Part shown: positions 1 to 56,176 of the stretch, one piece after another
Position numbering within the stretch: position 1 is the first letter of the stretch
Layout of the letters: the number at the start of each line of letters is the position of its first letter
Assembly (NCBI GenBank): GCA_027347985.1
Contig: DAIEQH010000001.1
Location: forward strand, 1-56,176
DNA: 56,176 nt
Reading direction: 5' to 3'
Origin: Candidatus Nomurabacteria bacterium
Lineage (GTDB): Bacteria; Patescibacteriota; Minisyncoccia; Phycocordibacterales; UBA9973
Notes under the pieces: generated by a model
What the model saw: the letters and a program-made list of their open reading frames with translations, nothing else
What the model was told of the DNA's origin: nothing
The model's database searches: none
Position numbers and translations under genes: made by a program

Positions 1-374
1 AATTGATCAAGTGGAAAATGACGATATACCCAGGCAACTTTCCCTTGTTTCCCTTCATTATCCATAACCTGCTTCATGGTGTCATGAAAACGCTTACAGA
101 ATGGACATTCGGTATCTGAATACTCCACAATCTTTACTGGAGCATTAGGGTTGCCTCTGATATGGTCGCTTGCTGATACAGGAATCATTTTTTCTAGATT
201 ACCCGTCTCTTGTTCTGCTACCTGAGGCTGTTGTTTTACGTTTACTTGAGCAGTGTTTGACTTGTTCCCACTTAAAAGCACAGCTCCCGCAACCAGTACC
301 CCAGCCAAAATTATGGCAGCAGGTACACTCATATTCGTTTTAGAAACTTTTGTTGTTTGTATATTTTCTTCCAT
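1..374 (-). CDS. DsbA/thioredoxin-fold thiol:disulfide oxidoreductase, N-terminal part (C-terminus runs off the window)
   Basis: Own translation from the ATG at 374 gives MEENIQTTKVSKTNMSVPAAIILAGVLVAGAVLL (TM anchor), then NPNAPVKIVEYSDTECPFCKRFH and WVYRHFPLDQ. The CPFC motif sits in a DsbA-like context. It is absent from the ORF track because there is no stop in the window. Confidence 0.7.
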   Translation of the reverse strand, partial: MEENIQTTKVSKTNMSVPAAIILAGVLVAGAVLLSGNKSNTAQVNVKQQPQVAEQETGNLEKMIPVSASDHIRGNPNAPVKIVEYSDTECPFCKRFHDTMKQVMDNEGKQGKVAWVYRHFPLDQ

Positions 375-441
375 GTTTTTATAAAATTAAATTAATAAAT
401 CCACATTGAAAAATCGATGTGGAAATTTGTTTTAATTTTAT

Positions 442-831
442 TTAGAAGATTTTAGGATTTAAAATTCCATTAGAAAAAGTTTCTTTGAGTGGGTTAAATA
501 TCCGGAAACTATTTATGATATTTTTTAAAAATAGAAAAGATGGTCTCTGCACTAAAAATCTATTATGGAAAACAAATCTACCTATTAGAATAAATGCTAG
601 TATAAATAAAAACACAGATACTATATTTTTTGTCGGCAACACGGTAAAAGCATTTTGCCATTCTTGAATATGTTCCATTGGATTCATTTGGCACATAGCC
701 TCTGAGTGAGCACTGAAAGGGCAATCAGCTTCAGATTTATTTGAAGTTAAGCCAAACTCAAGTTGAAAGAACCCAAAAATTAGGATCCATATGGTACATA
801 TTATTACTGTAAGTTTTATTGAATTTTTCAT
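442..831 (-). CDS. Small membrane protein with a Cys/Met/His-rich loop (unknown family)
   Basis: 129-aa ORF. Hydrophobic segments are at about aa 5-25 and 70-88. The loop reads CPFSAHSEAMCQMNPMEH. It lies immediately upstream of the DsbA-like gene on the same strand. Confidence 0.5.
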   Translation of the reverse strand: MKNSIKLTVIICTIWILIFGFFQLEFGLTSNKSEADCPFSAHSEAMCQMNPMEHIQEWQNAFTVLPTKNIVSVFLFILAFILIGRFVFHNRFLVQRPSFLFLKNIINSFRIFNPLKETFSNGILNPKIF

Positions 832-896
832 TTTGGGCTATAAAATATATACTAACTGACCAACTGATTATATCATTTTATGGCATCAAACGAAAA

Positions 897-920
897 CATA
901 GTAATTTTTGAATTACTATG
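897..920 (-). terminator. Hairpin downstream of the minus-strand tRNA-Ser
   Basis: Perfect 10-bp stem catagtaatt/aattactatg with loop tttg. In minus sense it is followed by ttttcgttt. Confidence 0.4.
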
Positions 921-943
921 TATCTCGTGCTACCTGTCAATCG

Positions 944-1028
944 CGGAGGCGGTGAGATTCGAACTCACGGTCCTGTAAGGGACGGCGGTTTAGTAAACCG
1001 CTGATTTAAGCCACTCATCCACGCCTCC
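944..1028 (-). tRNA. Type II (long variable arm) tRNA, Ser-like, with the anticodon loop read as UUACUAA (anticodon ACU)
   Basis: Manual cloverleaf: acceptor GGAGGCG/CGCCTCC, discriminator G, 3-bp D stem, anticodon stem GCGGT/ACCGC, variable arm gtcc..ggac, T arm GTGAG-TTCGAAT-CTCAC. No encoded CCA. Confidence 0.75.
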
Positions 1029-1097
1029 AAATTACCCAAGGATTATAACAGAAAAATGGAAAAAAGCTAAGAATATGCTAAAGTAATTAAGTTGTAT

Positions 1098-1186
1098 GGA
1101 GCCGTGTCAGAGTGGTCTAACGTACCTCTTTGCTAAAGAGGCAGGGGCTTCAAAACCCCTCGACGGTTCGAATCCGTCCGGCTCCG
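1098..1186 (+). tRNA. tRNA-Ser (anticodon GCU)
   Basis: Acceptor GGAGCCG/CGGCTCC, discriminator G, anticodon stem CCTCT/AGAGG with loop TTGCTAA, long variable arm CAGGGGCTTCAAAACCCCTC, T arm GACGG-TTCGAAT-CCGTC. Confidence 0.9.
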
Positions 1187-1189
1187 CAT

Positions 1190-3352
1190 ATGGAATTAAG
1201 TGATAGATTGGAAACAAAATTCCGCTTGGATGAAAGTCAAAAAAGGGCTTTGCGTAAACTCAATCTTTTTTCTGTTCATGATTTACTTTTTCACTTCCCT
1301 GTCAGATACAGCGATATGAGCGAAATAAAAAAAATATCTGAATTAGTTGCTGGCGAGACAGCGACAGTTTGTGGAAAAATTTCAAACCTAAAAACAAAAA
1401 AAGGGTTTAAATCAAAAATTCCGATGGGCGAAGCCCAAATAGAAGACTTGTCTGGAAAAATAAAAATCACATGGTTTCACCAAGCCTATCTAGCAAAGAT
1501 GATTCACGAAGGAGACAATGTGAAATTGACTGGGAAAGTGACAGCAAGTAAATACGGCACATATTTAGCCAACCCAGAATTCGAAAAGACACCTAATATG
1601 CCAATAGATTCGCATGACACTTTATTTACAAAAGAAGGTGCGGATAATGCTGGATATTCCTTCCCTATTTATCACGAAACAAAAGGCATTACTTCCAAGT
1701 GGTTTTATCATGCAATAGAGAAAATATTAAGAGATAAAACTTTAGATAAAGTGGAAGATTATATTCCAGAAGATATTCTAAAAAAATATAGCTTGCCGAC
1801 ATTGAAAACATCTTTAGTCTGGATTCACAAACCAAAAAATGCACGAGATGCAGAGTCAGCCAGAAAAAGATTCGCTTTCGAAGAAGTTTTTTGTATTCAA
1901 CTTGAGCGTCAGCATGACAAATTAGAATACAGAAAAAATAAATCATTTCAAATAAAAGTAAATGAAAAAGAAAAAGAAGAATTTATAAAACGCTTCCCTT
2001 TCACCCCAACTAATTCACAAAAAAAATCCATCCAAACTATTTTGGATGATATGGGCAGAACTTTCCCAATGTCTCGACTTTTAGAAGGAGATGTCGGCAG
2101 TGGCAAGACAGCTGTCGCCGCCACAGCCGCACACACGACAGTCAAACAAATTCCCAAAGGCCAAGGTTTTGGTAATTTGCAGGTCGCCTATATGGCACCA
2201 ACTGAGATATTGGCGGCTCAGCATTTCGAGTCTTTTATACAGTATTTTAAGCACCTACCAATCAACATAGGCCTTATTACAGGCTCTGGTTGTCGCAAAT
2301 TCCCCTCTAAGGTCAATCCAAGTGGATGGACGGACATTTCTCGCACTCAGCTTTTAAAATGGACAGCAGAAGGAATTATACCGATTCTGATAGGCACACA
2401 TGCCCTCATTCAAAAAACTGTTAAATTTAAAAATCTGGCACTAGTGGTGATAGACGAACAACATCGCTTCGGTACAGCTCAAAGAAGAAAACTCGTTCGC
2501 AAAGACAATATCGCTCCTCATTTACTTTCCATGACAGCGACACCTATTCCCCGCACTTTGGCTCTGACAATTTATGGAGACTTAGATTTATCTTTACTTG
2601 ATGAGATGCCAGCGGGCAGAAAACAAATAATCACAGAAATTATCACACCTCTAAAACGTGATGAAACTTATGAAAAAGTGAGAGTGGAATTAAAAAATGG
2701 TAGACAACTCTATGTCATCTGTCCTCGAATAGATGAACCCGATCCCGCTAAAGAAATGGCCGTACAAGCGAAGTCTGCGGTAGCGGAAGCGAAACGTTTA
2801 AAGAAAGAAGTATTTCCTGAATATGAAATAGGAGTGCTTCATTCAAAAATGAGTAAAGAGAAAAAAGAAAATGTGATGAAAGATTTTACCGATGGAAAAA
2901 TAAATATTTTATGTGCGACATCTGTGGTGGAGGTCGGAGTGAATGTTCCTAATGCTACAATCATAATCATTGAAGGAGCAGAAAGATTCGGCCTAGCGCA
3001 ACTTCATCAGCTTCGTGGACGCGTCATCAGAAGTAATTATCAAGCATATTGTTATGTTTTTGCTGATGCGAAAAGCGACAAAACTATTCAAAGGTTGAAG
3101 GCTTTAAAAACTGCCAAAAATGGTTTTGAATTGGCAGAATTGGATTTAACTTTAAGAGGTGCTGGAGAATTAGGAGGCACAAAACAATGGGGCATCTCAG
3201 ATTTAGGAATGGAAGCAATAAAAAATTTAAAAATGGTAGAAGCCGCCCGCACCGAAGCCATTCGCCTCATCGGAGAAGATTCTGAACTCTCAAAATATCC
3301 CCTCCTTAAACAAAAGGTTCACGAAAAAGCTGGAGAATTCCATTTTGAGTAA
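1190..3352 (+). CDS. recG: ATP-dependent DNA helicase RecG
   Basis: Motifs DVGSGKT, DEQHRFG and QLHQLRGRVIRS, plus an N-terminal wedge-like region. The start was moved to the ATG at 1190 (MELSDRLE) because the track start at 1130 lies inside the tRNA-Ser. Confidence 0.9.
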   Translation: MELSDRLETKFRLDESQKRALRKLNLFSVHDLLFHFPVRYSDMSEIKKISELVAGETATVCGKISNLKTKKGFKSKIPMGEAQIEDLSGKIKITWFHQAYLAKMIHEGDNVKLTGKVTASKYGTYLANPEFEKTPNMPIDSHDTLFTKEGADNAGYSFPIYHETKGITSKWFYHAIEKILRDKTLDKVEDYIPEDILKKYSLPTLKTSLVWIHKPKNARDAESARKRFAFEEVFCIQLERQHDKLEYRKNKSFQIKVNEKEKEEFIKRFPFTPTNSQKKSIQTILDDMGRTFPMSRLLEGDVGSGKTAVAATAAHTTVKQIPKGQGFGNLQVAYMAPTEILAAQHFESFIQYFKHLPINIGLITGSGCRKFPSKVNPSGWTDISRTQLLKWTAEGIIPILIGTHALIQKTVKFKNLALVVIDEQHRFGTAQRRKLVRKDNIAPHLLSMTATPIPRTLALTIYGDLDLSLLDEMPAGRKQIITEIITPLKRDETYEKVRVELKNGRQLYVICPRIDEPDPAKEMAVQAKSAVAEAKRLKKEVFPEYEIGVLHSKMSKEKKENVMKDFTDGKINILCATSVVEVGVNVPNATIIIIEGAERFGLAQLHQLRGRVIRSNYQAYCYVFADAKSDKTIQRLKALKTAKNGFELAELDLTLRGAGELGGTKQWGISDLGMEAIKNLKMVEAARTEAIRLIGEDSELSKYPLLKQKVHEKAGEFHFE

Positions 3353-3366
3353 GATTTATATTTTAC

Positions 3367-3714
3367 TTATAAATGCAAAATTACATTTTCAAAAAAATTT
3401 TCAATTTTACCAGGTGCGGTCATTTCTCCTGGAGAAAGAACATTACCGCTTGCTTCATCAAAAAATATTCTCCTAACTTCATCTAGAATAGATTTTTTAT
3501 CTTTTGACATTTTTAAAGCCTGTACAGCTAAAGTAACCATTTTGTCCATAGATTGGTCAACTTGAGTTTGAAGATGTTCAAGTTCGTCATCGTTTTTATT
3601 GTCGTGTCTTGTATATTTGGTGAATTCCCAACAAATGTTTTTGTATGCAGAAAATAATGTTTTAAATTCATTTTTGAAAGCTTCTTGATTAAATTGTGCT
3701 GGCAACTGCTCCAT
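3367..3714 (-). CDS. Hypothetical protein (115 aa)
   Basis: ORF only. No recognisable motif. Confidence 0.4.
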   Translation of the reverse strand: MEQLPAQFNQEAFKNEFKTLFSAYKNICWEFTKYTRHDNKNDDELEHLQTQVDQSMDKMVTLAVQALKMSKDKKSILDEVRRIFFDEASGNVLSPGEMTAPGKIENFFENVILHL

Positions 3715-3745
3715 ATTTAATATAGTAACATTTATTTATAATTTG

Positions 3746-3818
3746 TCCGCCCTCTAGGACTCGAACCTAGGACACGACGAGTATAAGTCGTCTGCTCTAC
3801 CAACTGAGCTAAGGGCGG
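3746..3818 (-). tRNA. tRNA-Ile with anticodon UAU (AUA decoder)
   Basis: CCGCCCT-TA-GCTC-AGTTGGTA-GAGC-A-GACGA-CTTATAC-TCGTC-GTGTC-CTAGG-TTCGAGT-CCTAG-AGGGCGG-A. The body resembles minor tRNA-Ile2, but position 34 is T rather than C. Confidence 0.85.
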
Positions 3819-3866
3819 ATATTAACAAATACACAATATCCTATTTCCCCATTAAAAACAACACCT

Positions 3867-4597
3867 TACGGAGGTTTACGGAGGTTAAACCTCCGTATCT
3901 TCTGCAAATTCAATACTATCTAGCCAACTATGTACAAATTCTCTAAAAGAAACTTCATTCTGAAAATAATCTGGGAAAACTGACTTATTTAAGATACTTC
4001 CTTCTACTCTATCAATGCCAGTAAAATCTAGATAACTAGAATAGGTATAAGTTGATAAAAATTCTTTCGCCTTTTCATTATTCTTAACTATTTTTTCTTT
4101 CCATTTTGTTTCAATAAGTTTTATTGGATTTAAGTGAATATAAGCATAGAGATATTTTAAATATTTATCTTCATCAACATGTCTAGCTTTAAAACTTCCC
4201 TGGAACAGAACACCCGATCTTTTATAGACCTTATTAAAATACATAGTATAAGCTGTCATTAGTTTTTGCATAAACAAACTTATACCTCCTTCAACTTTTT
4301 CCTTAAGTAGTAGATGAAAATGATTAGGCATTAAACAGTATGCACCAATATCTACTAAAGTATTTTCCCTCTTCAAATTAAACTTTTCTACGGAGGTTAA
4401 ACCTCCGTAATTTCTAATTTCTATGGAAGAAGAATTATTACAGATAAAAAGAAGGAAAAGAAAACGCTCGTAATCTCTTTTGTTTAAAAAGATTTTTCTT
4501 TTTTCTACTCCCCTATTATAAATATGATAATACTCCTCTGGGGCAAAAACATAATCTCGTGCCATACAAGTATTATACACGGAGGTTTAACCTCCGT
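3867..4597 (-). mobile_element. IS200/RAYT-like single-gene element bracketed by tacggaggt..acctccgta hairpins
   Basis: Hairpins at 3877-3897 (preceded by a half-repeat tacggaggtt at 3867-3876) and at 4579-4597 flank the Y1-transposase-like gene. The overall size of about 730 bp is IS200-like. Confidence 0.6.
3885..4565 (-). CDS. IS200-like / REP-associated tyrosine (Y1, HUH) transposase family protein
   Basis: Motifs YHIYNRGVEKRKIF, CLMPNHFHLLL (HUH) and YAYIHLNPIK. The likely start is MARDYVF at 4565. The stop codon lies inside the 3877-3897 hairpin. Confidence 0.75.
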   Translation of the reverse strand: MARDYVFAPEEYYHIYNRGVEKRKIFLNKRDYERFLFLLFICNNSSSIEIRNYGGLTSVEKFNLKRENTLVDIGAYCLMPNHFHLLLKEKVEGGISLFMQKLMTAYTMYFNKVYKRSGVLFQGSFKARHVDEDKYLKYLYAYIHLNPIKLIETKWKEKIVKNNEKAKEFLSTYTYSSYLDFTGIDRVEGSILNKSVFPDYFQNEVSFREFVHSWLDSIEFAEDTEV

Positions 4598-4603
4598 AAA
4601 GAC

Positions 4604-6547
4604 TTAACTTTTTATTTCCAATTTCGCCTCCCCCTCCACTTTCTTCGGCATTATTCCATTGGCGATTATTATTTTGTTGTATTCTTCTTGTTCCAACGTC
4701 TCAACTTCGATAAGTTTATTGGCTATAGCATCTAAAGCTTTTCTGTGTTCTGTCAAAACTTTTTCTGCTGATTTTATTCCATCATCTATAATTCTCTTTA
4801 CTTCAGAATCAACTTTCGTGGAAACTGTTTCCGAATATCCATCTTCCCTACTCTCTCCCCAACTTAATTTTCCTCCATCATTGCCTAATGTGACAGGTCC
4901 AATCAAGTCAGACATTCCCCAACGAGTGACCATCGCCCGAGCGAGATTGGTGGCCACTTGCAAATCGCTAGATGGACCAGTAGTAATATCACCGAAAATC
5001 ATTTTCTCAGCCACATAACCACCGAGAGACATTGCGATGTCATCTATAAATTCTTTTTTGGATTGAAGTCTTTTTTCTTCTAATGGCAATTTCAAAGTGT
5101 AACCCCCAGCATTACCTCGAGCAATGATGGAAACTTTGTGCACTGGGTCTGCATGTGGAAGAACAGAAGCGACGAGCGCATGCCCCGCTTCATGATATGC
5201 AGTAATTTTCTTTTCTTTAACAGAAAGTAAGTGACTTTTCCTCTCAGGGCCAAGCATTACTTTCTCGATAGCGCGGATTAAATCAAATTGAAAAACTTTT
5301 TTACGATTCTCACGAGCAGCCAAAATTGCCCCTTCATTCATTAAAGAATATAAGTCCGCACCAGAGAATCCGGGCGTTCTTTCGGCAATTAACTTCAAAT
5401 TTATATCTTCTGCTAATGGTTTCAATTGTGCGTGAATTTTTAAAATTTCTTCACGGTCTACACGGTCTGGCAAATCAAGTAAAACTTTTCTATCAAATCG
5501 TCCTGGACGGACAAGGGCTGGATCCAAGACATCAGGTCTGTTTGTAGCTGCCATGACAATCACTTTTTCATTTGGTTCAAAGCCGTCCATTTCAACTAGA
5601 ATCTGGTTTAAGGTTTGCTCTCTTTCATCATTTCCTCCTCCAAATCCCCCTCCACGGGTGCGCCCAATAGCATCTATTTCATCCATAAAAATAATGGCTG
5701 GAGCTGCTTTCTTGGCTACTTTGAAAAGATCTCGCACACGAGAAGCTCCGACACCGACAAACATTTCCACAAATTCAGAACCAGATAAATGGAAGAATGG
5801 CACGCCTGCTTCTCCGGCCACAGCTCTTGCAAGTAATGTCTTACCTGTCCCTGGAGCACCGGTTAGGATAACTCCCTTTGGGATTCTGGCACCAATATCT
5901 AAAAACTTCTTTGGATTTTTTAAAAAATCCACAATTTCTTTCAATTCTTCTTTCGCTTCTTTACATCCAGCAACATCTTTGAAGGTCACCTTATTATTTT
6001 TATCATTCGGATCAGTGATTCGGGCTTTTGATTGGCCGAAGGTAAAGGCTTGCATGCCGGCACCTTTCACTTGTCGTGATAAATACCAAATAAAAAACAA
6101 AATAAAAATGACTGGCAAAATAAAAGGCGCTAAATTTACCAGCCAGTATCCAAAACCACTTTCGTTTTTCACTTCTATATTTGTCAGAGCTAACTGTTCC
6201 GGCTTTACTCCATAGTTAAATAAAGTTTGAGAAAGAGATGATTCAGTTTCTTTTTTAGAAATTTTTGTTGTATCGTCTTTATAAGTAATGGTGAGTTTTT
6301 CTCCTTCTACTACGATGCCTTTGACATCTCCTGATTGCACACTTTTTGCTAAATCAGAAATAGAAACTTCTGGGGTAATAGTTGAAGTGCTAGAAATCAT
6401 CAAATAAAGAGCTGTAATGGTCATAAATATCAAAATAGAGCCTAAAATACTACCCGAAAATTTAGGGTTTTCTTTCCCTTTTTTGCCCTTATTTTTCTTA
6501 TTTCCTTGGTCTTTTTGGTTTAAAAAGTTAAAATCCATGATTTCCAA
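4604..6547 (-). CDS. ftsH: ATP-dependent zinc metalloprotease FtsH
   Basis: Two N-terminal TM segments, AAA+ [18 protein letters not shown], a DEIDA Walker B, and the Zn site HEAGHA. Confidence 0.95.
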
Positions 6548-6597
6548 TCATAGCATAGAAAACTAAAAAATTAAAATTCTAGAAATATATTTCGTTG

Positions 6598-6997
6598 TGG
6601 AGATGCGGGGAATCGAACCCCGGTGCAGAAGATTTTTGCAAAGAAATCTACATGTGTGTTTCACTTTTTGTTTTAGATTAAAAAATTCTTAAGCGAACGA
6701 AATATTTTTTAATCGATTCCCTTTTAATTTTTTAGGAAAGTCAGGACCCACTTTCCCCTATCCCGATAATATTATGCCTTGCTCTTATATATCGGAAGTC
6801 TATAAGAGAGACACGAGCTTACGCGGTTGCGGAAACTCGAGCAAAAGCAAAATCCTTCACACCGAAGTATGGAGAAATTTTTGCAAATGCCTTAGAAGTC
6901 AATTTTGCAATTAACATTTGAACGAATTTTTACGAGATTACGTCCGTTCTCGACATGCATCTTTACAATAGATCTACTGTCTATGCCTTGCATCCCC
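6598..6997 (-). ncRNA. ssrA: tmRNA (SsrA)
   Basis: The 5' GGGGATG pairs with the 3' CATCTCC-A, including a G3:U pair (Ala identity). The 3' T arm is CGGGG-TTCGATT-CCCCG. It sits 13 nt downstream of smpB. A candidate tag frame is at 6819-6908. Confidence 0.85.
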
Positions 6998-7010
6998 AAA
7001 TATTTTTTTA

Positions 7011-7457
7011 TCAACGTTCTTTATATTCTCTTCTAATCTCGCGATCAGTCTCACGTTTTTTTATAGTCTCACGTTTATCTAGTTTTCTCTTTCCTTTTGC
7101 TAAAGCTATTTCTATCTTTATTTTTCTGCCCTTATTATACACTGAAATCGGCACTATTGTCAAACTCTTATTCTTCTCACTCTCGGCTAGCTTATCTATT
7201 TCTTTTTTTGTGAGTAAAAGTTTCTTATTTCGTAATGGATCATAGTCTTTGGGTATATTATTCGCCTGATAAGGTTCCACATTAGCATTTATCAAAAATA
7301 CTTCCCCTCCCCGAACAACGACAAAGGCACCTTCTAGAGACATTTTTCCACTTCTTACAGATTTAACTTCCACACCTAAAAGCTCAATACCTGCCTCGTA
7401 TTTTTCCAAAATTTCATAATTAAAATATGCTTTTCTGTTTCCTCCATAATTGGCCAT
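7011..7457 (-). CDS. smpB: SsrA-binding protein SmpB
   Basis: KAYFNYEILEKYEAGIELLGVEVKSVR and PLRNKKLLLTKKEI, with a basic C-terminal tail. Confidence 0.93.
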   Translation of the reverse strand: MANYGGNRKAYFNYEILEKYEAGIELLGVEVKSVRSGKMSLEGAFVVVRGGEVFLINANVEPYQANNIPKDYDPLRNKKLLLTKKEIDKLAESEKNKSLTIVPISVYNKGRKIKIEIALAKGKRKLDKRETIKKRETDREIRREYKER

Positions 7458-7514
7458 ATATACATATTAGCACATGCTTATAGTCTTATAAAAATTATGT
7501 TAAGATAAATAAAT

Positions 7515-8912
7515 ATGGAACAAAGACCAAAATTATCCGTAACTGGATATCGGTGGACTTTTGAAGAAAAACAAGATGGACAAGTGGCATTTGAATATGT
7601 TCGCTCTTTTGCCAAAATGATTAAAGAAAAATCAGGTGGTAAACAAGAAATAAAATTCATTGTTGGCAGAGATGCCAGAAAATCTGGGAGTAAAATATTC
7701 CAGGCTGTAAAAGAAGAATTAAATAGAGAAAATATAAAAATAACCTACGTTGGAATTATTCCTATCCCCTCAGTAATGTTGCTTACCAGAAAATTAAATT
7801 TTGATGGAGGAATAATGATAACAGCTTCTCATAATCCTCCAGAATACAACGGCGTTAAGTTTATTTTACCTACTGGTAAATTAACTAATGAAGAAGAAAC
7901 AACCAGACTTATAGAAATAAGAAAAAATTTAAATGATGAAGAAAAAAAACCTATAGAGTTTACTGACGAAGAAGAAGAGAAAGTGGACAATAGCGAATTC
8001 CGAAAAATCCACATTGAAGAAATATTAAAAAATATAGATGTAGAACTTATTAGAAGTAAAAAATTCAAAGTGGCGCTAGATCCGATAAATAGTGGAGGCA
8101 GTATCATTACTCAAGAATTATTACGGGAACTTAATTGCCAAGTTTATGTTATAAATGAGAAACCTGACGGAAATTTTGCCCATATTCCAGAACCTTTGCC
8201 AAAAAATCTTGGGCAAATAGCTCAAGCGGTAAAAGAAAGTGGGTCAAACATTGGTTTCGCTCAAGATCCAGATGCAGACCGATTGGTTATAGTGAATGAA
8301 AAAGGCGAAGTAGTTTGGGAAGAACTTACTATCACTCTTGCTGTAAAAAGTATTTTGTCTAGAAAAGAATTTATTAACCAATCAAATAATGTTGTGACAA
8401 ACTTATCAACAACTCAAACATTGAGAGATGTTGTAGAGAGCTATGGTGGTAAACTGTATCGTACCAAAGTTGGTGAAGCAAATGTAATTCAAAAAATGGA
8501 AGAAGTAAATGCAATCATTGGAGGAGAAGGTAGTGGCGGAGTTATGTATCCTAAGGTTGGCTATTTTCGTGATAGTCTTTCTGGAATTGGTTTAATTTTG
8601 GAACTCTTAGCTAGAGAAAATGAAAAAATATCAGAGGTGATAAATAGCCTACCGAAATATTTCATGCTGAAAGATAAATGGTCTGCAGTCGGAGAAAATT
8701 TAAGTGAAATATATTCAAAATTAAAATCTCATTTTAAAGAAGCCACAATAGATGAGCAGGACGGGCTCCGTCTTGATTTTCCTAATAATTCTTGGATTCA
8801 TTTGAGGCCTTCTAATACCGAACCTATTATTAGGCTCTTTGGGGAAGCAAAAGACGAAAATTCCATAGAAGCTTTATTTAATGAAGCAAAGTTGACTTCT
8901 GGGCTAAAATAA
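7515..8912 (+). CDS. Alpha-D-phosphohexomutase (phosphoglucomutase/phosphomannomutase/GlmM-type)
   Basis: Active-site loop ITASHNPPEYNGVKF, metal loop FAQDPDADRL, and GGEGSGG. Confidence 0.85.
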   Translation: MEQRPKLSVTGYRWTFEEKQDGQVAFEYVRSFAKMIKEKSGGKQEIKFIVGRDARKSGSKIFQAVKEELNRENIKITYVGIIPIPSVMLLTRKLNFDGGIMITASHNPPEYNGVKFILPTGKLTNEEETTRLIEIRKNLNDEEKKPIEFTDEEEEKVDNSEFRKIHIEEILKNIDVELIRSKKFKVALDPINSGGSIITQELLRELNCQVYVINEKPDGNFAHIPEPLPKNLGQIAQAVKESGSNIGFAQDPDADRLVIVNEKGEVVWEELTITLAVKSILSRKEFINQSNNVVTNLSTTQTLRDVVESYGGKLYRTKVGEANVIQKMEEVNAIIGGEGSGGVMYPKVGYFRDSLSGIGLILELLARENEKISEVINSLPKYFMLKDKWSAVGENLSEIYSKLKSHFKEATIDEQDGLRLDFPNNSWIHLRPSNTEPIIRLFGEAKDENSIEALFNEAKLTSGLK

Positions 8913-8950
8913 GTTAAACTCTTCTTAGTTTTAAGTAGTAAAAACATCAA

Positions 8951-9454
8951 TTGCGAGAAAGAATAAACAACCAAATAAGAGTGCGTGAACTTCGTGTTAT
9001 AGATAGTGAAGGTCAAAATCTCGGTGTTTTAAGTATAAAAGAGGCATTAGAACTAGCCCAAAGTAAGGGTTTAGATCTGATTGAAATATCTCCAAATGCT
9101 ATTCCACCCATCGCTAAGATAATGGATTTTGGTAAATATCAATATGAAGTAAATAAAAAATTGAAGAAAGCAAAGGCTGGTTCTAAACCCACAGAAACGA
9201 AGTCTATTCAAATAAAAATAGGCACTGGAGACCACGACTTAGAACTGAAAGCGAAAACTGCTTCAAAATGGTTAAAGGAAGGACATAGAATCAAAGTTGA
9301 ACTTTTCCTTGCCGGACGTACAAAATATATGGATGAAAAATTCTTGAAAGAGAGATTGGATAGAGTGCTTCATTTAATTACAGAAGATTATAAAATATCT
9401 GATGCATATAAAAGAGGCCCAAAAGGTTTAATCACCACCATCGAGAAAAAATAA
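8951..9454 (+). CDS. infC: Translation initiation factor IF-3
   Basis: INNQIRVRELRVIDSEGQNLGV and the IF-3 C-domain. The only in-frame start after the upstream TAA (8939-8941) is the TTG at 8951. Confidence 0.9.
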   Translation: MRERINNQIRVRELRVIDSEGQNLGVLSIKEALELAQSKGLDLIEISPNAIPPIAKIMDFGKYQYEVNKKLKKAKAGSKPTETKSIQIKIGTGDHDLELKAKTASKWLKEGHRIKVELFLAGRTKYMDEKFLKERLDRVLHLITEDYKISDAYKRGPKGLITTIEKK

Positions 9455-9482
9455 TTTAAAAACTTATAAAAGATACAAATAT

Positions 9483-9677
9483 ATGAAGGGCATGAAAACA
9501 AACAAATCATATTCAAAAAGATTAAAACTTACCAAAAATGGAAAGGTCCTTTCTCGTAAACCAGGATTCAACCATTTTAATGCTAAACAATCTCGCACAA
9601 CTCAATTGTCTGGAAAGAAAGGTCAAAGTTTTCTTATAAAGAATAAGCCAAAGAGCCACTTATTACCATTTAGTTAA
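9483..9677 (+). CDS. rpmI: 50S ribosomal protein L35
   Basis: MKGMKTNKSYSKRLKLTKNGKV matches the L35 N-terminus. Position fits the infC-rpmI-rplT operon. Confidence 0.9.
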   Translation: MKGMKTNKSYSKRLKLTKNGKVLSRKPGFNHFNAKQSRTTQLSGKKGQSFLIKNKPKSHLLPFS

Positions 9678-9684
9678 ATTATTT

Positions 9685-10029
9685 ATGACAAGAGTAAAAA
9701 AAGGAGTACATGCATTAAAAAGAAGAAGAAGCGTTTTAAAACAAACGAAAGGTTTTAGACATGGACGAAGCACAAAAGAACGTCAGGCAAAAGAGGCATT
9801 GCTACATTCTGGTAACTATTCTTTCGCTCACAGAAAAGATAAAAAGTCACACAATAGAAAACTCTGGAATATCAAAATCAACGCCGGAGCTCGAGAACTC
9901 GGAATGTCTTATTCAAAATTAATCGGTGCGCTCAAAGCTAAAAATATATTACTTGATAGAAAAATCTTATCCGACCTCGCAGAAAACAATCCTACCGTCT
10001 TCGCTAGAGTTTTAGAAAATATAAAATAA
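9685..10029 (+). CDS. rplT: 50S ribosomal protein L20
   Basis: MTRVKKGVHALKRRRSVLKQTKGFRHGRS. Confidence 0.93.
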   Translation: MTRVKKGVHALKRRRSVLKQTKGFRHGRSTKERQAKEALLHSGNYSFAHRKDKKSHNRKLWNIKINAGARELGMSYSKLIGALKAKNILLDRKILSDLAENNPTVFARVLENIK

Positions 10030-10037
10030 ATCTCAAT

Positions 10038-10066
10038 AAAAAAATCCCCCAACGGGGGATTTTTTT
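10038..10066. terminator. Bidirectional rho-independent terminator between the convergent rplT and LOG-like genes
   Basis: aaaaaaatccccc-aac-gggggattttttt, with A and T runs on both sides. It overlaps the stop codon of the minus-strand gene. Confidence 0.8.
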
Positions 10067-10661
10067 ATTTATGTTCATCTATTTTAGATTTTTTGACGAG
10101 AACAATTATATCTGCCACTAATTTTTTTATATCTTTACCGTAAATGATTTTATCATTGGGACGATGACCTTTAGCCACTATATCTTTCAACTCTTCACTT
10201 GTTTGCCAAGGTCCTTCTAAAACACCCATTGGTTTACCATCTTCGAAAGCAACAGTAAATTCGTGAATCGTACCGATTCTTCCAGGACCAAATATCACAG
10301 CATCAGAAGAACGAGTGAGCAAAAGATCTCGCCCTGGATAACCAAAACCGGTATAAGTGATTAAATCCATATAATCTATAGGCAATTTATAAACTTCTAC
10401 ATGCTCTTTTTCAGAGGCTGCAGGAGAAAAACCAATAGAAATGCCTCCTTCTTCTTTAGCTCCCATGGCCACCCAAAATGGGAAACCCGTAGTCGCTCCA
10501 GTGACCAAGACAGCTCCCTGACGAGCTATTTCTCTCCCCAATTCTTTTGCTATGTCTAACGTACCTAAACCAAAAGGAGCGGTATCAGCCGATCCAGAAA
10601 CACATATTTTTATTTGATCATGTCCATGTTTATTGTAAGGACTTAATGAATTATCTTGCAT
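10065..10661 (-). CDS. LOG/SLOG-fold (TIGR00725-like) Rossmann protein
   Basis: ICVSGSA, VTGATTGFPFW and AVIFGPGRIGTIHEF, a pattern typical of the lysine-decarboxylase-like/LOG family. Confidence 0.65.
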   Translation of the reverse strand: MQDNSLSPYNKHGHDQIKICVSGSADTAPFGLGTLDIAKELGREIARQGAVLVTGATTGFPFWVAMGAKEEGGISIGFSPAASEKEHVEVYKLPIDYMDLITYTGFGYPGRDLLLTRSSDAVIFGPGRIGTIHEFTVAFEDGKPMGVLEGPWQTSEELKDIVAKGHRPNDKIIYGKDIKKLVADIIVLVKKSKIDEHK

Positions 10662-10693
10662 GCTTTCAATTATACTATACTTTCTTCATTTAT

Positions 10694-10809
10694 AAAAATA
10701 AAAGAAAAAACTTTTTAAGGGGTTTGGCGAGCGACGGCGAGCCAACTTCAGGACTTTTTTAAGCTTCAAAAAATCCGTACCGACAAAAAGTTTGTTTCTT
10801 TTGTTTTTA
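10694..10809. repeat. About 110-nt MITE-like intergenic element, copy A
   Basis: Near-identical by eye (a few mismatches) to the reverse complement of 39068-39177. It contains the direct repeat GGCGAGC-gac-GGCGAGC, an A/T hairpin around AAGCTT, and A/T-rich terminal inverted repeats. Confidence 0.8.
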
Positions 10810-10816
10810 TAAATAC

Positions 10817-12181
10817 TTACAAAGTAATTACAACACTATCCCCTTTTTCTGGAGCAGAAGCATCAATTCCTAAATTGTCTCGAAGCCTTTGAACTAAAAA
10901 CATAGCTGACTTCGGCTCACCCATGACTACAAAAACTTTTTTGACTTTATCTTGCATATCTTCCACAAAATGAAAAAGGCCGTCTCCATCTTTATGTCCT
11001 GAATATCCTAGAATTTTTTCAACATGTGCTCGTACATTCACTTCCTCTCCAGAAATTTTTACTTTTTTTACTCCTTCTTCTATCAAACGCCCTAATGTAC
11101 CGGTAGACTGATAACCTGTAAGCAATATCGTATTGTTAGGATCAGGTAAATAATGTTTCTCGTGATGAACTATGCGCCCACCTGAAGACATTCCCGACCC
11201 CGCAATGACTATTTTAGGGTTAGGAGCATCATTAATCAACCTAGACTCTTCTGATTTCAGAGTAGAATGTAATCCAGGAAAATCAAATAGATATTTCTCA
11301 TGAGACATCGCTTTTTGTGCTTCTTCATTAAAATAACTTCTAAACTGTTTAAAAACTTCGGTTAAACGAATGGCGAGAGGAGAATCAAAAAATATAGGCA
11401 TCACTGGTATACGATTGTTTCCAACCAATTCATTAAGTTCAAACAGAAGTTCTTGAGAACGTTCAAGAGAAAAGGTTGGGATGATGAGTGTCCCCTTTCT
11501 TTTATAGTTGTCTTCAATAACTTTTTCCAATAGGCTTCTCCTGTCATTTCTAGATTCATGATTTCTATCTCCATAAACTGACTCCATTATTAAATAATCC
11601 GCATCTGTTATTTTTTCAGTATTTGGTAATAAAGGAGACGGAGAGTTCCCTAAATCTCCAGTAAAAAGAACCTTTTTACCATTATAAATAAACTCAACCA
11701 TAGCTGACCCTAAAATATGCCCAGCATCTTTAAAAGATACTTCCAAATTTGGAGTTATTTGTATTTTTTCGTGATAATCAAAGGTCATCCATTGTGTAAA
11801 TGCTTTACTTATATTTTCTTCAGAATATACCTTCCCTAAATTAAATTGTTTATTCTTCGACAAAATACCAGCCGTGTCTTCCAACATTGGCAATGTGAGT
11901 GCACGAGTAGGTTTCGTAGAATAAATCACCCCCTTGAAACCTTCATCAATTAATTTTGGGATTTTGCCGATATGGTCTATGTGTGAGTGAGTAATAAAAA
12001 GAATATCTATTGTTTTTGGGTCATAAGAAAAAGGCATCCAATTCACATCGTCTGCTATTTCAAAACCTTGGGTGAGTCCACAGTCAATCAATATTTTTTT
12101 GTTATCAATCTCAAAAAGAAAATTTGCTCCTGTGACACTTCCTGCTCCTGCACAAAATGTTATTTTAGCGATACTTGGCAT
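10817..12181 (-). CDS. MBL-fold beta-CASP RNA-processing hydrolase (RNase J/CPSF-like)
   Basis: HSHIDHIG metal motif, the beta-CASP segment GTLIIPTFSLERSQELL, and a C-terminal YSGHKD. Confidence 0.8.
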   Translation of the reverse strand: MPSIAKITFCAGAGSVTGANFLFEIDNKKILIDCGLTQGFEIADDVNWMPFSYDPKTIDILFITHSHIDHIGKIPKLIDEGFKGVIYSTKPTRALTLPMLEDTAGILSKNKQFNLGKVYSEENISKAFTQWMTFDYHEKIQITPNLEVSFKDAGHILGSAMVEFIYNGKKVLFTGDLGNSPSPLLPNTEKITDADYLIMESVYGDRNHESRNDRRSLLEKVIEDNYKRKGTLIIPTFSLERSQELLFELNELVGNNRIPVMPIFFDSPLAIRLTEVFKQFRSYFNEEAQKAMSHEKYLFDFPGLHSTLKSEESRLINDAPNPKIVIAGSGMSSGGRIVHHEKHYLPDPNNTILLTGYQSTGTLGRLIEEGVKKVKISGEEVNVRAHVEKILGYSGHKDGDGLFHFVEDMQDKVKKVFVVMGEPKSAMFLVQRLRDNLGIDASAPEKGDSVVITL

Positions 12182-12211
12182 TTATCTATTGTACCTTGTA
12201 GTGAAACTTTT

Positions 12212-12625
12212 TCAAAGTTCCATTACGGGGCGTACCATATTTTCTGAAATAAGGACAATTCTTTTTGCAAAATAAAAAAAAGCAAACAAACCCCCAGATA
12301 AATCAAAACAAATATCTGAAAGAGTATCCAGTGTATTAAAAAGGTCCCCTGTAATAACTCGGTCAATTATAATTTCAAATATTTCCCAACTTAAACCTAC
12401 AAATAGTACGATCAAAAATACTTTCAAAACTGCCTTGAAAGAAAAATTTTTAGAAGGAAAAAAGTAAAGGGAGGCAAGCCCAAGCCAAAATCCTCCCAAG
12501 AAATGCATCGGCATATCAAAATACCAAATAGATGAGTACCAGTAAAATTTCATCGCCAAATAATTTAACAAAAAAATAAAAAAGATGAGAAAAATTAAAC
12601 GTATCAAAAATTTTTTCTTGTCCAT
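12212..12625 (-). CDS. Small polytopic membrane protein (unknown family)
   Basis: 137 aa with about four hydrophobic segments. No diagnostic motif. Confidence 0.45.
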   Translation of the reverse strand: MDKKKFLIRLIFLIFFIFLLNYLAMKFYWYSSIWYFDMPMHFLGGFWLGLASLYFFPSKNFSFKAVLKVFLIVLFVGLSWEIFEIIIDRVITGDLFNTLDTLSDICFDLSGGLFAFFYFAKRIVLISENMVRPVMEL

Positions 12626-12876
12626 AAGAATATTATATGCTTTTTAAAAGAAAAAATCCCTCAGACTGAGGCCAGAGAGGATTTTTCTTAGGATTATTTC
12701 CAATGTATTACCATAGCTTATAGCTAAGTGGGTACTAGACACATAAGGCCAAGGCCTTGCATGATCGAAGCTCCCATAAAATATTGTTCTAGGTAATAAT
12801 TGGAAATAACCCTATAATCAGTCTATGCCTTTTAAAAAAGTTAGCAACTAGACGAGGTTATTTTTTTGTTTTTGAA

Positions 12877-13461
12877 TTAATCTTCTTCTCCAAAGCGCTT
12901 ATATTTATAGATTTCTGCACTACCAAACCAATGTTTGATCTCGTGTTCTGCTTCTTCAGGTGTTTCTGAACAATGAACTATATTCATAACCGCTCTTTTT
13001 TCTTTATTAGCAAGCGCAGGAGAATCTATTGAAAAATCTCCGCGGATTGTTCCCATTTCTGCTTTGTAAGGCATTGTATCTCCTGCAATTTTTCGAACAA
13101 CATCTACAGCATGTACTCCTTGTACAATCATTTTAACTAGAGGAGCACTTAACATATAATCCACTAACCATTTTCTTATACTTGGACCAATTTTGGCAGG
13201 CTCTGTGGTCCCAAAGTCTGTCAATGCGTCAAAACCATACTTTTCATAAGTGTTCATGGTTTTTTGCCCAAGCCTAGTAATCCACTCTTCGTTCTTTGGA
13301 TAGTGATTGTCCATCTTATCAAAGGTGGGCTGAAACATCTCTAATGCTACGATCTTTAAATCGCGTTGTTCAAAACGTTTAATAATCTCTCCGATAAGGC
13401 CTTTTTTGACCCCATCTGGCTTTATCATTACATATGTCTGTTCTTCTTTTGGATGTTTCAT
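12877..13461 (-). CDS. ndk: Nucleoside-diphosphate kinase (long form with an internal insertion)
   Basis: YVMIKPDGVKKGLIGEIIKRFE, GTIRGDF, and the active-site His in NIVHCSE. At 194 aa it is longer than the usual 140-150 aa. Confidence 0.8.
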   Translation of the reverse strand: MKHPKEEQTYVMIKPDGVKKGLIGEIIKRFEQRDLKIVALEMFQPTFDKMDNHYPKNEEWITRLGQKTMNTYEKYGFDALTDFGTTEPAKIGPSIRKWLVDYMLSAPLVKMIVQGVHAVDVVRKIAGDTMPYKAEMGTIRGDFSIDSPALANKEKRAVMNIVHCSETPEEAEHEIKHWFGSAEIYKYKRFGEED

Positions 13462-13533
13462 AAAACTAATTAAAAAATAAAATTATAATAAATCTATCCT
13501 AGCAGATTTTTGCAAAAAATTCAAACCTATTTT

Positions 13534-16281
13534 TTATTGCATCGTAGAATACCTTGCCATGATTTCTTTCTCCACTTCTTCTCTATCGCGTCCGTATTTC
13601 ATATAAGAAAGTTGTTTTAGATTATCTACAATTTCCGGATTACCATTTTCCGGTGGCAAAGTTTTTATATTGAAAGGTTTCGTCGGCTGGCCGTGCACAA
13701 GCATACTCATATAGGCATTGTAATTATCAAGTTTGGTAATATCTTGGGCACTAAAGATTGGTTTAAATTTTGGCTCAAGAAAAGTCGCATCATCTGTCCC
13801 CACACGAAAGACAGCCATGGAGCCGACGTTACCAAAAACTGCATTTTTTATATTTTCTTCAAGTTGTGTGATATATTGGTGAGCAATGTTTAAAGATAAT
13901 CTGTATTTACGAGCTTCAGATAAAATAGAAGCAATAGAATCAGTCGTCACATTTTGAAATTCATCTATGTAAAGATAAAAATCATTCATCGGCTTACCAA
14001 ACATGTCTACTCTTGAGAGTGCAGCCATTTGAATCTTGCCGACAAGCACGAGACCAATCAAATTTGCATTGATATCTCCAAGTCGTCCTTTAGAAAGATT
14101 GACTAAAAGTATTTTCTTCTCATCCATTATTTTTCTAAAGTTGAAAACTGAGTTTTGTTGAAGTACGACTGGACGCATTATGTCATTTGAAATAAAATTA
14201 TCAAATTTAGAAGAAATATATGGCACAAAGTTCGCTAGCGATTGATCTCCCGTTGTCTGTTCGGCAGAAACCCAAAATTGTTTGATGATTGGGTTCTTGC
14301 ATTTAGCAATTTTCATATCTCGGAATTCTTTATCCGCTAAAACTCTGGTAATTTCAAGCAAGGTTGAGCCTGATTCCGGGTCTTCCATCACAAGAAAGGC
14401 ACTATTTCTAAAATATTGTTCGAACATTGCTCCGCCTCCGACTTTCATATCAAAAAGTTTATTAAATATGCCCATCATTTCATTAACTACGAAAGTCTTC
14501 TGTTCTGGATATTTTGGGTCATACTCTAGCATGTTAAGCCCCATCGGTCGCATAGTATAAGCTGGGTCAAAATAAATGACATCATCAATACGTTCTTTCG
14601 GAATACGAGAAAGAATAGTTTGAATATCTGTGCCGTGTGGGTCTATATAACAACAGCCATCGCCATTTTTTATATCTTGAGTAATCATATTGAGCATAAT
14701 ATTTGTTTTACCTGTACCCGTCTGACCTATAACATAGAAATGCCTCATTCTGTCTTCTCGTGACAAATGAACTATAGTGTCTTTGCCTCTGTAACTATTC
14801 ACCCCTAAAACAATTCCTTCTTGTCCCATTTCAAGAGGAGCCGGAGCGATGCCAGCTTTTGCTTCTTTCAATTGAGGTTGACTACCGATACCGACTGGGA
14901 AATGAAAAACAGAAGAGAGTTCTTTTAGATTCATCGGCAAAATTTTGTCACTAGAAAATGTACGATAAGAAAAATCATGAAAAAGTTTTCTTAAATCATT
15001 GCCTTTCAATTTTTCAAAAACAAAAGAGTTGCTAGCTGGCTCAGTAAATTGATTGAAGGATGATTCTATCTCTTTTAATATCCCCTCTGCCCTTTCACTC
15101 TCCTCTGCAGAAGTGATGATACGAATATTGGCTTTCATAATGGTGCTTTTCATTTTATTAGCTATTTTTTCTGCTGCTCCTTCGTCCACAGCACGCCTCC
15201 CGGGCATATGTTTGTTTTCACCTTCTTCTTTCTTCTTAGATCCACCTGTAAATGTATCTACCAACTCTCTCCTAAACTTATAAAAACCATCATCAGCATA
15301 TTTGATAGACATTCCTTTTTTGACATCATGCAAAATCGCACTGAATTGATTGATAAATTTCTCTCCAGCAGGCGCCACTACGAGTTGTATAGCTGCTCCT
15401 TCGCCTTGCGTCTTTAATTTTGAAAAAACATTCAAAATAATATTCATTGGGTCGTGATCTATCTGGTCATAAGTCTTTATCGGAAGTACAGAACGTTCCG
15501 TAAAGCTCGCATAAGCACCCGCCGAACCACCACGCTCATTAAAAATATTGTAATCATCTGACACTTCGTGGACTTTCGCATCATGATAAAAAGAAAGCAC
15601 TTGTTTTTCAAAAAGAGAAAGATGTTTGTTTGGTACCCCAGCAAACACGACAACTTGATCGGATGCATTACTGAGCGCCACTTCTAGAGTGAAATAATTT
15701 TCTTTTTCATTATTCTTTCCTTCAGAGATAGATTGCATGCCAGCATAAAATTGCTCCATCGCACCGATAAAATCCTTAAAACCTTTTTGCTTATCTGCTT
15801 CTTCTCTAGGAGGAGGAAGAGTAATTTCAAAAAGAGTCATGTTTAATGATTTATAAAGAGGAGTACCTGTTTTTATATCAAACAACTTTCCACCTTTTAA
15901 GTACTGAATGAGTATTCGATGAAAATCGTCATCTATATGTGGACTATTCATTTTTTCTACGACAGCCAGAGCGTTGCGTACTCCTTTAGTGATGACGATT
16001 CCTAAAAGTTCCTCCATTATATTGTCGTGTGATTCTGGTTTTAATGCGAGAACGATACTTTCTACTTCTTTATTTTTTATAACATTGTCTTTATGTATAA
16101 CTTCTTCAATCGGTTTTTCTTTGTAAGCATTGACAACTTCTTTAACTGCTTTTTCATTTGCATCTTCATGGCCTCTATCAATGAGTTCTTGTTCTTTTCT
16201 TGCAACATGTGCACGCAAATAGTTCAACTCTTCTTCTGGAGTTTTAAATTTTGGAGCTTCATTTAAAAATGCTTCCGCCAT
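13534..16281 (-). CDS. TraD/VirD4/TrwB-type coupling-protein-like NTPase fused to a large N-terminal module (ATPase 1)
   Basis: 915 aa. The C-terminal half has Walker A GQTGTGKT, YIDPHG, Walker B FYLYIDEFQN and EARKYRLSLNIAHQY. The N-terminal ~480 aa include a module homologous to ORF 52235-53530. No TM segment is apparent. Confidence 0.75.
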   Translation of the reverse strand: MAEAFLNEAPKFKTPEEELNYLRAHVARKEQELIDRGHEDANEKAVKEVVNAYKEKPIEEVIHKDNVIKNKEVESIVLALKPESHDNIMEELLGIVITKGVRNALAVVEKMNSPHIDDDFHRILIQYLKGGKLFDIKTGTPLYKSLNMTLFEITLPPPREEADKQKGFKDFIGAMEQFYAGMQSISEGKNNEKENYFTLEVALSNASDQVVVFAGVPNKHLSLFEKQVLSFYHDAKVHEVSDDYNIFNERGGSAGAYASFTERSVLPIKTYDQIDHDPMNIILNVFSKLKTQGEGAAIQLVVAPAGEKFINQFSAILHDVKKGMSIKYADDGFYKFRRELVDTFTGGSKKKEEGENKHMPGRRAVDEGAAEKIANKMKSTIMKANIRIITSAEESERAEGILKEIESSFNQFTEPASNSFVFEKLKGNDLRKLFHDFSYRTFSSDKILPMNLKELSSVFHFPVGIGSQPQLKEAKAGIAPAPLEMGQEGIVLGVNSYRGKDTIVHLSREDRMRHFYVIGQTGTGKTNIMLNMITQDIKNGDGCCYIDPHGTDIQTILSRIPKERIDDVIYFDPAYTMRPMGLNMLEYDPKYPEQKTFVVNEMMGIFNKLFDMKVGGGAMFEQYFRNSAFLVMEDPESGSTLLEITRVLADKEFRDMKIAKCKNPIIKQFWVSAEQTTGDQSLANFVPYISSKFDNFISNDIMRPVVLQQNSVFNFRKIMDEKKILLVNLSKGRLGDINANLIGLVLVGKIQMAALSRVDMFGKPMNDFYLYIDEFQNVTTDSIASILSEARKYRLSLNIAHQYITQLEENIKNAVFGNVGSMAVFRVGTDDATFLEPKFKPIFSAQDITKLDNYNAYMSMLVHGQPTKPFNIKTLPPENGNPEIVDNLKQLSYMKYGRDREEVEKEIMARYSTMQ

Positions 16282-16300
16282 GATTTAATTATATCACAAA

Positions 16301-16395
16301 TAGGCACTAGGCTTTAGGCACTAGGCGCTAGCTTTTTAAAAAGTAAATAAAAAAATAATTAGCTAGTTGCCTAAAGCCTAACGCCTAGAGCCTAG
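16301..16395. repeat. Inverted arrays of TAGGCNN heptamers (site 1)
   Basis: The left arm is taggcac-taggctt-taggcac-taggcgc-tagc. The right arm is ttgccta-aagccta-acgccta-gagccta-g. A 28-nt A/T spacer separates them. The right arm overlaps the last codons and stop of map. Confidence 0.85.
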
Positions 16396-17155
16396 TTAGT
16401 ATTTCTGGCTCACCGTCGGTAATTAAAATAGTATGTTCAAAATGTGCGCTTTTTTTGCCATCAGCAGTACGAAAAGTATATCCATCTTTATCCAAGACAA
16501 CATTTTTCGTCCCATTGTTGAGCATCGGTTCTATTGCTATGACCATACCTCTCACAAGCTTTGCCCCTGTGTTTGCTTTTCCGAAATTTGGTACGTAAGG
16601 GTCTTCATGAATAGCTTTTCCGACACCATGCCCAGAAAGAACTTCCACAATACCGTATCTGTGGGGTCGCACAAAATGCTCTATGGCAGAGCCGATATCC
16701 CCAATCCTATTTCCTCCCATAGCAGCGTTGATACCCACATCTAGGGCCTGTTCTGTCGTTCTAATGAGCTTTGCCGAGGCAGCACTTACTTCTCCGACGG
16801 GTACAGTGAGGGCCATGTCGGTAAAAAGGCCATTATGTTTGAGTCCTAAATCAATGGAAACAATATCCCCTTCTTTCAAAATTCTGTCGGCACTCGGTAT
16901 TCCATGAACCACTTCATTATTTACAGAAACACAAAGAGAAGCTGGATAAGCAAAATCTGCACCTTCTGGTTTGTAATTTAAAAAAGCTGGTTCGTCATCC
17001 ATATCTTTTATCAATTTAAAAGCATAACTATCTAAATCTTTTGTGGAAATGCCGGGCTTCACTATTTCTTTCACTTTGTACAAAACAGTAGCGAGCCTTT
17101 TCCCGCCTTCTCGTAATATTTCTATTTCTTTTGGTGTTTTAATTATTATTGCCAT
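16385..17155 (-). CDS. map: Type I methionine aminopeptidase
   Basis: VVHGIP, DIVSIDLG, GHGVG and the FEHT metal ligands. Confidence 0.93.
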   Translation of the reverse strand: MAIIIKTPKEIEILREGGKRLATVLYKVKEIVKPGISTKDLDSYAFKLIKDMDDEPAFLNYKPEGADFAYPASLCVSVNNEVVHGIPSADRILKEGDIVSIDLGLKHNGLFTDMALTVPVGEVSAASAKLIRTTEQALDVGINAAMGGNRIGDIGSAIEHFVRPHRYGIVEVLSGHGVGKAIHEDPYVPNFGKANTGAKLVRGMVIAIEPMLNNGTKNVVLDKDGYTFRTADGKKSAHFEHTILITDGEPEILTRL

Positions 17156-17232
17156 CCCGATACTAAAATTTTATTAATAATATTTATCTTTATGCCACGT
17201 ACTCAAAAATTTAGTACGGGACAGGTATATTT

Positions 17233-18936
17233 TTAGTAGACTTCCTGATTATAGCATCTCTCACAATAAATAATCTCCGGTCTATCTGGGGAATAAGAAG
17301 TCTCAAACTCATTAGCACATCCTTCCTTCATACAATGTCTATGCCAGAGTTTAAGAGGATTTCTTTGTTTAAGTCTATTATAGTGTCTACAGTTAGGACA
17401 TAAGTGTGGAATGGGTAGATTCATTCTTTTATAGAAGGATAGTTCATCTGGTATGATTTTGAAGGCTTCAGTACATTGTTCATTACATTTACCTTTATGT
17501 TCACATTCTATGACTTTATTGATGATAGAATCATCTACTTCTTTGATGTTATTAGGAATATCTTCATTTTTGATATCTATTTGATAGTTTCTTTCTTCTT
17601 TCTCTTTCCAACTATATCCTTCCTTTAGGGCTTCTTCCTTAGTTAAGGGGAAGTATTCTTGTGCTATGGTTTCATTGTAGGAAAAGGGACTTAATTCAGA
17701 TGGAAAGAACTCTCCATACTTATATATTCTTCCTTTTTTATCCACATAGGGCATATCGTTCATGTGCTCTATGATTTTGGGAACCAAAGCTTCGTATTCT
17801 TCTTTTGTATATTGTTTGTTTAGGATGCAGTATTGCTTGGAGCGGAGACCGATGCAGGCGAAGAGGTCGTGGGACCCCGAGCAAAAATCGGAATAAGTAA
17901 GTTCATTTGAATCTCCACATGTGTTAGAAAACTTCGTTTGATTCGTCTTCCAAAAACCGAGGTATTCATAACAAAGTTCCATAAATTCACAATAGTTTGC
18001 ATCATATACATCTTTCCCATCTATCATTCTAATACAATATTTTTGATCATCACATCTTTTCACATCAAAACATTCATGTACATTTTTTGACTGAATAATA
18101 TTATTTCCAGAAACATTTTTACATTGTAATTCTACAGCAAATTTATGTGGAATGGTTGCTTTAAGTTTCAAAAATTCCTTTTTTATTTTTTCAAGACCTT
18201 CTTTTGTATCTAGTAATAATTTATCTTTTTTATCTAAATATTCTTCTCTTGTATAAGTTTTATTAAAAATATTATATTTCTGTCCACGAAGCCCTACACA
18301 ACCTATACAATCTTGGCAGTTTTTACAATCAAAACAATAGACAAGATCAAGCGAATTTGAACATTCTTGAGAAAAAATAGAATGTGAAAGTTTTTCACAA
18401 TCAATACATTCATAACAATATTCAGATTCCCGAGCAAGATAAGTGTCTACACAATATTTTGATTCATATGGTGAACCATATAAACAATTTTCTACATCAA
18501 TAGAACCGAAGCACAGATAACATGCTTTACCGTCTGCAAAATAATTACAATAATCACAATTTTTTGCATTTGATATAATCAGTGCTGGTCTTGGTGTTTT
18601 ATCTAAAAGTTTTTTAAATTGGGAGAAAAAAGTTTTTTCAAAATCATAATTTATTCTGAAATCTATAGGATTCCATTTATCTCCCCACCAACAATCATGA
18701 CAATAAACTGGGAAAGATTTATCTTTTGAATACATTGAGATAATTTGTTTCTTGCATAATTCACATACACGATGGTATAGGGTCCTTTCATTTCTCGCTG
18801 AAAAACGTCTTTGCAATCTGCATTCCGGACAAAAAGTGGGCGGAGGAACTTTTATCTTTTCATAAAAAGAAAAGTCGTCTGTCTCTATTGTGAAGTCTTT
18901 CTTGCAATTCTGACAAGATTTTATTTCTTTTTGCAT
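17233..18936 (-). CDS. Cys-rich zinc-ribbon-capped protein, paralog 1
   Basis: 567 aa with 42 Cys counted. The N-terminus has CQNCKKDFTIE..FYEKIKVPPPTFCPECR plus CELC-x17-CHDC. There are two copies of the (CxxC)n..LRxKxY(C)IxNKxYTxEEY unit. The C-terminus has LCPNCR plus C-x4-C-x17-CERC. No signal peptide. Confidence 0.7.
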   Translation of the reverse strand: MQKEIKSCQNCKKDFTIETDDFSFYEKIKVPPPTFCPECRLQRRFSARNERTLYHRVCELCKKQIISMYSKDKSFPVYCHDCWWGDKWNPIDFRINYDFEKTFFSQFKKLLDKTPRPALIISNAKNCDYCNYFADGKACYLCFGSIDVENCLYGSPYESKYCVDTYLARESEYCYECIDCEKLSHSIFSQECSNSLDLVYCFDCKNCQDCIGCVGLRGQKYNIFNKTYTREEYLDKKDKLLLDTKEGLEKIKKEFLKLKATIPHKFAVELQCKNVSGNNIIQSKNVHECFDVKRCDDQKYCIRMIDGKDVYDANYCEFMELCYEYLGFWKTNQTKFSNTCGDSNELTYSDFCSGSHDLFACIGLRSKQYCILNKQYTKEEYEALVPKIIEHMNDMPYVDKKGRIYKYGEFFPSELSPFSYNETIAQEYFPLTKEEALKEGYSWKEKEERNYQIDIKNEDIPNNIKEVDDSIINKVIECEHKGKCNEQCTEAFKIIPDELSFYKRMNLPIPHLCPNCRHYNRLKQRNPLKLWHRHCMKEGCANEFETSYSPDRPEIIYCERCYNQEVY

Positions 18937-18960
18937 TTTATTAATTTAATCTAATTTTTT

Positions 18961-18995
18961 ACTAGAGCCTAGTGCCTAAAGCCTAATGCCTAGTC
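18961..18995. repeat. NNGCCTA heptamer array (site 2, single arm)
   Basis: agagcct-agtgcct-aaagcct-aatgcct-ag, abutting and overlapping the dnaJ stop codon. Confidence 0.8.
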
Positions 18996-19882
18996 TATAT
19001 CCCCTCTTTTTTTAGTTCTTCTAGGAGTTCGCGGGCTTTTTTGGAAAGTTTGTTGGGTACTTTTATTTTTACTTTTATATACAAATCTCCGGCTTTACCA
19101 TTTTTTATCGCTTCACCACCTCCCGTCATTCTAATCATTTCTCCATCGTGAATATTTACTGGCACATTTACAGGAATCTCTACTTGTTTACGCAAAACTC
19201 CTTTGCCTTTACAGACATCACATTTTTCTTTTGGTACTTCCCCAGAACCTAAACATTCTTCACAAATTTTGGTACTTGAAATATTTCCTAGAATCGTTCT
19301 TCTCACTTCGCGAATATGCCCTTGACCATTACAATATTTACAAGTTTCCATTTTAGTGCCAGGTTTTGCACCAGAACCATGACAAGTGTTACAACTAGAA
19401 GTTTTAGTAATTGAAATTGTTCTTTCCGTCCCTAAAATTGCTTCCGAAAAAGAAATTTGTATTTCTGTAGAAATGTCTCGTCCGCGTCTTTGTTCACGTC
19501 TGCCTCCACCCATTCCTCCAGTAAAAAAATCACTGAAGATATCGTTTAGATTTCCAAAGTCAAAATCTCCACCATTGCCTCCTTGAAAACCACTAAAATC
19601 CCATTGTCCGCCTCTGGAGGAAAAACCTCCAAAACCGCCTTGAGAAGCTCCGTAGCCACCAGCCCCCATATTTTCAAAATTAGAGCCGTATTGATCGTAT
19701 TTTGCACGTTTAGTGTCATCGGAAAGGACCTGATAAGCCTCGTTTATCTCTTTAAATTTGGCCTCATTACCCTCCTTTTTGTCGGGATGGTACTTCTGGG
19801 CCAATTTGTAAAAAGCCTTCTTAATTTCATCTTTAGAAGCGCCTTTTTCAACACCTAATGTTTTATAATAGTCTTTTTGCAT
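18995..19882 (-). CDS. dnaJ: Chaperone DnaJ, short form
   Basis: J domain [12 protein letters not shown], a G/F-rich linker, and four CxxCxGxG zinc-finger repeats. Only about 70 aa follow the zinc finger (295 aa total). Confidence 0.9.
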
Positions 19883-19895
19883 AAGGTTATTATAC

Positions 19896-19974
19896 AGGCT
19901 TTAGGCTTTAGGCGCTAGGCTCTAGCTTTTAATTAATCAAGCTAATGCCTAAGGCCTAGTTGCCTAGGGCCTAG
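19896..19974. repeat. Inverted arrays of TAGGCNN heptamers (site 3)
   Basis: The left arm is aggctt-taggctt-taggcgc-taggctc-tagc. A 14-nt A/T spacer follows. The right arm is gcta-atgccta-aggccta-gttgccta-gggccta-g. Confidence 0.85.
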
Positions 19975-19978
19975 TTAT

Positions 19979-21469
19979 TTATATCATAGGTTCTGCTTCC
20001 TGAGAAGCCACCTTTTTTGTTTCTGTTTCAGAAGTTTTTTCTTCTCCTTCACTTTTATTTTTCTTCCCTTTTCCTTCAATTATTGCTTTCTCTTCTGCAC
20101 TTCGGATAATCGTTGCCTCTTCTTCTTCAATAAGTTTTTGTGCGTCACCTTTGGAGATTGAATATTTCCTGCGAGATGCATCTAAAATTTCTTGACGATA
20201 TGAAGGATGAGTCGGAGGTAAAACTCTCAAAGATTCTGCAGAAAATGGATCGTAAGATTCTCCGTCAATAGTCATTTTGATATAAAATTCTGCCACAGCC
20301 AAGTTAATCATATCTTTCACACCGAACAGAGGCTCGAATTCTGGTTTTAATTTGACGGCATCTTCTCCACCGACTCTGAAACAAATGAGACTTCCTGTGT
20401 TTCCGAGCACTGCGTGTTGCACTTGTGGAATAAGCTGTCCGATGTACTGGTGCGCTATTGTCAGATTAAGAGCATATTTTCTAGCTTCTGACAAAATGTT
20501 TTCAAATGTTTGAGTGACAATGTTGTGGAACTCGTCTATGTACAAATAAAAGTCTCGACGTTCTGCTTCTGGAATACTTGCACGCTCCATTCCAGCTTGT
20601 TTTATTTTCGTCAAGAACATTGAACCGAAGAAACTTGAATTTTCTTCTCCAATGCGTCCTTTGGAAAGATTAATGAAAATGATTTTCCCTTCATTCATTA
20701 AGTCGCTGATATCTATTTTGTTTTGTTTCTGTCCGAAAATATTTCGGAGCAATGGGTCAGAGAGAAATTGTCCGAGTTTGTTGACTAGCGGAATGATAGC
20801 GTCCGTATCAAACTTCTCGGACCAATCCGCGAATTCAATAGCGAAGAATCTTTTAACCATGTCGTCAGTAATATACTCCACCACTTTCTGTCTGTAATTT
20901 CTGTCCGTCAACATTGAAATCATTCCGCGCATTGTGGCATGAGGATAATCAAGAAGTGCAAGGCAAGTGAAACGGAAAACGTGCTCTAAACGAGGAGTCC
21001 AGTTTGCTCCGAATTGTTTCTGCAAGACTTCGATTAAACCTTGAGTCAATTGAAACTTGAACATAGGATCGACATTCGCAAGCGGATTGAAGGAAGCTGG
21101 AAATTCAACATCTCCCGGGTCTATGACACAAATATCTTCTATGCGCTCTTTCGGAATATAATCAAGCATCGCGTCTATGACATCTCCGTGTGGGTCTATC
21201 AGACAAAGCCCGTGATTGTAAGTGACATCCTGACGGATAAGGAGCTCCAAGAGCTTCGTTTTACCAACGCCAGATTTTCCTACTATATATAGGTGTCTTC
21301 TACGGTCTATGCGTTTAATACCAAAGATAAATTTCTTCTCTTCTAGAGAAGCCACATAATTTGTGCGCCCAATAAAAGAAACCTCCTCAGGTTTAACTTT
21401 TCCAAATACTGGTAATTCTGGTGGAGGTGGTCCATATTTGATTATTTGCACTCGGTTCTGTCTTAACAT
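19979..21469 (-). CDS. TraD/VirD4-like coupling-protein-type NTPase, soluble (ATPase 2)
   Basis: 496 aa. Walker A GKSGVGKT, LIDPHGD, Walker B FYLYIDEFHN and EARKYALNLTIAHQY. The C-terminal tail is acidic/Lys-rich. No TM segment. Confidence 0.75.
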   Translation of the reverse strand: MLRQNRVQIIKYGPPPPELPVFGKVKPEEVSFIGRTNYVASLEEKKFIFGIKRIDRRRHLYIVGKSGVGKTKLLELLIRQDVTYNHGLCLIDPHGDVIDAMLDYIPKERIEDICVIDPGDVEFPASFNPLANVDPMFKFQLTQGLIEVLQKQFGANWTPRLEHVFRFTCLALLDYPHATMRGMISMLTDRNYRQKVVEYITDDMVKRFFAIEFADWSEKFDTDAIIPLVNKLGQFLSDPLLRNIFGQKQNKIDISDLMNEGKIIFINLSKGRIGEENSSFFGSMFLTKIKQAGMERASIPEAERRDFYLYIDEFHNIVTQTFENILSEARKYALNLTIAHQYIGQLIPQVQHAVLGNTGSLICFRVGGEDAVKLKPEFEPLFGVKDMINLAVAEFYIKMTIDGESYDPFSAESLRVLPPTHPSYRQEILDASRRKYSISKGDAQKLIEEEEATIIRSAEEKAIIEGKGKKNKSEGEEKTSETETKKVASQEAEPMI

Positions 21470-21505
21470 ATATATTTATTTTACTACAAAATTGGCTTAA
21501 ATTCC

Positions 21506-21546
21506 ACACCTCACCCCAGCCCCTCTCCTTAGTAAAGGCGAGGGGT
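21506..21546. repeat. GC-rich palindromic mini-element, intergenic copy
   Basis: cacctcaccccagcccctctccttagtaaaggcgagggg. It belongs to the same family as 30903-30935 and, in reverse orientation, 56061-56096. Confidence 0.7.
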
Positions 21547-21548
21547 TT

Positions 21549-23234
21549 TTAGTATACTTCTTTATTATAACAACTCTTGCAATATATAATTTCTGGGCGT
21601 TCCGGTGCATAGCTTGTCTCAAATTCATTCTGGCATCCTTCTTTCATGCAATGTCTATGCCAGAGCTTAAATGGATTTTCTAATTGCAAACGTTCCTTTC
21701 TTCGACAATAAAAACATTTTCTAGGTATTGGAATTAAGTATTTTTTATAAAAAAGAAATTCATTTTTTGTAATTTTATAATTTCGATTACAAAGATCACA
21801 GGCTAGTACTTCATCTAATATAGATTCTTTAACTTCTAAAATTGAATCTTCTATCTGTTCTTTTTTAAGAGTTTCTTTATTTATTGTTTTTTGTACATCA
21901 TCCCACCATTTGAAACCATTATTAATTGCTTCTTCTTTGGTTAATGGAAAATATTCCATAGCTATAGTCTCATTGTATCCAAAATGTGATAATTTAGCAG
22001 GAAAAAATTCTCCATATTCTCCTGTTTTTTTCATATGTTCAATCAGTTTGTTTCTTAATTTAAAATACTCGTTTTTTGAATATTGTTTGTTTAAAATACA
22101 ATATTCTCCATGTTTGATAGCAGAACAACCAAATAGGTTTTTTGATGAATGGCAATTTTCAACATAGCTTGATTCTTGGCTTTTTAACGAATAAATAGAA
22201 AATAAAACTTGAAAATCGTGATCTGATGTGAGACTTTCATAAGACTCTGAACTTTTTCCACCAGGAGTAAGATCATAACTATCTTTTATTTCATTACTTC
22301 GCCAAATAAATCGTGAATCTTCTATTGCGCGGGACCAAAAAACATCTTTGGAATTTTTACTGTTTATTAAACCCTGTCCAGAGCATTTTACGCAATTTAA
22401 TATGTCGGCAAATCTTCTAATCTGCTTTTTCATAAATTCTGTAAACTCTTTTTTTGCTTTTTCTGATCCTGAATATGTTTCAAGATGATAATCTGCTAAT
22501 ATTTTTTCATATTTCTCTTTTGTATATTGCTTGTTCAAAATACAATATTTCTTTTGGCGTAAGTTTGCGCACATGAAACAATTAGAACAACCCTTACAAT
22601 CATAACAGAAAGAACAATCGTTGAGGGCAGAAGAATAGTAGCAATTTCGGCAATTGTAACAATGTTCCAAAAAAATTCCTTCATAAATAATTTGTGAGTA
22701 ATGAAAAATACCAAGACTGTCTACGACATCACTTGTTTCTGGACCTCCTATACTATAGCCATACATACAATCTTTGATAAACCAAGACATGGAGACCATG
22801 TAACAATTTTTAGCAAAAGTTACATTTTCTGTATATTCACAGTTTAGACTACCGATACCATCATCATTAAATAATGAGGGTAAGGGTACTTTGTCTTGCA
22901 ATTTTCTAAATTGTTCAAAAAAAGGTCGAGAAAAATCTAAATCCTGAGCATAACTTTTTGGATCCCATTTATCACTCCACCAACATTTATTACAATATAC
23001 TGTAAGCGACTTATCTTTATGATAAAGAGAAATTATAAGTTTTCCACACAAATCACAATTTCTGTTATAAAAAGTTATATCGTTACGCCAAGCCATTCTC
23101 CTTTGCTGTCTACATTCCGGACAAAAAGTCGGAGGGGGAACTTTTATCTTTTCATAAAATCCAAAATCATCTGACTCGATAGTGAAGTCTTTCTTACAGT
23201 TCTGGCAATTTTTTGTTTCACTTTTATATTCCAT
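21549..23234 (-). CDS. Cys-rich zinc-ribbon-capped protein, paralog 2
   Basis: 561 aa. CQNCKKDFTIE..FYEKIKVPPPTFCPECR, CDLC-x17-CNKC, two YCILNKQY(T/S)K units, and C-terminal CMKEGC-x17-CKSC. Confidence 0.7.
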   Translation of the reverse strand: MEYKSETKNCQNCKKDFTIESDDFGFYEKIKVPPPTFCPECRQQRRMAWRNDITFYNRNCDLCGKLIISLYHKDKSLTVYCNKCWWSDKWDPKSYAQDLDFSRPFFEQFRKLQDKVPLPSLFNDDGIGSLNCEYTENVTFAKNCYMVSMSWFIKDCMYGYSIGGPETSDVVDSLGIFHYSQIIYEGIFLEHCYNCRNCYYSSALNDCSFCYDCKGCSNCFMCANLRQKKYCILNKQYTKEKYEKILADYHLETYSGSEKAKKEFTEFMKKQIRRFADILNCVKCSGQGLINSKNSKDVFWSRAIEDSRFIWRSNEIKDSYDLTPGGKSSESYESLTSDHDFQVLFSIYSLKSQESSYVENCHSSKNLFGCSAIKHGEYCILNKQYSKNEYFKLRNKLIEHMKKTGEYGEFFPAKLSHFGYNETIAMEYFPLTKEEAINNGFKWWDDVQKTINKETLKKEQIEDSILEVKESILDEVLACDLCNRNYKITKNEFLFYKKYLIPIPRKCFYCRRKERLQLENPFKLWHRHCMKEGCQNEFETSYAPERPEIIYCKSCYNKEVY

Positions 23235-23277
23235 AATTCTTCATACCTACATACTCCAGTTTGTAAGGATGTTATTT

Positions 23278-25029
23278 TTAGTATACCTCTTTGTTGTAAC
23301 ATTTCTCGCAATAAACTATTTCCGGTCTGTCGGGAGCATAGGCTGTCTCAAATTCATTCATACATTTTCCTGAATGCTCGTGATTCTTTTTTTCGCACAT
23401 ACAAGTCCTGTGCCAAAGCTTCATCGGATTTCTTTTTCTCAATCTTTCTTCGTGTCGACAGATAAAACAAAGCCGTGGTAAAGGCACTCCTAGTTGACGA
23501 TATAAACTCAATTCATCTTTTGTTATTTTATATGCACCCAAGCAACGATCTATACATTTCCCTTCATGTTCGCAACCAATGATTTCATTGGTAATTGATT
23601 CTGGAATATCTTCTAAGCTATCCATTATATCTTTAGCTTTCATTGTCGTGACATATTCACTTATTTTTCTGTCTCTCCATTTATATCCCCTTTTTATTGC
23701 TTCTTCTTTAGTTAAAGGAAAATAATCTTGGGCCACTGTTTCATTGTAAGTAAAAGTTGAAAATTCCGCAGGGAAAAACTCTCCATACTTATAGACAATT
23801 CCCCTCTTGTCAACATAAGGAACATCGTCCATCTGCTTTTTTATTTTAGGAATGAGAGCTTCATATTCTTCTTTAGTGTACTGTTTGTTTAAAATACAAT
23901 ATTTTTTACTTCGAAGTCCGATGCAACCAAATAAATTGTCACAACCATGGCAATTGAAAGCATATTCAATATTATTAGAACTATAAACCACACTAGTGAA
24001 AAGATTACGGAAATTTCCTATGCCAGTGTTAAATGCTTCATATATCATTTCGCCTTCCCCTATCCCCGGTCCTGAGTCATAAACATCTTTTGCATAAAGA
24101 GCAACCCAGTGTATATATTTCGAATCTTCAATTCGTGTTCCTGATGCATCAAAACAAAACTTACAATTTTTTACCCCATCTAGATTATCTCCTGTAGAAT
24201 TCACCATTTTAGAATAATTAGCAAAACGATGTATTGATTTAATATAAAGTTCATTAAATTTCTTTTTTAACTCCAAAATGGTTTTATAACTTTTTAAATT
24301 TATTTTTGCTAAGCGACTTAAATATTCATCTCTACTTAGTTGCTCATTCCACATACAATATGATTTATTGCGAAGATTTGTACAACCAAAACAATTTGTA
24401 CAACCATGACAATCGTACAAAAAACATGAATCTACACAACTTTTACAATTAAATGAATATCTAGTTCGATAACAATCAGTGCAAAACAAACAATCATAAC
24501 AAAGTTCACAACGATAACAAACATAAAGATCTCCGCAATCTGTCGTATACGAAATTCTATTAGAATAAAAAGTTCTATCTATTCTCCAAGAACCAGAACA
24601 CATATAACTGTCTTTACTTCCTTCAGCTACATTACAATAATCACTATTGGTGGCTTTTATATTTGAAAGACATTGAATAGGGCTACTATTTCTCAATTCC
24701 TCCCACTGTTTAAAAAATGGTTTAGAAAAATCATATTCTTTACCGAGGGAAATAGGGTCCCATTCATCTCCCCACCAATATTTAGAATCAACTACTTTTA
24801 ATTTTTCATTAGGATGAATAAAAGAAATCAACATTTCATCATGCCCTGGAGCATCACATTTTCTTCTAAAGAAAGACATTTCGTTTCTCCAACACAAACG
24901 GCGAACGGTCCGACATTCGGGACAGAAAGTCGGCGGAGGAACTTTTATTTTTTCATAGAATAAAAAATCTTCTATTTCTAGAGTGAAGTCTTTCTTGCAG
25001 TTCTGACAATTTTTGACTTCTTTTTTCAT
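23278..25029 (-). CDS. Cys-rich zinc-ribbon-capped protein, paralog 3
   Basis: 583 aa. Same N-terminal ribbon, but the second (x17) ribbon has lost its cysteines. Two LRxKxYC..N.Q units. C-terminal C-x17-CEKC. Confidence 0.7.
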   Translation of the reverse strand: MKKEVKNCQNCKKDFTLEIEDFLFYEKIKVPPPTFCPECRTVRRLCWRNEMSFFRRKCDAPGHDEMLISFIHPNEKLKVVDSKYWWGDEWDPISLGKEYDFSKPFFKQWEELRNSSPIQCLSNIKATNSDYCNVAEGSKDSYMCSGSWRIDRTFYSNRISYTTDCGDLYVCYRCELCYDCLFCTDCYRTRYSFNCKSCVDSCFLYDCHGCTNCFGCTNLRNKSYCMWNEQLSRDEYLSRLAKINLKSYKTILELKKKFNELYIKSIHRFANYSKMVNSTGDNLDGVKNCKFCFDASGTRIEDSKYIHWVALYAKDVYDSGPGIGEGEMIYEAFNTGIGNFRNLFTSVVYSSNNIEYAFNCHGCDNLFGCIGLRSKKYCILNKQYTKEEYEALIPKIKKQMDDVPYVDKRGIVYKYGEFFPAEFSTFTYNETVAQDYFPLTKEEAIKRGYKWRDRKISEYVTTMKAKDIMDSLEDIPESITNEIIGCEHEGKCIDRCLGAYKITKDELSLYRQLGVPLPRLCFICRHEERLRKRNPMKLWHRTCMCEKKNHEHSGKCMNEFETAYAPDRPEIVYCEKCYNKEVY

Positions 25030-25045
25030 AACCTTCTGCTAGTTA

Positions 25046-27130
25046 TTATTCCAAAATTTTTCTTAAAACATCTTCTGGAACTTCTTTAGAATTTATTTTA
25101 GGAGGTGTAGGTATAGCAATTTCCTCTTTCTTTTCTTCCACTTTTGGAACTTCTTCTGTTTTTATATTAGTAGATTGAATAAAATTCTTTAACTTATCCA
25201 TGTCTTCCTTACTTGCAGATCTATCTTTTAAGGTATTATTGGAAACCGGTTTATTATTCTTTAATTCATCTAGTGAAATGGAAGGTTCTGGTATTTTTTC
25301 AACTTTTTTTATTTCTGGTTCTATTTTTTTCTCTTCTTTTTTATTGTCTAAAATTTTATTTTCATTGAGTGTCTTATTTAAAATTTCTCTCAATGCTAGA
25401 TTTTCTTTTGGTTTTTCTTTAACAAAAACTTTCTTAATTGCTGAAAACATTTTTGGACGTGCTGAAGCTGTCGTAGATATGGTAGAAGTTTCTTTAGTTG
25501 GAATTTTTTTCTGATATTCTTGTGTTAAAGGTTTATCTACTCTTTCTGGATATCTTTCATCTTCCCCGTTTTTATCTTTTGATAAGAATTCAATACCCAA
25601 ATCAGACAATGGTTTATAAAATTTACTTTCATCTTGTTTAATCTGTTTAATAGAACCGGCAAGTGGCTTTAATTCCCCAGATTTTATTTTAGCAATACAA
25701 TCTTTACAATATACTGCCCTGCCTGCTTCTGGTTTGAAAGGCACCATTGTTTCTTTCTTACAGATAGAACATACAGCTGGAAACTTCTCTACTCCGCCTA
25801 TCGCATTGTCGTCACCGACAGACATACCACTCCAATCATTTATTTCTCTTTCTACCACTTCTCTTGGACGACAATAGAGCTCGCGGGAAGTTTTAATAAC
25901 TTCGTCTTCAACTTCTTTATTTCCAGATTTAACCATAGGTGGTAAGGTTTTTGCAGAAAATGGGCGTGAGGTTATGCCATCTATCATCAGCTTTAAATAA
26001 ATTTTGAAGTTTGGTAAATTCACAATATCTTGAGGCACAAATTCTGGTTCAAATTCTTTTTCTAAAAATTCTGCATCATCTGCACCCACTCGGAAAACTA
26101 TCATCGTACCAACGTTACCGAAAATGGAATCTCTGACGCTAGAATTTTTCTCCGATATGAGCTGAGCGGTATATTGATGAGCCACCGTCAGATTCAATCT
26201 ATATTTTCTAGCCTCAGACAAAATACTAGCGAAAGCATCCGTCACGAAATTTTGGAATTCGTCTACGTAAAGATAGAAATCTTTTCTTTCATCTTCTGGG
26301 ATACGTACACGTTCCATGGCAGCAAGCTGAATCTTAGTGATGATCATTCCTCCTAGAAGCGAAGAGTTATCCTCACCGATGCGTCCTTTAGAAACATTCA
26401 CCAAAAAAATTTTTCCTTCATTCATTATGTCAAAAATATTTATTGTGCTTTTTGATTGACCGACAATATTTCTGATGATGGATGTGGAAAGAAATTGCCC
26501 GACTTTATTTTGGATAGGAGCAATAGCTTCATTTCTAAATTTATCCTGCCAAGCTTCATACTCGTGAACCCAGAAAGCTTTTATAACAGGGTCTTTTAAA
26601 TTTGAAATTATTTTCTGACGGTAATCTTTGTCCACCAACATTCGGGGTATGCCTAAAAGCGTCGAACCCGGAGTATCAAGCAATGCCAAAATCGCATTAT
26701 TTAAAATATATTCCATACGAGCACTCCAAGCATTCGCCCAAATTTTTGTGAAGATGCCCATCAATCCTGAAGCGACTAGATGCTTGTATTTCGGGTCAAT
26801 AAGTTCCAAGACGTTAAAACCGATATGGTGTTCCGTGTCGGCTGGATTGAAATAAATAACATCTTTCATGCGATGTGGCGGAATAGCCGATAAAATAGCT
26901 TCAACATTTTCTCCATGCGGGTCAACCATACAAACACCGTCACCATTTTCAATGTTCTGGATAATCATGTTGAACATTAGGGCAGATTTACCGGTACCAG
27001 ACTTTCCGAGAATATAAACATGCTGGCGTCTATCTTTACGTTTAATGCCAAAAAGCACATTTTTGTCTCTATAAGTAGTGTAACCAATATAGGTGAGTTC
27101 TTTATTTTTAGGTATTTCCTTTAATTCCAT
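25046..27130 (-). CDS. TraD/VirD4-like coupling-protein-type NTPase with a C-terminal CxxC-x17-CxxC zinc ribbon and a Lys/Glu-rich tail (ATPase 3)
   Basis: 694 aa. GKSGTGKS, VDPHGE, FYLYVDEFQN and EARKYRLNLTVAHQY. The ribbon CSIC-KKETMVPFKPEAGRAVY-CKDC is at nt 25697-25771. Its stop is 16 nt from the start of paralog 3. Confidence 0.75.
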   Translation of the reverse strand: MELKEIPKNKELTYIGYTTYRDKNVLFGIKRKDRRQHVYILGKSGTGKSALMFNMIIQNIENGDGVCMVDPHGENVEAILSAIPPHRMKDVIYFNPADTEHHIGFNVLELIDPKYKHLVASGLMGIFTKIWANAWSARMEYILNNAILALLDTPGSTLLGIPRMLVDKDYRQKIISNLKDPVIKAFWVHEYEAWQDKFRNEAIAPIQNKVGQFLSTSIIRNIVGQSKSTINIFDIMNEGKIFLVNVSKGRIGEDNSSLLGGMIITKIQLAAMERVRIPEDERKDFYLYVDEFQNFVTDAFASILSEARKYRLNLTVAHQYTAQLISEKNSSVRDSIFGNVGTMIVFRVGADDAEFLEKEFEPEFVPQDIVNLPNFKIYLKLMIDGITSRPFSAKTLPPMVKSGNKEVEDEVIKTSRELYCRPREVVEREINDWSGMSVGDDNAIGGVEKFPAVCSICKKETMVPFKPEAGRAVYCKDCIAKIKSGELKPLAGSIKQIKQDESKFYKPLSDLGIEFLSKDKNGEDERYPERVDKPLTQEYQKKIPTKETSTISTTASARPKMFSAIKKVFVKEKPKENLALREILNKTLNENKILDNKKEEKKIEPEIKKVEKIPEPSISLDELKNNKPVSNNTLKDRSASKEDMDKLKNFIQSTNIKTEEVPKVEEKKEEIAIPTPPKINSKEVPEDVLRKILE

Positions 27131-27179
27131 TCTGTAGTGAATTATACCCCAAAATTAAATTTTTATCAAAACAAAAAAA

Positions 27180-27836
27180 CTAATTTATTGGGCTAGAAAA
27201 ACACTCAATAGAAAAATACCTTTTATTTTTCAAACACTGAAGTATAACTCCATTATTTTTATTTTCCTTGATTAGTGAATCTAGGTCGTCTTTTCTATAA
27301 TAATCTTTTTGAAGATCATTTGAGTACTTAAGGATTTCTTGTTTGATCTCTATTTCTTTATCTTGTATATCTTCATTTTTTGCATAAGAAAATAGAAAAA
27401 TTCCAGATATTATAAATAAAACTTCTAATAAAATAAAAAATGTTCTCGAGAGTCCTAATTTTTTATTAATTATAAAATCAAATATTGAAACTAAAAAACT
27501 CATAGAACTAAGTAAAATTAAAGTCAGCCCAGTAATAGCATGCCAATCTCTATATGACCTAAAAACTTGAAAATCGATGGAAACAAAAGTAAATAAAGCA
27601 ACAAATATTCCTAATGTTTCAATCACTGATAATTTACTACTTTCTATCTTTTTATCATATTCTAATATTTTTTCATCTATTTTGTCTATTCTACGATTAA
27701 AACCTTCTTCAAAGGACGCTATGTATTTTGTATATCCTTCAATGGTTAAATATTGATGCTGAACAGAAGTATCTTTGGGTACTTCAATTATCTTTGTTTC
27801 TGTCTCCTGAAAATTTTCTTTATTTTCTGATTCCAT
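27180..27836 (-). CDS. Three-TM membrane protein with soluble N- and C-terminal coiled regions (unknown)
   Basis: 218 aa. Hydrophobic segments are LSVIETLGIFVALFTFVSIDF, ITGLTLILLSSMSFLVSIFDFII and FFILLEVLFIISGIFLFSY. Confidence 0.5.
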   Translation of the reverse strand: MESENKENFQETETKIIEVPKDTSVQHQYLTIEGYTKYIASFEEGFNRRIDKIDEKILEYDKKIESSKLSVIETLGIFVALFTFVSIDFQVFRSYRDWHAITGLTLILLSSMSFLVSIFDFIINKKLGLSRTFFILLEVLFIISGIFLFSYAKNEDIQDKEIEIKQEILKYSNDLQKDYYRKDDLDSLIKENKNNGVILQCLKNKRYFSIECFSSPIN

Positions 27837-27841
27837 ATATT

Positions 27842-28474
27842 TTACAAAAGAATTTGTTCTGACTTAGAAATAGCATCTCTAATAAAATTAGTTAAAACCT
27901 TATCTTTAAAAGAATTTTTTGATAAATCTTCTAAAAGAGTATTAATATCTCTCATTATAATAACTCCTTTTTTTTGACTTCCATTTTTTTCATCTTTTAT
28001 AAACCCACTTTCATACATCTGAGAATTATTAACGTTAACTCCAGATAAGTTAATAACCTCATTAAAACGAATTACTATTTGTGTTGGATTGATAGTTGAA
28101 ATCACTTTTTTATCAAAAAGATTTTTTAATTCTTCAATGGTAATTTCTTTAAACGTAGTAGTAACAACACCTATTCTCCCAATTTCAACAGAGAGGCCTG
28201 ACAAAACATTAAGTATATTAGGGAAAAATTTTTCAAAGAAACTTGAATCAGTAGAGAAAAAATCAATTCTATTTATTGCAAGATTTATATCTACACTACT
28301 TGATTTAATAATTAACCTTGGAATTTCAGGCGGCATATTAGCAGGAATTCCTAATTGAGTTACTACACCATCTCCAAATTCTTTTTTTATTAAAAGTGAA
28401 GCTTTTTCAAGTTGATCAGAATAATTTGATTTAAAGAAGAGACTTATTTGCAATTTAATAAATTGTTTTGCCAT
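27842..28474 (-). CDS. Hypothetical protein (210 aa, soluble, no family recognised)
   Basis: ORF only. It is tightly packed, with a 1-nt gap to the upstream gene and a 5-nt gap to the downstream gene. Confidence 0.45.
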   Translation of the reverse strand: MAKQFIKLQISLFFKSNYSDQLEKASLLIKKEFGDGVVTQLGIPANMPPEIPRLIIKSSSVDINLAINRIDFFSTDSSFFEKFFPNILNVLSGLSVEIGRIGVVTTTFKEITIEELKNLFDKKVISTINPTQIVIRFNEVINLSGVNVNNSQMYESGFIKDEKNGSQKKGVIIMRDINTLLEDLSKNSFKDKVLTNFIRDAISKSEQILL

Positions 28475-28475
28475 G

Positions 28476-28757
28476 TTATTTATTATCTCCTGGTTCTTTT
28501 AAATCGGCCATTTGAATGGGACTTTGTATTTGTGGTGGAGTCATATCAATTTCTCCAAATTGTTTCTCGTAGTTTTGAACTTGTCCATTAATCCACATTG
28601 CTATACTTTTCATAACTTGTGGCGTAGTCGCAAAAGAATCAAGACTATTTCCAGAGGTTATGGCAAAAGTAAAAAATTCTTTTCCGTGAGCCCCAAAGGC
28701 ACCATCACAAAACTTTTTTGGTAATTGATTTATGTCTATTTTTGTTGGGTCAATCAT
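28476..28757 (-). CDS. DUF3467-like small protein
   Basis: The C-terminal part TTPQVMKSIAMWINGQVQNYEKQFGEI resembles the DUF3467 signature as I recall it (..P.hAK.l...L...i..YE..FG.I). The start was set at MIDPTK (28757) rather than the track start at 28796. Confidence 0.5.
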   Translation of the reverse strand: MIDPTKIDINQLPKKFCDGAFGAHGKEFFTFAITSGNSLDSFATTPQVMKSIAMWINGQVQNYEKQFGEIDMTPPQIQSPIQMADLKEPGDNK

Positions 28758-28804
28758 ATTTTTATTTTTTCTTATTACTAATAATAAAACTAACAATAAT
28801 TATA

Positions 28805-30712
28805 CTACACTTTAGGAGCTTCCCCTTCTCCTTTTTCGTTTTCCTTGTATTCTGCATCATGAACTTCGGGATTTTGTTCTTCCGGGGCTTGAGCTGGAGG
28901 AGTTTCAGCGCCAGCTTTATTCATTGCTTCACCGATTTTGGACATCTCATTTGAAAGTTCTTCTGTTGCTTTTTTAATAGCTTCAGAATCTGTTCCATCT
29001 TTTACACTTCTTAAAGCAGTTATTTTTGCATTTACATTATCTTTTACATCTGCAGGGATTTTTGCTTCATTATCTTTCAACGCCTTTTCGGCAGTGTAAA
29101 TAATCATCTCTGCAGTATTTTTTATGTCAACAATTTCTCTTTTCTTTTTATCTTCTTCAGCGTGAAGCTCTGCATCTTGTTGCATTTTTTTAATGTCTTC
29201 TTCCTTAAGTCCAGAACTTGCTTCAATTTTAATTGATTGAGCCTTACCTGAAGCTTTATCTTTTGCAGTCACATTCAATATTCCGTTTACATCAATATCA
29301 AATGTCACTTCTACTTGTGGCATACCACGTGGTGCTGGTGGAATTCCATCTAGAATAAAGCGCCCTAGAGATTTATTGTCAGTAGCCATTGGGCGTTCTC
29401 CTTGAACGATATGAATTTCTACAGAAGTCTGATTATCAGCAGCGGTTGAAAATACTTGAGATTTTGAAGCTGGAATAGTTGTGTTTCTATCAATTAATTT
29501 TGTAGCAACTCCCCCTAATGTTTCAATACCAAGAGAAAGTGGAATAACGTCAAGCAATAGTACATCTCGTACATCTCCTGCAAGCACACCTGCTTGTACG
29601 GCTGCACCGAGAGCTACGACTTCATCCGGATTTATAGACATATTAGGAGTTTTACCAAAAAGATTTTTTACAGCTTCTACTATTGCTGGCATTCTTGTTT
29701 GTCCTCCAACCATTATAATTTCATTTATTTCAGCCATCTTAAATGGTGAAGCATCAAGAGCTCTTTTCGTTATTTCAATTGATCTATCTATATATTCTTT
29801 CGCAATAGACTCAAGAGTGGCTCGAGACATTTTCATAAGCAAATGTTTTGGACCACTGGCGTCAGATGTAATAAATGGAATATTTATTTCTGCTTCTAGT
29901 GTTGTAGAAAGTTCATGCTTAGCTTTTTCAGCTGCTTCTTTTAATCTTTGATGTGCTAATGGGTCCTTCCTCACATCTACACCTGATTCTTTTTTATATT
30001 CTTCAGCAATCCAAGAAATTATTTTTCTATCAATATCTCCTCCACCCATGTGAGAGTCACCATCTGTGGACTTAACTTCTATCACATCATCTCCAATTTC
30101 AAGTACAGAAACATCAAAAGTTCCTCCACCGAAATCATAAACAACTATCTTTTCATTTTTCTTTTTATTAAAACCATATGCAAGGGCCGCAGCTGTCGGT
30201 TCATTTATGATTCTTTTTACATCAAGCCCTGCTATCTGTCCTGCATCCTTTGTTGCCTTTCTTTGAGCATCATTAAAATATGCAGGCACGGTGATGACAG
30301 CTTCGGTAATTTTTTCTCCAAGCTTTGCCTCCACATCCGTTTTTATTTTCTGTAAAATCATTGCAGAAATTTCTTCTGGACGATAAAATTTATCTGACAT
30401 TTTTACTTTTACTCCGCCATTGTCTCCTTGTTCAATTTTAAATGGAGCTGTTGCTTTATCTTTCTGTACTTCTGGATCATCAAATCTGTGACCCATATAT
30501 CTTTTTATTTCAGAAATTGTATTCTCAGGATTTGTGACAGCTTGTCTCTTTGCAAGAAGTCCGACGATACGGTCACCATTCTTTGCTGTCGCAACGACAG
30601 AAGGAGTGGTGCGATTACCCTCCACATTTTCAATAATTTTTGGCACGCCTCCTTCAATGAAAGCAACTGCCGAATTTGTTGTACCTAAATCTATACCTAT
30701 TATTTTTGACAT
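28805..30712 (-). CDS. dnaK: Chaperone DnaK (Hsp70)
   Basis: [19 protein letters not shown], and full-length Hsp70 architecture. Confidence 0.97.
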
Positions 30713-30811
30713 ATATTTTATAAGGTTATTTTATAATGTTTAATAATTTTACTAATATTTCGCGACCACTAAAAACTTGTATAAAAGTAGTATATATGAT
30801 AAGCTATATGA

Positions 30812-31363
30812 ATGTCAAGCAAAATAGAATATTCCAATAAAATACTCAAGATTTTGGCAGAAAAACCAGCTATTCCTGTAGATGAAATAAAGAAAAAAAT
30901 TACCACCCCAGACCCCCTCTTCCACAAGGAGGGGGCATATGCCTTAACTCGCTCAATAAAAAATTTGATTGAGTCTGGATGTATTGAAATGATTCAATCT
31001 GACAATAAGAGCTATTTGAAGTTAACCAAAAAAGGAAAAAATAAATTAAACTCCATCAAACTCGAGGGAGATCAAGCACTCGTGTCTAATACTTGGGACG
31101 GTTTGTGGAGAATAATTATTTTAGATATTCCAGAAAACAGAAAAAACGAACGAGAAAGTTTGCGTTATCTTTTAAAGAAAGCTGATTTCGTTTGTATCAA
31201 AAATACTGTTTGGATATCCCCTTTTCCTTACGAACATCTTTTTACAAATATTAAAAAAGATTTAGGTCTCGGTACCGAGCTCATGATTATCGTCACAGAC
31301 AAAATTGACGAAGAAACAAAAAAATATTTTTTAAATAATGTTTTTAAATCCTCCAGCTTGTAA
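30812..31363 (+). CDS. PaaX-family-like winged-helix regulator
   Basis: N-terminal wHTH-like region plus WDGLWRIIILDIPENRKNERESLRYLLKKADFVCIKNTVWISP (PaaX C-domain pattern). It is divergent from dnaK. The 3' end overlaps the convergent ABC gene by 33 nt. Confidence 0.6.
   Translation: MSSKIEYSNKILKILAEKPAIPVDEIKKKITTPDPLFHKEGAYALTRSIKNLIESGCIEMIQSDNKSYLKLTKKGKNKLNSIKLEGDQALVSNTWDGLWRIIILDIPENRKNERESLRYLLKKADFVCIKNTVWISPFPYEHLFTNIKKDLGLGTELMIIVTDKIDEETKKYFLNNVFKSSSL
30903..30935. repeat. GC-rich palindromic mini-element, in frame inside the PaaX-like ORF
   Basis: ccaccccagaccccctcttccacaaggaggggg, encoding TTPDPLFHKEG. Confidence 0.65.
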
Positions 31364-33112
31364 ATCCCAGAGTTTTTTGTAAACTCCATCTTTTTTATTT
31401 GCGAGCTCCTCATGGTTTCCATCTTCCATAATTTTCCCATTTTTTATAACGATGATTCTATCCATTTGCCTTATAGTAGAAAGTCTGTGTGCAATGACTA
31501 TTGTCGTCTTCCCTTTTATAAGTTTGACGAGAGCATCCTGAATCAATGCTTCAGAGTGAGAATCAAGAGAAGATGTCGCTTCATCTAAAATAAGTATTGG
31601 GGCATTTTTAAGAATCGCCCTAGCGATAGCCACACGCTGTCGTTCACCACCTGAAAGTTTTACTCCTCGCTCCCCTACATATGTCTCATATTTTTCTGGC
31701 AATTGGTCTATAAAGTCATCACAGTGAGCTAAGTGGGATGCTACTAATACTTCTTCGTCTGTAGCATCTCTTCTACCATAACGAATATTCTCCATTAAAG
31801 TACGATGAAAAAGTACAGGATCTTGTGGAACGAAAGCAATTTGTTCTCGAAGATTTTCTTGAGAAATTTTGCTGATATCTATTCCGTCAATCATGATTTT
31901 GCCATCAGTAAGATTAAATAACCTCATAAGCAAGCGTACAAAGGTCGTTTTGCCAGAACCAGAAGGACCAACGATAGCTATTTTCTGTCCTGCAGGTATA
32001 ATTAAAGAAAAATTATCTAATATTCTATTGTTATTGTTTTTATAAATATAAGTCACATTATTAAAAGCGACTTCCCCTTTTATATTTTTGGCAATTTCTG
32101 TCGGTTTATCAATAATTTCATATGGCATATCTAAAATAAGAGCCATCTCTTGAGCATCAGCAAAACTCTCATAAAATGCACGAGTAATTGAACCAAAACT
32201 CCAAAGATTTTCAATAAGACGAATTAAATAACTTTGCAACAATACAATAACAGGTAAAGAAATAAGTCCTAACTTCCAATCAGCGAGAGCAATCCAAAAA
32301 ACAATAAATTCAATGGAAAGAGAATAAAAAGATTCAATGGCATTTAAACCTTCCCATAGATACCAATTAAAGGTCGCTATCTTGTTTTGTTTTTCTGTTG
32401 TATATCTAACACGTTCATCTTCTTCCTTTTGACCAGTAAATAACTGAATTGAAGAATGATTACCTATAGAATCAGATAAAACTCCGGTGGTTTCACTATC
32501 ACTTTCCGCTGAAAGAATATCATATTTAAGTTTATATCTTATATAAATAAAAGCTGTTAATATAAATACAACACAAAATATTCCTAAAATATAAGAGTAT
32601 TTTGGAAGTAAAGTATAAATGGCAATAACTGTACCAACACCACGAACAAGAAGTGGTAAGCCATCAAAAATCATTCTATCAGCTAGTTTTTTAAAGGCTA
32701 TTGCATATTTATTTATTTTTCTCACTAATGATCCACCAAAATTATTTACAAAAAAAGAAAAGGAATGGCCTACCATATATGAAAATGCTTGTTGTCTAAG
32801 ACCTGTCATAACGCTCGATTCAAAATATGCGAGAGAAAATCCTGCAATTCTACGAATAGCCCAACGAAAAAGATTTAATACTAAAATAAAAATAATTATT
32901 GATTTTGCTACTCCCACAACTGTAAAATTGTTTGCGCTTAAAGCATTCCAAAGTTTCAAATATTGAAACGGAATATAAACATCAAGAATCGAAGCCACTA
33001 CCGTGGTAATAACAACAGTAAAAAACGACACTTTAAAATGTTTAATAACTTGCCAAAAATATTTAAGCACCAACATACGGTGCAAATTTGAATAATCTTT
33101 TTCTTTGTCCAT
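31331..33112 (-). CDS. ABC exporter, fused permease/ATPase (MsbA-type half transporter)
   Basis: Six-TM N-terminal domain, Walker A GPSGSGKTT, signature LSGGERQRVAIARA, and Walker B ILILDEATSSLD. Confidence 0.9.
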   Translation of the reverse strand: MDKEKDYSNLHRMLVLKYFWQVIKHFKVSFFTVVITTVVASILDVYIPFQYLKLWNALSANNFTVVGVAKSIIIFILVLNLFRWAIRRIAGFSLAYFESSVMTGLRQQAFSYMVGHSFSFFVNNFGGSLVRKINKYAIAFKKLADRMIFDGLPLLVRGVGTVIAIYTLLPKYSYILGIFCVVFILTAFIYIRYKLKYDILSAESDSETTGVLSDSIGNHSSIQLFTGQKEEDERVRYTTEKQNKIATFNWYLWEGLNAIESFYSLSIEFIVFWIALADWKLGLISLPVIVLLQSYLIRLIENLWSFGSITRAFYESFADAQEMALILDMPYEIIDKPTEIAKNIKGEVAFNNVTYIYKNNNNRILDNFSLIIPAGQKIAIVGPSGSGKTTFVRLLMRLFNLTDGKIMIDGIDISKISQENLREQIAFVPQDPVLFHRTLMENIRYGRRDATDEEVLVASHLAHCDDFIDQLPEKYETYVGERGVKLSGGERQRVAIARAILKNAPILILDEATSSLDSHSEALIQDALVKLIKGKTTIVIAHRLSTIRQMDRIIVIKNGKIMEDGNHEELANKKDGVYKKLWDLQAGGFKNII

Positions 33113-33178
33113 ATAAAACCAAAAAATAAGACATTTCTGCCTTGTTTTTACAATACCATATTTTTCTAAAATTACTAA

Positions 33179-34888
33179 TTAATAGATTTCTTTCTTATAA
33201 CACTCACTACAAAGCACTTTTTTAGGACCACCTTTTTCCTCTCGCAAATAAGTGGTGTTAATCTCTTTCTTACATAGAAAACATTCTCTTTTGTTTAAAA
33301 TCATAGGATTACGAAGCTTTAATCTTCTATTGTGTCGTTCTTCCGGATGAATCGAGGGTAACGGTAAATCAAATCTTCTATAAAAATTTAATTCTTGTTC
33401 TATAATTTTAAAAGGTTTACCGGTAATTTCACATTCGATAACTTCATTTAAAATAGAATCATTTACTTCAGAGATTGTCTTCGGTAAATCTTTACCTTTT
33501 ATTGTAACTTTATAAGAGCCAGGAATATATTCACGCCATAGGTATCCCTTCTCTTCTGCTGTTTTTTTATCTAAAGGAAAATAATCTTGAGCAACAGTTT
33601 CATTGTAAGCAAAAGGAGAAAGCTCGGAAGGAAAAAATTCACCATATTTATATACTCTACCTTTTTTGTCTACATATGGCATATCTAGCATATGCTGTTT
33701 TATTTTAGGAACCAGTTCTTCATATTTTTCTTTCGTATATTGTTTATTTAGAATACAGTATTTTTTCCCATTCATTTCTGTACAACCAAAACAATTCTGA
33801 CAATTATTCATCATAAAACTATAATAAATATCTTGAGAATACCAAATAATTGCACCCAAAAAACATTTACTATTTTCAACCCCAATACTTATACCTTCAT
33901 ATGTTAATTCTGAATTACCCCCAGAACCAGGACCGACATCATAAGCGTCACTACACCCCTGACTACCCCAATTTGCATATTTTACATTTTGAAATTCACC
34001 GTCTAAATCAAAAACATTATAACAATTGCGTGAGTTATATACATGGTCGCCGACAACATTTACAGTATTTACGAGTTTCACATCTCTATGAAATGCTTCT
34101 TCCCAAAGTTTTTTAAATTTGTTTCTAGCCTCTTCTATACCATCACGCGTGTTAAAAGCAAACTCATTTTTCTTCTTTAAATATTCCTCTTTTGTATATT
34201 GAATATTTTCAATGCAGTAAGTTTTATTTCTAAGATTAGTACATAAAATACAGTTAGAACAATTTCGGCAATCATATAAAAAATAAGAATCTAGGCAAGA
34301 TTCACTTTCTAGTGAAAAAAATAATCTACTGGAGTCTCGGCAATATACATTTTCATATCCGAACTCCAAATCATAACAAATATAAGAATCCTGAATAAAT
34401 TTACATCTAGATGCTCTATTGCAATATACGGAATCTTCACAATTCCAAGCTGCAGTAACTAAATAGCAGTTTTTCATTTCAACTGTTACATTACAAAATC
34501 TAGAATTTACCGACTTTGAATCAGATAAGGCAAGATGTGGCACTTCTTCCATAAGTTCAGCAAATTGTTTTAAAAATGGTTTAGAAAAATCATATTCTCT
34601 TCCATAAGAAGATGAATCCCATTTATCACTCCACCACATTTCTTTATCATAAGTTTTTACTCTAGCATCAGGATGAAAAACTGAGATAATTAAATCTTTT
34701 TTTCTCTCTTCTGCGTCTTGTCTACGAAACAACGAATGTTCATTTCGCCAAACGAGACGACGAGTTAGCCGACACTCTGGACACCAAGTAGGTGGAGGAA
34801 CTTTTATCTTTTCATAAAAATTAAAATCTTCCAACTCTATGGTAAAGTCTTTTTTGCAGTTCTGGCATTGTTTGATTTCTGATTTCAT
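33179..34888 (-). CDS. Cys-rich zinc-ribbon-capped protein, paralog 4
   Basis: 569 aa. CQNCKKDFTIE..FYEKIKVPPPTWCPECR. The x17 ribbon is degenerate. Two YCI.N.QYTKE.Y units. C-terminal CFLC-x20-CSEC. Confidence 0.7.
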   Translation of the reverse strand: MKSEIKQCQNCKKDFTIELEDFNFYEKIKVPPPTWCPECRLTRRLVWRNEHSLFRRQDAEERKKDLIISVFHPDARVKTYDKEMWWSDKWDSSSYGREYDFSKPFLKQFAELMEEVPHLALSDSKSVNSRFCNVTVEMKNCYLVTAAWNCEDSVYCNRASRCKFIQDSYICYDLEFGYENVYCRDSSRLFFSLESESCLDSYFLYDCRNCSNCILCTNLRNKTYCIENIQYTKEEYLKKKNEFAFNTRDGIEEARNKFKKLWEEAFHRDVKLVNTVNVVGDHVYNSRNCYNVFDLDGEFQNVKYANWGSQGCSDAYDVGPGSGGNSELTYEGISIGVENSKCFLGAIIWYSQDIYYSFMMNNCQNCFGCTEMNGKKYCILNKQYTKEKYEELVPKIKQHMLDMPYVDKKGRVYKYGEFFPSELSPFAYNETVAQDYFPLDKKTAEEKGYLWREYIPGSYKVTIKGKDLPKTISEVNDSILNEVIECEITGKPFKIIEQELNFYRRFDLPLPSIHPEERHNRRLKLRNPMILNKRECFLCKKEINTTYLREEKGGPKKVLCSECYKKEIY

Positions 34889-35001
34889 TTTATTTAAAAT
34901 TCCTCAACCAAAAAATTTTAACTCTAAATTTAATTGTCTGCCAAGCCATAGGCATGACATATCTGATATATTTTATTTTTGTTTTTATTCTTTCCATTTT
35001 A

Positions 35002-36780
35002 TTATATAAATTCTGCTTGATAACATTTCTCACAATATACTATCTCTTTTCTTTCAGGACTTATGGCTGTTTCAAATTCATTTTGACAAGGACTATTTCC
35101 GTGTATATGTTTTATGGTATTTTTATATACACCATCTTTTGATTCTACACCACTACACATACATTTTCTATGCCAAAGTTTTGGTGGATTTTTCTTTTTA
35201 ATTCGTTCACCATAACGACAATTTGGACATAAGTGAGGTAAAGCTATATTCGCCGAACGAAGAAACTGTAATTCATCAGGTAAAATGCGAAACACTTCAG
35301 TACATTCTTGTTTGCAATCTTCGTCTTTATGTTCACAAGAAATAACTTCATTTAATATAGAATCGTCTACTTCTTTTATATGATTTGGTAAATTTTCTGC
35401 TTTTATTGTTATTTGATAATTTTTTTCTTTCTTATCATACCATTTAAATCCTTTTTCCAATGCTTCCTCTTTACTTAATGGAAAATATTTATGTGCCCAA
35501 GTTTCATTATAGGCCCATAGAGAAAATTCACTTGGAAAATATTCACCATATTTGTATATTCTTCCTTTACTATCTATATAGGGCATTTCATTCATATGTT
35601 TAATAATTTTTGGTATTAGTTCTTCGTATTCAACTTTCCCGTATTGTTTATTTAAAATACAATATTTTTTATTTTTTAACTTTGTACAACCAAAACAATA
35701 AGAACAATTGTACATTTTTTCTGTATATGTTAAATCTCTAGAATCATAAGGAGCTCTACCAAAAAAACATCTTTGAGAGTGGAGGCCTCCAGAATTCTCA
35801 TAATAGAGTTCGGAACTACCGCCACCCAAAATAACATCATAACTATCTTTCAACAAAAGGCCACTAAGAAAAACATATTTACAATTTTCTATACCAAGAA
35901 GCGTAGAAAAACAAGTCTGACAATTTTTCGTTTGTTTTATATCATCCCCAGTAACATTTTTAGAGTTTATAATAATGGCAAAGCGTCTTGGAGTTTTGTC
36001 ATAGAGTTCTAAGAATTTTTTTTGTGCCTCCTGAATAGTCTTATAACTTCCTAAATCCCATTTCATCATTTCTTTCTCATACTCTTCTTTTGTGTATTGT
36101 TTATTAAAAATACAATATTTTTGATTTCTCAAATTAACACAACCAAAACAATTTGTGCATCCTATACAATTAAAAAGGAAAGAAGAATCGAGACATTCAT
36201 TTGAAAAATAGGTAAATTTCGTATTAAAAACTCCATTTGAATATATAGTTTCGTAAGTATGATCAGCATTTACAATTACATCGGAATCTAATAAATCTCT
36301 AGAAAATATTGGATTACCACAATAATAACAATTTATGCTTTGAAAAGATCCGAAAGTAAGCCTACAATTTTTACTACGTATAGTGGTATCACAATAATCG
36401 CAATCAGTACAATTTCTATTATCCGTAGCTTGGTAAGGTACTTCGTTTTGTAAATTCAAAAATTGTTCAAAAAATGGTTTTGAAAAATCATAGTCTCGTC
36501 CATAATCCAATTGATTCCAACTGTCTCCCCACCAGCAACTGTTACAATAGACAATATAAGAAGTATCAGGACGATATAAACTTACAATTTCTTTACCACA
36601 CTTATCACAACTATCTTTATATAAAAATCTATCTCCAATAAAAGTAAGTCGACGAATAAGTCTGCATTCCGGACACCAGGTCGGCGGAGGAACCTTAATT
36701 TTCTCATAGAAATTAAAGTCTTCGGGCTCAATCGTGAAGTCTTGTTTACAGTTTTGGCATTGTCGTGTTTCGTTTTTCAT
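35002..36780 (-). CDS. Cys-rich zinc-ribbon-capped protein, paralog 5
   Basis: 592 aa. CQNCKQDFTIE..PPPTWCPECR, CDKC-x17-CNSC, two YCI(F/L)NKQY units, and C-terminal C-x17-CEKC. Confidence 0.7.
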   Translation of the reverse strand: MKNETRQCQNCKQDFTIEPEDFNFYEKIKVPPPTWCPECRLIRRLTFIGDRFLYKDSCDKCGKEIVSLYRPDTSYIVYCNSCWWGDSWNQLDYGRDYDFSKPFFEQFLNLQNEVPYQATDNRNCTDCDYCDTTIRSKNCRLTFGSFQSINCYYCGNPIFSRDLLDSDVIVNADHTYETIYSNGVFNTKFTYFSNECLDSSFLFNCIGCTNCFGCVNLRNQKYCIFNKQYTKEEYEKEMMKWDLGSYKTIQEAQKKFLELYDKTPRRFAIIINSKNVTGDDIKQTKNCQTCFSTLLGIENCKYVFLSGLLLKDSYDVILGGGSSELYYENSGGLHSQRCFFGRAPYDSRDLTYTEKMYNCSYCFGCTKLKNKKYCILNKQYGKVEYEELIPKIIKHMNEMPYIDSKGRIYKYGEYFPSEFSLWAYNETWAHKYFPLSKEEALEKGFKWYDKKEKNYQITIKAENLPNHIKEVDDSILNEVISCEHKDEDCKQECTEVFRILPDELQFLRSANIALPHLCPNCRYGERIKKKNPPKLWHRKCMCSGVESKDGVYKNTIKHIHGNSPCQNEFETAISPERKEIVYCEKCYQAEFI

Positions 36781-36821
36781 GTTCTAATGCTTATTTTTGT
36801 CAAAGCCGAGCTTTGACATTT

Positions 36822-38492
36822 TTAGTTGATATTTTGCTTATAACACTCTTCACAAGCTATTTTTTGATATCCCCACTCTGGTAAATAATACGCTTCTATC
36901 TCCTTTTTACAATAAATACATTTATATGCATATGCTTGCAATACTGTTAAATCTTTCAAACTATTTTTTATTCTGACATCAAAATGCAACCTTGGGAGTG
37001 GAATATTATTTTCTTTATAAAAAATAAGTTCATTTTTTGCAATGTTAAAACGCCAGCCAGTTTCTGGGCAAATAAGCGCTTGAGTGATTATTGTATCCGA
37101 TACGTCTTTGATATCATCTGGCAATTCACTCGTTTGCATACCTTCTAAATTTTCTTCAACAATATCTTCCCAATAACCACCGAGTTTTAAGATATCTTCT
37201 TTTCTTGTCCTTGGGAAATAAGTAAAGCTGGTAGAAAAATTAAAAGGCCCAGCACTCATAGAATAAGGCAAAAACTTACCATATTCTCCTCTTTTTCTCA
37301 TGTCTTCAATAATCTTTGTCTTGAGCTTGTCGAAAGATTCTTTGGTGTATTGCTTATTTAAAATACAATATTTTTTCTTTTTTAAACCAACACAACCGAA
37401 ACAATATTCACACTCAATACATAAATCTATATATTCAGAATATCTTGAAGAAGACCAAACCGAATACTTAAGAGAAAAAGCATTTACACAGGCAGCACAA
37501 TTGCCAGATAATTCCATATACCAACAACCATTCGTATCAATGTTAGATTTTTCTTTTATTCCTCTAATACAATTAAAACAATCCTCACTTTCATTTATAG
37601 TATAACAACTATGACAATTCTTACAGTCTAACAAATAATCTCCAGTCGAATCATATATTCTAAAATTAAAGTTTGGTCTATGTATTACTTCTTTTTTTAC
37701 AATCTCTTCAAAGTGCTTCTTGTGATTTTGTATAGATTCATAAGAACCAAGCTTAAACGATTTTAATTTTTCTAAATACTCTTCCCTTTCATACTGAACA
37801 TTCTCTATACAATAGGATTTACCCCTTAAATTCCAACACATAAAACAATTCTGGCAGTTACGACAATCATAAAGAAAATATGAATCTACGCAATCTCGAG
37901 AGTGTTTGGAGTAAAATAGTTTGTAAGAATGATGACAGTCGCCAATTTCATAACATTTTTCTGAAGTAAAGCTGATAACTGCTTCGATAGAATTTTTAAC
38001 TTTCAAATCTCTATAACAATAATATAGGTCTTCACATTCTTCCATTGAGCGTGCTAAATAACAATTTTTAGAATTCCAGACATCATCACACCATTCGCAA
38101 TTTGTATTCTTTATACCATTCTGGTGCGGATGGGGGACTTTTTCTTGAAGCTCTTGAAGTTGTTCAAAAAACGACTTATTTTCATCATAATCTTGACCAT
38201 AATCCATCGCATCCCATTTATCGCTATACCATTCCGTGGAAGTATAAATCGGATAGCGATTTTTCTCTGGCAAAACTGTGATTAAACTTTCTCCCGAAAG
38301 GTCTGATTTACCTTTTCGAAATTTTCCAAACATCCAGAAAGATAAATGTATTTTTACACGACAAAAGAAACATATTACAGGTAATTCTATACCGACTTTT
38401 TCATACAAAGAAAGTTCCCCCTCTGTTATTTCAAAGGAATTATTACAGTGCTCACAAGTTTTACTTTGCTGTTTCATTGTACTCAAAAACAT
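36822..38492 (-). CDS. Cys-rich zinc-ribbon-capped protein, paralog 6 (most divergent)
   Basis: 556 aa. CEHCNNSFEITEGELSLYEK..CFFCR, two YCI(E/L)N.QY units, and C-terminal CIYC-x18-CEEC. An alternative start is M6 at 38477. With either start, the 5' end overlaps the grpE 3' end. Confidence 0.65.
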   Translation of the reverse strand: MFLSTMKQQSKTCEHCNNSFEITEGELSLYEKVGIELPVICFFCRVKIHLSFWMFGKFRKGKSDLSGESLITVLPEKNRYPIYTSTEWYSDKWDAMDYGQDYDENKSFFEQLQELQEKVPHPHQNGIKNTNCEWCDDVWNSKNCYLARSMEECEDLYYCYRDLKVKNSIEAVISFTSEKCYEIGDCHHSYKLFYSKHSRDCVDSYFLYDCRNCQNCFMCWNLRGKSYCIENVQYEREEYLEKLKSFKLGSYESIQNHKKHFEEIVKKEVIHRPNFNFRIYDSTGDYLLDCKNCHSCYTINESEDCFNCIRGIKEKSNIDTNGCWYMELSGNCAACVNAFSLKYSVWSSSRYSEYIDLCIECEYCFGCVGLKKKKYCILNKQYTKESFDKLKTKIIEDMRKRGEYGKFLPYSMSAGPFNFSTSFTYFPRTRKEDILKLGGYWEDIVEENLEGMQTSELPDDIKDVSDTIITQALICPETGWRFNIAKNELIFYKENNIPLPRLHFDVRIKNSLKDLTVLQAYAYKCIYCKKEIEAYYLPEWGYQKIACEECYKQNIN

Positions 38493-39042
38493 TCACTCGG
38501 GCGGCACGGATGACTCTATCGCCCAACTTATAGCCTTTTTGAATAACTTCAGATACTTTATGATTATCTTCTTTTTTGTCAGTTTGCGTCATGTCTATGG
38601 ATTGATGAATGTTCGGATCAAAAACTTCCCCCACCTCCCCTATTTCCTTTACTCCATATTCTTCAAAAATCGTATTGAGTTGAGCATAGATATACTCTAC
38701 ACCCTTGCGCCAATTTTCATCTACCTTTTCCCAAGATTCTTTATTGGCAAAAGCCATATTGAAACTATCAAGTACAGTTAAAAATCTAGTGAGAATACGC
38801 TCACGCATAACTTCTGAAAAATTAGTCCTTCTATCATCCTCTTGTTTTTTATAATTAGCGAAATCTGCTCGCTCTTTTTGCCAACCCGTCAAATATTCTT
38901 CCTTTTCCATTTTGCATGCCTTCAAATCGGCTCTTAATTTTTTGAGAGTCTTTTTAAAGTCTTCTTCACCATCCTCATTAAATTCAAATTCTAAAACTTC
39001 TGACTCAGGCTCAGATTCTTTTTTTACTTCATCATCTTGCAT
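38461..39042 (-). CDS. grpE: Nucleotide exchange factor GrpE
   Basis: Coiled N-terminal region, then FDPNIHQSI and VIQKGYKLGDRVIRAARVNV. Confidence 0.9.
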   Translation of the reverse strand: MQDDEVKKESEPESEVLEFEFNEDGEEDFKKTLKKLRADLKACKMEKEEYLTGWQKERADFANYKKQEDDRRTNFSEVMRERILTRFLTVLDSFNMAFANKESWEKVDENWRKGVEYIYAQLNTIFEEYGVKEIGEVGEVFDPNIHQSIDMTQTDKKEDNHKVSEVIQKGYKLGDRVIRAARVNVFEYNETAK

Positions 39043-39067
39043 AGTTTTATATTAACATAAAACAAAT

Positions 39068-39177
39068 AAAAACCAAGAACAAAATTTTTGTCGGTACGGA
39101 TTTTTTGAAGCTTAAAAAATCCTGAAATTGGCTCGCCGTCGCTCGCCAAACCCCTTAAAAACTTTTTCTTGGTTTTT
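39068..39177. repeat. About 110-nt MITE-like intergenic element, copy B (inverted relative to copy A)
   Basis: Terminal inverted repeats aaaaaccaagaa / ttcttggttttt. The core contains gctcgcc-gtc-gctcgcc and the hairpin ggatttttt-gaagctt-aaaaaatcc. Confidence 0.8.
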
Positions 39178-39183
39178 ATTTTT

Positions 39184-39627
39184 CTAACGTTTAGACCATT
39201 GTGGAGCTTTGCGGGCTTTCTTTAGACCAAATTTTCTGCGTTCTTTAGCTCTAGGATCGCGTTTAAGGTACCCTAATGTCTTCATCTTATGTCGTAGTTC
39301 AAGATCAAAAGAAACTAAAGCTCGAGCAAGTCCATGGCGAACAGCCTCAGCTTGAGAATGAACTCCACCACCAGAAACTTTCGCTTCTATTTTCCATTTA
39401 TAGTCTGTCTTTTCTCCACTACCAAGGCCCTTTATTATTGGGTCAGAAACTAAACGACGTTCTTCTTCAGTTTGGAAATATTCTTTCGCTTCTTTTCCGT
39501 TTACAACAAAACTCGTTTTAGCTGCTTGCCAAATACGAACTCTGGCTGTGGAAGTTTTTCTTCTACCTATTGCTTCAATGTATTCCTCTTTTGACTTCTC
39601 TTTTGTTGTTTTCTTTTCTTTATCCAT
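39184..39627 (-). CDS. rpsI: 30S ribosomal protein S9
   Basis: GRRKTSTARV and the C-terminal RKFGLKKARKAPQWSKR. Confidence 0.95.
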   Translation of the reverse strand: MDKEKKTTKEKSKEEYIEAIGRRKTSTARVRIWQAAKTSFVVNGKEAKEYFQTEEERRLVSDPIIKGLGSGEKTDYKWKIEAKVSGGGVHSQAEAVRHGLARALVSFDLELRHKMKTLGYLKRDPRAKERRKFGLKKARKAPQWSKR

Positions 39628-39638
39628 AATTATTAAAA

Positions 39639-40010
39639 TTAATCTACAACTACTAAGTTCTTCATCATTTCTCTTCTTAATTTATTTCCTGGAAGCATGT
39701 GATAAACAGCGAGTTTAACTAATTCTTTCATTCCTTTTTTCTCGGCTGTCTCTGTGCCCTTCAAAATACGAAGGCCGCCTCTGTATCCAGAATATCTAGT
39801 ATGAAAAATCTCATCTAATTTTTTAGTAGTGATTTTAATTTTCGAAGCATTCGTCACTCTTACTTTAAAACCAGAATAAACATTCCTTTCAAATGAAGGA
39901 CTATTTTTACCCATTAAAGAAACAGCCACTTCGCTTGCGACCCTACCTAGAGTTCTACCGCTTGCATCTATTATTTTTTGTTCAGTATTTTTCATATTAT
40001 TTTTATACAA
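39639..40010 (-). CDS. rplM: 50S ribosomal protein L13
   Basis: IDASGRTLGRVASEVAVSLMGK. An alternative start is M6 at 39995. Confidence 0.9.
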   Translation of the reverse strand: MYKNNMKNTEQKIIDASGRTLGRVASEVAVSLMGKNSPSFERNVYSGFKVRVTNASKIKITTKKLDEIFHTRYSGYRGGLRILKGTETAEKKGMKELVKLAVYHMLPGNKLRREMMKNLVVVD

Positions 40011-40356
40011 ATTCTATTAAAGCCATCGGCGCACCATCTGCCTTTCTAACTCCTAATTTCAAAACTCTAGTGTAGCCACCTTTCTTATCGGCATATTTCG
40101 GAGCGATAACTTCAAAAAGTTTCTTAACTTCTCGACTGCGGTTTGAAAGCTTTGCGATGACGACTCTACGTGTGGCCATATCACCTTTCTTTGCTTTAGT
40201 CACAAGCTTTTCTATAAAAGGACGCAATTCTTTGGCTTTTGGTTCTGTGGTCTTTATCTTTCCACGTACAATCAAATTTAAAGCTAAAGAACTTAACAAT
40301 TCCTTTCTTTGATTTTTATCTCTTCCGAATTTTCTTTTTGTGTTATGGTGTCGCAT
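40003..40356 (-). CDS. rplQ: 50S ribosomal protein L17
   Basis: MRHHNTKRKFGRDKNQRKELL. Confidence 0.93.
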   Translation of the reverse strand: MRHHNTKRKFGRDKNQRKELLSSLALNLIVRGKIKTTEPKAKELRPFIEKLVTKAKKGDMATRRVVIAKLSNRSREVKKLFEVIAPKYADKKGGYTRVLKLGVRKADGAPMALIEFV

Positions 40357-40383
40357 ACAATTTTAGTGGCGTTAAGCTCGTAG

Positions 40384-41376
40384 TTATTCTTTTAAATTAA
40401 GACCAAATTTACTAAGTACTTTTTTGATTTCAGTAATTCCTTTTTCTCCAATACCTTCAACATCAAGCAAATCTTCTCTCTTCTTTCTAGCAAGTCCTCC
40501 TAATGTCCTGATATTGGCAGCGGTAAGAGCATTTAGAGTTCTAGTCGAAAGATCAAGACTATCAGTACGAGTCTTCAAAACGTCAGTGAAGTCTTCAGCT
40601 TTCTTATTTTCTTCTTCGTTTTCTGATGAAGAAATTGCTTTTGCATTGTGAGCTGATTTTTTCTCTTCTTTAATTTCTTCTTCTGGTTCTTTAAAGTCAA
40701 TGATGGACTTTAATTGATATATCATTATTTCAATAGATTTAAGAAAAGCTTCGCGAGGAGTCAAAGTGCCATCTGTTTCAATTGAGATTCTCAAACGATT
40801 ATAGTTGGTATTGTCGCCAACACGCATATTTTCAACTTCATAAGCTACACGACGGATAGGAGTGAAAATACCATCAACTGCAATCATGCCGATATCTACT
40901 TTGTCTTTCTGCAAAACTTCTTTCGGAATAAAACCTAATCCTTTCTCAACTTTCATTTCAATATTTAAATTTATTTTACCTGTGACTTCAACAAGATGTA
41001 ATTCAGGATTTAAAATTTCTACTTGCCCACCAGTCTTTACATCTCTCGCTATCACTTCTTTTGGACCTTTTACTGAAAGTGTCACAGTTTGTGGTTCATC
41101 AGAAATCATTTTGAAACGAATCTTTTTCAAATTTAAAATCAAAACAATTACATCTTCTTTGATACCATCCATCGTCTGAAATTCATGAGAAATGCCATCT
41201 ATTTTGATAGACGTGATACTAGCACCTGGCAAAGAAGAAAGAATGATTCTTCTCAAACTGTTGCCTAGAGTGTGACCGTATCCAGGATACAAGCCATCTA
41301 TTTCAAATACTCCTTTATTTTCTTCTTCTAAAACAATACGAGGTTTAGAAGGCATAATTATTTTATATTCAGGCAT
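40384..41376 (-). CDS. rpoA: DNA-directed RNA polymerase alpha subunit
   Basis: GHTLGNSLRRILLSS-like N-terminal domain and the C-terminal LSTRTLNALTAANIRTLGGL HhH domain. Confidence 0.95.
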   Translation of the reverse strand: MPEYKIIMPSKPRIVLEEENKGVFEIDGLYPGYGHTLGNSLRRIILSSLPGASITSIKIDGISHEFQTMDGIKEDVIVLILNLKKIRFKMISDEPQTVTLSVKGPKEVIARDVKTGGQVEILNPELHLVEVTGKINLNIEMKVEKGLGFIPKEVLQKDKVDIGMIAVDGIFTPIRRVAYEVENMRVGDNTNYNRLRISIETDGTLTPREAFLKSIEIMIYQLKSIIDFKEPEEEIKEEKKSAHNAKAISSSENEEENKKAEDFTDVLKTRTDSLDLSTRTLNALTAANIRTLGGLARKKREDLLDVEGIGEKGITEIKKVLSKFGLNLKE

Positions 41377-41439
41377 AATTTTTAAAAAGTTATTTGATAA
41401 TACTTGCTCCGCCTAAGCAGAGAATAAATAATAAACAAA

Positions 41440-42045
41440 CTATCGACTATAAAATTCGAGAACAGCATTCAAATCAAGAAAAGTCTCAATATTCTTTGGT
41501 TTTGCTAAAATCTTTCCTTCCATCTTGGCAGCATCAAAAGAGAGCCAAGCAGGTGCATTATATTCTTTAAGTCTTTCAATTAAATTATCAAAAATTTTCT
41601 TTATTTTAGATCCTTCACGGATTTTAACAATATCTCCAACTTTCACTTCATAAGAAGGAACAGTCACTTTGTGATTATTTACAATAAAATGTCCGTGAGA
41701 AACCATTTGTCTTGCAGCTCTTCTGGAAGGAGCAAGCCCCATTCGGTAAACTACGTTATCTAAACGAGATTCTAATTCTTCATAAAATTTTTCTGCCGTA
41801 CCAGCACCTTTGATATGAGAAGCTTTCTCTACATAATTTGAAAGCTGACGTTCTGTAATACCATAAGAAAAACGAACTTTCTGTTTTTCAATAAGTTGTG
41901 CCCCATACTCTGAAAGTGCTTTTGGACGACGTGCTCCTGGGCCTGCAAATTTACCAGAAGAAGCACTAAATTTTGGGGTTTGACATTTGTCATATACTCC
42001 AGCTCCTAACCTTCTTCCTATTTTAAATTTTGGTTTACTTATCAT
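41440..42045 (-). CDS. rpsD: 30S ribosomal protein S4
   Basis: RLDNVVYRMGLAPSRRAARQMVSHGHF (S4 domain). Confidence 0.93.
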   Translation of the reverse strand: MISKPKFKIGRRLGAGVYDKCQTPKFSASSGKFAGPGARRPKALSEYGAQLIEKQKVRFSYGITERQLSNYVEKASHIKGAGTAEKFYEELESRLDNVVYRMGLAPSRRAARQMVSHGHFIVNNHKVTVPSYEVKVGDIVKIREGSKIKKIFDNLIERLKEYNAPAWLSFDAAKMEGKILAKPKNIETFLDLNAVLEFYSR

Positions 42046-42066
42046 ATATATTATTAAAAAATTAAA

Positions 42067-42516
42067 TTATACTCTTCTTGGTTTTTTAGCTTTTGGCCCA
42101 TTGTGTGGCACTGGAGTGGCATCTTTTATGGCAGTAATTTCTATACCATGAGCCATGAAAGCTCTAATGACTGGCTCACGCCCTGATCCGACACCTCGTA
42201 CTACTACATCAGATTCCTTTACTCCAAGAGCAGCTGCTTTGTCTCCAATCAAATCTCCTACTTTAGAAGCAGCGAATGGAGTTCCCTTTTTTGCTCCTCT
42301 AAAACCTAAACTTCCTGCGCTTGACCAAAATAGTGTATTACCTAACTTATCTCCAAAAAGAACTTTGGTATTATTAAAGGTCGCATCAATAAATAAAATA
42401 CCAGAAGTAATTTTTTTCTTTGGTGTTTTTGTCGTTACTTTTACTTCTCCTTCTTTTGGAGTAGTTTCTGCGTTGGATTCTTCCACTGGTTTAGTTGTAA
42501 GCTTTGTTTTTCCCAT
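42067..42516 (-). CDS. rpsK: 30S ribosomal protein S11
   Basis: The core GILFIDATFNNT..GFRGAKKGTPFAA..VRGVGSGRE, with an N-terminal Lys/Thr-rich extension. Confidence 0.93.
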   Translation of the reverse strand: MGKTKLTTKPVEESNAETTPKEGEVKVTTKTPKKKITSGILFIDATFNNTKVLFGDKLGNTLFWSSAGSLGFRGAKKGTPFAASKVGDLIGDKAAALGVKESDVVVRGVGSGREPVIRAFMAHGIEITAIKDATPVPHNGPKAKKPRRV

Positions 42517-42539
42517 GTGTTTAAATATTTATAAATTAA

Positions 42540-42920
42540 TTATGTTTTACTTTCTTTTCTCTTACCTGATGCCATTGTACGTCTGACATTACCTCTGACT
42601 GTCCTAGAATTTGTCTTTGTACGTTGACCTCTAACTGGCAATCTCTTCATGTGTCTGACACCTCTATATGTCTTGATATCTTTCAATCTTTTGATGTTTG
42701 CAGAAATTTCTCTTTTCAAATTTCCTTCAATTTTCATTCCTTCAATAATGGCACGAATTTTATTCTCTTCTGCTTCTGTTAAATCTTTTGCTTTTTTACC
42801 GACATCAATACTGACTTGTTTCAAAATCTTTCTAGCAGTTGAAACACCAATACCATAAAGGCAGGTCAATCCAATTTCGAGTCTTTTTTCGTCTGGTACT
42901 GTTATTCCTAGTATTCTCAT
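42540..42920 (-). CDS. rpsM: 30S ribosomal protein S13
   Basis: MRILGITVPDEKRLEIGLTCLYGIG. Confidence 0.95.
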   Translation of the reverse strand: MRILGITVPDEKRLEIGLTCLYGIGVSTARKILKQVSIDVGKKAKDLTEAEENKIRAIIEGMKIEGNLKREISANIKRLKDIKTYRGVRHMKRLPVRGQRTKTNSRTVRGNVRRTMASGKRKESKT

Positions 42921-42922
42921 AA

Positions 42923-43033
42923 TTATTGTTTTTGCTTATGCTTAGGATTAGAACAAATCACGCGCAAATGCCTTTGGCGCTTGACCATTTTACAATTGTC
43001 GCATATTTTTTTGACTGTTGATCTAATTCGCAT
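42923..43033 (-). CDS. rpmJ: 50S ribosomal protein L36
   Basis: Own translation (too short for the ORF track): [36 protein letters not shown]. Confidence 0.9.
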
Positions 43034-43158
43034 AAAATAAAGTAAACTTTTTAAAACAAGACAAAAACAAGGGGAAAACCCTTATTTTTTAATGTCTAAA
43101 ACTTTTCATAAACTATATTTACTATGATACACCATTCTTAAAAAAATTACAAGTCTAA

Positions 43159-43404
43159 TTATAGCCTTTTGATTATTCTTCCTTTTCCTCCATAGGGATC
43201 CAAAACGACCTCTACCGAATCCCCAATTAAAACTTTAATTCTATGCATACGCATTTTACCTCCAAGATACGCTAAAATTTCTTTTCTTCCATCTATACTG
43301 CCTTCCCCTTTGTCTTCTATTTCAACTCTAAACAAGGTGGAGGGTAATGATTCAGTAATAACTCCCCTTGCCGTTAAAATTTTTTCGTTTTTTGAATCAC
43401 TCAT
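43159..43404 (-). CDS. infA: Translation initiation factor IF-1
   Basis: S1-like fold GVITESLPSTLFRVEIE..GKMRMHRIKVLIGDSVEV, with a roughly 9-aa insertion (DKGEGSIDGR) relative to E. coli IF-1. Confidence 0.88.
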   Translation of the reverse strand: MSDSKNEKILTARGVITESLPSTLFRVEIEDKGEGSIDGRKEILAYLGGKMRMHRIKVLIGDSVEVVLDPYGGKGRIIKRL

Positions 43405-43476
43405 TAAGATAAGTAATAATACTAAATTAATAACAATAGGTCAATATAATATGTTAATATCCTTATGTGTAAAATT

Positions 43477-43509
43477 AAAAGACTTCGTGATTATTTTACG
43501 AAGTCTTTT
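43477..43509 (-). terminator. Rho-independent terminator after the 87-aa ORF
   Basis: 12-bp stem aaaagacttcgt / acgaagtctttt with loop gattatttt. A T-run follows in minus sense. Confidence 0.6.
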
Positions 43510-43521
43510 ACTATTTTATGG

Positions 43522-43785
43522 TCAATTTAATGCTTCTATAAATTTTCCTAATTCTTGAAACGTGGCAGCAGTGCGACATGCTTTTGGTGTTTGTTCAACT
43601 AATTCAATAGCACGTTCTTGAGAAACACCTTCCTCTAGCACTCGCTGTTTTTCCTTAATTTCTTGAGACCATTCAGCAAAATCTTTTTGAAAATCCTCCT
43701 TAGTCGGCCAGGATATCCTAGTAACAACACCCTCATAACCACCCGCTTTTGCGGTATAAACAAATACTACATTGTACATAGACAC
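43522..43785 (-). CDS. Hypothetical protein (87 aa)
   Basis: ORF only, followed by a terminator hairpin. Confidence 0.45.
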   Translation of the reverse strand: MSMYNVVFVYTAKAGGYEGVVTRISWPTKEDFQKDFAEWSQEIKEKQRVLEEGVSQERAIELVEQTPKACRTAATFQELGKFIEALN

Positions 43786-43883
43786 CTCTCTCTCTTATTT
43801 AATTTAATTAATTAAATTGTTGGTTGTGCAAATTTTTACTTAGAATACTCTCTCTCTTTACATGTCAAGCTTTATGTGTTTGT

Positions 43884-44592
43884 ACACAAATACATAGGAA
43901 TTTCCTATGTATTTGTGTTATACTAAAGTATATGGCTCTAAGAAAACAAGATTTTGAAATAGATGAGTATTATCATTTATACAATCGTGGCACAGAAAAA
44001 AGAATAATTTTTTTAGATGAACAAGATTATAAACATTTTCTGTTTTTAATGTATATTTGTAATACACAAAAAAGTATTGTTTTAAGAGAAATTGATGAAC
44101 TTTTTGATCGAGGAGAAGCTATCATTGAAATAGGAGCATACTGTTTAATGCCAAATCACTTTCATATTCTCGTGCGTGAAAAAATAGAAAATGGTATTTC
44201 AACATATATGCGTAAATTATTAACTGCTTATTCAATGTACTTCAATAAAAAATACAAGAGATCTGGTAAATTATATGAGGGTGTATTCAAGTCAATTCAC
44301 ATAGATAAAGATAATTACTTAAAATATATTTACTCATATATACATTTAAATCCTGCAAAACTAATAGATAAAAATTGGAAAGAAAAGAAGAAAAAAAATG
44401 TTAATAAACTGTTTAATTATGTTTTTTCTTATCTGTATTCTAGTTTAAGAGAGTATAAAGATAAAAAATATAAAATTATAAATCCATCAAAATTCCCTAA
44501 TTATTTTGAGAACCCCAGTGATCATAAAAATAAATTATTAGAATGGCTTAGTTTTAACAACTTAGAGAATACATAGGAAACTCCTGTGTATT
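43884..44592 (+). mobile_element. IS200/RAYT-like single-gene element bracketed by aatacatagga..tcctatgtatt hairpins
   Basis: A perfect 17+1+17 palindrome is at 43884-43918, upstream of the gene. A related hairpin at 44568-44592 overlaps the stop codon. The 709-bp span is IS200-sized. Confidence 0.6.
43932..44576 (+). CDS. IS200-like / REP-associated tyrosine (Y1, HUH) transposase family protein
   Basis: YHLYNRGTEKRIIF, CLMPNHFHILV and YSYIHLNPAK. It is a paralog of 3885-4565. The start was set at MALRKQ (43932) rather than the track start at 43824. Confidence 0.75.
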   Translation: MALRKQDFEIDEYYHLYNRGTEKRIIFLDEQDYKHFLFLMYICNTQKSIVLREIDELFDRGEAIIEIGAYCLMPNHFHILVREKIENGISTYMRKLLTAYSMYFNKKYKRSGKLYEGVFKSIHIDKDNYLKYIYSYIHLNPAKLIDKNWKEKKKKNVNKLFNYVFSYLYSSLREYKDKKYKIINPSKFPNYFENPSDHKNKLLEWLSFNNLENT

Positions 44593-44612
44593 GGCTTTTT
44601 CCCGCCAAAATT

Positions 44613-45929
44613 TTATTTTGGATAATTTACAATAACATCTATAGTTTTACTTACATCCGGGAAAGTCGTTTTCCAAAAAGGACGGATAACTAAAACAGCA
44701 GTGTCTATGCTAGGATACCCCGTCAAAATCTGATTGAAATCACTTTTTTTCTTCCCTAGCAAATCAGCAACAAATTTCTCTTCATCTATTTTCCAAATAA
44801 TTTTTGGAGTACCTGTGAGGTTGAAATTAATATCTTTTACATCAGCAAAAGAAACATTTTCTTTATCCGCCAAAGAAAAGGTCAAATCACGAATATTTGG
44901 AATATAGACATCACTATCATCATATTTATCAATGATATCTTGCGCAATCTTTTTTGTTAATTTTTGTTCGTTGAGAAGAAAACCATAAAGGGTGCCCTTA
45001 ATATCAACTGTCACCATATTGTTATCGCTCGGAACAAAACTGACATCCTTATCGTCAATATTTAAGAAAATTGCATCTTTATATAAAATAAATCCATCTG
45101 GAATTTGATCTGTCACCTTTTTTAAGAGTTTAGCTTGTAAAGTAGCTTTTAGTTCACTTACCGTGCCTGCTTTATCAAGAGAAGAAACAACCGGCATTTT
45201 CCCTTTTAACCCTCCAGTGATTTCCCCTTTTGAACGAGCAAAGATTTTGGAATATTTTGAAGTGTTTTTCAAGCTTACAATTTTAAAATCTAAAGGTGCA
45301 CTATTGTATTCTGCTCCGGCTTCTGCCGCATAGATACCGACTTCAACATTTCCTGGTTTACCAGCTTTCGTCATTCCTGGAACAGTCACTTTTTTGCTAG
45401 TTTTATAAATTTTTCCATTGGAGCCTTCAAGTTTTGTGTCAGAAGCAAATACTTGAGGAGAAGTGCTAAAAGAATTGTAAATCAAAACTGTACCAGTCGC
45501 TTTCAAAGTGATATCCTTCATCTCTCCACCTTGTATCGTTTTATTTTCTTCTCCAGAAATAACTACTAAGTCAAAAGAAAGACCAGACGTACCGTCTTTT
45601 GAAGCAGACAAATTGTCGTTTAAGGGGATATCTTTTACTTTCGGAGTTAATGTAATTTTAGCCCCAGAAAATAAATATGAGAGGGCAAAAAGAAGAAAAA
45701 TAATTGAAATTAGAGCAACTAGATAAATCCTGTATTTTGGTTTTCTGTTGGTTGATTTAGAAATTCTTCCTCCTCCTATGTTGGCATAGCTTTCAGTATT
45801 GCGAACATATTTCCCCACATCTGCATTGGCTGTATTGCGGGCAGGTCTTATGCTTTCAACTTTTTTCTCTACAATTTTTTCTCTTGTAGGAACCTTTTTT
45901 ACCATGTCTTGTAATAGATTTCTTGCCAT
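44613..45929 (-). CDS. Membrane-anchored hypothetical protein (single TM after a ~65-aa cytoplasmic head, large extracytoplasmic domain)
   Basis: TM segment IYLVALISIIFLLFALSYLF. There is a 9-nt gap to the upstream PilM/FtsA-like gene. Confidence 0.5.
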   Translation of the reverse strand: MARNLLQDMVKKVPTREKIVEKKVESIRPARNTANADVGKYVRNTESYANIGGGRISKSTNRKPKYRIYLVALISIIFLLFALSYLFSGAKITLTPKVKDIPLNDNLSASKDGTSGLSFDLVVISGEENKTIQGGEMKDITLKATGTVLIYNSFSTSPQVFASDTKLEGSNGKIYKTSKKVTVPGMTKAGKPGNVEVGIYAAEAGAEYNSAPLDFKIVSLKNTSKYSKIFARSKGEITGGLKGKMPVVSSLDKAGTVSELKATLQAKLLKKVTDQIPDGFILYKDAIFLNIDDKDVSFVPSDNNMVTVDIKGTLYGFLLNEQKLTKKIAQDIIDKYDDSDVYIPNIRDLTFSLADKENVSFADVKDINFNLTGTPKIIWKIDEEKFVADLLGKKKSDFNQILTGYPSIDTAVLVIRPFWKTTFPDVSKTIDVIVNYPK

Positions 45930-45938
45930 AGTTATATT

Positions 45939-47114
45939 CTACCAGATAAAACGATTAATATAAATGGATTCAATTATTAAAAATGGATCACGAGCAACTT
46001 CATCTTGAAAAGCTGCAGTGCCATGAAGGTTTTCTTTATTCAAAAAGATAATTTTAAATTCCGATTCAGTGAAAGTATATTGGCTAAATTGTTCAGTTCT
46101 GATAATTTCTCCAAAGAAATCTGCTAATTCCTGATCTACTGTTATAAAAATAGTTGAAGGGACAGAAATATTATCAGAAAGCTTAACCAAAGATTCTTGG
46201 AATCCCTTGAGCCATTCCGCTTTTAATTTACTTATAATAGGTTCCAGTTTTTCTTCAACAGACTTTTCTGCATGTCCATCTTTGTAAAGAGAAATAAATG
46301 ATTTCGCTTCACTTAAAGAGCAGCCTAAAGTTTCTGCTACTTTGCGTATCATAAAATTGCGCCCTAAGGGAAAAGAAATGGAGCTACTCAATATGTCTTT
46401 TCTTATCATGGATATATCCGTCACTTCCCCAGCGATATCAACTAAAAGAAAATTATCCTGCTTTACAAACATGTCTCGAGCTACAGCAAAAGATGCCATT
46501 GCAAAAGAAGAAAACTTTATTTCTTTTAAATGAAAATGTCTGAATACTGTTTCTTCTATCTTCTTCAAAATTTGATCTCCACTCATTGAGATAAAGACAA
46601 CCATTTCGAGCATTTTGGCTTTTTTATTGATAGGGTCAGCTACCATATAACCATTCAAGGAGGTTTTCATATTCCTAAGCTCGATTGACCTTACTTTACT
46701 ATTAACATCCAAAGATTTAACACCATGTTCTTCTTCAAAAAGAACTATCTCTTTCTCTATCAAATCATCTGCGAGTTTAGTGGTAAAAATAAAAGGCGCA
46801 TTTTTTTCAAGTTTTATTATTCTAGTTGCTGAGGCATAAAAAGGAGAAGAAAGTACGCAAAAAACTTTCGCTGGTTTGCCAATATTTGCTGAATATATTT
46901 TACTTGCTACAGCATCTAATGCTTTTAAAGTTAGAGACAAAAACTTTTCCGTATCTAATTTTTCTTCAAAAATTATAGGCTCACGAAAAACCCCAATTAT
47001 TCTAGGAATTCCTCCTTTTTTGATTTCAAAAAGAGCTCCTCCTACAGAAGAAGATCCAATATCAAAAACTAACGCCAACTCTCCACTACCTTTTTGTCTA
47101 GAAAAGATTCCCAT
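45939..47114 (-). CDS. Actin-fold ATPase of the PilM/FtsA type
   Basis: Phosphate-1-like LVFDIGSSSVGGALF and phosphate-2-like LLVDIAGEVTDISMI. Confidence 0.6.
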   Translation of the reverse strand: MGIFSRQKGSGELALVFDIGSSSVGGALFEIKKGGIPRIIGVFREPIIFEEKLDTEKFLSLTLKALDAVASKIYSANIGKPAKVFCVLSSPFYASATRIIKLEKNAPFIFTTKLADDLIEKEIVLFEEEHGVKSLDVNSKVRSIELRNMKTSLNGYMVADPINKKAKMLEMVVFISMSGDQILKKIEETVFRHFHLKEIKFSSFAMASFAVARDMFVKQDNFLLVDIAGEVTDISMIRKDILSSSISFPLGRNFMIRKVAETLGCSLSEAKSFISLYKDGHAEKSVEEKLEPIISKLKAEWLKGFQESLVKLSDNISVPSTIFITVDQELADFFGEIIRTEQFSQYTFTESEFKIIFLNKENLHGTAAFQDEVARDPFLIIESIYINRFIW

Positions 47115-47140
47115 ATATGACTAAGTATATCATAAATAAA

Positions 47141-48883
47141 CTATTCCAGTATAGCTTTTATGCGTCTAATGCCTGCTGAAACAGCTTCTTCTTTCAGTAT
47201 TTTAAAGTGCCCTAGTTCTCCAGTATTTTTCACATGTGGCCCTCCACAGAATTCTTTTGAAATCGGGTTGCCATTTTTGTCTTCTATAAAATAGACAGAG
47301 ACTATCTCAGGATATTTTGCTCCGAATTCCATTTCTGCACCTATTTTTTCTGCCTCTGCAAGAGGCATTTCCCGACGAACGACACCTAGCTTCTCTTTTA
47401 TTTTTTCATTCACAAAATCTTCTACTTTCCTTTTTTCTTCGTCTGTCAATTTATGATCACAAATAAAATCCATGCGTAAACGCTCTTCTGTAATGTTACT
47501 TCCCTTCTGTTTTATCTTTTTATCAACAATATTTTGTAGTCCAGCCAAAAGTAAATGATGAGCTGTATGAAGCCTAATCGTTTTTTCATTATGATTTGCG
47601 AGCCCTCCCTTAAACATCCCAGCCGAAGCAGTCTGTGAAAGCTTCTGATGCTCTGCCATTTTCTTATTGAAATCTTCTAAATCTATATTTTTTCCTTTCT
47701 CTTTTGCGAGTTCGAGGGTAAGTTCAACTGGAAAGCCATAAGTGGTAGCTAAAATAAATGGATTAATCCCTTTTTCAAATTCTTTCAGACCATCAGTGAG
47801 TGTTTGACTGAATTTGTGTTCTTCCCAACGAATAGTTTCCTGTATTTTAAGAAATGAAACTTCGGGATATTCTTTTTTATAAAAATCAGAATAGTATGCT
47901 GCTATCTTTTCCGAAAGCATATCTTTTGGCAATTGTAATTTTTTTCCTTTCATTACTGCACGACGAATTAACCTTCTTAAAACATACCCTTGGTCTTTAT
48001 TGGAAGGCAAAACGCCATCAGAAATTAAAAAAACTGCACTTCTGATATGATCTGCGATAATTCTTGCGTGTCTTTCGTCATAATTTTTTGAACTATTCTT
48101 AATCATTTCCATTACCGGTAAAAATATATCAGTATCATAAATACTTTGCTTACCTTGGACAACTGTCGTTATTCTTTCTAGCCCTGCACCAGTATCAACA
48201 TTTTTTTCTGGAAGTTCTCCAACAACTTTTCCATCTTCTTGTCTAAAAACCATAAAAACATCATTCCAAATTTCTACAACTTTCTGTTCTTCTTCTGCTT
48301 TTTCAAACTGTTCCTGATTTATATCACCAAGCGTTCCAGTCAAATCATAAAACATCTCTGTTGAAGGTCCAGCGGGAGAATTTAATCCAGCACTCCACCA
48401 ATTAGACTTAGAACTTTTAAAATAAATACGATGTTCTGGTATACCTAAAGATTTCCAAATTTCTACTGATTCTGTATCACGTGGGATATTGTCACTTCCA
48501 CCGAAAACAGTTATATAAAGACGATTTATATCAAGGCCAAGACCTTCTTTTTTGTCAGTTAAAAATGCATAACTCCATTTTATTGCATCTTCTTTAAAAT
48601 AATCTCCTAGAGACCAATTACCCATCATTTCAAAAAAAGTTAAATGCGTATTGTCTCCAACATCGTCTAGGTCAATCGTACGAATACATTTCTGAACATT
48701 CACAAGTCTTTTACCACTCGGATGTTTCTCTCCCAAAAGATATGGCATAAGAGGTTGCATACCAGCAATATTAAAAAGCACCGAAGGGTCATTTTCAGGA
48801 ACCAATGAAGAAGAAGGGATTATTTTGTGTCCGCGAGCTTCAAAAAACTTTAAAAATCTTGATCTAATTTCATTTGACTCCAT
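47141..48883 (-). CDS. alaS: Alanine--tRNA ligase, short form (580 aa)
   Basis: IRSRFLKFFEARGHKIIPSSSLVP, FNIAGMQP, and the editing-domain motifs HTAHHLL and CGGPHV. The length leaves no room for a C-Ala domain. Confidence 0.9.
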   Translation of the reverse strand: MESNEIRSRFLKFFEARGHKIIPSSSLVPENDPSVLFNIAGMQPLMPYLLGEKHPSGKRLVNVQKCIRTIDLDDVGDNTHLTFFEMMGNWSLGDYFKEDAIKWSYAFLTDKKEGLGLDINRLYITVFGGSDNIPRDTESVEIWKSLGIPEHRIYFKSSKSNWWSAGLNSPAGPSTEMFYDLTGTLGDINQEQFEKAEEEQKVVEIWNDVFMVFRQEDGKVVGELPEKNVDTGAGLERITTVVQGKQSIYDTDIFLPVMEMIKNSSKNYDERHARIIADHIRSAVFLISDGVLPSNKDQGYVLRRLIRRAVMKGKKLQLPKDMLSEKIAAYYSDFYKKEYPEVSFLKIQETIRWEEHKFSQTLTDGLKEFEKGINPFILATTYGFPVELTLELAKEKGKNIDLEDFNKKMAEHQKLSQTASAGMFKGGLANHNEKTIRLHTAHHLLLAGLQNIVDKKIKQKGSNITEERLRMDFICDHKLTDEEKRKVEDFVNEKIKEKLGVVRREMPLAEAEKIGAEMEFGAKYPEIVSVYFIEDKNGNPISKEFCGGPHVKNTGELGHFKILKEEAVSAGIRRIKAILE

Positions 48884-48970
48884 CCCGTTAGAAATTTATG
48901 CTTAATTATTAATATTTAACTATCATATCCCATTTTCAATATTTACGTTATTTCTAACGGGACTCCATAA

Positions 48971-49447
48971 TTATTTTATTTCTTCCTTCTCTAAATTACC
49001 ATCAGAAATTTTTCTTATCGGTTTTTCTACTATACTCATTACAATAAAAATCATAAGAACTAAAACTGTAGCTATAATTGCTAAACTAAAAAGTCCAAAA
49101 CCGACTGCCATGCCTATACCTGCGGTGACCCAAAGTCCACCGGCTGTGGTAAGACCCATAAGCCGAGAATCTCGGAACATTATCATTCCAGCGCCAAGAA
49201 AACCGATACCGACGACTATATTTGAAGCAATTATTCCCGGATTAAAACCATTTACTCCTGCATATTTTATCGACAAAAATTCAGAAATTATTATGAAAAG
49301 AGTTGCTCCCATAGCAACAAGAGCATGGGTCTTCATACCTGCTTCTTTGTGCACTAGAAGGCGCTCTGCTCCAATAAACATACCCAATAAAACTGCTACT
49401 ACTAATTTTAAAATCACCTCACCATTTTGTGTAAAAAATTGTTCCAT
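48971..49447 (-). CDS. MgtC/SapB-family membrane protein
   Basis: LGMFIGAERLLVHKEAGMKTHALVAMGATLF. The start was set at MEQFF (49447) to avoid overlap with mnmA. Confidence 0.75.
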   Translation of the reverse strand: MEQFFTQNGEVILKLVVAVLLGMFIGAERLLVHKEAGMKTHALVAMGATLFIIISEFLSIKYAGVNGFNPGIIASNIVVGIGFLGAGMIMFRDSRLMGLTTAGGLWVTAGIGMAVGFGLFSLAIIATVLVLMIFIVMSIVEKPIRKISDGNLEKEEIK

Positions 49448-49496
49448 ACAATAATTATATCCCGAAGTAGAGTTTTTAGCAAAACTCACTACGGAA

Positions 49497-50654
49497 CTAC
49501 GAAACAACACCTCCGCCTAAACAAATATCTTTATCATAAACAACACAGGACTGGCCAGAAGCAACTAAAATAGGCTTTTGGAAGATTATTTCGGCTTTTG
49601 TTTTATTAATTACTTTTATTCTACAAGGTAAAAATTCACCATGATAACGAATTTGGGCTGTGTAGTTTTTACCAGCTTTTGGAATCTCGGAAATCCAATT
49701 TGTATTCTCTAATGAAAGGCAAAAATTTTTGAATTCTTTAAAACCCAGCTTTTGAAGATTTTTGTCTTGAGATACATATAAAATATTTTTCTTTACATCT
49801 TTTGCAACTATATAATACGCTCCGTCATTAGGACTTTTTTTGGTAATTGTAAAACCATGTCTCTCCCCTAACGTATGAAAAACAGCTCCGTCATGAAAAC
49901 CTATTTCCTCTCCTTTTTCATTCAAAACTTTTCCTTTTTTTTCTTTAATATAATGCTTCAAAAAATCTTTTAAATCTACAGCACCTAAGAAACAAATTCC
50001 TTGGCTATCCTTTTTTTCTGCGACAGGTAATTTGAATTTTTTAGCAAGTTTGCGAACTTCCGTTTTTTTCAAATGACCTATTGGAAACAAAATTTTACTT
50101 AATTGCTCTTGCTTCAAAGTCCAAAGAAAATAACTTTGGTCTTTTGAAGGGTCAATGCTTTTGAGTAAACAAAAATTTTTAAAAACTGATGAATCCCCAA
50201 AACCGGGCTTTAAAAATTCCCCAAAGCCCAGTTTTTTAGATTCACCTAAGCCCAGTTTTTGAAAATTTTTATTCTGTGCATAATGTCCTGTCGCCACATA
50301 GTCTGCACCCATGGCAATTGCTTTTTTAAGAAAAGCACCAAATTTCACTTCTTTATTGCACATAACATCAGGATTTGGAGTTCTCCCTATTTTGTATTCA
50401 GCAATCATATAATCTGCCACTTCTTTTTTATAAACATCCGCTAAGTCAAAAGTGAGGAATGGAATGTCTAAATGAGCTGCAACACGCATAGCGTCTAGTC
50501 GCTCTTCTTCTTCATTGCATTCTAAGAAATCCGGATGCCAAGTACGTATAAAAACCCCAACGACTTCGTAGCCAGTCTTTTTGAGCAATGCTGCACTGAC
50601 AGCGCTATCTACTCCCCCTGATATTCCAACAAAAACTGTTTCCTTTTTAATCAT
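49497..50654 (-). CDS. mnmA: tRNA 2-thiouridine(34) synthase MnmA, carrying in-frame repeat insertions
   Basis: PP-loop VGISGGVDSAVSA, ATGHYA, and KDQSYFLW. Confidence 0.9.
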   Translation of the reverse strand: MIKKETVFVGISGGVDSAVSAALLKKTGYEVVGVFIRTWHPDFLECNEEEERLDAMRVAAHLDIPFLTFDLADVYKKEVADYMIAEYKIGRTPNPDVMCNKEVKFGAFLKKAIAMGADYVATGHYAQNKNFQKLGLGESKKLGFGEFLKPGFGDSSVFKNFCLLKSIDPSKDQSYFLWTLKQEQLSKILFPIGHLKKTEVRKLAKKFKLPVAEKKDSQGICFLGAVDLKDFLKHYIKEKKGKVLNEKGEEIGFHDGAVFHTLGERHGFTITKKSPNDGAYYIVAKDVKKNILYVSQDKNLQKLGFKEFKNFCLSLENTNWISEIPKAGKNYTAQIRYHGEFLPCRIKVINKTKAEIIFQKPILVASGQSCVVYDKDICLGGGVVS

Positions 50655-50667
50655 AAAATTAGAATTA

Positions 50668-50740
50668 GCTTATAAAGCACGTACGGAGCGCGACGGCGCG
50701 AGTCTTCAGAAATTTTTCACCAGAAAAATATTCGGGTGCT
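50668..50740. repeat. Diverged relative of the MITE-like element (copy C)
   Basis: ggagcgc-gac-ggcgcga followed by cttcag and the A/T hairpin gaaattttt-cacc-agaaaaat. The order of parts matches copy A. Confidence 0.5.
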
Positions 50741-50759
50741 TTAGAAGGTAATTCTGATT

Positions 50760-51287
50760 TTATAGTTTCATCAGCTTTTTGTAAAGCTCGTAGGTTGCGT
50801 AGGCGTCTGACAGCGCACTATGAGGATGTTCATTTTTTATATCAAAAAGCTTACACATTTCGCGCAAAGAAAAATGTTCAAAACTCCTTGTCTTATTAAA
50901 TTTCGCCCAAGCTATGGAGATGGTATCTAACTTGTGATAATGCATAGCGTTTTTGATTTTTAATTTCGCAAAGTTGTATTCCAAAAAGAGAGAATCGAAA
51001 GAAACATTTTGCCCCACCATGATGCAATCTTTTACTTTCTCAGAAAGAATTTTCATTGCTTCTTCTAGAGAAGAAGCTTCTTTCCAATCTTCTTTATTGT
51101 AATGAGTGATTTTGAGGGAAATAGGCTCGGCATTTTTTATCTTTTTTGGTTTTATTTTTAATTCAAATTTTTCAATTACTTTCAATTTCGGTGTCGTGAT
51201 AACAGCCCCAATCTGAATAATCTCATGCTTTAATACATTGAGTCCTGTCGTTTCTATATCGATAAAAGCTAAATTATGTTTTCTCAT
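50760..51287 (-). CDS. DEDDh 3'-5' exonuclease (DnaQ/epsilon-like)
   Basis: AFIDIETTGLN (ExoI), VGQNVSFD (ExoII) and HSALSDAYAT (ExoIII). Confidence 0.8.
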   Translation of the reverse strand: MRKHNLAFIDIETTGLNVLKHEIIQIGAVITTPKLKVIEKFELKIKPKKIKNAEPISLKITHYNKEDWKEASSLEEAMKILSEKVKDCIMVGQNVSFDSLFLEYNFAKLKIKNAMHYHKLDTISIAWAKFNKTRSFEHFSLREMCKLFDIKNEHPHSALSDAYATYELYKKLMKL

Positions 51288-52228
51288 TTTAAGTATTTCG
51301 CTTTATTTAATTTATGCTCTGCGAAAGTTGTAGCATAGTGAATATTACCATCTTTGTCGTGTAGATAATAAAGATATTCTGAAAATCTCGGATGTATTGC
51401 TGCTTCTATGGCTTTCAACCCTGGATTACAAATAGGCTCTTTGGGCAACCCTTTCGTCTTATAAGTATCAAGATCTGTATCCACCTGTAAAGGCATACCT
51501 ATTTTAATCCTCTTCCATAAAATACCCGAAATAAAAGCGCGATCTATATCACCCTTTGATTCACCTTCAATTAAAGAAGCCATAATTATTATTTCTTTTT
51601 CCGTCTTGCCCGAAGAGAGAATTTGAGATTTCAAAGGCGTTATTTTTTTCTCAAAATTATCACTCATGGATTTGATGACATTTTCTTCGTTGTCTGTCGT
51701 TAGAAAAAAATAGGTATCGGGGAAAAGATATCCTTCCATATTTTTCACTTCTGACAAAAACTTATCTTGATTGAAATTTGGCAGTTTAGAAGCAACAGTT
51801 TTTGAAATGTCAGAGATATCAAATCCTTCAGGAATGGTTATTTTGACTGGAGCTAAATTTTTCTCGCCTTTAGAAATACGCCTAGCAATTTCAAAAACAG
51901 ACATTTTGTTTTCAAAAAAATAATCTCCTGCTGTTATATGTTTTTCACCTCCAAAAATAATCACAGAGGTTTCAAAAACAGCTCTAGAACGAATAATATT
52001 TTCTGTCTCTAAATCTTTAGAGATAGACCTCAGACTTGCTCCCTCTTTTATATTAACTATCACCCCTGCTGGAAAACTGGAAGGTGCACTAAAAACAAAA
52101 AAATAAACAAACAAAAAAAATATAATTATGCTGACAACATAAAAAATATTTTTTGAAGGCAATTTAGACATCGGATGTGGAAATCCGACTTGTCCAAGTT
52201 CATTGTTTGATGAAGGTAAGTTTTCCAT
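51284..52228 (-). CDS. mltG: Endolytic murein transglycosylase MltG (YceG-like)
   Basis: N-terminal TM segment, GYLFPDTYFF, and ASLIEGES (catalytic Glu region). Confidence 0.8.
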   Translation of the reverse strand: MENLPSSNNELGQVGFPHPMSKLPSKNIFYVVSIIIFFLFVYFFVFSAPSSFPAGVIVNIKEGASLRSISKDLETENIIRSRAVFETSVIIFGGEKHITAGDYFFENKMSVFEIARRISKGEKNLAPVKITIPEGFDISDISKTVASKLPNFNQDKFLSEVKNMEGYLFPDTYFFLTTDNEENVIKSMSDNFEKKITPLKSQILSSGKTEKEIIIMASLIEGESKGDIDRAFISGILWKRIKIGMPLQVDTDLDTYKTKGLPKEPICNPGLKAIEAAIHPRFSEYLYYLHDKDGNIHYATTFAEHKLNKAKYLK

Positions 52229-52234
52229 AGTAAG

Positions 52235-53530
52235 TTATACCGGCAAATTGGTAGGAGGAGAAGCTTCTTTGGATTCAATACGTTCCAAGGTAGGAACCTT
52301 TAATATTTGACCAGGGAAATGCCAAAGAGTAGCCAACTCTTCAGAGTTTAAAATACTTATATGATGATGAAAAAAGTTTGGAAAAATAAGAGGAGAAAGT
52401 GGCCAAGGCAAATGTATTTTATGTCTCATCGGTGGATGAAAAAATTCTCGCTCCCTATATTCTTCGAGCATTCTGTTTGCTAAGCGAGTAATTTTTTTAC
52501 TTGAGAGTGGAAAAAAGGAAGCTATAAAATTTGGACTAAAAGCATCTGCCTGAGTTGAATTTATACGCCAAAGTTCATTCACAAAAGGCATAGCATATTG
52601 TCGAAAAATTAGACGAATGTTTCTTCTATTACTCATATTAAATAATTCTCTTTTTGCAACATAACAAACTCTGATACCAGTCTCAAAACCAACTTTCAAC
52701 ATTTTTCTTCCAGCACCTTCCATCATAGGCCTTAAGAAATCAGGAGAACGAACTTCTTTTGAAAATGTCCCGTCTGGTCTTTCACGAAAACCTGTAAACT
52801 CTTCTAGAGCTTTTAAAATTACTTTTCTACCTTCTTCTATCCAATCATGATGTCCAAACCAAGTTCCTTTAGTGTGATACTTTCTTTGGCAAGGAGTGAC
52901 AACGATCTGCATCCACATCTGCTCTCCTTTTCCTATTGAACCAAAAAGTTCTATTACCGGAGAGATAGGATCAACTTTTTGTTCTTCTTTCGGATCTTTG
53001 TCTAAACCAAAATCAATATAAGTTTTTATTGGATATACATCGGCTCTTTTTAATCTAAATTCACAACCCCATAAATTGTATTCACTATCTCCTGTGATTT
53101 TATCAACAGCTAATGTATAATCTTCCACTTCTTTTACTTGAGCTTGTGGAAATTGTGCATACATCTGAGTTTCAAGTAAACCTTTTACACGAGAAGGTGC
53201 ACGTACATAAAAATGCACTTGCCCATCAATAGAAGCTATTTCTAACGAAAACCAAAACCACACGGCACCTTGCCAATATGTTTCTAATCCGCTTTTTTCA
53301 CTCCAGTGATATAGGGCATTAGTGATAAAAAGCTCCATTGCTTTTGGAGATCTCAAAACATCTCGCGGAGGGACTATTTCCAACAAAACCCATTCAATAC
53401 CCGAAATAAAATTTGCCTGTACATAGTGAAGCCAAAATTTGTAAGCAGTAATAGCAAGAATAATAAATCCTGCAATAGGCAAAATACTTAGAAATATTCT
53501 ATAAATCCAAAAGATGATTAAATCTATCAT
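52235..53530 (-). CDS. Membrane-anchored protein homologous to the N-terminal module of ATPase 1
   Basis: 431 aa with N-terminal TM helices. LLEIVPPRD, KAMELF, FSLEIASIDGQVHFYVRAPS, AQVKEVEDYT, YPIKTY and EELATLWHFPG parallel LFEITLPPPRE, GAMEQF, FTLEVALSNASDQVVVFAGVPN, AKVHEVSDDY, LPIKTY and ELSSVFHFPVG in 13534-16281. Confidence 0.6.
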   Translation of the reverse strand: MIDLIIFWIYRIFLSILPIAGFIILAITAYKFWLHYVQANFISGIEWVLLEIVPPRDVLRSPKAMELFITNALYHWSEKSGLETYWQGAVWFWFSLEIASIDGQVHFYVRAPSRVKGLLETQMYAQFPQAQVKEVEDYTLAVDKITGDSEYNLWGCEFRLKRADVYPIKTYIDFGLDKDPKEEQKVDPISPVIELFGSIGKGEQMWMQIVVTPCQRKYHTKGTWFGHHDWIEEGRKVILKALEEFTGFRERPDGTFSKEVRSPDFLRPMMEGAGRKMLKVGFETGIRVCYVAKRELFNMSNRRNIRLIFRQYAMPFVNELWRINSTQADAFSPNFIASFFPLSSKKITRLANRMLEEYREREFFHPPMRHKIHLPWPLSPLIFPNFFHHHISILNSEELATLWHFPGQILKVPTLERIESKEASPPTNLPV

Positions 53531-53570
53531 TCCTTATATTTTAGTATAAAAAAGAAAATAAAGAAAGAAA

Positions 53571-53591
53571 AATCCCCCTACAAGGGGGATT
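53571..53591 (-). terminator. Rho-independent terminator after the sigma-like gene
   Basis: aatccccc-tacaa-gggggatt. In minus sense it is followed by tttttctttcttt. Confidence 0.7.
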
Positions 53592-53622
53592 CAATTTCCG
53601 GAAACCTGGTTTACGGGAACTT

Positions 53623-54651
53623 TTACGCTAGAGTATAAAGGCCGTTTTTGTTTTTCTTGAAGAATTTAGGATTGACAAGATTAACTAAAATAGTATTTTT
53701 CTTGAAATATCTTTCTTTCATTACTTTTTCTACCACATCGTCTTTAGAAAGCGGACCTTCCCTTTTCAAGATATCTCGAATGACTTCTCGTGCGATACCC
53801 GTTTTATATCCCCATTCAGCAAGAGCATAAAGACCTCGGCCAACTAAAACAAAGCGAGTATCTTTGATGAGTTCGTTGTGACAAGTAGCATAGTGAGTTT
53901 TTCTACCGAAAGTTTTAGAGATAGCATCAGCAACTTCTTTAAAATGCATAGGAGAGCCATGACGCCTCATAACAAGAAAAGCATAATCTTTCACTCCACG
54001 AGTGCGAACGTTTGGAGAGCCAGATCTACCCCATTCGCCTAATGGATTTTTAGAAATAGTTTTAGAGATAGAAAGCCATCTTTTAGCAATTTCTTCATTT
54101 CTGTACTGATCTGAAACATCTTTCATTTGATCAAAAAACTTTTTAATCATTTCTGCTTCCAATATAAGATCTTGATCATTTAAACTTGCATAAAGCTTCT
54201 TTAGAGAGTCATGAACTTTTTCTGCCATTGCATCATCTACACTCCAACGAGTTTTAAAATGATCATCCTCTCTATGTTTTTTGAAAAAATCTCCTAGTTC
54301 CAAATAAAAATGTATGTGATTTTGAGTATTTTTATCTTTTGAAATATGTGCTAAAAGATCATGCTCTGCAACAATAGACCCTAAAGAATGTATCAACTCT
54401 TTAAGTTCTTCAAAAATAGCTTGCTCTTCTTTGTAAGCAGGAGATTTCTTGATCAAAGCGAGTGCTGCGTCTTCAATCTGACGGACACGCTCTCTCGTGA
54501 TATTGTATTTTTTACCTATTTCTTCAAGAGTCTTTCTTTCTGCATCAGCTGTCAAGCCAAAACGATTCATGATGACATCGCGAGTACGATCCTGAAGGTG
54601 TGAAGTTATTTTTTTAGTGACTTGTTTTGGTTTGAAAGTTATTGTTGCCAT
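53623..54651 (-). CDS. Sigma-70 region-4-like HTH protein with a C-terminal HARE-HTH-like domain
   Basis: LEEIGKKYNITRERVRQIEDAAL (region 4.2-type HTH). The C-terminal HFKEVADAIS..ELIKDTRFVLVGRGLYALAEWG resembles the HARE-HTH of the RNAP delta N-domain. Confidence 0.6.
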   Translation of the reverse strand: MATITFKPKQVTKKITSHLQDRTRDVIMNRFGLTADAERKTLEEIGKKYNITRERVRQIEDAALALIKKSPAYKEEQAIFEELKELIHSLGSIVAEHDLLAHISKDKNTQNHIHFYLELGDFFKKHREDDHFKTRWSVDDAMAEKVHDSLKKLYASLNDQDLILEAEMIKKFFDQMKDVSDQYRNEEIAKRWLSISKTISKNPLGEWGRSGSPNVRTRGVKDYAFLVMRRHGSPMHFKEVADAISKTFGRKTHYATCHNELIKDTRFVLVGRGLYALAEWGYKTGIAREVIRDILKREGPLSKDDVVEKVMKERYFKKNTILVNLVNPKFFKKNKNGLYTLA

Positions 54652-54765
54652 AATTTTTATAAATAATTTTTTATTAATTAAATTGCATGCCTATATAATA
54701 CACCTATGTTAACTTAATGTCAACTGTTTCGACACTCTGTATCAAAAATTTTAGAGACCCAGTGT

Positions 54766-56176
54766 CTATTTTTTTCTTAACGCTCTCGCACGATCAATTT
54801 CAGTTAAATATTTCTTACGAATTCGAACTGATTTTGGGGTTATTTCCAAGTATTCATCTCCATTCATAACCTCAAGACCCCGCTCAATACTCAATATAAA
54901 TGGTGGATTTAGGTATATGGCCTCGTCTGTACCTGAAGCTCTCATATTGGTAAGCTGTTTACCTTTTGTGGGATTTACAGACATATCATCGCCTTTTAAG
55001 ACGTTACCAATAACCATTCCTTCATATATTTCTGTCCCATGCCCAATATACATAATACCACGTTCTTGTAAATTTGCAAGGGAGAAAGCCACAGCCTTAC
55101 CAGAAACCATGGAAATCATAGATCCATATTCACGCTTTTTTATTTCACCTGCGTACTCTTTAAAACCGATAACCCTTGAAGACATTATTCCTTCCCCTTT
55201 CGTATCTATTATAAATTCTCCACGATAACCCAAAAGTCCACGAGTTGGTATATCAAAAATAATTCTAGCAATACCATGTTTCTCTACCATGTCTTTCATC
55301 AACCCTCTGCGTTTGTTTATTTTTTCTATAACCGTACCAGAAGATTCCATCGGCACATCTATCACTAACTCTTCATACGGTTCTGTCTTTACTCCATCAT
55401 GTTCTTTGATGATGACTTCTGGTTGAGAGACTTGCATTTCAAATCCTTCACGGCGCATGTTTTCCAAAAGTATCGCAATGTGTAATTCTCCTCTTCCATA
55501 AATTTTGAAAAATGATGGACCCATCTTGTCGCCCTGGTCCGGAGAAAAATCAACTTTAAGTCCAACATTTATTTCAAGTTCTTTTTCTAATCTTTCTTTA
55601 ATCTGTCGAGAAGTGACAAATTTGCCCTCGCGTCCGGCAAATGGAGAATCGTTTACTAAAAAATTAAGAGACAGAGTCGGCTCATCAATCGCAATATGTG
55701 GGAGTTGCTCTACGCTTTCATCTTCACAAATAGTCTCTCCAATATAAATGTCTGGAATTCCAGATAAAAGCACAATGTCACCAGAAGTCGCTTCCGCTAC
55801 TTCTTTTCTATTTATTCCTTCAAAGCCAAAGAGCTTGGTTATCTTCCCTATTCTAGTACTTCCCTGTTCTCCTTTTATAAAAACCTGACTTCCTCCAACC
55901 ATTTTGCCAGAATAAATTCGTGCGACAGCCATACGTCCTAAAAAGTTGTCATAACCCAAGTTGAAAACTTGAGCAGACATTTTTTTATCTGCATTTAAAG
56001 AAGCAGGTTGTACATGTTCTAATATTACATCCAAAAGTGGAGAAAGACCCCCTCCTTTTTCCTCCCCCTTAGCAAGGGGGAGGTTGGGTAGGGGTAATGT
56101 TTTAAAGGCTACCCCTTCACGTCCAATAGCATAGACAGTTTCAAAATTTGCCTGTTCGTCATGTGCACCTAATTCA
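54766..56176 (-). CDS. typA: Translational GTPase TypA/BipA (N-terminus runs off the window)
   Basis: The track ORF begins at an internal TTG. Own translation continues upstream to the window edge: [59 protein letters not shown]. Domains II-V and the C-terminal domain are typical of BipA. Confidence 0.88.
56061..56096. repeat. GC-rich palindromic mini-element, in frame inside typA
   Basis: cctccccctt-agc-aagggggagg followed by ttgggtaggggt. It is the reverse orientation of the 21506-21546 copy and encodes ..[13 protein letters not shown].. Confidence 0.65.

Follow-up and report, generated by a model that had tools for sequence, protein, structure and literature searches.

The CxxC-x17-CxxC domain is catalogued as TIGR04272 (cxxc_cxxc_Mbark) and PF23477 (zf_Tbcl_2) and is a probable treble clef. 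Two Methanosarcina mazei proteins of this domain bind zinc, as measured by ICP-MS (PMC12704099). In the literature retrieved under the domain name together with the Pfam and NCBIfam identifiers, zinc is the only ligand reported, and a search under PF23477, TIGR04272, zf_Tbcl_2, PF13451 and zf-trcl returned no papers. The literal phrase "CxxC-x17-CxxC" retrieved only the M. mazei small-protein paper and one unrelated paper. The domain also occurs in tandem mini-proteins that combine a PF13451 finger (zf_Tbcl) with a PF23477 finger, for example in proteins of 103 amino acids in genome G029 and 91 amino acids in genome G037.

On the side of the motor, the closest described systems are type IV coupling proteins (VirD4/TraD/TrwB), in which the C-terminal tail serves to recruit substrates (TraD-TraM), and FtsK, which has a C-terminal DNA-recognition domain. 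In Patescibacteria, only 148 of 5,713 VirD4-like genes are located near virB4, and the function of the "orphan" VirD4-like ATPases is an open question (PMC12102498).

Here we consider a window of 56,176 nucleotides, positions 1 to 56,176 of contig DAIEQH010000001.1 from a Candidatus Nomurabacteria bacterium, which encodes three such ATPases and six copies of a Cys-rich family. A sequence-only reading of this window had noted that ATPase 3 and its Cys-rich neighbours share a CxxC-x17-CxxC motif, and had taken the shared domain as a sign of a common ligand or of interaction within one system.

The finger of ATPase 3

ATPase 3 (25046..27130, minus strand) consists of a core (residues 1 to ~433), a flexible linker (residues 434-448), the finger, and a disordered tail. 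The protein is a soluble VirD4/TraD/TrwB-like P-loop ATPase (Pfam: PF10412, PF01935, PF02534 and PF12696) with a Walker A motif GKSGTGKS at residue 42 and a Walker B motif FYLYVDE at residue 285. It shares the superfamily of its motor with the coupling proteins, including matches to TrwB_AAD_bind, T4SS-DNA_transf and TraG-D_C that all exceed the respective cut-offs (PF10412: 41.7 bits, cut-off 20.5; PF02534: 35.2 bits, cut-off 20.1; PF12696: 28.7 bits, cut-off 22), and its C-terminal extension could likewise recruit a substrate. Unlike the coupling proteins, it has no N-terminal membrane anchor (in ATPases 1-3, the hydrophobicity of no 19-residue segment exceeds 1.6), and the window contains no T4SS or relaxase genes. 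Among the curated full-length coupling-protein models the best match is TIGR03743 with 46.9 bits (cut-off 366). VirB4-like genes on two other contigs, C58 and C83, reach E-values of 2e-32 and 5.5e-28, respectively, below cut-off.

The CxxC-x17-CxxC core of the finger was correctly placed by the sequence-only reading: the direct translation of 25697..25771 (minus strand) is, letter for letter, CSICKKETMVPFKPEAGRAVYCKDC, corresponding to residues 454-478 of the 694-residue open reading frame. The core can be written as CSIC-KKETMVPFKPEAGRAVY-CKDC and includes the VPFxP...RPVYC signature. The full match to TIGR04272 and PF23477 extends over 25685..25789 (minus strand, residues ~448-482), with scores of 49.2 bits (cut-off 36) and 45.5 bits (cut-off 27), respectively; in genome-wide profile scans the same finger scores 55.2 bits and 51.4 bits. 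The search with a domain model that the earlier reading had suggested places ATPase 3 above both cut-offs, with the Cys-rich copies below. These residues form a canonical member of the catalogued family, a four-cysteine finger of ~37 residues that has the CxxC pairs, the VPFxP...R(P/A)VYC core and the predicted treble-clef order in common with it. In contrast to the stand-alone small proteins of M. mazei, the finger of ATPase 3 sits like a bead on the tail of a ~700-residue motor.

The motif is kept in 120 of the 120 closest ATPase 3 orthologs, and the non-cysteine positions VPFKP and GR.VYC are conserved to 90-100% in the same set. In a profile of 26 diverse fingers, positions C7, C10, F18, P20, C28 and C31 are invariant. 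The finger is an old and stable trait of the ATPase 3 orthogroup, found throughout the class as well as in further classes of Patescibacteria. We note that it is already catalogued, with orthologs publicly named "CxxC-x17-CxxC domain-containing protein", and that its presence on ATPase 3 taken alone matters little. The ending shared with the Cys-rich proteins had been formulated as "..P....YC..C"; the likeness itself holds, and ATPase 3 as well as the C-terminal Cys-rich copies are better described by P-x6-YC-x2-C.

In the AlphaFold2 (AF2) model of ATPase 3, the finger comprises two strands (residues 450-453 and 460-463) and a helix (residues 476-483) beginning at C475/C478, with a pLDDT of 70-81. 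We compared the models of ATPase 3 and of Cys-rich paralog 1 by the order of their secondary-structure elements: strand, knuckle, strand, and a helix that starts with the second CxxC follow each other in the ATPase 3 finger as they do in fingers B and B' of the paralog. The predicted fold is a treble clef, in which a zinc knuckle and a hairpin are followed by the second ligand pair at the N-terminus of the helix, rather than the classic zinc ribbon that the motif had been called. A search of PDB sequences with the profile of the 26 diverse fingers gave nothing below an E-value of 0.07, and no solved structure was found. By analogy with the M. mazei proteins of the same domain, the ATPase 3 finger presumably binds zinc.

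The C-terminal tail (25046..25696, minus strand, residues 479-694) is K/E-rich and predicted to be disordered. Its 216 amino acids consist of 19% K, 13% E and 7% P, with a net charge of +7. The tail had been characterized as a long, low-complexity Lys/Glu/Pro segment; it is not uniformly of low complexity, as near-invariant islands are found at residues 500-515, 565-569, 636-651 and 683-694, among them the C-terminal EVPEDVLRKILE. In the AF2 model, pLDDT falls below 50 for the linker (434-448) and for most of the tail. The model thus has the finger hanging on a low-confidence linker behind the motor, followed by a predicted disordered tail of ~215 residues with short motifs.

Fingers at both ends of the Cys-rich proteins

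With at least 8,000 candidates, the Cys-rich family is very large, and every source name shown reads "hypothetical protein". None of the six copies in the window has a Pfam or NCBIfam match above cut-off. Paralog 1 (17233..18936, minus strand, 567 amino acids) illustrates the architecture: an N-terminal pair of fingers (A and B), a Cys-lined beta-solenoid, and a C-terminal pair (A' and B'), modelled by AF2 with a pLDDT of 85 and a pTM of 0.85. Its finger B (18691..18765, minus strand, residues 58-82) is a diverged PF23477-type finger, CELC-x17-CHDC; its finger B' (17251..17334, minus strand) involves C535, C540, C558 and C561 in the arrangement C-x4-C-x17-CxxC, of which C-x17-CERC (residues 540-561) is a part. 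The corresponding finger B is CDLC-x17-CNKC in paralog 2 (22983..23057, minus strand) and CDKC-x17-CNSC in paralog 5 (36535..36609, minus strand). All motifs listed by the sequence-only reading are present, namely those given above as well as C-x17-CKSC in paralog 2 and C-x17-CEKC in paralogs 3 and 5. Paralogs 1, 2 and 5 retain the cysteines of finger B, which paralogs 3, 4 and 6 have lost. The four cysteines of finger B' are invariant in 76 sequences, the first pair being CxxxxC or wider in paralogs 1, 2, 3 and 5.

The Cys-rich copies have diverged so far from TIGR04272 and PF23477 that they stay below the cut-offs, and in some of them the cysteines of these families are lost. The window paralogs score 11-22 bits (cut-offs 27 for PF23477 and 36 for TIGR04272), including 15.2 bits for paralog 1 against PF23477, and 19.1 bits (TIGR04272) and 20.9-22.1 bits (PF23477) for finger B of paralog 5. 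The best Cys-rich finger in the genome, a C-terminus on contig C53, scores 26.1 bits, again below the cut-offs. A precomputed PF23477 match exists for one (P0084) of the 120 Cys-rich homologs listed. Fingers A and A' are homologous to each other (hhalign, 98.9%); with 18.5 bits they do not reach the PF13451 cut-off of 24, and PF13451 is still their best Pfam match (E = 0.002).

The likeness noted by the sequence-only reading is homology, since the ends of the Cys-rich proteins are capped by diverged PF23477-like fingers. Profile-profile comparison by hhalign aligns finger B with bona fide members of the family at 95-97% (E = 1e-10 to 3e-8), including 96.3% and 97.0% for ATPase fingers, and finger B' with ATPase fingers at 69% and 86% (E = 5e-6 to 4e-5), whereas fingers A and A', which serve as internal controls, reach only 0.9-9%. 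In a separate run, the diverse finger profile falls on residues 53-85 of paralog 1 (80%, E = 1.3e-5). The domain shared by ATPase 3 and the neighbouring family thus goes beyond mere spacing. We give next to no credence to the alternative that the fingers are unrelated and that the x17 spacing arose by chance or convergence in cysteine-rich sequences. Accidental matches do exist, as 7 of the 16 regular-expression matches in the genome sit in the Cys-dense central repeats. Against coincidence, the motif appears in 0 of 20,000 shuffled sequences of ATPase 3, which has 6 cysteines in total, and in 0.2-1.4% of those of the Cys-rich paralogs; the position of the fingers is constant across paralogs and orthologs; the profile-profile scores far exceed those of the control fingers; and a stand-alone protein bridges both families. 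The latter is the 103-residue tandem mini-protein of G029, which matches PF13451 with 84.9 bits and PF23477 with 53.3 bits and aligns to the N-terminus of the Cys-rich family (positions 3-85).

At each end, the beta-solenoid of the Cys-rich proteins is capped by two fingers in tandem, a PF13451-like one (A, A') and a diverged PF23477-like one (B, B'). The order of the fingers at both termini is that of the tandem mini-proteins, into which the Cys-rich proteins insert, between two tandems, a Cys-lined solenoid of ~400 residues and an alpha/beta region; ATPase 3 carries the second finger type only. This gives the hitherto unannotated family a description: a solenoid flanked by two tandems, both made of known finger types.

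Several other resemblances were considered. A Foldseek search of the PDB with the model of paralog 1 gave no match at E <= 0.001; the best hits, the left-handed beta-helix enzymes LpxD and GlmU (E = 0.1, TM-scores < 0.15), are taken to reflect a generic solenoid resemblance. LIM domains are double fingers; the LIM family (PF00412) gives weak sequence matches to finger B' (E = 0.002-0.03), below every threshold, and a profile of the whole Cys-rich family against PDB sequences yields weak LIM-type matches to B' only (E = 0.004-0.16). We treat the LIM likeness as resemblance only. A domain exchange inside the system, with finger B specially near the ATPase fingers, finds no support, as the difference between 97.0% and the 95.2% for stand-alone fingers is too small to be of use.

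The architecture also bears on the idea that the finger is a purely structural zinc knob without a ligand of its own, which caps the solenoid ends or forms a folded bead that spaces or protects the ATPase tail. The placement of A, B, A' and B' at both ends of a confidently modelled solenoid is in line with such a role, and so is the tolerated loss of the finger B cysteine ligands in paralogs 3, 4 and 6. Nevertheless, we regard it as distinctly improbable: the non-cysteine positions of the ATPase finger are strongly conserved among the 120 orthologs, and the finger is the only folded element in a set of small basic proteins (see below), which together argue for a surface that is used.

Distribution and gene order

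Within this genome, the motif occurs in ATPase 3, in an ATPase 3 paralog encoded on contig C78 and in members of the Cys-rich family only, and is hence not spread among unrelated proteins. Sub-threshold profile matches with E <= 0.01 all fall in members of the Cys-rich family, as do the weaker ones except for two short partial matches in small frames (contigs C113 and C42). Fingers above cut-off are found in 54 of 121 genomes of the phylum sample and 84 of 101 genomes of the class sample. Phylum-wide, the carriers are mostly unrelated small, strongly basic RGG/Lys-rich proteins, the basic stand-alone ones having net charges of +11 to +23. The finger is a catalogued and promiscuous module.

Of the 101 genomes of the class sample, 77 have a finger in a frame of at least 500 amino acids and 16 have the Cys-rich family. 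Such large finger frames are present in 13 of the 16 genomes that harbor the family and in 64 of the 85 that do not. Gene-by-gene inspection of 20 large frames, drawn from the class and phylum samples, identified all 20 as ATPase 3 orthologs, and is the only such check of the 77-genome count. Conversely, in four genomes (G073, G082, G031 and G020) Cys-rich arrays are located beside finger-less ATPases. Across these two samples (101 and 121 genomes), the presence of the finger on the ATPase is independent of that of the Cys-rich family. That sharing the finger points to a common ligand or to contact between fingers is therefore not supported: the module is promiscuous and equally frequent with or without the family, arrays exist beside finger-less ATPases, half of the window paralogs have lost the finger B cysteines, and finger B is about as near to stand-alone as to ATPase fingers. 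As the finger is a common module, its sharing is not what links the two gene families.

The link is gene order, and the neighbour relation between ATPase 3 and the Cys-rich family does reflect a conserved gene neighbourhood common to both. ATPase 2 (19979..21469, minus strand), a paralogous ATPase without the finger, constantly accompanies ATPase 3 in related genomes. Cys-rich paralogs 2 and 3 (21549..25029, minus strand) are located directly downstream of ATPase 3; paralogs 4, 5 and 6 (33179..38492, minus strand) are located between grpE and an ABC transporter gene upstream of dnaK. The window also encodes a membrane-anchored protein (52235..53530, minus strand) with a transmembrane segment at residues 1-34, whose homolog directly adjoins the finger-bearing ATPase in 7 of 12 related loci and is found in the same cluster in the other 5. 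Where Cys-rich genes are present at 1-3 copies, one is usually within or near the cluster of anchor, ATPase 2 and ATPase 3, and single-copy genes are embedded between or beside the two ATPases. The cluster itself, with ATPase 3 in its finger-bearing form, is widespread; in this lineage it is merged into grpE-dnaK-dnaJ, and the Cys-rich family is expanded.

ATPase 1 (13534..16281, minus strand) has the same ATPase core fused to an N-terminal module that is related to the membrane-anchored protein (BLASTP, E = 3e-9), and carries no finger. The absence of the finger from this fused type fits a role of the finger in docking to the anchor just as well as the polyanion reading given below.

Candidate roles of the finger

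The explanation that we consider rather probable as a whole is that ATPase 3 carries a catalogued, tethered finger, homologous to but separable from those of the Cys-rich proteins, which would recruit probably nucleic acid or another polyanion. The finger would act as a tethered recruitment module behind the motor. Two observations make such a target the most likely one: elsewhere in the phylum the finger is part of small RGG/Lys-rich proteins of strongly basic character, and the motor is a member of a family of ATPases that handle DNA. The argument for a polyanion comes mainly from the other carriers, since the tail of ATPase 3 is only mildly basic (+7 over 216 amino acids), as is the finger region (+3).

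Alternatively, the fingers of ATPase 3 and of the Cys-rich proteins might be a shared docking handle that binds the same protein surface or each other. This surface could be on ATPase 2, on the membrane anchor or on the all-alpha domain of the motor; as parts of a single machine, the tail of ATPase 3 and the Cys-rich proteins would then either compete or cooperate. Homology of the fingers, conserved gene order with single-copy Cys-rich genes between or beside the two ATPases, and short conserved motifs in the ATPase 3 tail that are typical of partner binding are all consistent with docking, and a fused anchor-ATPase 1 without finger is expected if the finger substitutes for a covalent link. 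We nevertheless think it unlikely, given the 64 of 85 genomes that have the finger on the ATPase and no Cys-rich family, the four genomes in which finger-less ATPases adjoin Cys-rich arrays, the loss of finger B cysteines in 3 of 6 window paralogs, and a finger B that is no nearer to ATPase fingers than to stand-alone ones. A more far-reaching version, to which we assign a still smaller chance, has the finger as an address tag common to both families: via zf_Tbcl_2 fingers, the tail of ATPase 3 and the Cys-rich solenoids would dock on one and the same site of an undescribed machine, made up of a membrane anchor and two soluble VirD4-like ATPases, with the Cys-rich proteins as cargo or adaptors and Hsp70 recruited in this lineage. 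If true, it would amount to a new Patescibacteria-specific pathway of export or assembly, with the Hsp70 system in the same operon.

Among the thousands of "orphan" VirD4-like ATPases in Patescibacteria, the finger singles out one specific orthogroup, which is accompanied by a second ATPase and a membrane anchor.

Motif, fold and context of the ATPase 3 finger

Exact translation of 25697-25771 (minus strand), within the ATPase 3 ORF (25046-27130, minus strand, 694 aa), gives CSICKKETMVPFKPEAGRAVYCKDC for residues 454-478, two CxxC pairs separated by 17 residues, as the sequence-only reading had described. The protein has six cysteines in total, and shuffling its sequence produced the motif in 0 of 20,000 trials. 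Residues 448-482 score 49.2 bits against NCBIfam TIGR04272 ('CxxC-x17-CxxC domain-containing protein', cut-off 36) and 45.5 bits against Pfam PF23477 (zf_Tbcl_2, 'probable treble clef zinc finger', cut-off 27); judged by these profiles, the motif is a catalogued domain. The finger is already publicly annotated: all 120 closest database relatives of ATPase 3 (67-100% identity) carry a precomputed PF23477 annotation, and several bear the name 'CxxC-x17-CxxC domain-containing protein' (NCBI or JGI). The motif is kept in 120 of the 120, with VPFKP, GR and VYC conserved at 90-100%.

AF2 models ATPase 3 (mean pLDDT 65.5) with a reasonably confident motor core, followed by a low-confidence linker (434-448), a folded bead (450-490, pLDDT 70-81) and a tail that is disordered for the most part. 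Behind the VirD4-like motor, a canonical four-Cys finger is thus flexibly tethered. The bead has a strand at 450-453, another at 460-463, and a helix at 476-483 starting at the second CxxC. Because of this order of elements, the finger is predicted to be a treble clef, not a zinc ribbon of the classic two-hairpin kind; of the earlier label 'zinc ribbon', the four-Cys finger is retained and the ribbon is not. A search by sequence found no solved structure for the finger. Two small M. mazei proteins of the CxxC-x17-CxxC domain bind zinc according to ICP-MS (PMC12704099), beyond which literature searches found no functional data on the domain.

The ATPase 3 core scores above the Pfam cut-offs for TrwB_AAD_bind, DUF87/HerA, T4SS-DNA_transf and TraG-D_C, yet far under the cut-off of every NCBIfam coupling-protein equivalog; Walker A and Walker B motifs are present, and no transmembrane segment was found in the protein. 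By these features, ATPase 3 works like a VirD4/TraD-type motor but falls short of a canonical coupling protein. A survey of Patescibacteria reported 5,713 VirD4-like homologs, 148 of them near virB4, and left their role open (PMC12102498). Outside the window, VirB4-like ATPase genes lie at C58:2556-3980 (E 2e-32) and C83:145-1032 (E 5.5e-28), both matching TIGR00929 below its cut-off; a T4SS-type ATPase is therefore encoded elsewhere in the source genome.

The tail (residues 479-694; 25046-25696, minus strand) is K/E-rich with a net charge of +7 over 216 aa. It had been read as low-complexity but is not so throughout: short motifs are near-invariant among 64 ATPase 3 orthologs: DE..F.KPL.DLGIEF (500-515), IKKVF (565-569), KDRSAS..DM.KLK (636-651) and the C-terminal EVPEDVLRKILE. 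These islands look like partner-binding linear motifs.

Diverged fingers in the Cys-rich proteins

Every motif listed earlier for Cys-rich paralogs of the window was found: CELC-x17-CHDC (58-82) and a C-terminal C-x17-CERC in paralog 1, CDLC-x17-CNKC and C-x17-CKSC in paralog 2, C-x17-CEKC in paralog 3, and CDKC-x17-CNSC and C-x17-CEKC in paralog 5. These proteins have 29-42 cysteines each, and the motif arises by chance in 0.2-1.4% of shuffles; it occupies identical alignment positions in each paralog having it. No Pfam or NCBIfam family matches any of the six paralogs at cut-off. When the whole 646-kb source genome was scanned with TIGR04272 and PF23477, only ATPase 3 and a paralog on contig C78 scored above cut-off; all sub-threshold matches with E <= 0.01 fall in Cys-rich family members, as do most weaker ones, the exceptions being short partial matches in small frames on C113 and C42. 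Of 16 occurrences of the exact regular expression among 3,744 open frames, 7 are accidental, in the Cys-dense middle of Cys-rich proteins. In this genome, the motif is confined to the ATPase 3-type and Cys-rich families, the opposite of the ubiquity in unrelated proteins that would have counted against the sequence-only reading.

On contig C78 (1,928 bp, outside the window), an ATPase that also bears the finger shares 62% identity with ATPase 3 (CSACGLEKTVPFKPEPGRPAYCKEC); the N-terminus of a further Cys-rich gene comes after it. This ATPase may be a true paralog, or the contig may stem from a related organism that was binned with the genome (estimated contamination 5%).

Finger alignments were cut out and compared profile against profile, with the x24-type fingers A and A' as internal controls. 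The N-terminal finger B matches the ATPase finger with a probability of 96.3% (E 1.8e-9) and a diverse ATPase finger set with 97.0% (E 1.3e-10); for the C-terminal finger B' the values are 69% (E 4.4e-5) and 86% (E 5.4e-6), and B matches B' with 96.4% (E 1.1e-9). The controls score far lower against ATPase fingers (0.9-9%, E 0.0035-0.064). The top hhalign match of a profile of 26 diverse fingers is paralog 1 residues 53-85 (80%, E 1.3e-5). Paralog 1 is modelled confidently by AF2 (pLDDT 85, pTM 0.85), and B and B' there have the element order of the ATPase finger: strand, knuckle, strand, helix. These lines of evidence for remote homology agree, and B and B' are diverged homologs of the ATPase 3 finger; the proposed shared small domain is upheld as homology, with the Cys-rich copies below the family cut-offs. 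Paralogs 3, 4 and 6 have lost the cysteines of finger B, and genes at matching positions in the related locus L001 likewise lack the exact motif in finger B.

In genome G029, a stand-alone 103-aa protein has PF13451 (zf_Tbcl, 84.9 bits) in front of PF23477 (53.3 bits), and its alignment with the Cys-rich family model covers positions 3-85; finger A has PF13451 as its best Pfam match (18.5 bits, E 0.002). From the profile comparisons, the G029 tandem protein and the paralog 1 model, the Cys-rich proteins therefore have the architecture [zf_Tbcl-like + zf_Tbcl_2-like] - Cys-lined beta-solenoid - [zf_Tbcl-like + zf_Tbcl_2-like]: homologous, diverged fingers cap the solenoid proteins neighbouring ATPase 3. 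The solenoid of the paralog 1 model has no significant PDB match. The remote assignment to PF13451 and PF23477 had not been annotated before, but extends a known kind.

Stand-alone proteins of 91-103 aa (L010 4893-5201 in G029; L018 303-575 in G037) contain only zf_Tbcl plus zf_Tbcl_2, the tandem that caps both Cys-rich protein ends. The source genome harbors at least 12 full-length Cys-rich copies plus fragments, roughly 3-4% of its DNA, with copies on contigs C42, C43, C53, C85, C90, C93, C96, C100, C113, C117 and C133. Its distribution within the class is scattered: 16 of 101 genomes have the family, at 1-13 matches each. Some relatives (G170, G209, G143) have in-frame stops in their copies.

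Distribution of the finger and gene order

The finger scores over cut-off in 54 of 121 sampled phylum genomes and 84 of 101 sampled class genomes and is a common, promiscuous module. Its non-ATPase carriers are mostly small proteins with 1-2 fingers amid RGG-like or Lys-rich low-complexity sequence; those of at least 160 aa have net charges of +11 to +23. In 77 of 101 class genomes, a frame of 500 aa or more carries the finger, and all 20 inspected carriers of this length (class and phylum samples) are ATPase 3 orthologs. The ATPase finger is independent of the Cys-rich family: its frequency is the same in class genomes with (13/16) and without (64/85) that family, and on none of the several ATPases of G020, G073, G082 and G031, genomes with 5-15 Cys-rich copies each, was a finger detected. 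Since finger B is about equally close to stand-alone (95.2%) and ATPase fingers (97.0%), nothing in the profiles would suggest a private exchange between the neighbouring families. The sequence-only reading had taken the shared finger as pointing to a common ligand or an interaction; a promiscuous module in families that also occur separately argues against this.

The ATPase 3 and Cys-rich families are linked by gene order. The window and three close relatives share the order grpE - N Cys-rich genes - PaaX-like (minus) - dnaK - ATPase 3 (with finger) - 2-3 Cys-rich genes - ATPase 2 - dnaJ. In distant genomes without the Cys-rich family (L005-L008), ATPase 3 directly adjoins a homolog of the membrane-anchored protein at 52235-53530 (minus strand; the anchor). 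In genomes with 1-3 Cys-rich copies (loci L029-L034 and L038), one copy usually belongs to, or is close to, a cluster comprising the anchor, ATPase 2 and ATPase 3, as in G157, G164, G170, G198 and G201; in G196 it is found 5 kb further downstream, and on a short contig of G121 it adjoins ATPase 2. The conserved cluster thus includes the anchor plus a second ATPase. The N-terminal 490 residues of ATPase 1 (13534..16281, minus strand) are related to the anchor (E 3e-9), and this fused anchor-ATPase form has no finger.

In several families of the class, an anchor homolog, ATPase 2 and ATPase 3 form a compact cluster, sometimes joined by one Cys-rich gene (L029-L034; G157, G201, G196, G198, G164, G170), and dnaK is not linked to it there. 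Only in the lineage of the window does the cluster seem to have merged with grpE-dnaK-dnaJ.

Proposed role of the finger and further genes of the window

We infer that the ATPase 3 finger binds zinc and would act as a tethered recruitment module. Nucleic acid or another polyanion is favoured as its target, because of the proteins in which the finger occurs elsewhere and the descent of the motor from DNA-handling ATPases. The tail of the window's ATPase 3 has only a mild basic charge, though, and protein docking, on the anchor, ATPase 2 or the Cys-rich proteins, is a live rival. More interesting than the finger is the larger system to which it belongs, with its anchor, two ATPases, Cys-rich solenoids and Hsp70 operon; the shared finger is a small, supporting part of it.

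Divergently from dnaK runs a gene (30812-31363, plus strand) for a protein with a PaaX_M domain (67 bits). The related loci L001, L003 and L004 have it in the same place, and the protein is a candidate operon regulator. At 3885-4580 (minus strand) and 43824-44576 (plus strand) lie similar ORFs, 231 and 250 aa long, that share motifs such as YH.YNRG.EKR.IF and CLMPNHFH.L and look like putative IS200/RAYT-type Y1 transposase genes.

Follow-up and report, generated by a model that had tools for sequence, protein, structure and literature searches.

In the 56,176-nucleotide stretch of Candidatus Nomurabacteria bacterium DNA that we analysed (hereafter the window), three genes are packed on one strand between dnaK and the gene for a TraD-like ATPase, and two of them, B and C, are an obligate pair. 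With a probability that we put at roughly 55%, this pair would be the variable core of an undescribed, conflict-type accessory module of Patescibacteria (CPR), and a protease-less copy of that module is our best reading of the window locus. The pair looks like an undescribed module of the phage-defence or toxin type because its genes are always linked and usually lie behind a ClpP-like protease and beside restriction or Abi genes.

The three genes lie on the minus strand. Gene A (28476-28757), on the dnaK side, encodes a 93-aa DUF3467-like protein and is a resident gene outside the mobile pair. Its ORF was called up to 28796, where a TTG extends it upstream, while the true start is the ATG at 28757, giving a protein that begins with MIDP like all its homologues. 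Gene B (27842-28474) encodes a soluble protein of 210 aa and is the first gene of the pair, and gene C (27180-27836) encodes a membrane protein of 218 aa. The gaps are 1 nt between A and B and 5 nt between B and C, just as the original prediction had it, but its "compact three-gene cassette" does not hold, as A is conserved, has host-like GC and is found without B-C, leaving only B and C as partners. A, B and C are thus packed together without being one compositional or evolutionary unit, because the AT-richness is confined to B and C. B has a GC content of 25.8% and a GC3 of 13.3%, the lowest among 50 window genes (z = -2.5), and C has 25.3% GC (z = -2.4), whereas A, at 34.4%, is at the window mean of 34.1%. 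Together with the short stretch of spacer that follows them, B and C make up a low-GC island (from about 27130 to 28474), with 18-29% GC in 150-nt windows against 35-42% in the flanks. The predicted AT-richness relative to the flanks is therefore right for B and C (25-26% vs 34%) and wrong for A, and the separately acquired module that had been proposed survives for B and C, which are compositionally foreign and evolve separately, and not for A.

The same composition recurs elsewhere. Sixteen non-redundant loci had enough flanking genes for a comparison, and in every one of them GC is 23-33% in B and 24-35% in C, far under the flanks at 33-52%. At one locus the values are 31% for B and C against 52%, with sharp GC edges where B starts and C stops, and in L030 GC steps from 55% to 32% at the start of B and back to 45-55% at the stop of C. 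The GC of A and of SDH tracks the host across loci. In principle, the low GC3 of B-C may be due not to transfer but to selection for low expression.

A C homologue, identified by HMM, lies directly 3' of B in every locus with downstream DNA (28/28), with gaps of -17 to +15 nt. The gene directly upstream is almost never other than A (7 arrangements, in all of which A and B are 1-4 nt apart) or the conserved SDH/ClpP-fold protease of PF01972 (11 of the 22 arrangements). At the window locus no PF01972 gene lies directly upstream of B-C, and no SDH protease homologue is present anywhere in the 56 kb. To date the pair is known only from contigs of CPR bacteria and from a single predicted phage contig, and it is seen inserted in conserved operons, such as hrcA-grpE-[SDH-B-C-GmrSD]-dnaK, PBP-Mur ligase-[SDH-B-C]-...-MraY and dnaK-[B-C]-dnaJ. 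In the window it occupies a variable slot with dnaK-A on one side and the TraD-like ATPase (694 aa) on the other; the syntenic locus L008 keeps dnaK, A and the TraD ATPase and Cys-rich genes as a backbone and has other genes in this slot. As to whether the trio travels together, only B and C do so, and A occurs without them in 5/5 contexts sampled regardless of B (L004, L006, L008, L037 and L041).

B and C evolve fast, with excess synonymous divergence compared with the gene just upstream. Between loci L019 and L020, the SDH proteases are 98% identical in amino acids (dS 0.21), while the B proteins are 68% identical (dS 0.96). SDH has a dN/dS of 0.04, B has one of about 0.2, and values for C are as high as 0.7-0.8; the similarity orders of the three proteins conflict among L002, L019 and L020. 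In the B tree, which we read qualitatively and without bootstrap values, the A-linked B proteins are not one clade, the SDH-linked L010/L002 group and L025 being interspersed. B-C shows signs of recombination relative to its upstream anchor gene.

With regard to gene A, the DUF3467-like assignment of about 93 aa was borne out weakly. The match to Pfam PF11950 (E 7.7e-5) covers only the C-terminal part of the model (29 positions, 64-92) and scores 23.1 bits, below the gathering threshold of 25 bits; precomputed PF11950 matches are carried by four close homologues of A (P0034, P0043, P0064 and P0097). Searches of A, B and C in Pfam, NCBIfam, PADLOC, PHROGs and the PDB sequences yielded no other credible match. 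A is spread across hundreds of Paceibacteria/Patescibacteria clusters, with homologues in at least 650, the best 120 of which are 74-90% identical (the window's own cluster excluded). The copies of A adjoining B-C are ordinary orthologues with 63-86% identity and form no special clade. The neighbours of A include DnaK, ClpB, ClpP and PepA. Hence A is a conserved gene of ordinary composition, which the original prediction had itself named as evidence against it, and the annotation should be corrected: the dnaK-adjacent DUF3467-like gene is a conserved resident and should not be merged with the B-C cassette. Similarity of A to the SDH protease was sought and none was found, and our literature search on DUF3467 returned nothing relevant. 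A SecB-like or chaperone fold is not supported for A, since the best Foldseek match of its model (pLDDT 67.7) was no better than E 0.4.

B was predicted to have no recognisable motif, and profile and sequence database searches agree: there was no credible match in Pfam, NCBIfam, PADLOC, PHROGs or the PDB sequences, the only matches, all weak and sub-threshold, being HAD_2 (17.7 bits), phrog_27442 (E 0.057) and PDB entries (E 0.68 or worse). Similarly, 71 diverse B-family members gave no credible match in Pfam, NCBIfam or PADLOC at a cut-off of E <= 0.001, with matches of single members only (E 8e-4 to 8e-3; one to PADLOC Cas7b at E 0.0084). The family comprises 5 close homologues and 284 representative clusters at E <= 1e-3; a word search recovered only 5-39 clusters, against at least 650 for A. 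It has its own conserved motifs (QxALFF, APxEIPRL, NxSKNRxDxF, IGRIGFV, CNNxQ and RDINT), and numerous Arg, Asp and Asn residues are invariant. In the AlphaFold2 model of B (pLDDT 77.5, pTM 0.76), the order S1-H1-S2-S3-S4-S5-H2 appears twice in tandem. B is thus predicted to consist of two tandem TBP/helix-grip-like repeats, with a weak structural match (TM 0.4-0.5). This order is that of the TBP-domain proteins (PMC3597702), and TBP and viral TBP-like proteins are among the Foldseek matches of B, which are all weak (AdoMetDC and TBP at TM 0.36-0.44; TBP alone at E 8e-4 to 1e-2 and TM 0.38-0.44; best in BFVD at TM 0.51). On the other hand, TM is just 0.36-0.51 overall, profile comparison of B with solved structures gave no match, a sequence repeat between the two halves was sought and not detected, and non-TBP members of the TBP-domain/helix-grip fold have single copies of the domain (PMC3597702), where two are predicted in B.

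The description of C as a protein of 218 aa with three transmembrane helices and charged, coiled flanks agrees with hydropathy, which shows three hydrophobic stretches near residues 67-93, 99-124 and 126-153 with charged segments on either side. The charged N-terminal region carries a degenerate I-x-(L/I/V)-P-K motif followed by a coiled coil, and the protein has a charged coil at the C-terminal side and a terminal Cys-x10-Cys pair (QCLKNKRYFSIEC). Across loci the family keeps 1-3 transmembrane helices, the coiled coil, the N-terminal peptide motif and the terminal Cys pair. The window C had no credible match in Pfam, NCBIfam or PADLOC (best in PADLOC, 16.8 bits to a model of "unknown function"), and five C-like proteins had none in PADLOC, the one from L035 being weakly similar to ZorB (E 1.3e-4) and Cas11.

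In 13 of the 22 arrangements, genes for restriction-modification (R-M), GmrSD/HNH, AbiEii or PBECR3-like proteins with HicA, or genes resembling toxins, stand no more than three genes away from B-C. This is a plain count without a background model, over non-redundant arrangements on metagenomic contigs with our own ORF calls, and some arrangements are related by ancestry, for example by the same 721-aa methyltransferase (MTase) or remnants. The neighbours include one set of Dcm-HpaII-Vsr and another of Dam, DUF6996/6997 and an MTase, as well as N6_N4 MTases, GmrSD/HNH, AbiEii and a PBECR3-like gene with HicA. The B-C family therefore shows the recurrent siting beside known defence genes in independent contexts that marks defence islands. 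The window's own B-C neighbourhood contains no defence gene. B, C and SDH have no credible match to a catalogued system protein in PADLOC-DB v2, four SDH proteases searched against PADLOC gave no match, and B-C has no homology to a proven defence, Abi or toxin-antitoxin protein. Thus the suggestion of a defence or toxin cassette stands for B-C by its neighbourhoods, with function inferred from this association, and falls for A.

Some observations touch on phages and mobility. A distant B homologue follows an endolysin on a predicted phage contig, and SDH-type proteases occupy moron positions both in Gordonia phage BeeGee and in a phage-plasmid of E. coli. Gp32 of BeeGee (212 aa), which follows the SDH-like gene, has no homology to B. 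GenBank phages, searched by tblastn with B and with the B-like protein of the phage contig as queries, returned no hit. There is no integrase, transposase or recombinase among the annotated neighbour genes of B-C, and the window island has no flanking repeats, terminal inverted repeats or attC-like sites, just AT-rich chance repeats. The only motif shared 3' of C across loci is the start of a methylase ORF.

The full form of the proposed module, which occurs at other loci, is the conserved SDH/ClpP-fold serine protease (PF01972) followed by B and C. C would be the effector, whose cytoplasmic N-terminal peptide and coiled coil may be held or controlled by B. A trigger such as infection or stress would lead to removal or alteration of B, by the dedicated protease where present and by housekeeping chaperones or proteases in the window. 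Freed C could then oligomerise and damage the membrane, with abortive infection, exclusion or toxin-antitoxin-like addiction as the possible outcome. A bolder version, which we hold only tentatively and consider rather doubtful, is that SDH (or A) with B and C makes a new proteolysis-gated class of membrane-effector immunity in CPR, in which an AT-rich, hypervariable B-C cassette would be swapped repeatedly, through recombination, behind a conserved anchor, as cassettes are in polymorphic toxin/immunity loci, and B would be a bacterial sensor with a double TBP-like repeat.

Membrane effectors are known from several defence cassettes, such as the lactococcal two-component Abi systems, Kiwa (KwaA/KwaB) and the transmembrane effectors of CBASS and Thoeris. 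B-C resembles them in being a small, tight operon of one soluble and one single- or multi-pass membrane protein, with GC well under that of the host, a patchy distribution and a place beside R-M or other defence genes. It differs in that B, C and SDH have no sequence or HMM similarity to these systems in PADLOC and that the usual third gene is a ClpP-fold protease. In Stomatin/NfeD (STOPP) operons, a ClpP-fold membrane protease is paired with a coiled-coil membrane protein. SDH-B-C likewise has a ClpP-fold serine protease gene upstream of a coiled-coil membrane protein, and this analogy suggests a protease-substrate pair. However, the protease belongs to PF01972 (SDH) and not to NfeD, C has no SPFH domain, the TBP-like B is interposed, and the distribution is mobile and patchy. 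Our literature search on PF01972 and the SDH proteinase returned nothing relevant. To our knowledge, CPR bacteria are thought to depend heavily on R-M, with few other defences known; a recurrent, island-resident module absent from current catalogues would be an added candidate for their immune repertoire. Moreover, a host-like anchor next to a sharply AT-rich, always linked and fast-diverging pair gives a handle on cassette exchange in unculturable organisms.

Other explanations must be weighed against the conflict-type module. One, which seems unlikely to us, is that A, B and C work as one unit, A standing in for SDH as the first component in this lineage. The constant short A-B gaps and the scarcity of any upstream gene but A or SDH would fit, and so would the persistence of the trio while the gene upstream of A varies (DnaK, ClpP, PepA, RadC or a GmrSD fragment), but A is highly conserved, with host-like GC and ordinary orthology, occurs without B-C and bears no similarity to SDH, and L024/L026 have dnaK between A and B. 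It is similarly unlikely that B-C is merely a selfish, toxin-antitoxin-like addiction pair, made up of a membrane toxin (C) and a labile antitoxin (B) that SDH or cellular proteases would degrade, and that the pair stabilises its islands without protecting against phages. The tight two-gene operon, the protease gene immediately upstream at most loci, the siting among R-M, AbiE and HicA genes and the AT-rich, mobile behaviour all agree with this; however, known toxin-antitoxin families show no homology, and B, with 210 aa and its many invariant residues, is unlike typical small antitoxins. Sequence alone does not separate addiction from defence.

A housekeeping role of B-C (with SDH or A) in membrane proteostasis, tied to the heat-shock machinery, appears quite improbable. 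Four arrangements or positions place B-C at the dnaK operon (the window and L001, L024/26, L032-34), a ClpP-fold protease adjoins it as partner in most arrangements, and A has chaperone and protease genes among its neighbours. Moreover, a promoter-like site (TTGACA-18-TATACT, 11/12) lies upstream of dnaK at 30789-30818 on the minus strand, and no terminator-like site was found from there to C on that strand, so dnaK-A-B-C probably forms one transcript with a common promoter. Against this role, B-C is patchy, foreign in composition in every host and rapid and incongruent in its evolution, it came into L032 jointly with GmrSD, its neighbours are defence genes in many arrangements, and no CIRCE/HrcA operator occurs in the window. 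Finally, the original prediction also considered the cassette as a possible membrane-associated component of the surrounding system of ATPase (TraD/VirD4-like) and Cys-rich proteins, which is highly improbable. In the window, B-C is next to the ATPase gene, and in L001 it is close to a homologue of that gene; B-C and the system co-occur only at these two loci. We reject the link because the TraD-ATPase/Cys-rich system exists without B-C, as in L008. About 20 B-C arrangements are likewise without the ATPase and Cys-rich genes, and composition breaks at the stop of C. Between C and the ATPase gene, a 49-nt spacer holds a further promoter-like site (TTGATA-17-TATAAT, 11/12; 27141-27169, minus strand), which suggests that the TraD-like ATPase is transcribed on its own.

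The best-supported reading of the three ORFs directly behind dnaK (28805-30712, minus strand) is that the second and third, B (27842-28474; a soluble protein of 210 aa) and C (27180-27836; a membrane protein of 218 aa), make up the variable core of a so far undescribed mobile module of the conflict type (a defence, abortive-infection or TA-like system), to which the first, A (28476-28757; a DUF3467-like protein of 93 aa), does not belong as a fixed part. The three genes are tightly packed on the minus strand as predicted, with gaps of 1 nt (A-B) and 5 nt (B-C) in our ORF calls of the window. A 106-aa version of A from the TTG at 28796 is an ORF-calling extension, since every A homologue begins with MIDP. 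Downstream of C, a 49-nt spacer containing a strong promoter-like site leads to a 694-aa TraD/VirD4-like ATPase with a CxxC-x17-CxxC zinc finger.

Comparison loci, all metagenomic contigs or MAGs, were gathered by a single scan each of genomes, metagenomes and viruses plus exact look-ups; ORFs were called by a custom script and clustered, HMM scans were added, and our removal of duplicates left about 22 arrangements. A C-family gene directly follows B in all 28 loci with downstream DNA. Upstream of B is A in seven arrangements (the window, L001, L011, L012, L013, L015 and L022), the ClpP-fold serine protease SDH (PF01972) in 11, dnaK preceded by A in one (L024/26), and another or an unknown gene in three (L018, L021 and L027-29). 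The distant B homologues examined (27-37% identity) each have SDH directly upstream. This tally gives protease-B-C as the general form of the module; in the window, B-C is docked behind A and lacks the protease, with no SDH homologue anywhere in the 56 kb. In L016, a BRO-N domain protein (978-1820) lies between SDH and B; this domain family is typical of phages. B is rare among close relatives, and its homologues amount to five clusters by word search, 39 by profile, and 284 representative clusters at 50% identity, which, fragments aside, are single-domain and ~205-250 aa long.

The original prediction of a single A/T-rich unit of A, B and C held for B and C only. B (GC 25.8%) has the lowest GC3 of the 50 window genes (13.3%) and C is similar (25.3%; GC3 16.9%), forming a low-GC island from ~27130 to 28474, but A (34.4%; GC3 22.3%) matches the window mean of 34.1%. 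A is also very strongly conserved: among 650 homologous clusters, the best 120 (the window's own excluded) are 74-90% identical, and the named ones are Paceibacterota, Minisyncoccota or Patescibacteria. Neither B nor C accompanies A in any of five contexts chosen irrespective of B: dnaK-A-(other small genes)-TraD ATPase (L008), ClpB-285 aa-A (L006), GuaA-A (L037), GIY-YIG-A (L041) and A-Ald_deCOase (L004). A may nonetheless take a real part with B-C, as the A-B junction is strikingly constant (1-4 nt in 7/7 arrangements with A upstream). The predicted likeness to DUF3467 was found in Pfam, but below threshold; the structural model of A has low confidence (pLDDT 67.7), shows three strands and a long helix, and gave no match in a structure search.

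B and C are AT-rich in 16/16 non-redundant loci with enough flanking genes, at any host GC, and A and SDH track host GC in the same loci. In L030 (GC/GC3: flanks 52%/58%, SDH 55%/71%, B 31.5%/22%, C 31.5%/24%), the GC steps fall at the start of B and the stop of C, and the values in L015 are 49%/59% for the flanks, 48%/54% for A, 33%/29% for B and 29.5%/23% for C. The pair also evolves at a different tempo. Between L019 and L020, SDH is 98% identical (dS 0.21), whereas the neighbouring B is 68% identical (dS 0.96), and among L002, L019 and L020 the similarity orders differ between SDH, B and C. SDH has a dN/dS of 0.04, B one of ~0.2, and C reaches 0.7-0.8; part of the dS values behind these comparisons are near saturation. 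Identity between the window and the syntenic L001 is 86% for DnaK, 65% for TraD, 64% for A, 47% for B and ~31-34% for C.

B-C is found inserted in conserved operons: hrcA-grpE-[SDH-B-C-GmrSD]-dnaK-dnaJ (L032-34), PBP-Mur ligase-[SDH-B-C]-...-MraY (L020) and dnaK-[B-C]-dnaJ (L024). Alternatively, the module may have a role in proteostasis, linked to dnaK, grpE and Clp-like genes. In the genomes of L032-L034 and L024/26, the heat-shock operon seems to serve repeatedly as a landing site. In L032-L034 (~5400-11650), SDH-B-C with a GmrSD/HNH type IV restriction enzyme separates grpE from dnaK in an otherwise canonical operon, and in L024/26 B-C separates dnaK from dnaJ. Searches around B-C gave neither a recombinase nor flanking repeats nor an attC-like element, and we infer that it moves by homologous exchange, with the conserved gene upstream as the anchor.

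The location fits the suggested defence or toxin reading for B-C, but not for a trio including A. Within three genes of B-C, 13/22 arrangements have defence or toxin genes, a raw count uncorrected for background in which part of the arrangements share ancestry. They include Dcm-HpaII-Vsr; a D12-class methylase, DUF6996/6997 protein and N4/N6 methylase (upstream in L010/17, downstream in L021); N6_N4 methylases of 274, 570 and 721 aa; GmrSD/HNH (L032-34, L023 and L012, with a fragment in L022); a 194-aa ORF (possible AbiEi) followed by AbiEii, upstream in L045; and a weak PBECR3-like gene with HicA (L030). The ORF starting MSKYEKFSKEEL..., conserved directly downstream of C, is the 721-aa N6_N4 DNA methylase. 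It is intact in L015, present with at least its N-terminus in L016 and L018, whose contigs end inside it, and reduced to truncated remnants in L002/L014, L019, L020 and L021; this points to an ancestral B-C-methylase linkage that has since decayed. Two links lead to mobile elements. A B homologue (27% identical) directly follows an Amidase_2 endolysin at the ends of three IMG/VR contigs of different lengths (L027-L029, last ~680 nt), which stop at the same base inside this gene; the shared end could mark the terminus of a genome, or a hypervariable region at which the assembly broke off. Solitary SDH-type proteases occupy moron positions in an E. coli phage-plasmid (L043, NZ_CP081704, 2229-3224, between Q antiterminator and lambda-type holin) and in Gordonia phage BeeGee (L044, 3920-4882, between tail genes and immunity region), 38% and 26% identical to CPR SDH proteases, respectively, which hints that phages carry the protease family itself as an accessory or conflict gene. 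B-C may also be a purely selfish addiction pair.

The alternative that the cassette is the membrane part of the surrounding ATPase/Cys-rich system was rejected. This system has three TraD/VirD4/HerA-like P-loop ATPases (13534-16281, 19979-21469 and 25046-27130) and large Cys-rich proteins (21549-23234, 23278-25029 and 33179-38492), all on the minus strand. Five proteins of 556-592 aa without a Pfam match alternate with the ATPases; in a comparison of all but the two at 35002-36780 and 36822-38492, the three others cluster with the Cys-rich 583-aa protein. Placed between dnaK and dnaJ/map, the set looks like an independent, conserved CPR system that is still uncharacterised, since L001 and L008 have the same backbone. 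L008 keeps the window's order (Cys-rich genes, PaaX_M, dnaK, A ... TraD ATPase, Cys-rich gene) with genes other than B-C in the B-C slot; thus, the slot is variable and the system independent of B-C.

B has no credible match in Pfam, NCBIfam, PADLOC, PHROGs or PDB sequences; PADLOC likewise gave none for C or SDH. The libraries searched contain neither the B family nor the C family nor the protease-B-C architecture, though small membrane-effector cassettes in defence islands are already known as a general kind. The AlphaFold model of B (pLDDT 77.5, pTM 0.76) has two consecutive S1-H1-S2-S3-S4-S5-H2 units, with no sequence repeat detectable between the halves, and Foldseek matched it to AdoMetDC, TBP, START/PYL and giant-virus TBP-like proteins at TM of just 0.36-0.51. 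Its near-invariant polar residues (R53, R69, D71, R100, R136, N138, N149, D176 and N178) suggest a putative binding or catalytic surface. Hydropathy analysis confirmed three hydrophobic segments in C, with charged regions on either side of them. C-family members have one or three TM helices, a common coiled coil, an N-terminal motif I-(F/L)-L-P-K-(S/T)-x-T-G-G (degenerate in the window) and, in most, a C-terminal CL-x7-10-C pair; three-TM forms have a conserved IE-x-(I/L)-G-(I/M)-F in TM1. The odd helix number and terminal Cys pair suggest a probable N-in, C-out topology. In the best-supported reading the effector would be the membrane protein C, with B as its sensor or inhibitor in the cytoplasm, and the dedicated ClpP-fold protease, where present, would gate the pair.

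The window is low in GC (~34%), which is typical of candidate phyla radiation (CPR) bacteria. A gene at 43932-44576 (plus strand), opposite to nearly all neighbours, has its lowest GC (24.0%, z = -2.7) and may be another acquired gene. The window has no HrcA/CIRCE; a 183-aa protein (30812-31363, plus strand), which combines a winged-helix N-terminus with a PaaX central Cas2-like domain (PF20803), is transcribed divergently from dnaK and may regulate the dnaK locus in its place, as this position is kept in L008 and L024/26. The window also encodes tmRNA and tRNA genes; ARAGORN detected tRNA-Ile with anticodon TAT (3745-3818, minus strand) and, adjoining a normal tRNA-Ser(GCT), tRNA-Ser with anticodon ACT (943-1028, minus strand), both unusual anticodons for bacteria.

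Follow-up and report, generated by a model that had tools for sequence, protein, structure and literature searches.

The window analyzed here, a 56,176-nt stretch of a Candidatus Nomurabacteria genome, carries on its minus strand a gene unit that begins with grpE (positions 38461 to 39042; 193 aa; Pfam GrpE, E = 9.2e-38). The product is 87% identical to its ortholog in G006, the nearest relative. Three cysteine-rich paralogs follow head to tail on the same strand. Paralog 6 (P6; 36822 to 38477) encodes 551 aa from an ATG at 38477, or 556 aa from an alternative ATG at 38492, and is classed by ORF and alignment in a grpE-anchored subfamily. It is followed by P5 (35002 to 36780; 592 aa) and P4 (33179 to 34888; 569 aa). 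A preliminary description of this arrangement was accurate in its gene order, in all its coordinates and in its gaps of 41 nt between P6 and P5 and 113 nt between P5 and P4, and all three paralogs are intact. Three further minus-strand copies, located by BLAST and alignment, occupy positions 17233 to 25029 (P1, 17233 to 18936; P2, 21549 to 23234; P3, 23278 to 25029), interspersed with dnaJ and an ATPase gene (ATPase2). The genome as a whole holds 12 full copies and 8 fragments of the family in 646 kb, approximately 4% of the assembled DNA. Across the genus there are three array slots with 0 to 6 copies each, of which slots B and C recur with this same range. An ABC exporter gene (31331 to 33112, minus strand; 593 aa; Pfam ABC_membrane and ABC_tran) lies 3' of P4. 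It was ruled out as a partner of the family because it is a variable neighbor within the genus, present in slot A of G006, G034 and one other relative and missing from five more.

The preliminary description also drew attention to a perfect 9-bp palindrome between P6 and P5, TGTCAAAGC-cga-GCTTTGACA, which is exact at positions 36798 to 36818 (3-nt loop; -11 kcal/mol, z = -4.3). This element is not a feature of the locus. Twelve copies with at most two mismatches, four of them exact, are dispersed through the 646 kb, versus none for a reversed control; ten lie between genes, and the other two, on contigs C79 and C80, are inside long ORFs. Two Y1_Tnp/RAYT-like genes (C122:18978-19661 and C33:15911-16549), both above the Pfam Y1_Tnp cut-off, are each situated between two palindrome copies. 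The palindrome is thus a REP-type mobile element, by its repetition as well as by its pairing with RAYT-like genes, and it would have landed between P6 and P5. The equivalent junction contains unrelated palindromes in G006 and G034 and none in four other genomes. As in REPtrons, which combine REP sequences with RAYTs (IS200-like Y1 transposases), a short palindrome occurs in multiple copies and pairs of them flank Y1_Tnp genes. However, the copy number is far below that in Pseudomonas or E. coli, and three of the four exact copies reside 19 to 49 nt upstream of Cys-rich paralogs. A role as an intrinsic terminator on the coding strand was ruled out, in that the minus-strand hairpin is followed by AAAAAT and the T-run is present only on the plus strand. 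Nor is the palindrome related to the hairpins of the IS200-like gene within the window (3885 to 4580).

Proteins of this family are approximately 570 aa in length. Both termini carry two zinc ribbons each, and the core is internally duplicated (hhalign probabilities of 99.5% and 98.2% for the duplications). Each paralog has 29 to 42 cysteines, and the family conserves an invariant CxxCxxCxxC motif and ~25 Cys positions at 80% or more. The core is a period-3 ladder in which Cys or Ser recurs at every third residue for ~100 residues. AlphaFold2 models (P6, pLDDT 82 and pTM 0.83; P5, pLDDT 79.8 and pTM 0.84) predict that the core, where pLDDT is a moderate 60 to 75, forms a narrow coil that turns once every 12 residues or so, followed by a well-folded alpha/beta domain. 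This prediction recalls TmAFP, the antifreeze protein of the beetle Tenebrio, a Cys-ladder beta-helix built from a 12-residue TCTxSxxCxxAx coil. Like it, the paralog core places Cys or Ser at intervals of three residues, and its model has short strands roughly every 12 residues. Unlike it, the paralogs resemble no PDB solenoid by Foldseek, and disulfides are unlikely because no signal peptide is evident; nor is any membrane segment. Foldseek searches of the PDB with the P5 and P6 models gave no match with E < 3, searches of viral models matched zinc-ribbon domains only, and sequence searches of the PDB found only LIM-type ribbons, at E ≥ 0.001.

P6 had been singled out as the most divergent copy, and it is: it shares 31 to 33% identity with the other paralogs, versus 38 to 47% among the rest (31 to 47% overall). 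Its first ribbon is different, it retains none of the four cysteines of the CxxC-x17-CxxC ribbon, and its C-terminal ribbon reads CIYC-x18-CEEC. Loss of the x17 ribbon is real in P6, but it is not peculiar to that copy, since P4 likewise keeps none of the four cysteines of this ribbon (ribbon 2) and P3 has lost three. Among 70 family sequences, the first of these cysteines is the only one that occurs commonly (83%). Both P4 and P6 further lack CxxC in ribbon 3; P5 keeps all four ribbons. The CxxC-x17-CxxC spacing, found in ribbon 2 of P5, P1 and P2, is that of the treble-clef finger zf_Tbcl_2 (PF23477; TIGR04272). However, the P5 matches to these models are weak (E = 0.017 and 0.047; 15.3 bits where the cut-off is 27, and 13.4 where it is 36), P4 and P6, which lack the ribbon, have no match, and the domain spans only about 30 of 570 residues.

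The paralogs are old, as the preliminary description proposed, and not recent duplicates. In the family tree, copies group as positional orthologs and not by genome. P6-type proteins constitute their own clade of seven positional orthologs (100% support; stem length 0.65), P5 has orthologs in the corresponding position of G006 and G034, and P4 has orthologs in G006 and at locus L036. A search for gene conversion found no tracts; the best block, 83% identical over 48 nt, falls in the most conserved motif. Comparison with G006 gives dN/dS values of 0.080 for P6, 0.133 for P5 and 0.083 for P4; grpE, by comparison, has 0.086 and rpoA 0.10. Purifying selection on all three paralogs is therefore as strong as that on GrpE or RpoA.

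These properties bear on one simple explanation, namely that the paralogs are stand-alone proteins for metal binding (zinc or Fe-S), thiol buffering or storage. The abundance and conservation of cysteines would suit such a function, and at locus L031 thioredoxin and DsbB genes adjoin a further 567-aa ORF, which is comparable in size. However, it is rare for storage proteins to be maintained under strong selection as a large set of distinct, orthologous paralogs, and several ribbons have no cysteine at all in conserved copies that keep the rest of the protein. This explanation must also attribute the proximity of ATPase genes, described below, to shared inheritance and not to function, and it fails to explain why the family co-occurs specifically with a single clade of ATPases. 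We consider it improbable.

The start of P6 overlaps the grpE stop codon (38461 to 38463), as had been reported, by 32 nt if translation begins at 38492 or by 17 nt (38461 to 38477, minus strand) if it begins at 38477. Of 20 junctions measured, 12 have an overlap of 17 to 26 nt, and P6-type start codons fall within conserved GrpE codons. The distal ATG at 38492 lies in conserved codons for V-N-V and is absent from 3 of the 12 overlapping junctions, whereas a proximal start 17 to 26 nt inside grpE is present in all 12. Initiation at 38477 yields MKQQSKTC, whose eighth residue is cysteine, a feature shared with four of the five other paralogs. On comparison of these sequences, ATG 38477 is the likelier start.

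An extended -10-like box, TGTTAATAT (39049 to 39057, minus strand), ends 6 nt before the grpE ATG. A TGnTAnAAT-like box is at exactly this distance in seven of eight genomes of the genus, and in each it is downstream of the terminator hairpin of a ribosomal-protein operon. Such spacing implies that the grpE transcript would be leaderless or nearly so, and it hints that leaderless transcripts may be common in this genome. P6, and probably also P5, would be transcribed from the grpE promoter as part of this leaderless mRNA. Upstream of P6 there is neither a promoter-like -10 box nor a Shine-Dalgarno sequence, and because P6 has no such signals of its own, we infer that it is translated by coupling to grpE. 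The pair has the hallmarks of overlapping coupled genes: a same-strand overlap, its conservation in relatives, and no separate signal for ribosome binding or promoter activity. Coupling by termination and reinitiation typically involves overlaps of 1 to 4 nt, and the 17-nt overlap, which exceeds this, counts against the coupling interpretation. P4 probably has its own promoter. A promoter-like TTGGCA-N18-TAAAAT (34915 to 34944, minus strand; 10 of 12 consensus positions) is located in the P5-P4 spacer (34889 to 35001), which is 86% identical to that of G006 over 86 nt, versus 66 to 72% for synonymous third codon positions in the genes on either side. Rfam has no match within positions 33000 to 39700.

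The preliminary description took the overlap to mean that expression is coupled with the Hsp70 nucleotide-exchange factor. A conserved co-expression with grpE is plausible, but the implied tie to Hsp70 function is not supported. According to that idea, the paralogs act with Hsp70 as specialized co-factors or as obligate clients of GrpE, DnaK and DnaJ, and the overlap provides stoichiometric functional coupling. It is true that a family member lies 3' of grpE in 22 of 28 informative loci of the genus, with conservation of the overlapping start, that all three slots are within the grpE...dnaK...dnaJ locus, and that a chaperone requirement is plausible for proteins that have 30 to 40 cysteines and several sites for metal. 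However, five genomes of the genus have grpE-PaaX-dnaK without an intact paralog, one carries an IS200-like gene at that site, and G327 is devoid of the family. The preliminary description had named paralog-free grpE-dnaK loci in relatives, together with a strain-specific triplet, as findings that would weaken its argument. These are partly seen, in the five grpE-PaaX-dnaK genomes and in the restriction of the exact P6-P5-P4 trio to G006 among relatives. Orthologs also shift between slots, and one is outside them; no J-domain, GrpE fold or other chaperone domain is detected in the six paralogs by Pfam or NCBIfam models; and grpE or dnaK is found in none of 20 array regions from 13 distant family-bearing genomes, with dnaJ ~6 kb away in one. 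ATPases and arrays inside a grpE-dnaK-dnaJ locus are thus restricted to this genus, and a functional partnership with Hsp70 appears unlikely.

Beyond the genus, the family is found in Patescibacteria, which are ultra-small bacteria, with at least 7,974 matches, all annotated as hypothetical among the matches listed. Clustering at 50% identity leaves 5,047 representatives, of which 2,207 have E ≤ 1e-30. No model of Pfam, NCBIfam, PADLOC or PHROGs scored above cut-off on the paralogs; the sole library matches are the weak one to zf_Tbcl_2 and one to phrog_15341, a phage family with no assigned function. Full-text literature searches found no description of a Cys-rich family of this kind, and when the C-terminal half was used by itself as query, only pieces of this same family came back and no stand-alone relatives. 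A copy assigned to archaea ('Nanobdellota') was set aside as probably misbinned, its contig bearing GrpE followed by two paralogs. In a sample of 301 genomes of the phylum, 17 carry the family, and those that do are spread over about 10 GTDB families.

The partner conserved across the phylum is neither GrpE nor Hsp70 but a single clade of orphan VirD4/TraD-like ATPases. ATPase2 (19979 to 21469, minus strand) is a VirD4/TraD-like NTPase, related to type IV coupling proteins (T4CPs) of the FtsK-HerA superfamily (Pfam T4SS-DNA_transf, TrwB_AAD_bind and DUF87). A second T4CP-like ATPase with T4CP domains, ATPase3 (25046 to 27130, minus strand), ends in a CxxC-x17-CxxC ribbon like those of the family, which is a true copy of zf_Tbcl_2 (E = 5.9e-12). 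Neither ATPase has a membrane segment; the window has a separate membrane-anchored ORF to which their N-terminal module shows a match. In the distant genomes, ATPases adjoin the array in 9 of 20 regions, and in five of these genomes the adjoining ATPase is always the copy closest to ATPase2 among the three or four present. The 14 best matches to ATPase2 outside the genus, within the 301-genome sample, all come from the 15 family-bearing genomes, although such co-occurrence counts overstate independence because the genomes are related. A clade with 100% support unites ATPase2 with all 15 ATPases of family-bearing genomes and excludes all 18 best matches from genomes without the family as well as all 5 from the same order, where genomes lacking the family have ATPases only 42 to 44% identical to ATPase2. 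A gene of this clade is ~1 kb or less from an array in at least 10 of the 15 genomes; in the remaining five, the two are 220 kb apart (one genome) or on different contigs (four). The ATPase can persist without the family, as in G327, which has an ATPase2 that is 87% identical; in G018, all that is left of the family is a 38-aa relic.

A HerA/FtsK-type motor beside variable proteins might instead represent a conflict module for defense against phages or plasmids, in which the paralogs are effectors or sensors, or the cargo of a mobile element. The patchy distribution of the family, its range of 0 to 26 copies within one genus, ATPase matches to the PADLOC models mad8 and HerA, the weak resemblance of the Cys-ladder core to phrog_15341 (E = 3.7e-6), and nearby REP and IS200-like elements are all compatible with this. 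Purifying selection that matches the strength of that on ribosomal proteins and orthologs that hold their positions are not what it predicts, the paralogs have no PADLOC match and no nuclease, toxin or other effector domain, and the loci read show no integrase or other mobility gene beside the arrays. We therefore give this possibility little weight.

We favor a role for the paralogs as probable clients or adaptors of the ATPase. One hexameric motor would serve many paralogs, which would be alternative clients, either as cargo that is handled or translocated or as adaptors that confer specificity. Placement behind grpE would provide strong and possibly stress-linked expression, and Hsp70 perhaps aids the folding of proteins with 30 to 40 cysteines, but the grpE context would not be the defining one for the family. 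For this account as a whole, including partnership with ATPase2, expression from the grpE promoter and the paralogs as ATPase clients, we estimate a probability of roughly 0.55.

The closest parallels for a motor ATPase beside paralog arrays are secretion systems. Genes for type IV coupling proteins (VirD4, TrwB, TraD) can adjoin those of their substrates, as in Bartonella, where virD4 is followed by the bep genes, a paralogous substrate array. Here, too, an FtsK/HerA-superfamily ATPase gene is beside tandem paralogs that have no signal peptide, there are many paralogs per motor, and array length differs between relatives. In contrast, the paralogs share neither sequence nor fold with known effectors, their translocation is only proposed, the ATPases in the window lack a membrane segment, and Pfam models detect no VirB4-type channel gene. 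In five genomes of the genus, PF03135 has no matches and PF12846 has sub-threshold matches only, although these models may miss divergent VirB4 proteins of Patescibacteria. With no VirB4-type match above cut-off, there is no support for secretion by a classical type IV route. Type VII secretion likewise uses an FtsK-like ATPase (EssC/EccC) with variable substrate arrays downstream, and thus resembles the present motor of the same superfamily beside copy-number-variable, putative clients. Type VII substrates, however, are small helical WXG or LXG proteins and not ~570-aa proteins with zinc ribbons and a coil, and no other type VII genes were seen. Proteins rich in zinc ribbons are unusual secretion cargo, which counts against the favored account.

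A survey of Patescibacteria counted 5,713 VirD4-like coupling-protein genes, only 148 of them near virB4 and nearly all remote from any secretion system, and names no partner family for the orphan homologs (PMC12102498). Cys-ladder zinc-ribbon proteins could be the missing partners, as cargo or adaptors, of thousands of these ATPases, with which they would form an undescribed ATP-driven machine for protein handling or export that has no classical type IV channel and is wired into the heat-shock operon in this genus. We offer this broader proposal tentatively and regard it as doubtful in its full extent.

The grpE/P6 junction offers a clean example of how an accessory gene can be fixed in translational overlap with a core gene of the heat-shock response. 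The family to which P6 belongs has thousands of members in the tiny genomes of Patescibacteria, with neither annotation nor a relative by fold. A specific partner family for one ATPase clade makes the orphan VirD4-like ATPases experimentally approachable.

The window, which has a low GC content (~34%) and is Patescibacteria DNA, carries six paralogs (P1 to P6) of a nameless Cys-rich, zinc-ribbon protein family in and beside its grpE-dnaK-dnaJ locus. On the minus strand, rpsD, rpoA, rplQ, rplM and rpsI lie upstream of grpE (38461-39042), which is followed by P6 (36822-38492 or 36822-38477), P5 (35002-36780), P4 (33179-34888), an ABC exporter gene (31331-33112), dnaK (28805-30712), two small ORFs (27180-28474), ATPase3 (25046-27130), P3 (23278-25029), P2 (21549-23234), ATPase2 (19979-21469), dnaJ (18995-19882), P1 (17233-18936), map (16385-17155) and ATPase1 (13534-16281). 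ATPase2 is a VirD4/TraD-like member of the FtsK-HerA superfamily, and ATPase3 is a second ATPase of the type IV coupling protein type. A preliminary description had reported gaps of 41 and 113 nt within the P6-P5-P4 trio, an overlap of P6 with grpE and a palindrome with a 9-bp stem between P6 and P5 (36798-36818); when recomputed, these coordinates match exactly. The same description regarded P6 as the most divergent copy, and P6 is indeed the outlier among the six paralogs, which share 31-47% pairwise identity and contain 29-42 Cys residues each.

The family is not covered by any model in Pfam, NCBIfam or PADLOC, all three of which were scanned with the paralogs, and a literature search found no published description of it. 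A profile search returned at least 7,974 relatives; every one carries the name "hypothetical", and the label is nearly always Paceibacterota, Nomurabacteria or similar. Exhaustive HMMER searching across 1.84 billion representatives yielded 5,047 matches, including 2,207 with E ≤ 1e-30, and nearly all of the matches listed are 530-600 aa long. Comparison of the profile with itself reveals two internal duplications: core 1 (P5 residues 122-240) aligns to core 2 (271-391; 99.5% probability, E 2e-22), and the N-terminal double ribbon of P5 (9-83) aligns to its C-terminal double ribbon (491-587; 98.2%, E 3.5e-14). Every third residue of core 1 is Cys or Ser across ~100 residues; the Cys/Ser autocorrelation reaches 0.36-0.51 for lags 3 to 18 and falls below zero for other lags, and CxxCxxCxxC is invariant in an alignment of 70 family sequences. 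AlphaFold2 models of P5 (pLDDT 79.8, pTM 0.84) and P6 (pLDDT 82.1, pTM 0.83) predict the ribbons and an alpha/beta domain with confidence and reach moderate values in the cores (pLDDT 60-75), where the P6 model has short strands spaced ~12 residues apart. Foldseek comparison of both models with the PDB gave no relative with E below 3, and comparison with viral models gave only zinc-ribbon domains. The paralogs show no evident signal peptide or membrane segment, and their N-terminus is itself a ribbon.

The overlap with grpE had been taken to imply coupled expression. Within the genus, the link between grpE and the family is real. Among 30 grpE loci of the genus, the next gene is a family member in 22, grpE-PaaX-dnaK follow one another directly in 5, the contig edge intervenes in 2, and an IS200-like gene follows grpE in 1. 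Long contigs repeat the same layout, consisting of rpsI, grpE, an array of 2, 3 or 6 copies, an optional ABC exporter, PaaX on the opposite strand, and dnaK. Outside the genus, neither grpE nor dnaK is present in 20 family regions from 13 distant genomes, and dnaJ is found in only one region, ~6 kb away. A direct role of the paralogs in Hsp70 function would be confined to one genus.

In every genus genome read, dnaK is separated from grpE or the array by the PaaX-like gene, which runs on the opposite strand and encodes a winged-helix protein with a PaaX_M domain (30812-31363, plus strand in the window). Its product is a candidate regulator of heat-shock genes; no HrcA/CIRCE signal was seen in the lineage.

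In a tree built from 49 genus paralogs, with 14 distant family members as outgroup, the first copy behind grpE falls into a single clade in 7/8 genomes (100% support, stem 0.65). Positional orthologs of P5 exist in G006, the nearest relative, and in G034 of the same genus, and those of P4 in G006 and on contig L036. Other orthologs have shifted between the array slots of the locus, one is located upstream of rpsD, and copies never group by genome. Relative to G006, dN/dS is 0.080 for P6, 0.083 for P4 and 0.133 for P5, with values of 0.086 for grpE, 0.085 for rpsD and 0.10 for rpoA. A check for gene conversion found no high-identity DNA tracts between paralogs. The tree, the dN/dS values and the lack of such tracts together indicate that the copies are old, individually maintained genes, which agrees with the earlier view that the trio does not consist of recent duplicates.

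The family ORF starts within grpE in 12 of 20 junctions measured, with its ATG 17, 20, 23 or 26 nt before the grpE end; the remaining eight have gaps of 8-101 nt. The overlapping ATGs are made of conserved GrpE codons (..V-N-V-F/Y-E-Y-N-E..). The distal ATG, which corresponds to 38492, is absent in 3 of the 12 overlapping junctions, so it is the proximal start that is conserved. Read from this proximal ATG (38477), P6 of the window begins MKQQSKTC; four of the five other paralogs likewise have a Cys at position 8.

Shine-Dalgarno motifs are rare at window gene starts, and most genes have none. A TAnnnT box ends 6 nt before the start codon in 8 of 41 window genes, including grpE, dnaJ, ATPase1, P1 and the PaaX-like gene. 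This distance forms a clear peak, as other distances have 1-6 genes, typically 1-3. Leaderless transcripts may be common in this genome. Terminator-like hairpins end the ribosomal-protein operon ahead of grpE in all eight genus genomes read, and in seven of these a TGnTAnAAT-like box follows the hairpin directly, exactly 6 nt before the grpE ATG. The rpsI-grpE spacer of the window (39043-39183) folds strongly (-45 kcal/mol, z = -5.6), and no CIRCE-like element was seen in it by eye. Neither P6 nor P5 has a TAnnnT-type box 6 nt upstream. The conserved overlap and general lack of Shine-Dalgarno motifs, coupled with a box at grpE and none at P6 or P5, suggest as the simplest reading that P6 is expressed from a leaderless grpE transcript by translational coupling.

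P4 probably has its own promoter. The P5-P4 spacer (34889-35001) is better conserved than the coding DNA around it: it is 86% identical to that of G006 over 86 nt, whereas synonymous third positions in the genes on either side reach 66-72%. It contains TTGGCA-N18-TAAAAT followed by GAGGA ahead of the P4 start. The spacer also contains the palindrome ATATCAGATAT and a hairpin; in the two sequences compared, the single visible change in this hairpin, C-G to U-G, retains pairing.

The palindrome between P6 and P5 (-11 kcal/mol, z = -4.3) was considered as a coding-strand terminator and rejected, because A's follow the hairpin on that strand. It has 12 copies in the window genome, four of them exact, versus none for a reversed control. 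Copy pairs (GTCAAAG...CTTTGAC) flank two genes, C122:18978-19661 and C33:15911-16549, whose scores against the Pfam model of IS200-like Y1 transposases (Y1_Tnp) both exceed its cut-off. Such paired copies around Y1 transposase genes are the signature of a REP/RAYT system, and the REPtron-like units, each a RAYT-like gene with its flanking palindromes, span C122:18880-19739 and C33:15141-16567 of this assembly (G000). Further exact copies lie 19 and ~40-50 nt upstream of paralogs on contigs C133 and C53. At the P6/P5 junction of G006 and G034, the palindromes are unrelated to that of the window and are both built around the core ACGCYATRGCGT. TACGCYATRGCGTA, a longer form of this motif, defines a second palindrome family with further sites in these genomes (six copies in G006, three in G000 and one in G034), and the junction palindromes of G006 and G034 carry its core where the window has the REP. 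The P6 and P5 genes abut in four other genomes.

The 646-kb assembly of the window genome contains 12 full family copies and 8 contig-end fragments, or ~4% of its DNA. A first sample of the genus gave a match in 18/18 genomes, with 1-26 matches per genome; a later check showed that one complete genus genome, G327, lacks the family. In G018 (L011), the sole remnant is a relic of 38 aa that contains two stop codons and lies directly behind grpE. The genus thus includes cases of family loss, and ATPase2 or grpE-PaaX-dnaK is kept in both genomes. Twelve further families of the order to which the genus belongs yielded no copy. In a sample from across the phylum, the family occurs in 17/301 genomes, representing 15/247 genera, and is nearly always multicopy. 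A role of ATPase and array in defence would agree with this patchy distribution and volatile copy number; it is at odds with the strong purifying selection and with the lack of any effector domain.

An apparent archaeal copy was rejected: L110, labelled Nanobdellota archaeon, has GrpE and then two paralogs in the genus-typical layout and is probably a misbinned bacterial contig. Similarly, L034, labelled Burkholderiales, carries the genus-typical dnaK-dnaJ part with ATPases and paralogs, and its label is probably a binning error. On the Nomurabacteria contig L031 (17507-21722), thioredoxin and DsbB genes are flanked on one side by an ORF of 666 aa that has no Pfam match and on the other by one of 567 aa, a size like that of the family. 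This contig also encodes a 593-aa ABC exporter, equal in length to that of the window, near a paralog pair.

A VirD4/TraD-like ATPase adjoins the array in 9 of the 20 distant regions. Five distant genomes have 3-4 such ATPases each, and the array-adjacent copy is always the closest to window ATPase2 (50-53% identity); the ATPases of five complete same-order genomes without the family are only 42-44% identical to it. When ATPase2 was searched against the same 301-genome sample, the 14 best matches outside the genus (E 5.5e-156 to 1.1e-142) all belong to the set of 15 genomes that carry the family. The remaining genome of this set has a truncated match with 54% identity, and the next matches are from genomes without the family. 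In a tree, ATPase2 and all 15 of these matching ATPases form one clade with 100% support, which excludes 18/18 best matches from non-bearing genomes and 5/5 from the same order. Persistence of the ATPase without the family in G327 and G018 counts against a strict dependence.

Elsewhere, proteins of the ATPase2 clade are ~750 aa long, and the first 300 residues of these proteins match both a membrane-anchored ORF encoded separately in the window (52235-53530) and the front of ATPase1. ATPase3 bears a CxxC-x17-CxxC ribbon, the same as that of the Cys-rich family. A TrmB-family regulator of ~251 aa, which may be dedicated to the arrays, lies within or beside them in five distant genomes (L037:8613-9380, L038:6992-7858, L039:15634-16398, L040:12030-12800 and L042:4395-5192).

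A survey of Patescibacteria counted 5,713 VirD4-like genes, only 148 of them near virB4, and named no partner (PMC12102498). The lack of any VirB4 above cut-off in five genus genomes may count against export of the paralogs by a classical type IV system. By the evidence of the searches and the ATPase tree, a single clade of ATPases and an array of Cys-ladder proteins constitute a two-part module that is inherited together, and in one genus this module sits in the Hsp70 locus. Type IV and type VII secretion systems have coupling ATPases beside arrays of their own substrates, to which the ATPase and its paralog array may be likened. By this analogy, the paralogs would be alternative clients of the ATPase motor, either as cargo or as adaptors.

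What the first reader, a model, noticed from the sequence alone, without database searches (positions are those of the whole stretch)
52235..53530. Rosetta-stone link: a membrane-anchored ORF equals the N-terminal module of ATPase 1, and ends where ATPases 2 and 3 begin
ORF 52235-53530 has N-terminal TM helices. It then aligns motif for motif with part of the N-terminal ~480 aa of ATPase 1 (about aa 140-480):
- LLEIVPPRD / LFEITLPPPRE
- KAMELF / GAMEQF
- FSLEIASIDGQVHFYVRAPS / FTLEVALSNASDQVVVFAGVPN
- AQVKEVEDYT / AKVHEVSDDY
- YPIKTY / LPIKTY
- MWMQIVVTP / AAIQLVVAP
- EELATLWHFPG / ELSSVFHFPVG

The ORF stops at ..PPTNLPV. In ATPase 1 the chain continues there (..APAPLEM..) into the NTPase domain. 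ATPases 2 and 3 start at that same point (..PPPELPVFG..).

ATPase 1 therefore looks like a fusion of two parts that are encoded separately elsewhere. That predicts the TM protein is the membrane partner or anchor of the soluble ATPases. It would be a split version of the TM-plus-NTPase design of coupling proteins.
Basis: partly seen in the sequence, partly recalled or inferred. Interest (0 to 1): 0.7.

Follow-up and report, generated by a model that had tools for sequence, protein, structure and literature searches.

The report
Membrane anchor split from secretion-type ATPase
A membrane-anchored protein in this ultra-small (Patescibacteria) bacterium is the detached front half of a conjugation-type motor ATPase, probably tethers a soluble ATPase encoded elsewhere to the membrane, and so points to a partner for the many unexplained "orphan" coupling-protein genes of these bacteria.

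Summary
ORF 52235-53530 (minus strand, 431 aa) has one N-terminal membrane helix. Over aa 30-430 it is homologous to aa 121-486 of ATPase 1 (BLASTP E=6e-9; profile-profile 98.7%, E=1.5e-16). Homologues of both carry Pfam PF26449 (DUF8128), so the shared module is already catalogued but unstudied.

New here:
- A confident model (pLDDT 92) resembles the VirB4 (TrwK) ATPase of plasmid R388, by inference its N-terminal domain, and not a coupling-protein membrane domain.
- One Bacillus-phage family (phrog_5156) matches the membrane ORF with its front half and ATPase 3 with its back half. That is a second fused form.
- In 18 of 162 related loci (1-2 clades) an ATPase 3-like gene lies directly downstream, always as a separate gene.
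- The family nearly always ends at an almost invariant tail (..EELATxxHFPG..PPxNLP[IV]). This is its best-conserved block, and it is modelled as extended.
- ATPase 3 starts within about 8 residues of that end. ATPase 2 overlaps it by about 30.

The partnership is inferred (confidence about 0.55); no interaction was tested. I rate it a new variant of a known kind, interest about 0.55.

The parts
52235..53530 (-). TM-DUF8128 gene (431 aa): one N-terminal membrane helix, a VirB4-like cytoplasmic domain (by inference like the VirB4 N-terminal domain), and a conserved C-terminal tail.
   Evidence: ORF. Homologues carry PF26449 = DUF8128. 1683 50%-identity clusters at E<=1e-3. AlphaFold2 model with pLDDT 92.1.
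53429..53530 (-). Membrane-anchor segment (aa 1-34).
   Evidence: Kyte-Doolittle 19-residue windows >=1.6 span aa 1-34, maximum 2.35. Modelled as helix 2-43.
52301..53398 (-). DUF8128 globular alpha/beta domain (aa 45-410).
   Evidence: hhalign to ATPase 1 aa 121-486, E=1.5e-16. Foldseek: the top 14 PDB hits are all TrwK/VirB4. BFVD hits to phage JL, G and Slash proteins at E about 1e-14. Matches phrog_5156 profile positions 63-194.
52238..52300 (-). C-terminal tail (aa 411-431, ..KVPTLERIESKEASPPTNLPV). Proposed docking peptide for the ATPase.
   Evidence: The last 11 residues are the most conserved block of the protein (3.0 bits per column). Nearly every family member ends at NLP[IVL]. The tail is modelled as extended, with pLDDT 62-84. 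The docking role is inferred.
13534..16281 (-). ATPase 1 (915 aa): soluble helical N-terminus, then DUF8128 (aa 121-486; nt 14824-15921), then a VirD4/TraD-like P-loop ATPase (aa 487-915). This is the fused form.
   Evidence: Matches phrog_5156 over aa 147-914 at E=6e-82. No membrane segment.
25046..27130 (-). ATPase 3 (694 aa): soluble VirD4-like ATPase that begins where DUF8128 ends. It carries a CxxC-x17-CxxC zinc finger (aa 449-481) and a Lys/Glu-rich tail. Most likely partner of the membrane ORF.
   Evidence: Pfam and NCBIfam hits. Matches phrog_5156 profile positions 375-804. Its orthologues (46-62% identity) lie directly downstream of TM-DUF8128 in 18 loci. Junction alignment.
19979..21469 (-). 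ATPase 2 (496 aa): soluble paralogue that keeps the linker motif at its N-terminus (NRVQIIKYGPPPPELPVFG, aa 5-23; nt 21401-21457).
   Evidence: Homologues are 84-91% identical and the N-terminal motif is almost invariant among them. 47% identical to ATPase 3 and 33% to ATPase 1.
53623..54651 (-). Upstream neighbour (342 aa) with Sigma70_r4 and HARE-HTH DNA-binding domains. Near-constant partner in gene order.
   Evidence: Pfam. Found immediately upstream of TM-DUF8128 in nearly all 160 loci that have upstream sequence, including those where the ATPase follows.
51284..52228 (-). Downstream neighbour mltG (YceG), 6 nt after the ORF's stop codon. Context only, probably not part of the machine.
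   Evidence: Pfam YceG, E=1e-62. Downstream in about 85% of loci, but replaced by the ATPase in 18 loci.

Best explanation
The ORF encodes the membrane-anchored, separately encoded N-terminal module (DUF8128) of a two-module ATPase of the FtsK/HerA superfamily. The catalytic module is VirD4/TraD-like.

Proposed mechanism:
- One N-terminal helix holds the protein in the cytoplasmic membrane, with the roughly 390-aa DUF8128 domain on the cytoplasmic side.
- That domain, whose predicted fold matches VirB4, most likely its N-terminal domain, recruits a soluble hexameric ATPase. ATPase 3 is the prime candidate; ATPase 2 is possible.
- Together they rebuild in trans the architecture that ATPase 1 and the phage phrog_5156 proteins have in one chain.
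- The nearly invariant, free C-terminal tail (..HFPG..R[IV]xSK..PPxNLP[IV]) is proposed to be the docking peptide. It corresponds to the inter-module linker of the fused proteins.
- The assembled machine would be a chromosomal membrane translocase that is not part of a type IV secretion system. The substrate is probably DNA, given the ATPase family and the constant adjacency of an HTH DNA-binding gene. A protein substrate is not excluded.

Shown: the homology, the domain boundaries, the fused forms, the predicted fold, the gene orders and the conservation pattern. Inferred: the match being to the N-terminal domain of VirB4, the physical interaction, the role of the tail, the topology and the substrate.
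For: 1. Module homology: BLASTP E=6e-9; hhalign 98.7%, E=1.5e-16. PF26449/DUF8128 is pre-assigned to homologues of both proteins.
2. Two independent fused forms. ATPase 1 is one. Phage family phrog_5156 is the other: it matches ATPase 1 across its length (E=6e-82), the membrane ORF at profile positions 63-194 (E=8e-8) and ATPase 3 at positions 375-804 (E=2e-67). Phage G gp156 matches the DUF8128 profile at 97%, E=8e-11.
3. Gene neighbourhood. An ATPase 3-like gene lies directly downstream on the same strand, from a short overlap of open frames up to about 0.5 kb away (mostly under 100 nt), in 18 of 162 loci. A 19th locus, L101, has one about 1 kb downstream.
4. Residue-level complementarity: the ORF ends, and ATPase 3 begins, within about 8 residues of the same ATPase 1 position.
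5. The tail is the most conserved block (3.0 bits per column) yet is modelled as extended at lower confidence. This is typical of a partner-binding peptide.
6. Fold. The top 14 PDB hits are all TrwK/VirB4 (probability 0.91-1.00). No other P-loop ATPase is listed among the 50 hits shown, which points to the N-terminal domain of VirB4. In BFVD, phage G gp155 (VirB4-like) and a protein named 'type IV transporter component' also match.
7. ATPases 1-3 have no membrane segment and have intact Walker A motifs (sequences).
8. Literature. Patescibacteria hold 5,713 VirD4-like homologues, of which only 148 are near virB4, and their function is open (PMC12102498). Anchoring of VirB4 by VirB3, and the proposed anchoring of the coupling protein TraJ by TraI, are precedents (PMC12857230).
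Against: - In this window the ORF is 25-38 kb from the ATPases. In about 85% of related loci its downstream neighbour is mltG, not an ATPase.
- The ATPase-adjacent arrangement maps to only two neighbouring clades, so it reflects 1-2 events.
- No full TM-DUF8128-ATPase fusion was seen in the 160 loci surveyed.
- The VirB4 link is structural only and modest: TM-score 0.28-0.36 normalised to the query, rmsd 8-11 A. The tool did not report which residues of TrwK were aligned. Profile-sequence comparison with TrwK, TrsD and TrsE found nothing.
- No interaction prediction or co-occurrence census could be run.
- ATPases 2 and 3 sit in a conserved dnaK / Cys-rich-protein / dnaJ cluster. This may point to a different functional context.
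Confidence: 0.55

Rival explanations
1. Shared ancestry only. TM-DUF8128 is a paralogue that lost its ATPase and now works independently of ATPases 2 and 3. It could act, for example, as a membrane scaffold with the adjacent Sigma70_r4/HARE-HTH protein or in the cell-envelope context of mltG. The soluble ATPases would then act as free hexamers.
For: The order HTH gene, TM-DUF8128, mltG holds in about 85% of 160 loci, with only 6 nt between the ORF and mltG in this window. The ATPases lie 25-38 kb away, inside a separate conserved dnaK-dnaJ cluster. ATPase adjacency has only 1-2 origins. The DUF8128 of ATPase 1 is only 22-24% identical to the ORF, so the split is ancient.
Against: Where the gene order changed, it is the ATPase 3 orthologue that was placed directly after the ORF, in the same order as the domains of the fused proteins. 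That order was then kept across a deep clade. The ORF's end and ATPase 3's start are complementary. The invariant free tail equals the inter-module linker. mltG often sits near alaS in other bacteria, which would explain its presence without a functional link (my own recollection, not tested here).
Confidence: 0.27
2. The partner is ATPase 2 and not ATPase 3, or both compete. ATPase 2's N-terminal PPPPELPVFG peptide mimics the ORF's tail. It would either bind the same site or bind the DUF8128 domain.
For: ATPase 2 carries a near-invariant N-terminal motif that resembles the ORF's tail (R[IV]..PPxxLP). A few family members extend to ..P.GLPIFG.., as in ATPase 2. ATPase 2 is extremely conserved, at 84-91% identity.
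Against: Every ATPase found next to TM-DUF8128 is closer to ATPase 3 (46-62% identity) than to ATPase 2 (42-46%). ATPase 2 overlaps the ORF's tail instead of complementing it.
Confidence: 0.12
3. Artefact. The ORF is a fragment of a disrupted fused gene (frameshift, assembly error or pseudogene), not a real stand-alone protein.
For: None found. In L053 the ORF and the ATPase are in the same frame, separated by a single stop codon.
Against: There are 1683 50%-identity clusters at E<=1e-3 (547 at E<=1e-30), and nearly all of the 150 best listed are 400-460 aa long and end at the same NLP[IVL] tail. Synteny is conserved in 160 loci. A stop codon is always present even when the ATPase follows. The monomer model is highly confident.
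Confidence: 0.01

Closest known systems
Pfam PF26449 (DUF8128)
   Same: Homologues of the ORF (up to 94% identical) and of the ATPase 1 N-terminus are pre-assigned to this family. The shared module is therefore already one catalogued domain, including architectures with DUF87, TrwB_AAD_bind and TraG-D_C.
   Different: It is a domain of unknown function. No paper in the searched library mentions it. The local Pfam copy did not report it for the ORF.
PHROG family phrog_5156 (Bacillus phage CP-51 gp91, phage G gp156, phage JL 'MsbA-like'; function unknown)
   Same: It has the same two-module architecture as ATPase 1, which matches it end to end at E=6e-82. The ORF matches its front part and ATPase 3 its back half. 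gp156 matches the DUF8128 profile at 97%. The BFVD structure hits have E about 1e-14 and TM-score 0.47-0.52.
   Different: The phage proteins are single chains without a clear N-terminal membrane anchor. In CP-51 the gene sits next to a Replic_Relax gene and near an actin-like segregation gene. No split, membrane-anchored version was seen in phages.
VirB4 with VirB3 (for example TrwK/TrwM of plasmid R388)
   Same: A large N-terminal domain precedes a FtsK/HerA-type ATPase domain. The N-terminal domain contacts the membrane and is anchored by the small membrane protein VirB3 (PMC12857230). The DUF8128 model's best PDB matches are all TrwK.
   Different: No sequence-level similarity was found. 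The catalytic domains here are closer to TrwB/VirD4 (E 5e-8 to 7e-7) than to TrwK. There are no virB genes in the window. The split here falls between the two ATPase modules, not between VirB3 and VirB4.
Type IV coupling proteins (VirD4/TraD/TrwB), and the split case of pIP501 TraJ anchored by TraI
   Same: The ATPase domains hit TrwB_AAD_bind, T4SS-DNA_transf, TraG-D_C and SXT_TraD. In pIP501 the coupling protein TraJ is proposed to be anchored to the membrane by a separate small protein, TraI (PMC12857230).
   Different: All hits are far below the NCBIfam equivalog cut-offs. The proposed anchor is one helix plus a 390-aa folded domain, not a small two-helix protein. No relaxase or type IV secretion genes are nearby. 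These belong to the Patescibacteria VirD4-like homologues, most of which are unlinked to virB4, that PMC12102498 says may have been exapted.
TrsD/TraD of pGO1/pSK41 (a stand-alone protein remotely related to the VirB4 N-terminus, encoded just upstream of the VirB4 homologue TrsE)
   Same: It is a precedent for a separately encoded VirB4-N-terminus-like protein directly upstream of its ATPase. Such proteins are abundant in Patescibacteria (2,272 homologues, PMC12102498).
   Different: TrsD is 227 aa and shows no detectable similarity to DUF8128 (hhalign probability <1%). The Patescibacteria TrsD genes are mostly next to virB4, which this ORF is not.

Membership tests
Pfam PF26449 (DUF8128) | Significant match to the family model. 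| tested here: met
   Indirect. PF26449.1 is pre-assigned to nearly all of the 120 listed homologues (63-94% identity) and to homologues of the ATPase 1 N-terminus. The local Pfam copy returned no hit for the ORF itself, apparently because it lacks this model.
phrog_5156 (phage two-module ATPase) | Profile match. | tested here: met
   ORF: E=7.9e-8, aa 75-224 against profile positions 63-194. ATPase 1: E=6.2e-82 across the full length. ATPase 3: E=1.9e-67 against positions 375-804.
phrog_5156 (phage two-module ATPase) | Both modules in one polypeptide. | tested here: not met
   The ORF stops after ..NLPV. A stop codon is present in every locus examined, even where the ATPase follows. ATPase 1 does meet this feature.
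VirB4 (type IV secretion ATPase) | VirB4-type N-terminal domain fold. | tested here: inconclusive
   Foldseek: the top 14 PDB hits are all TrwK, with probability 0.91-1.00, but TM-score is only 0.28-0.36 and rmsd 8-11 A. The aligned residues of TrwK were not reported, so the assignment to its N-terminal domain is an inference. BFVD hits to VirB4-like phage proteins are supportive.
VirB4 (type IV secretion ATPase) | Sequence match to VirB4 models or proteins. | tested here: not met
   No Pfam or NCBIfam VirB4 hit for the ORF. hhalign against TrwK gives probability 0.3%. A PDB profile search gives nothing relevant.
VirB4 (type IV secretion ATPase) | Encoded with virB3/virB6/virB8 or other mating-pair genes. 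| tested here: not met
   The window holds housekeeping genes only: RecG, FtsH, IF3, Ndk, DnaK/DnaJ/GrpE, AlaRS, MnmA, MltG, BipA.
Type IV coupling protein (VirD4/TraD/TraG) - applies to ATPases 1-3 | P-loop nucleotide-binding domain with an all-alpha domain. | tested here: met
   TrwB_AAD_bind, T4SS-DNA_transf and TraG-D_C hits pass Pfam cut-offs for ATPases 2 and 3. phmmer to TrwB structures gives E=1.3e-4. BLASTP to TrwB gives E 5e-8 to 7e-7.
Type IV coupling protein (VirD4/TraD/TraG) - applies to ATPases 1-3 | N-terminal membrane domain in the same chain. | tested here: not met
   No hydrophobic window >=1.6 in ATPases 1, 2 or 3.
Type IV coupling protein (VirD4/TraD/TraG) - applies to ATPases 1-3 | Curated equivalog score, and linkage to a relaxase or type IV secretion genes. 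| tested here: not met
   NCBIfam scores of 43-50 bits against cut-offs of 250-650. No relaxase or secretion genes in the window.
TrsD/TraD family (stand-alone VirB4-N-terminus-like protein) | Sequence similarity to TrsD. | tested here: not met
   hhalign of both DUF8128 profiles against pSK41 TrsD gives probability 0.2%.
Anti-phage defence systems (PADLOC) | Match to a defence-system protein model. | tested here: not met
   The ORF has no hit. The ATPases hit only generic mad8 and HerA P-loop models.

The most novel reading that the evidence does not exclude
Paceibacteria carry a chromosomal, core membrane translocase that is independent of type IV secretion. Its proposed parts are an HTH DNA-binding protein, a membrane-anchored VirB4-N-terminal-like adaptor (TM-DUF8128) and a zinc-finger VirD4-like ATPase. 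Cys-rich proteins and the DnaK system may also take part. It would be a VirB4/VirD4 hybrid lineage shared with Bacillus phages (phrog_5156). This would explain a large share of the thousands of 'orphan' coupling-protein genes in Patescibacteria. It would also be informative about how the two ATPases of conjugation systems diverged.
Probability: 0.3. Interest if true: 0.75.

Novelty: new variant of a known kind. Interest (0 to 1): 0.55.

Why it matters
A 2025 survey (PMC12102498) found 5,713 VirD4-like coupling-protein homologues in 2,918 Patescibacteria genomes. Only 148 lie near virB4, and the authors left open that these genes were exapted for another function. The present finding gives such soluble ATPases of this class (Paceibacteria, by the record titles) a concrete candidate partner. 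The candidate is conserved and membrane-anchored, its boundaries are defined, and a specific docking peptide can be mutated.

It also ties these ATPases to an uncharacterised Bacillus-phage family. And it suggests an architecture that mixes a VirB4-like N-terminal domain with a VirD4-like motor, which bears on how the two conjugation ATPases evolved. If the partnership is real, the pair can be tested directly by pull-down, AlphaFold-Multimer or cryo-EM, in a group of bacteria that is very hard to grow.

Tried and rejected
- Local Pfam and NCBIfam scans of the ORF returned nothing, even at E<=10 across all 81 family members.
- PADLOC gave no hit for the ORF.
- A literature search for DUF8128 / PF26449 found no papers.
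- The first AlphaFold2 run used 27 close homologues. It gave a poor model (pLDDT 62) and meaningless Foldseek hits. A run with 81 diverse sequences fixed this.
- A sequence-profile search of the PDB gave only chance hits.
- hhalign of the DUF8128 profiles against R388 TrwK and against pSK41 TrsD, TrsE and TrsC gave probabilities <3%. The VirB4 link therefore rests on structure only.
- I looked for a motif shared between the ..ELxxxxHFP.. region and VirB4 or VirD4 proteins upstream of Walker A. None was found, and the weak ATPase 1-TrsE BLAST alignment is unconvincing.
- I searched 160 loci for a complete TM-DUF8128-ATPase fusion. Apparent single tblastn alignments across the junction (L053, L097, L153) all contain a stop codon.
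- I considered mltG adjacency as a functional link. I discounted it because mltG is displaced exactly where the ATPase appears.
- I considered that the ORF is a gene fragment or pseudogene and rejected this on the conservation data.
Full report
**What is there**

The finding's coordinates hold an intact ORF on the minus strand (52235-53530, 431 aa, ATG start). All genes discussed here are on the minus strand:
- ATPase 1: 13534-16281, 915 aa.
- ATPase 2: 19979-21469, 496 aa.
- ATPase 3: 25046-27130, 694 aa.

The window is a housekeeping stretch of a Patescibacteria chromosome of the Paceibacteria/Nomurabacteria type. It encodes RecG, FtsH, IF3, an RNase J-like enzyme, Ndk, MetAP, DnaJ, DnaK, GrpE, AlaRS, MnmA, MltG and BipA, and it has no type IV secretion genes.

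**Check of the observation**

BLASTP of the ORF against ATPase 1 gives E=6e-9 (aa 45-318 against aa 146-418). I built a 27-sequence alignment of the ORF's family and a 47-sequence alignment of the ATPase 1 N-terminal family. hhalign between them gives probability 98.7%, E=1.5e-16 and 330 aligned columns, covering ORF aa 30-430 and ATPase 1 aa 121-486.

The ORF has one strongly hydrophobic segment (aa 1-34). ATPases 1-3 have none.

The shared module is already one Pfam family. PF26449 (named DUF8128) is pre-assigned to homologues of the ORF and to homologues of the ATPase 1 N-terminus, the latter often together with DUF87, TrwB_AAD_bind or TraG-D_C. The local Pfam and NCBIfam copies gave no hit for the ORF. 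No paper in the library mentions the family.

**The junction**

In a local alignment the ORF's last residues (..SPPTNLPV) align with ATPase 1 ..APAPLEM. ATPase 3 begins within about 8 residues of that point. ATPase 2 begins about 30 positions earlier and carries its own copy of the linker motif (..RVQIIKYGPPPPELPVFG..). That ATPase 2 N-terminus is almost invariant in 120 homologues that are 84-91% identical overall.

So the ORF and ATPase 3 are complementary, while ATPase 2 overlaps the ORF's tail. Across the ATPase domains, ATPase 3 is 46% identical to ATPase 1 and 47% to ATPase 2. ATPases 1 and 2 share 33%.

**The family**

An exhaustive HMMER search found 1683 50%-identity clusters at E<=1e-3 and 547 at E<=1e-30. 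Of the 150 best, nearly all full-length members are 400-460 aa, have 1-3 N-terminal hydrophobic helices, and end at the same place..N[TS]EELAT[IL][FYW]HFPG....TP...R[IV].SK...PP.NLP[IVL], then the stop codon.

In an 81-sequence alignment with about 30-45% identity to the ORF, the last 11 residues are the most conserved block of the whole protein (3.0 bits per column). A few members run on as ..P.GLPIFGDE.., which resembles the ATPase 2 N-terminus.

**Structure**

With 27 close homologues AlphaFold2 gave a poor model (pLDDT 62) and no meaningful fold hits. With the 81 diverse sequences it gave pLDDT 92.1 and pTM 0.90. The model has:
- a long N-terminal helix (aa 2-43);
- an alpha/beta domain up to about aa 410, which includes the EELATLWHFPG helix at pLDDT 95-98;
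- an extended C-terminal tail at pLDDT 62-84.

Foldseek against the PDB puts 14 chains of one protein on top: TrwK, the VirB4 ATPase of the R388 type IV secretion system. Probabilities are 0.91-1.00, E-values 4.6e-4 to 9e-3, TM-scores normalised to the query 0.28-0.36, over about 380-460 columns. No other P-loop ATPase (TrwB, FtsK, HerA, isolated VirB4 catalytic domains) is listed among the 50 hits shown, and the ORF has no Walker motif. I therefore infer that the match is to the N-terminal domain of VirB4. The tool does not report aligned ranges, so this remains an inference.

Against predicted viral structures the matches are much stronger:
- Bacillus phage JL (913 aa), phage G gp156 (825 aa) and phage Slash (551 aa): E about 1e-14, TM-score 0.47-0.52.
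- Phage G gp155 and a protein named 'component of type IV transporter system': weaker hits.

gp155 is a VirB4-like ATPase; it hits P-loop_TraG, AAA_10 and DUF87.

At sequence level nothing links DUF8128 to TrwK, or to pSK41 TrsD, TrsE or TrsC. The catalytic domains of ATPases 1-3 are closer to TrwB/VirD4 than to TrwK.

**A second, independent fused form**

tblastn of ATPase 1 against phage genomes finds 52 records, nearly all from Bacillus or Geobacillus phages. For CP-51 and S4-1 the alignment covers aa 209-911, so it includes part of DUF8128 as well as the ATPase.

PHROG family phrog_5156 (function unknown; 824 profile positions) matches:

| Protein | E-value | Protein residues | Profile positions |
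|---|---|---|---|
| ATPase 1 | 6e-82 | aa 147-914 | 27-811 |
| ORF | 8e-8 | aa 75-224 | 63-194 |
| ATPase 3 | 2e-67 | aa 5-430 | 375-804 |

Phage G gp156 also matches the ORF-family profile directly (hhalign 97%, E=8e-11). The phage proteins thus show the same two modules in one chain, independently of ATPase 1.

In CP-51 the gene (gp91) is followed by a Replic_Relax DNA-binding protein and lies near an actin-like segregation protein. In phage G it follows the VirB4-like gp155.

**Gene neighbourhood**

I scanned one genome per species (80 loci, L003-L082) and metagenomes (80 loci, L087-L166), then ran tblastn with the window's proteins.
- The order Sigma70_r4/HARE-HTH gene, TM-DUF8128, mltG holds in about 85% of loci, down to about 30% protein identity.
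- In 6 genome loci (Niyogibacteria and relatives) and 12 of 77 metagenome loci with room downstream, mltG is replaced by an ATPase gene directly downstream on the same strand.
- In all of these the ATPase is closest to ATPase 3: 46-62% identity, against 42-46% to ATPase 2 and 39-43% to ATPase 1.
- The two genes are always separated by a stop codon after ..NLP[VI], and mostly by fewer than 100 nt. In L101 one gene is inserted between them.
- On a neighbour-joining tree of 162 family members, the ATPase-adjacent loci form two neighbouring clades of 3 and 15 members. The arrangement therefore arose once or twice and was then retained.
- The HTH gene stays upstream in these loci too, which gives a three-gene unit: HTH gene, TM-DUF8128, ATPase.
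- In L153 a homologue of the window's Cys-rich paralogues follows the ATPase.

**Context of the soluble ATPases**

In the window and in two other Paceibacteria contigs the order is dnaK, ATPase 3 (with its zinc finger), two to four Cys-rich proteins of about 560-600 aa with no Pfam hit (and an ABC transporter in one contig), ATPase 2, dnaJ. I did not follow this further.

**Interpretation**

Shown:
- The ORF is a genuine, widespread stand-alone protein.
- Its cytoplasmic domain is homologous to the N-terminal module of ATPase 1 and of a phage family.
- ATPase 3 equals the other half.
- In one deep clade the two halves are encoded side by side, in domain order.
- The ORF's conserved free tail corresponds to the inter-module linker.

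Inferred:
- The ORF binds ATPase 3 (and perhaps ATPase 2) and holds it at the membrane.
- The tail is the docking element.
- The domain faces the cytoplasm. This follows from homology to the cytoplasmic ATPase 1 and from the single Lys just after the helix.
- The substrate is DNA.

I put the partnership at about 0.55. The main rival (about 0.27) is that the ORF is a diverged paralogue working independently. The arguments for that are its distance from the ATPases in most genomes and the few origins of adjacency.

**Comparison with known systems**

The design works like VirB3/VirB4, where a membrane piece anchors an N-terminal domain that sits on the ATPase. [quoted passage not shown] TrsD/TrsE of pSK41 is a precedent for a separately encoded VirB4-N-terminus-like protein upstream of its ATPase (PMC12857230, PMC12102498).

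It is not a member of any of these families by sequence, and it is not linked to type IV secretion genes. The ATPases belong to the Patescibacteria VirD4-like homologues, most of them not linked to virB4, whose function PMC12102498 leaves open.

**Novelty and score**

The domain and its fused architectures are already visible in Pfam, so the bare Rosetta-stone link is implicit in databases. I found no literature on it. The following appear to be new:
- the VirB4-like fold;
- the phage family link;
- the operon evidence;
- the conserved tail;
- the ATPase 3-specific complementarity.

I class the finding as a new variant of a known kind, with interest about 0.55.

Noticed in passing
window 17233-18936, 21549-23234, 23278-25029, 33179-34888, 35002-36780, 36822-38492 (all minus strand): Six paralogous Cys-rich proteins of about 556-592 aa with many CxxC pairs, an N-terminal motif such as CQNCKKDFTIE..FYEKIKVPPPTFCPECR, and no Pfam family for the three I scanned. 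They are interleaved with ATPases 2 and 3. Equivalent runs of 2-4 such genes lie between ATPase 3 and ATPase 2 in two other Paceibacteria contigs (L170, L171). One follows the TM-DUF8128/ATPase pair in L153. They may be partners or substrates of the ATPases.
   Followed up: partly
window 18995-39042: The chaperone genes are spread over about 20 kb: grpE (38461-39042), dnaK (28805-30712) and dnaJ (18995-19882). ATPase 3, ATPase 2, an ABC transporter and the Cys-rich genes lie between them. The order dnaK, ATPase 3..., ATPase 2, dnaJ is conserved in other contigs.
   Followed up: partly
window 53623-54651 (minus strand): A 342-aa protein with Sigma70 region 4 at its N-terminus and a HARE-HTH domain lies immediately upstream of TM-DUF8128 in nearly all 160 related loci. 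This is the most constant neighbour, kept even where mltG is replaced by the ATPase. It also hit the PADLOC MzaA model through its sigma region.
   Followed up: partly
window 25688-25786 (minus strand; ATPase 3 aa 449-481) and its C-terminus: ATPase 3 carries a CxxC-x17-CxxC treble-clef zinc finger (PF23477, TIGR04272) followed by a long Lys/Glu-rich low-complexity tail. The ATPase 3-like genes next to TM-DUF8128 in other lineages end instead with a conserved ..[IV]LKPG[DEQ].I[KR]F motif.
   Followed up: no
window 3885-4580 (minus strand) and 43824-44576 (plus strand): Two IS200-like Y1 transposase genes (PF01797), paralogous to each other. Homologues also occur a few kb from the TM-DUF8128/ATPase pair in L038 and L057.
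   Followed up: no
L167 (Bacillus phage G, gp155-gp156); L168 (phage CP-51, gp90-gp96); L169 (Geobacillus phage TP-84): Bacillus and Geobacillus phages encode DUF8128-ATPase fusion proteins (phrog_5156) that are annotated as 'MsbA-like lipid A export permease' or as hypothetical. In phage G the gene follows a VirB4-like ATPase, gp155, which PHROGs labels 'terminase large subunit' (phrog_2666). In CP-51 it is followed by a Replic_Relax protein and lies near an actin-like segregation protein. These annotations look wrong or uninformative.
   Followed up: partly
window 30812-31363 (plus strand): A PaaX_M (Cas2-like fold) protein is encoded on the opposite strand between dnaK and the ABC transporter, overlapping the latter's 3' end by 33 nt. 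A weak homologue lies about 0.4 kb downstream of the ATPase 3-like gene in L057, and another lies in L101.
   Followed up: no
window 44613-45929 and 45939-47114 (minus strand): Two adjacent genes (438 and 391 aa) without Pfam hits. Genes of matching size, also without Pfam hits, occupy the same position after AlaRS in L001. The second begins like an actin-fold (FtsA/PilM-like) ATPase; this is judged by eye only.
   Followed up: no
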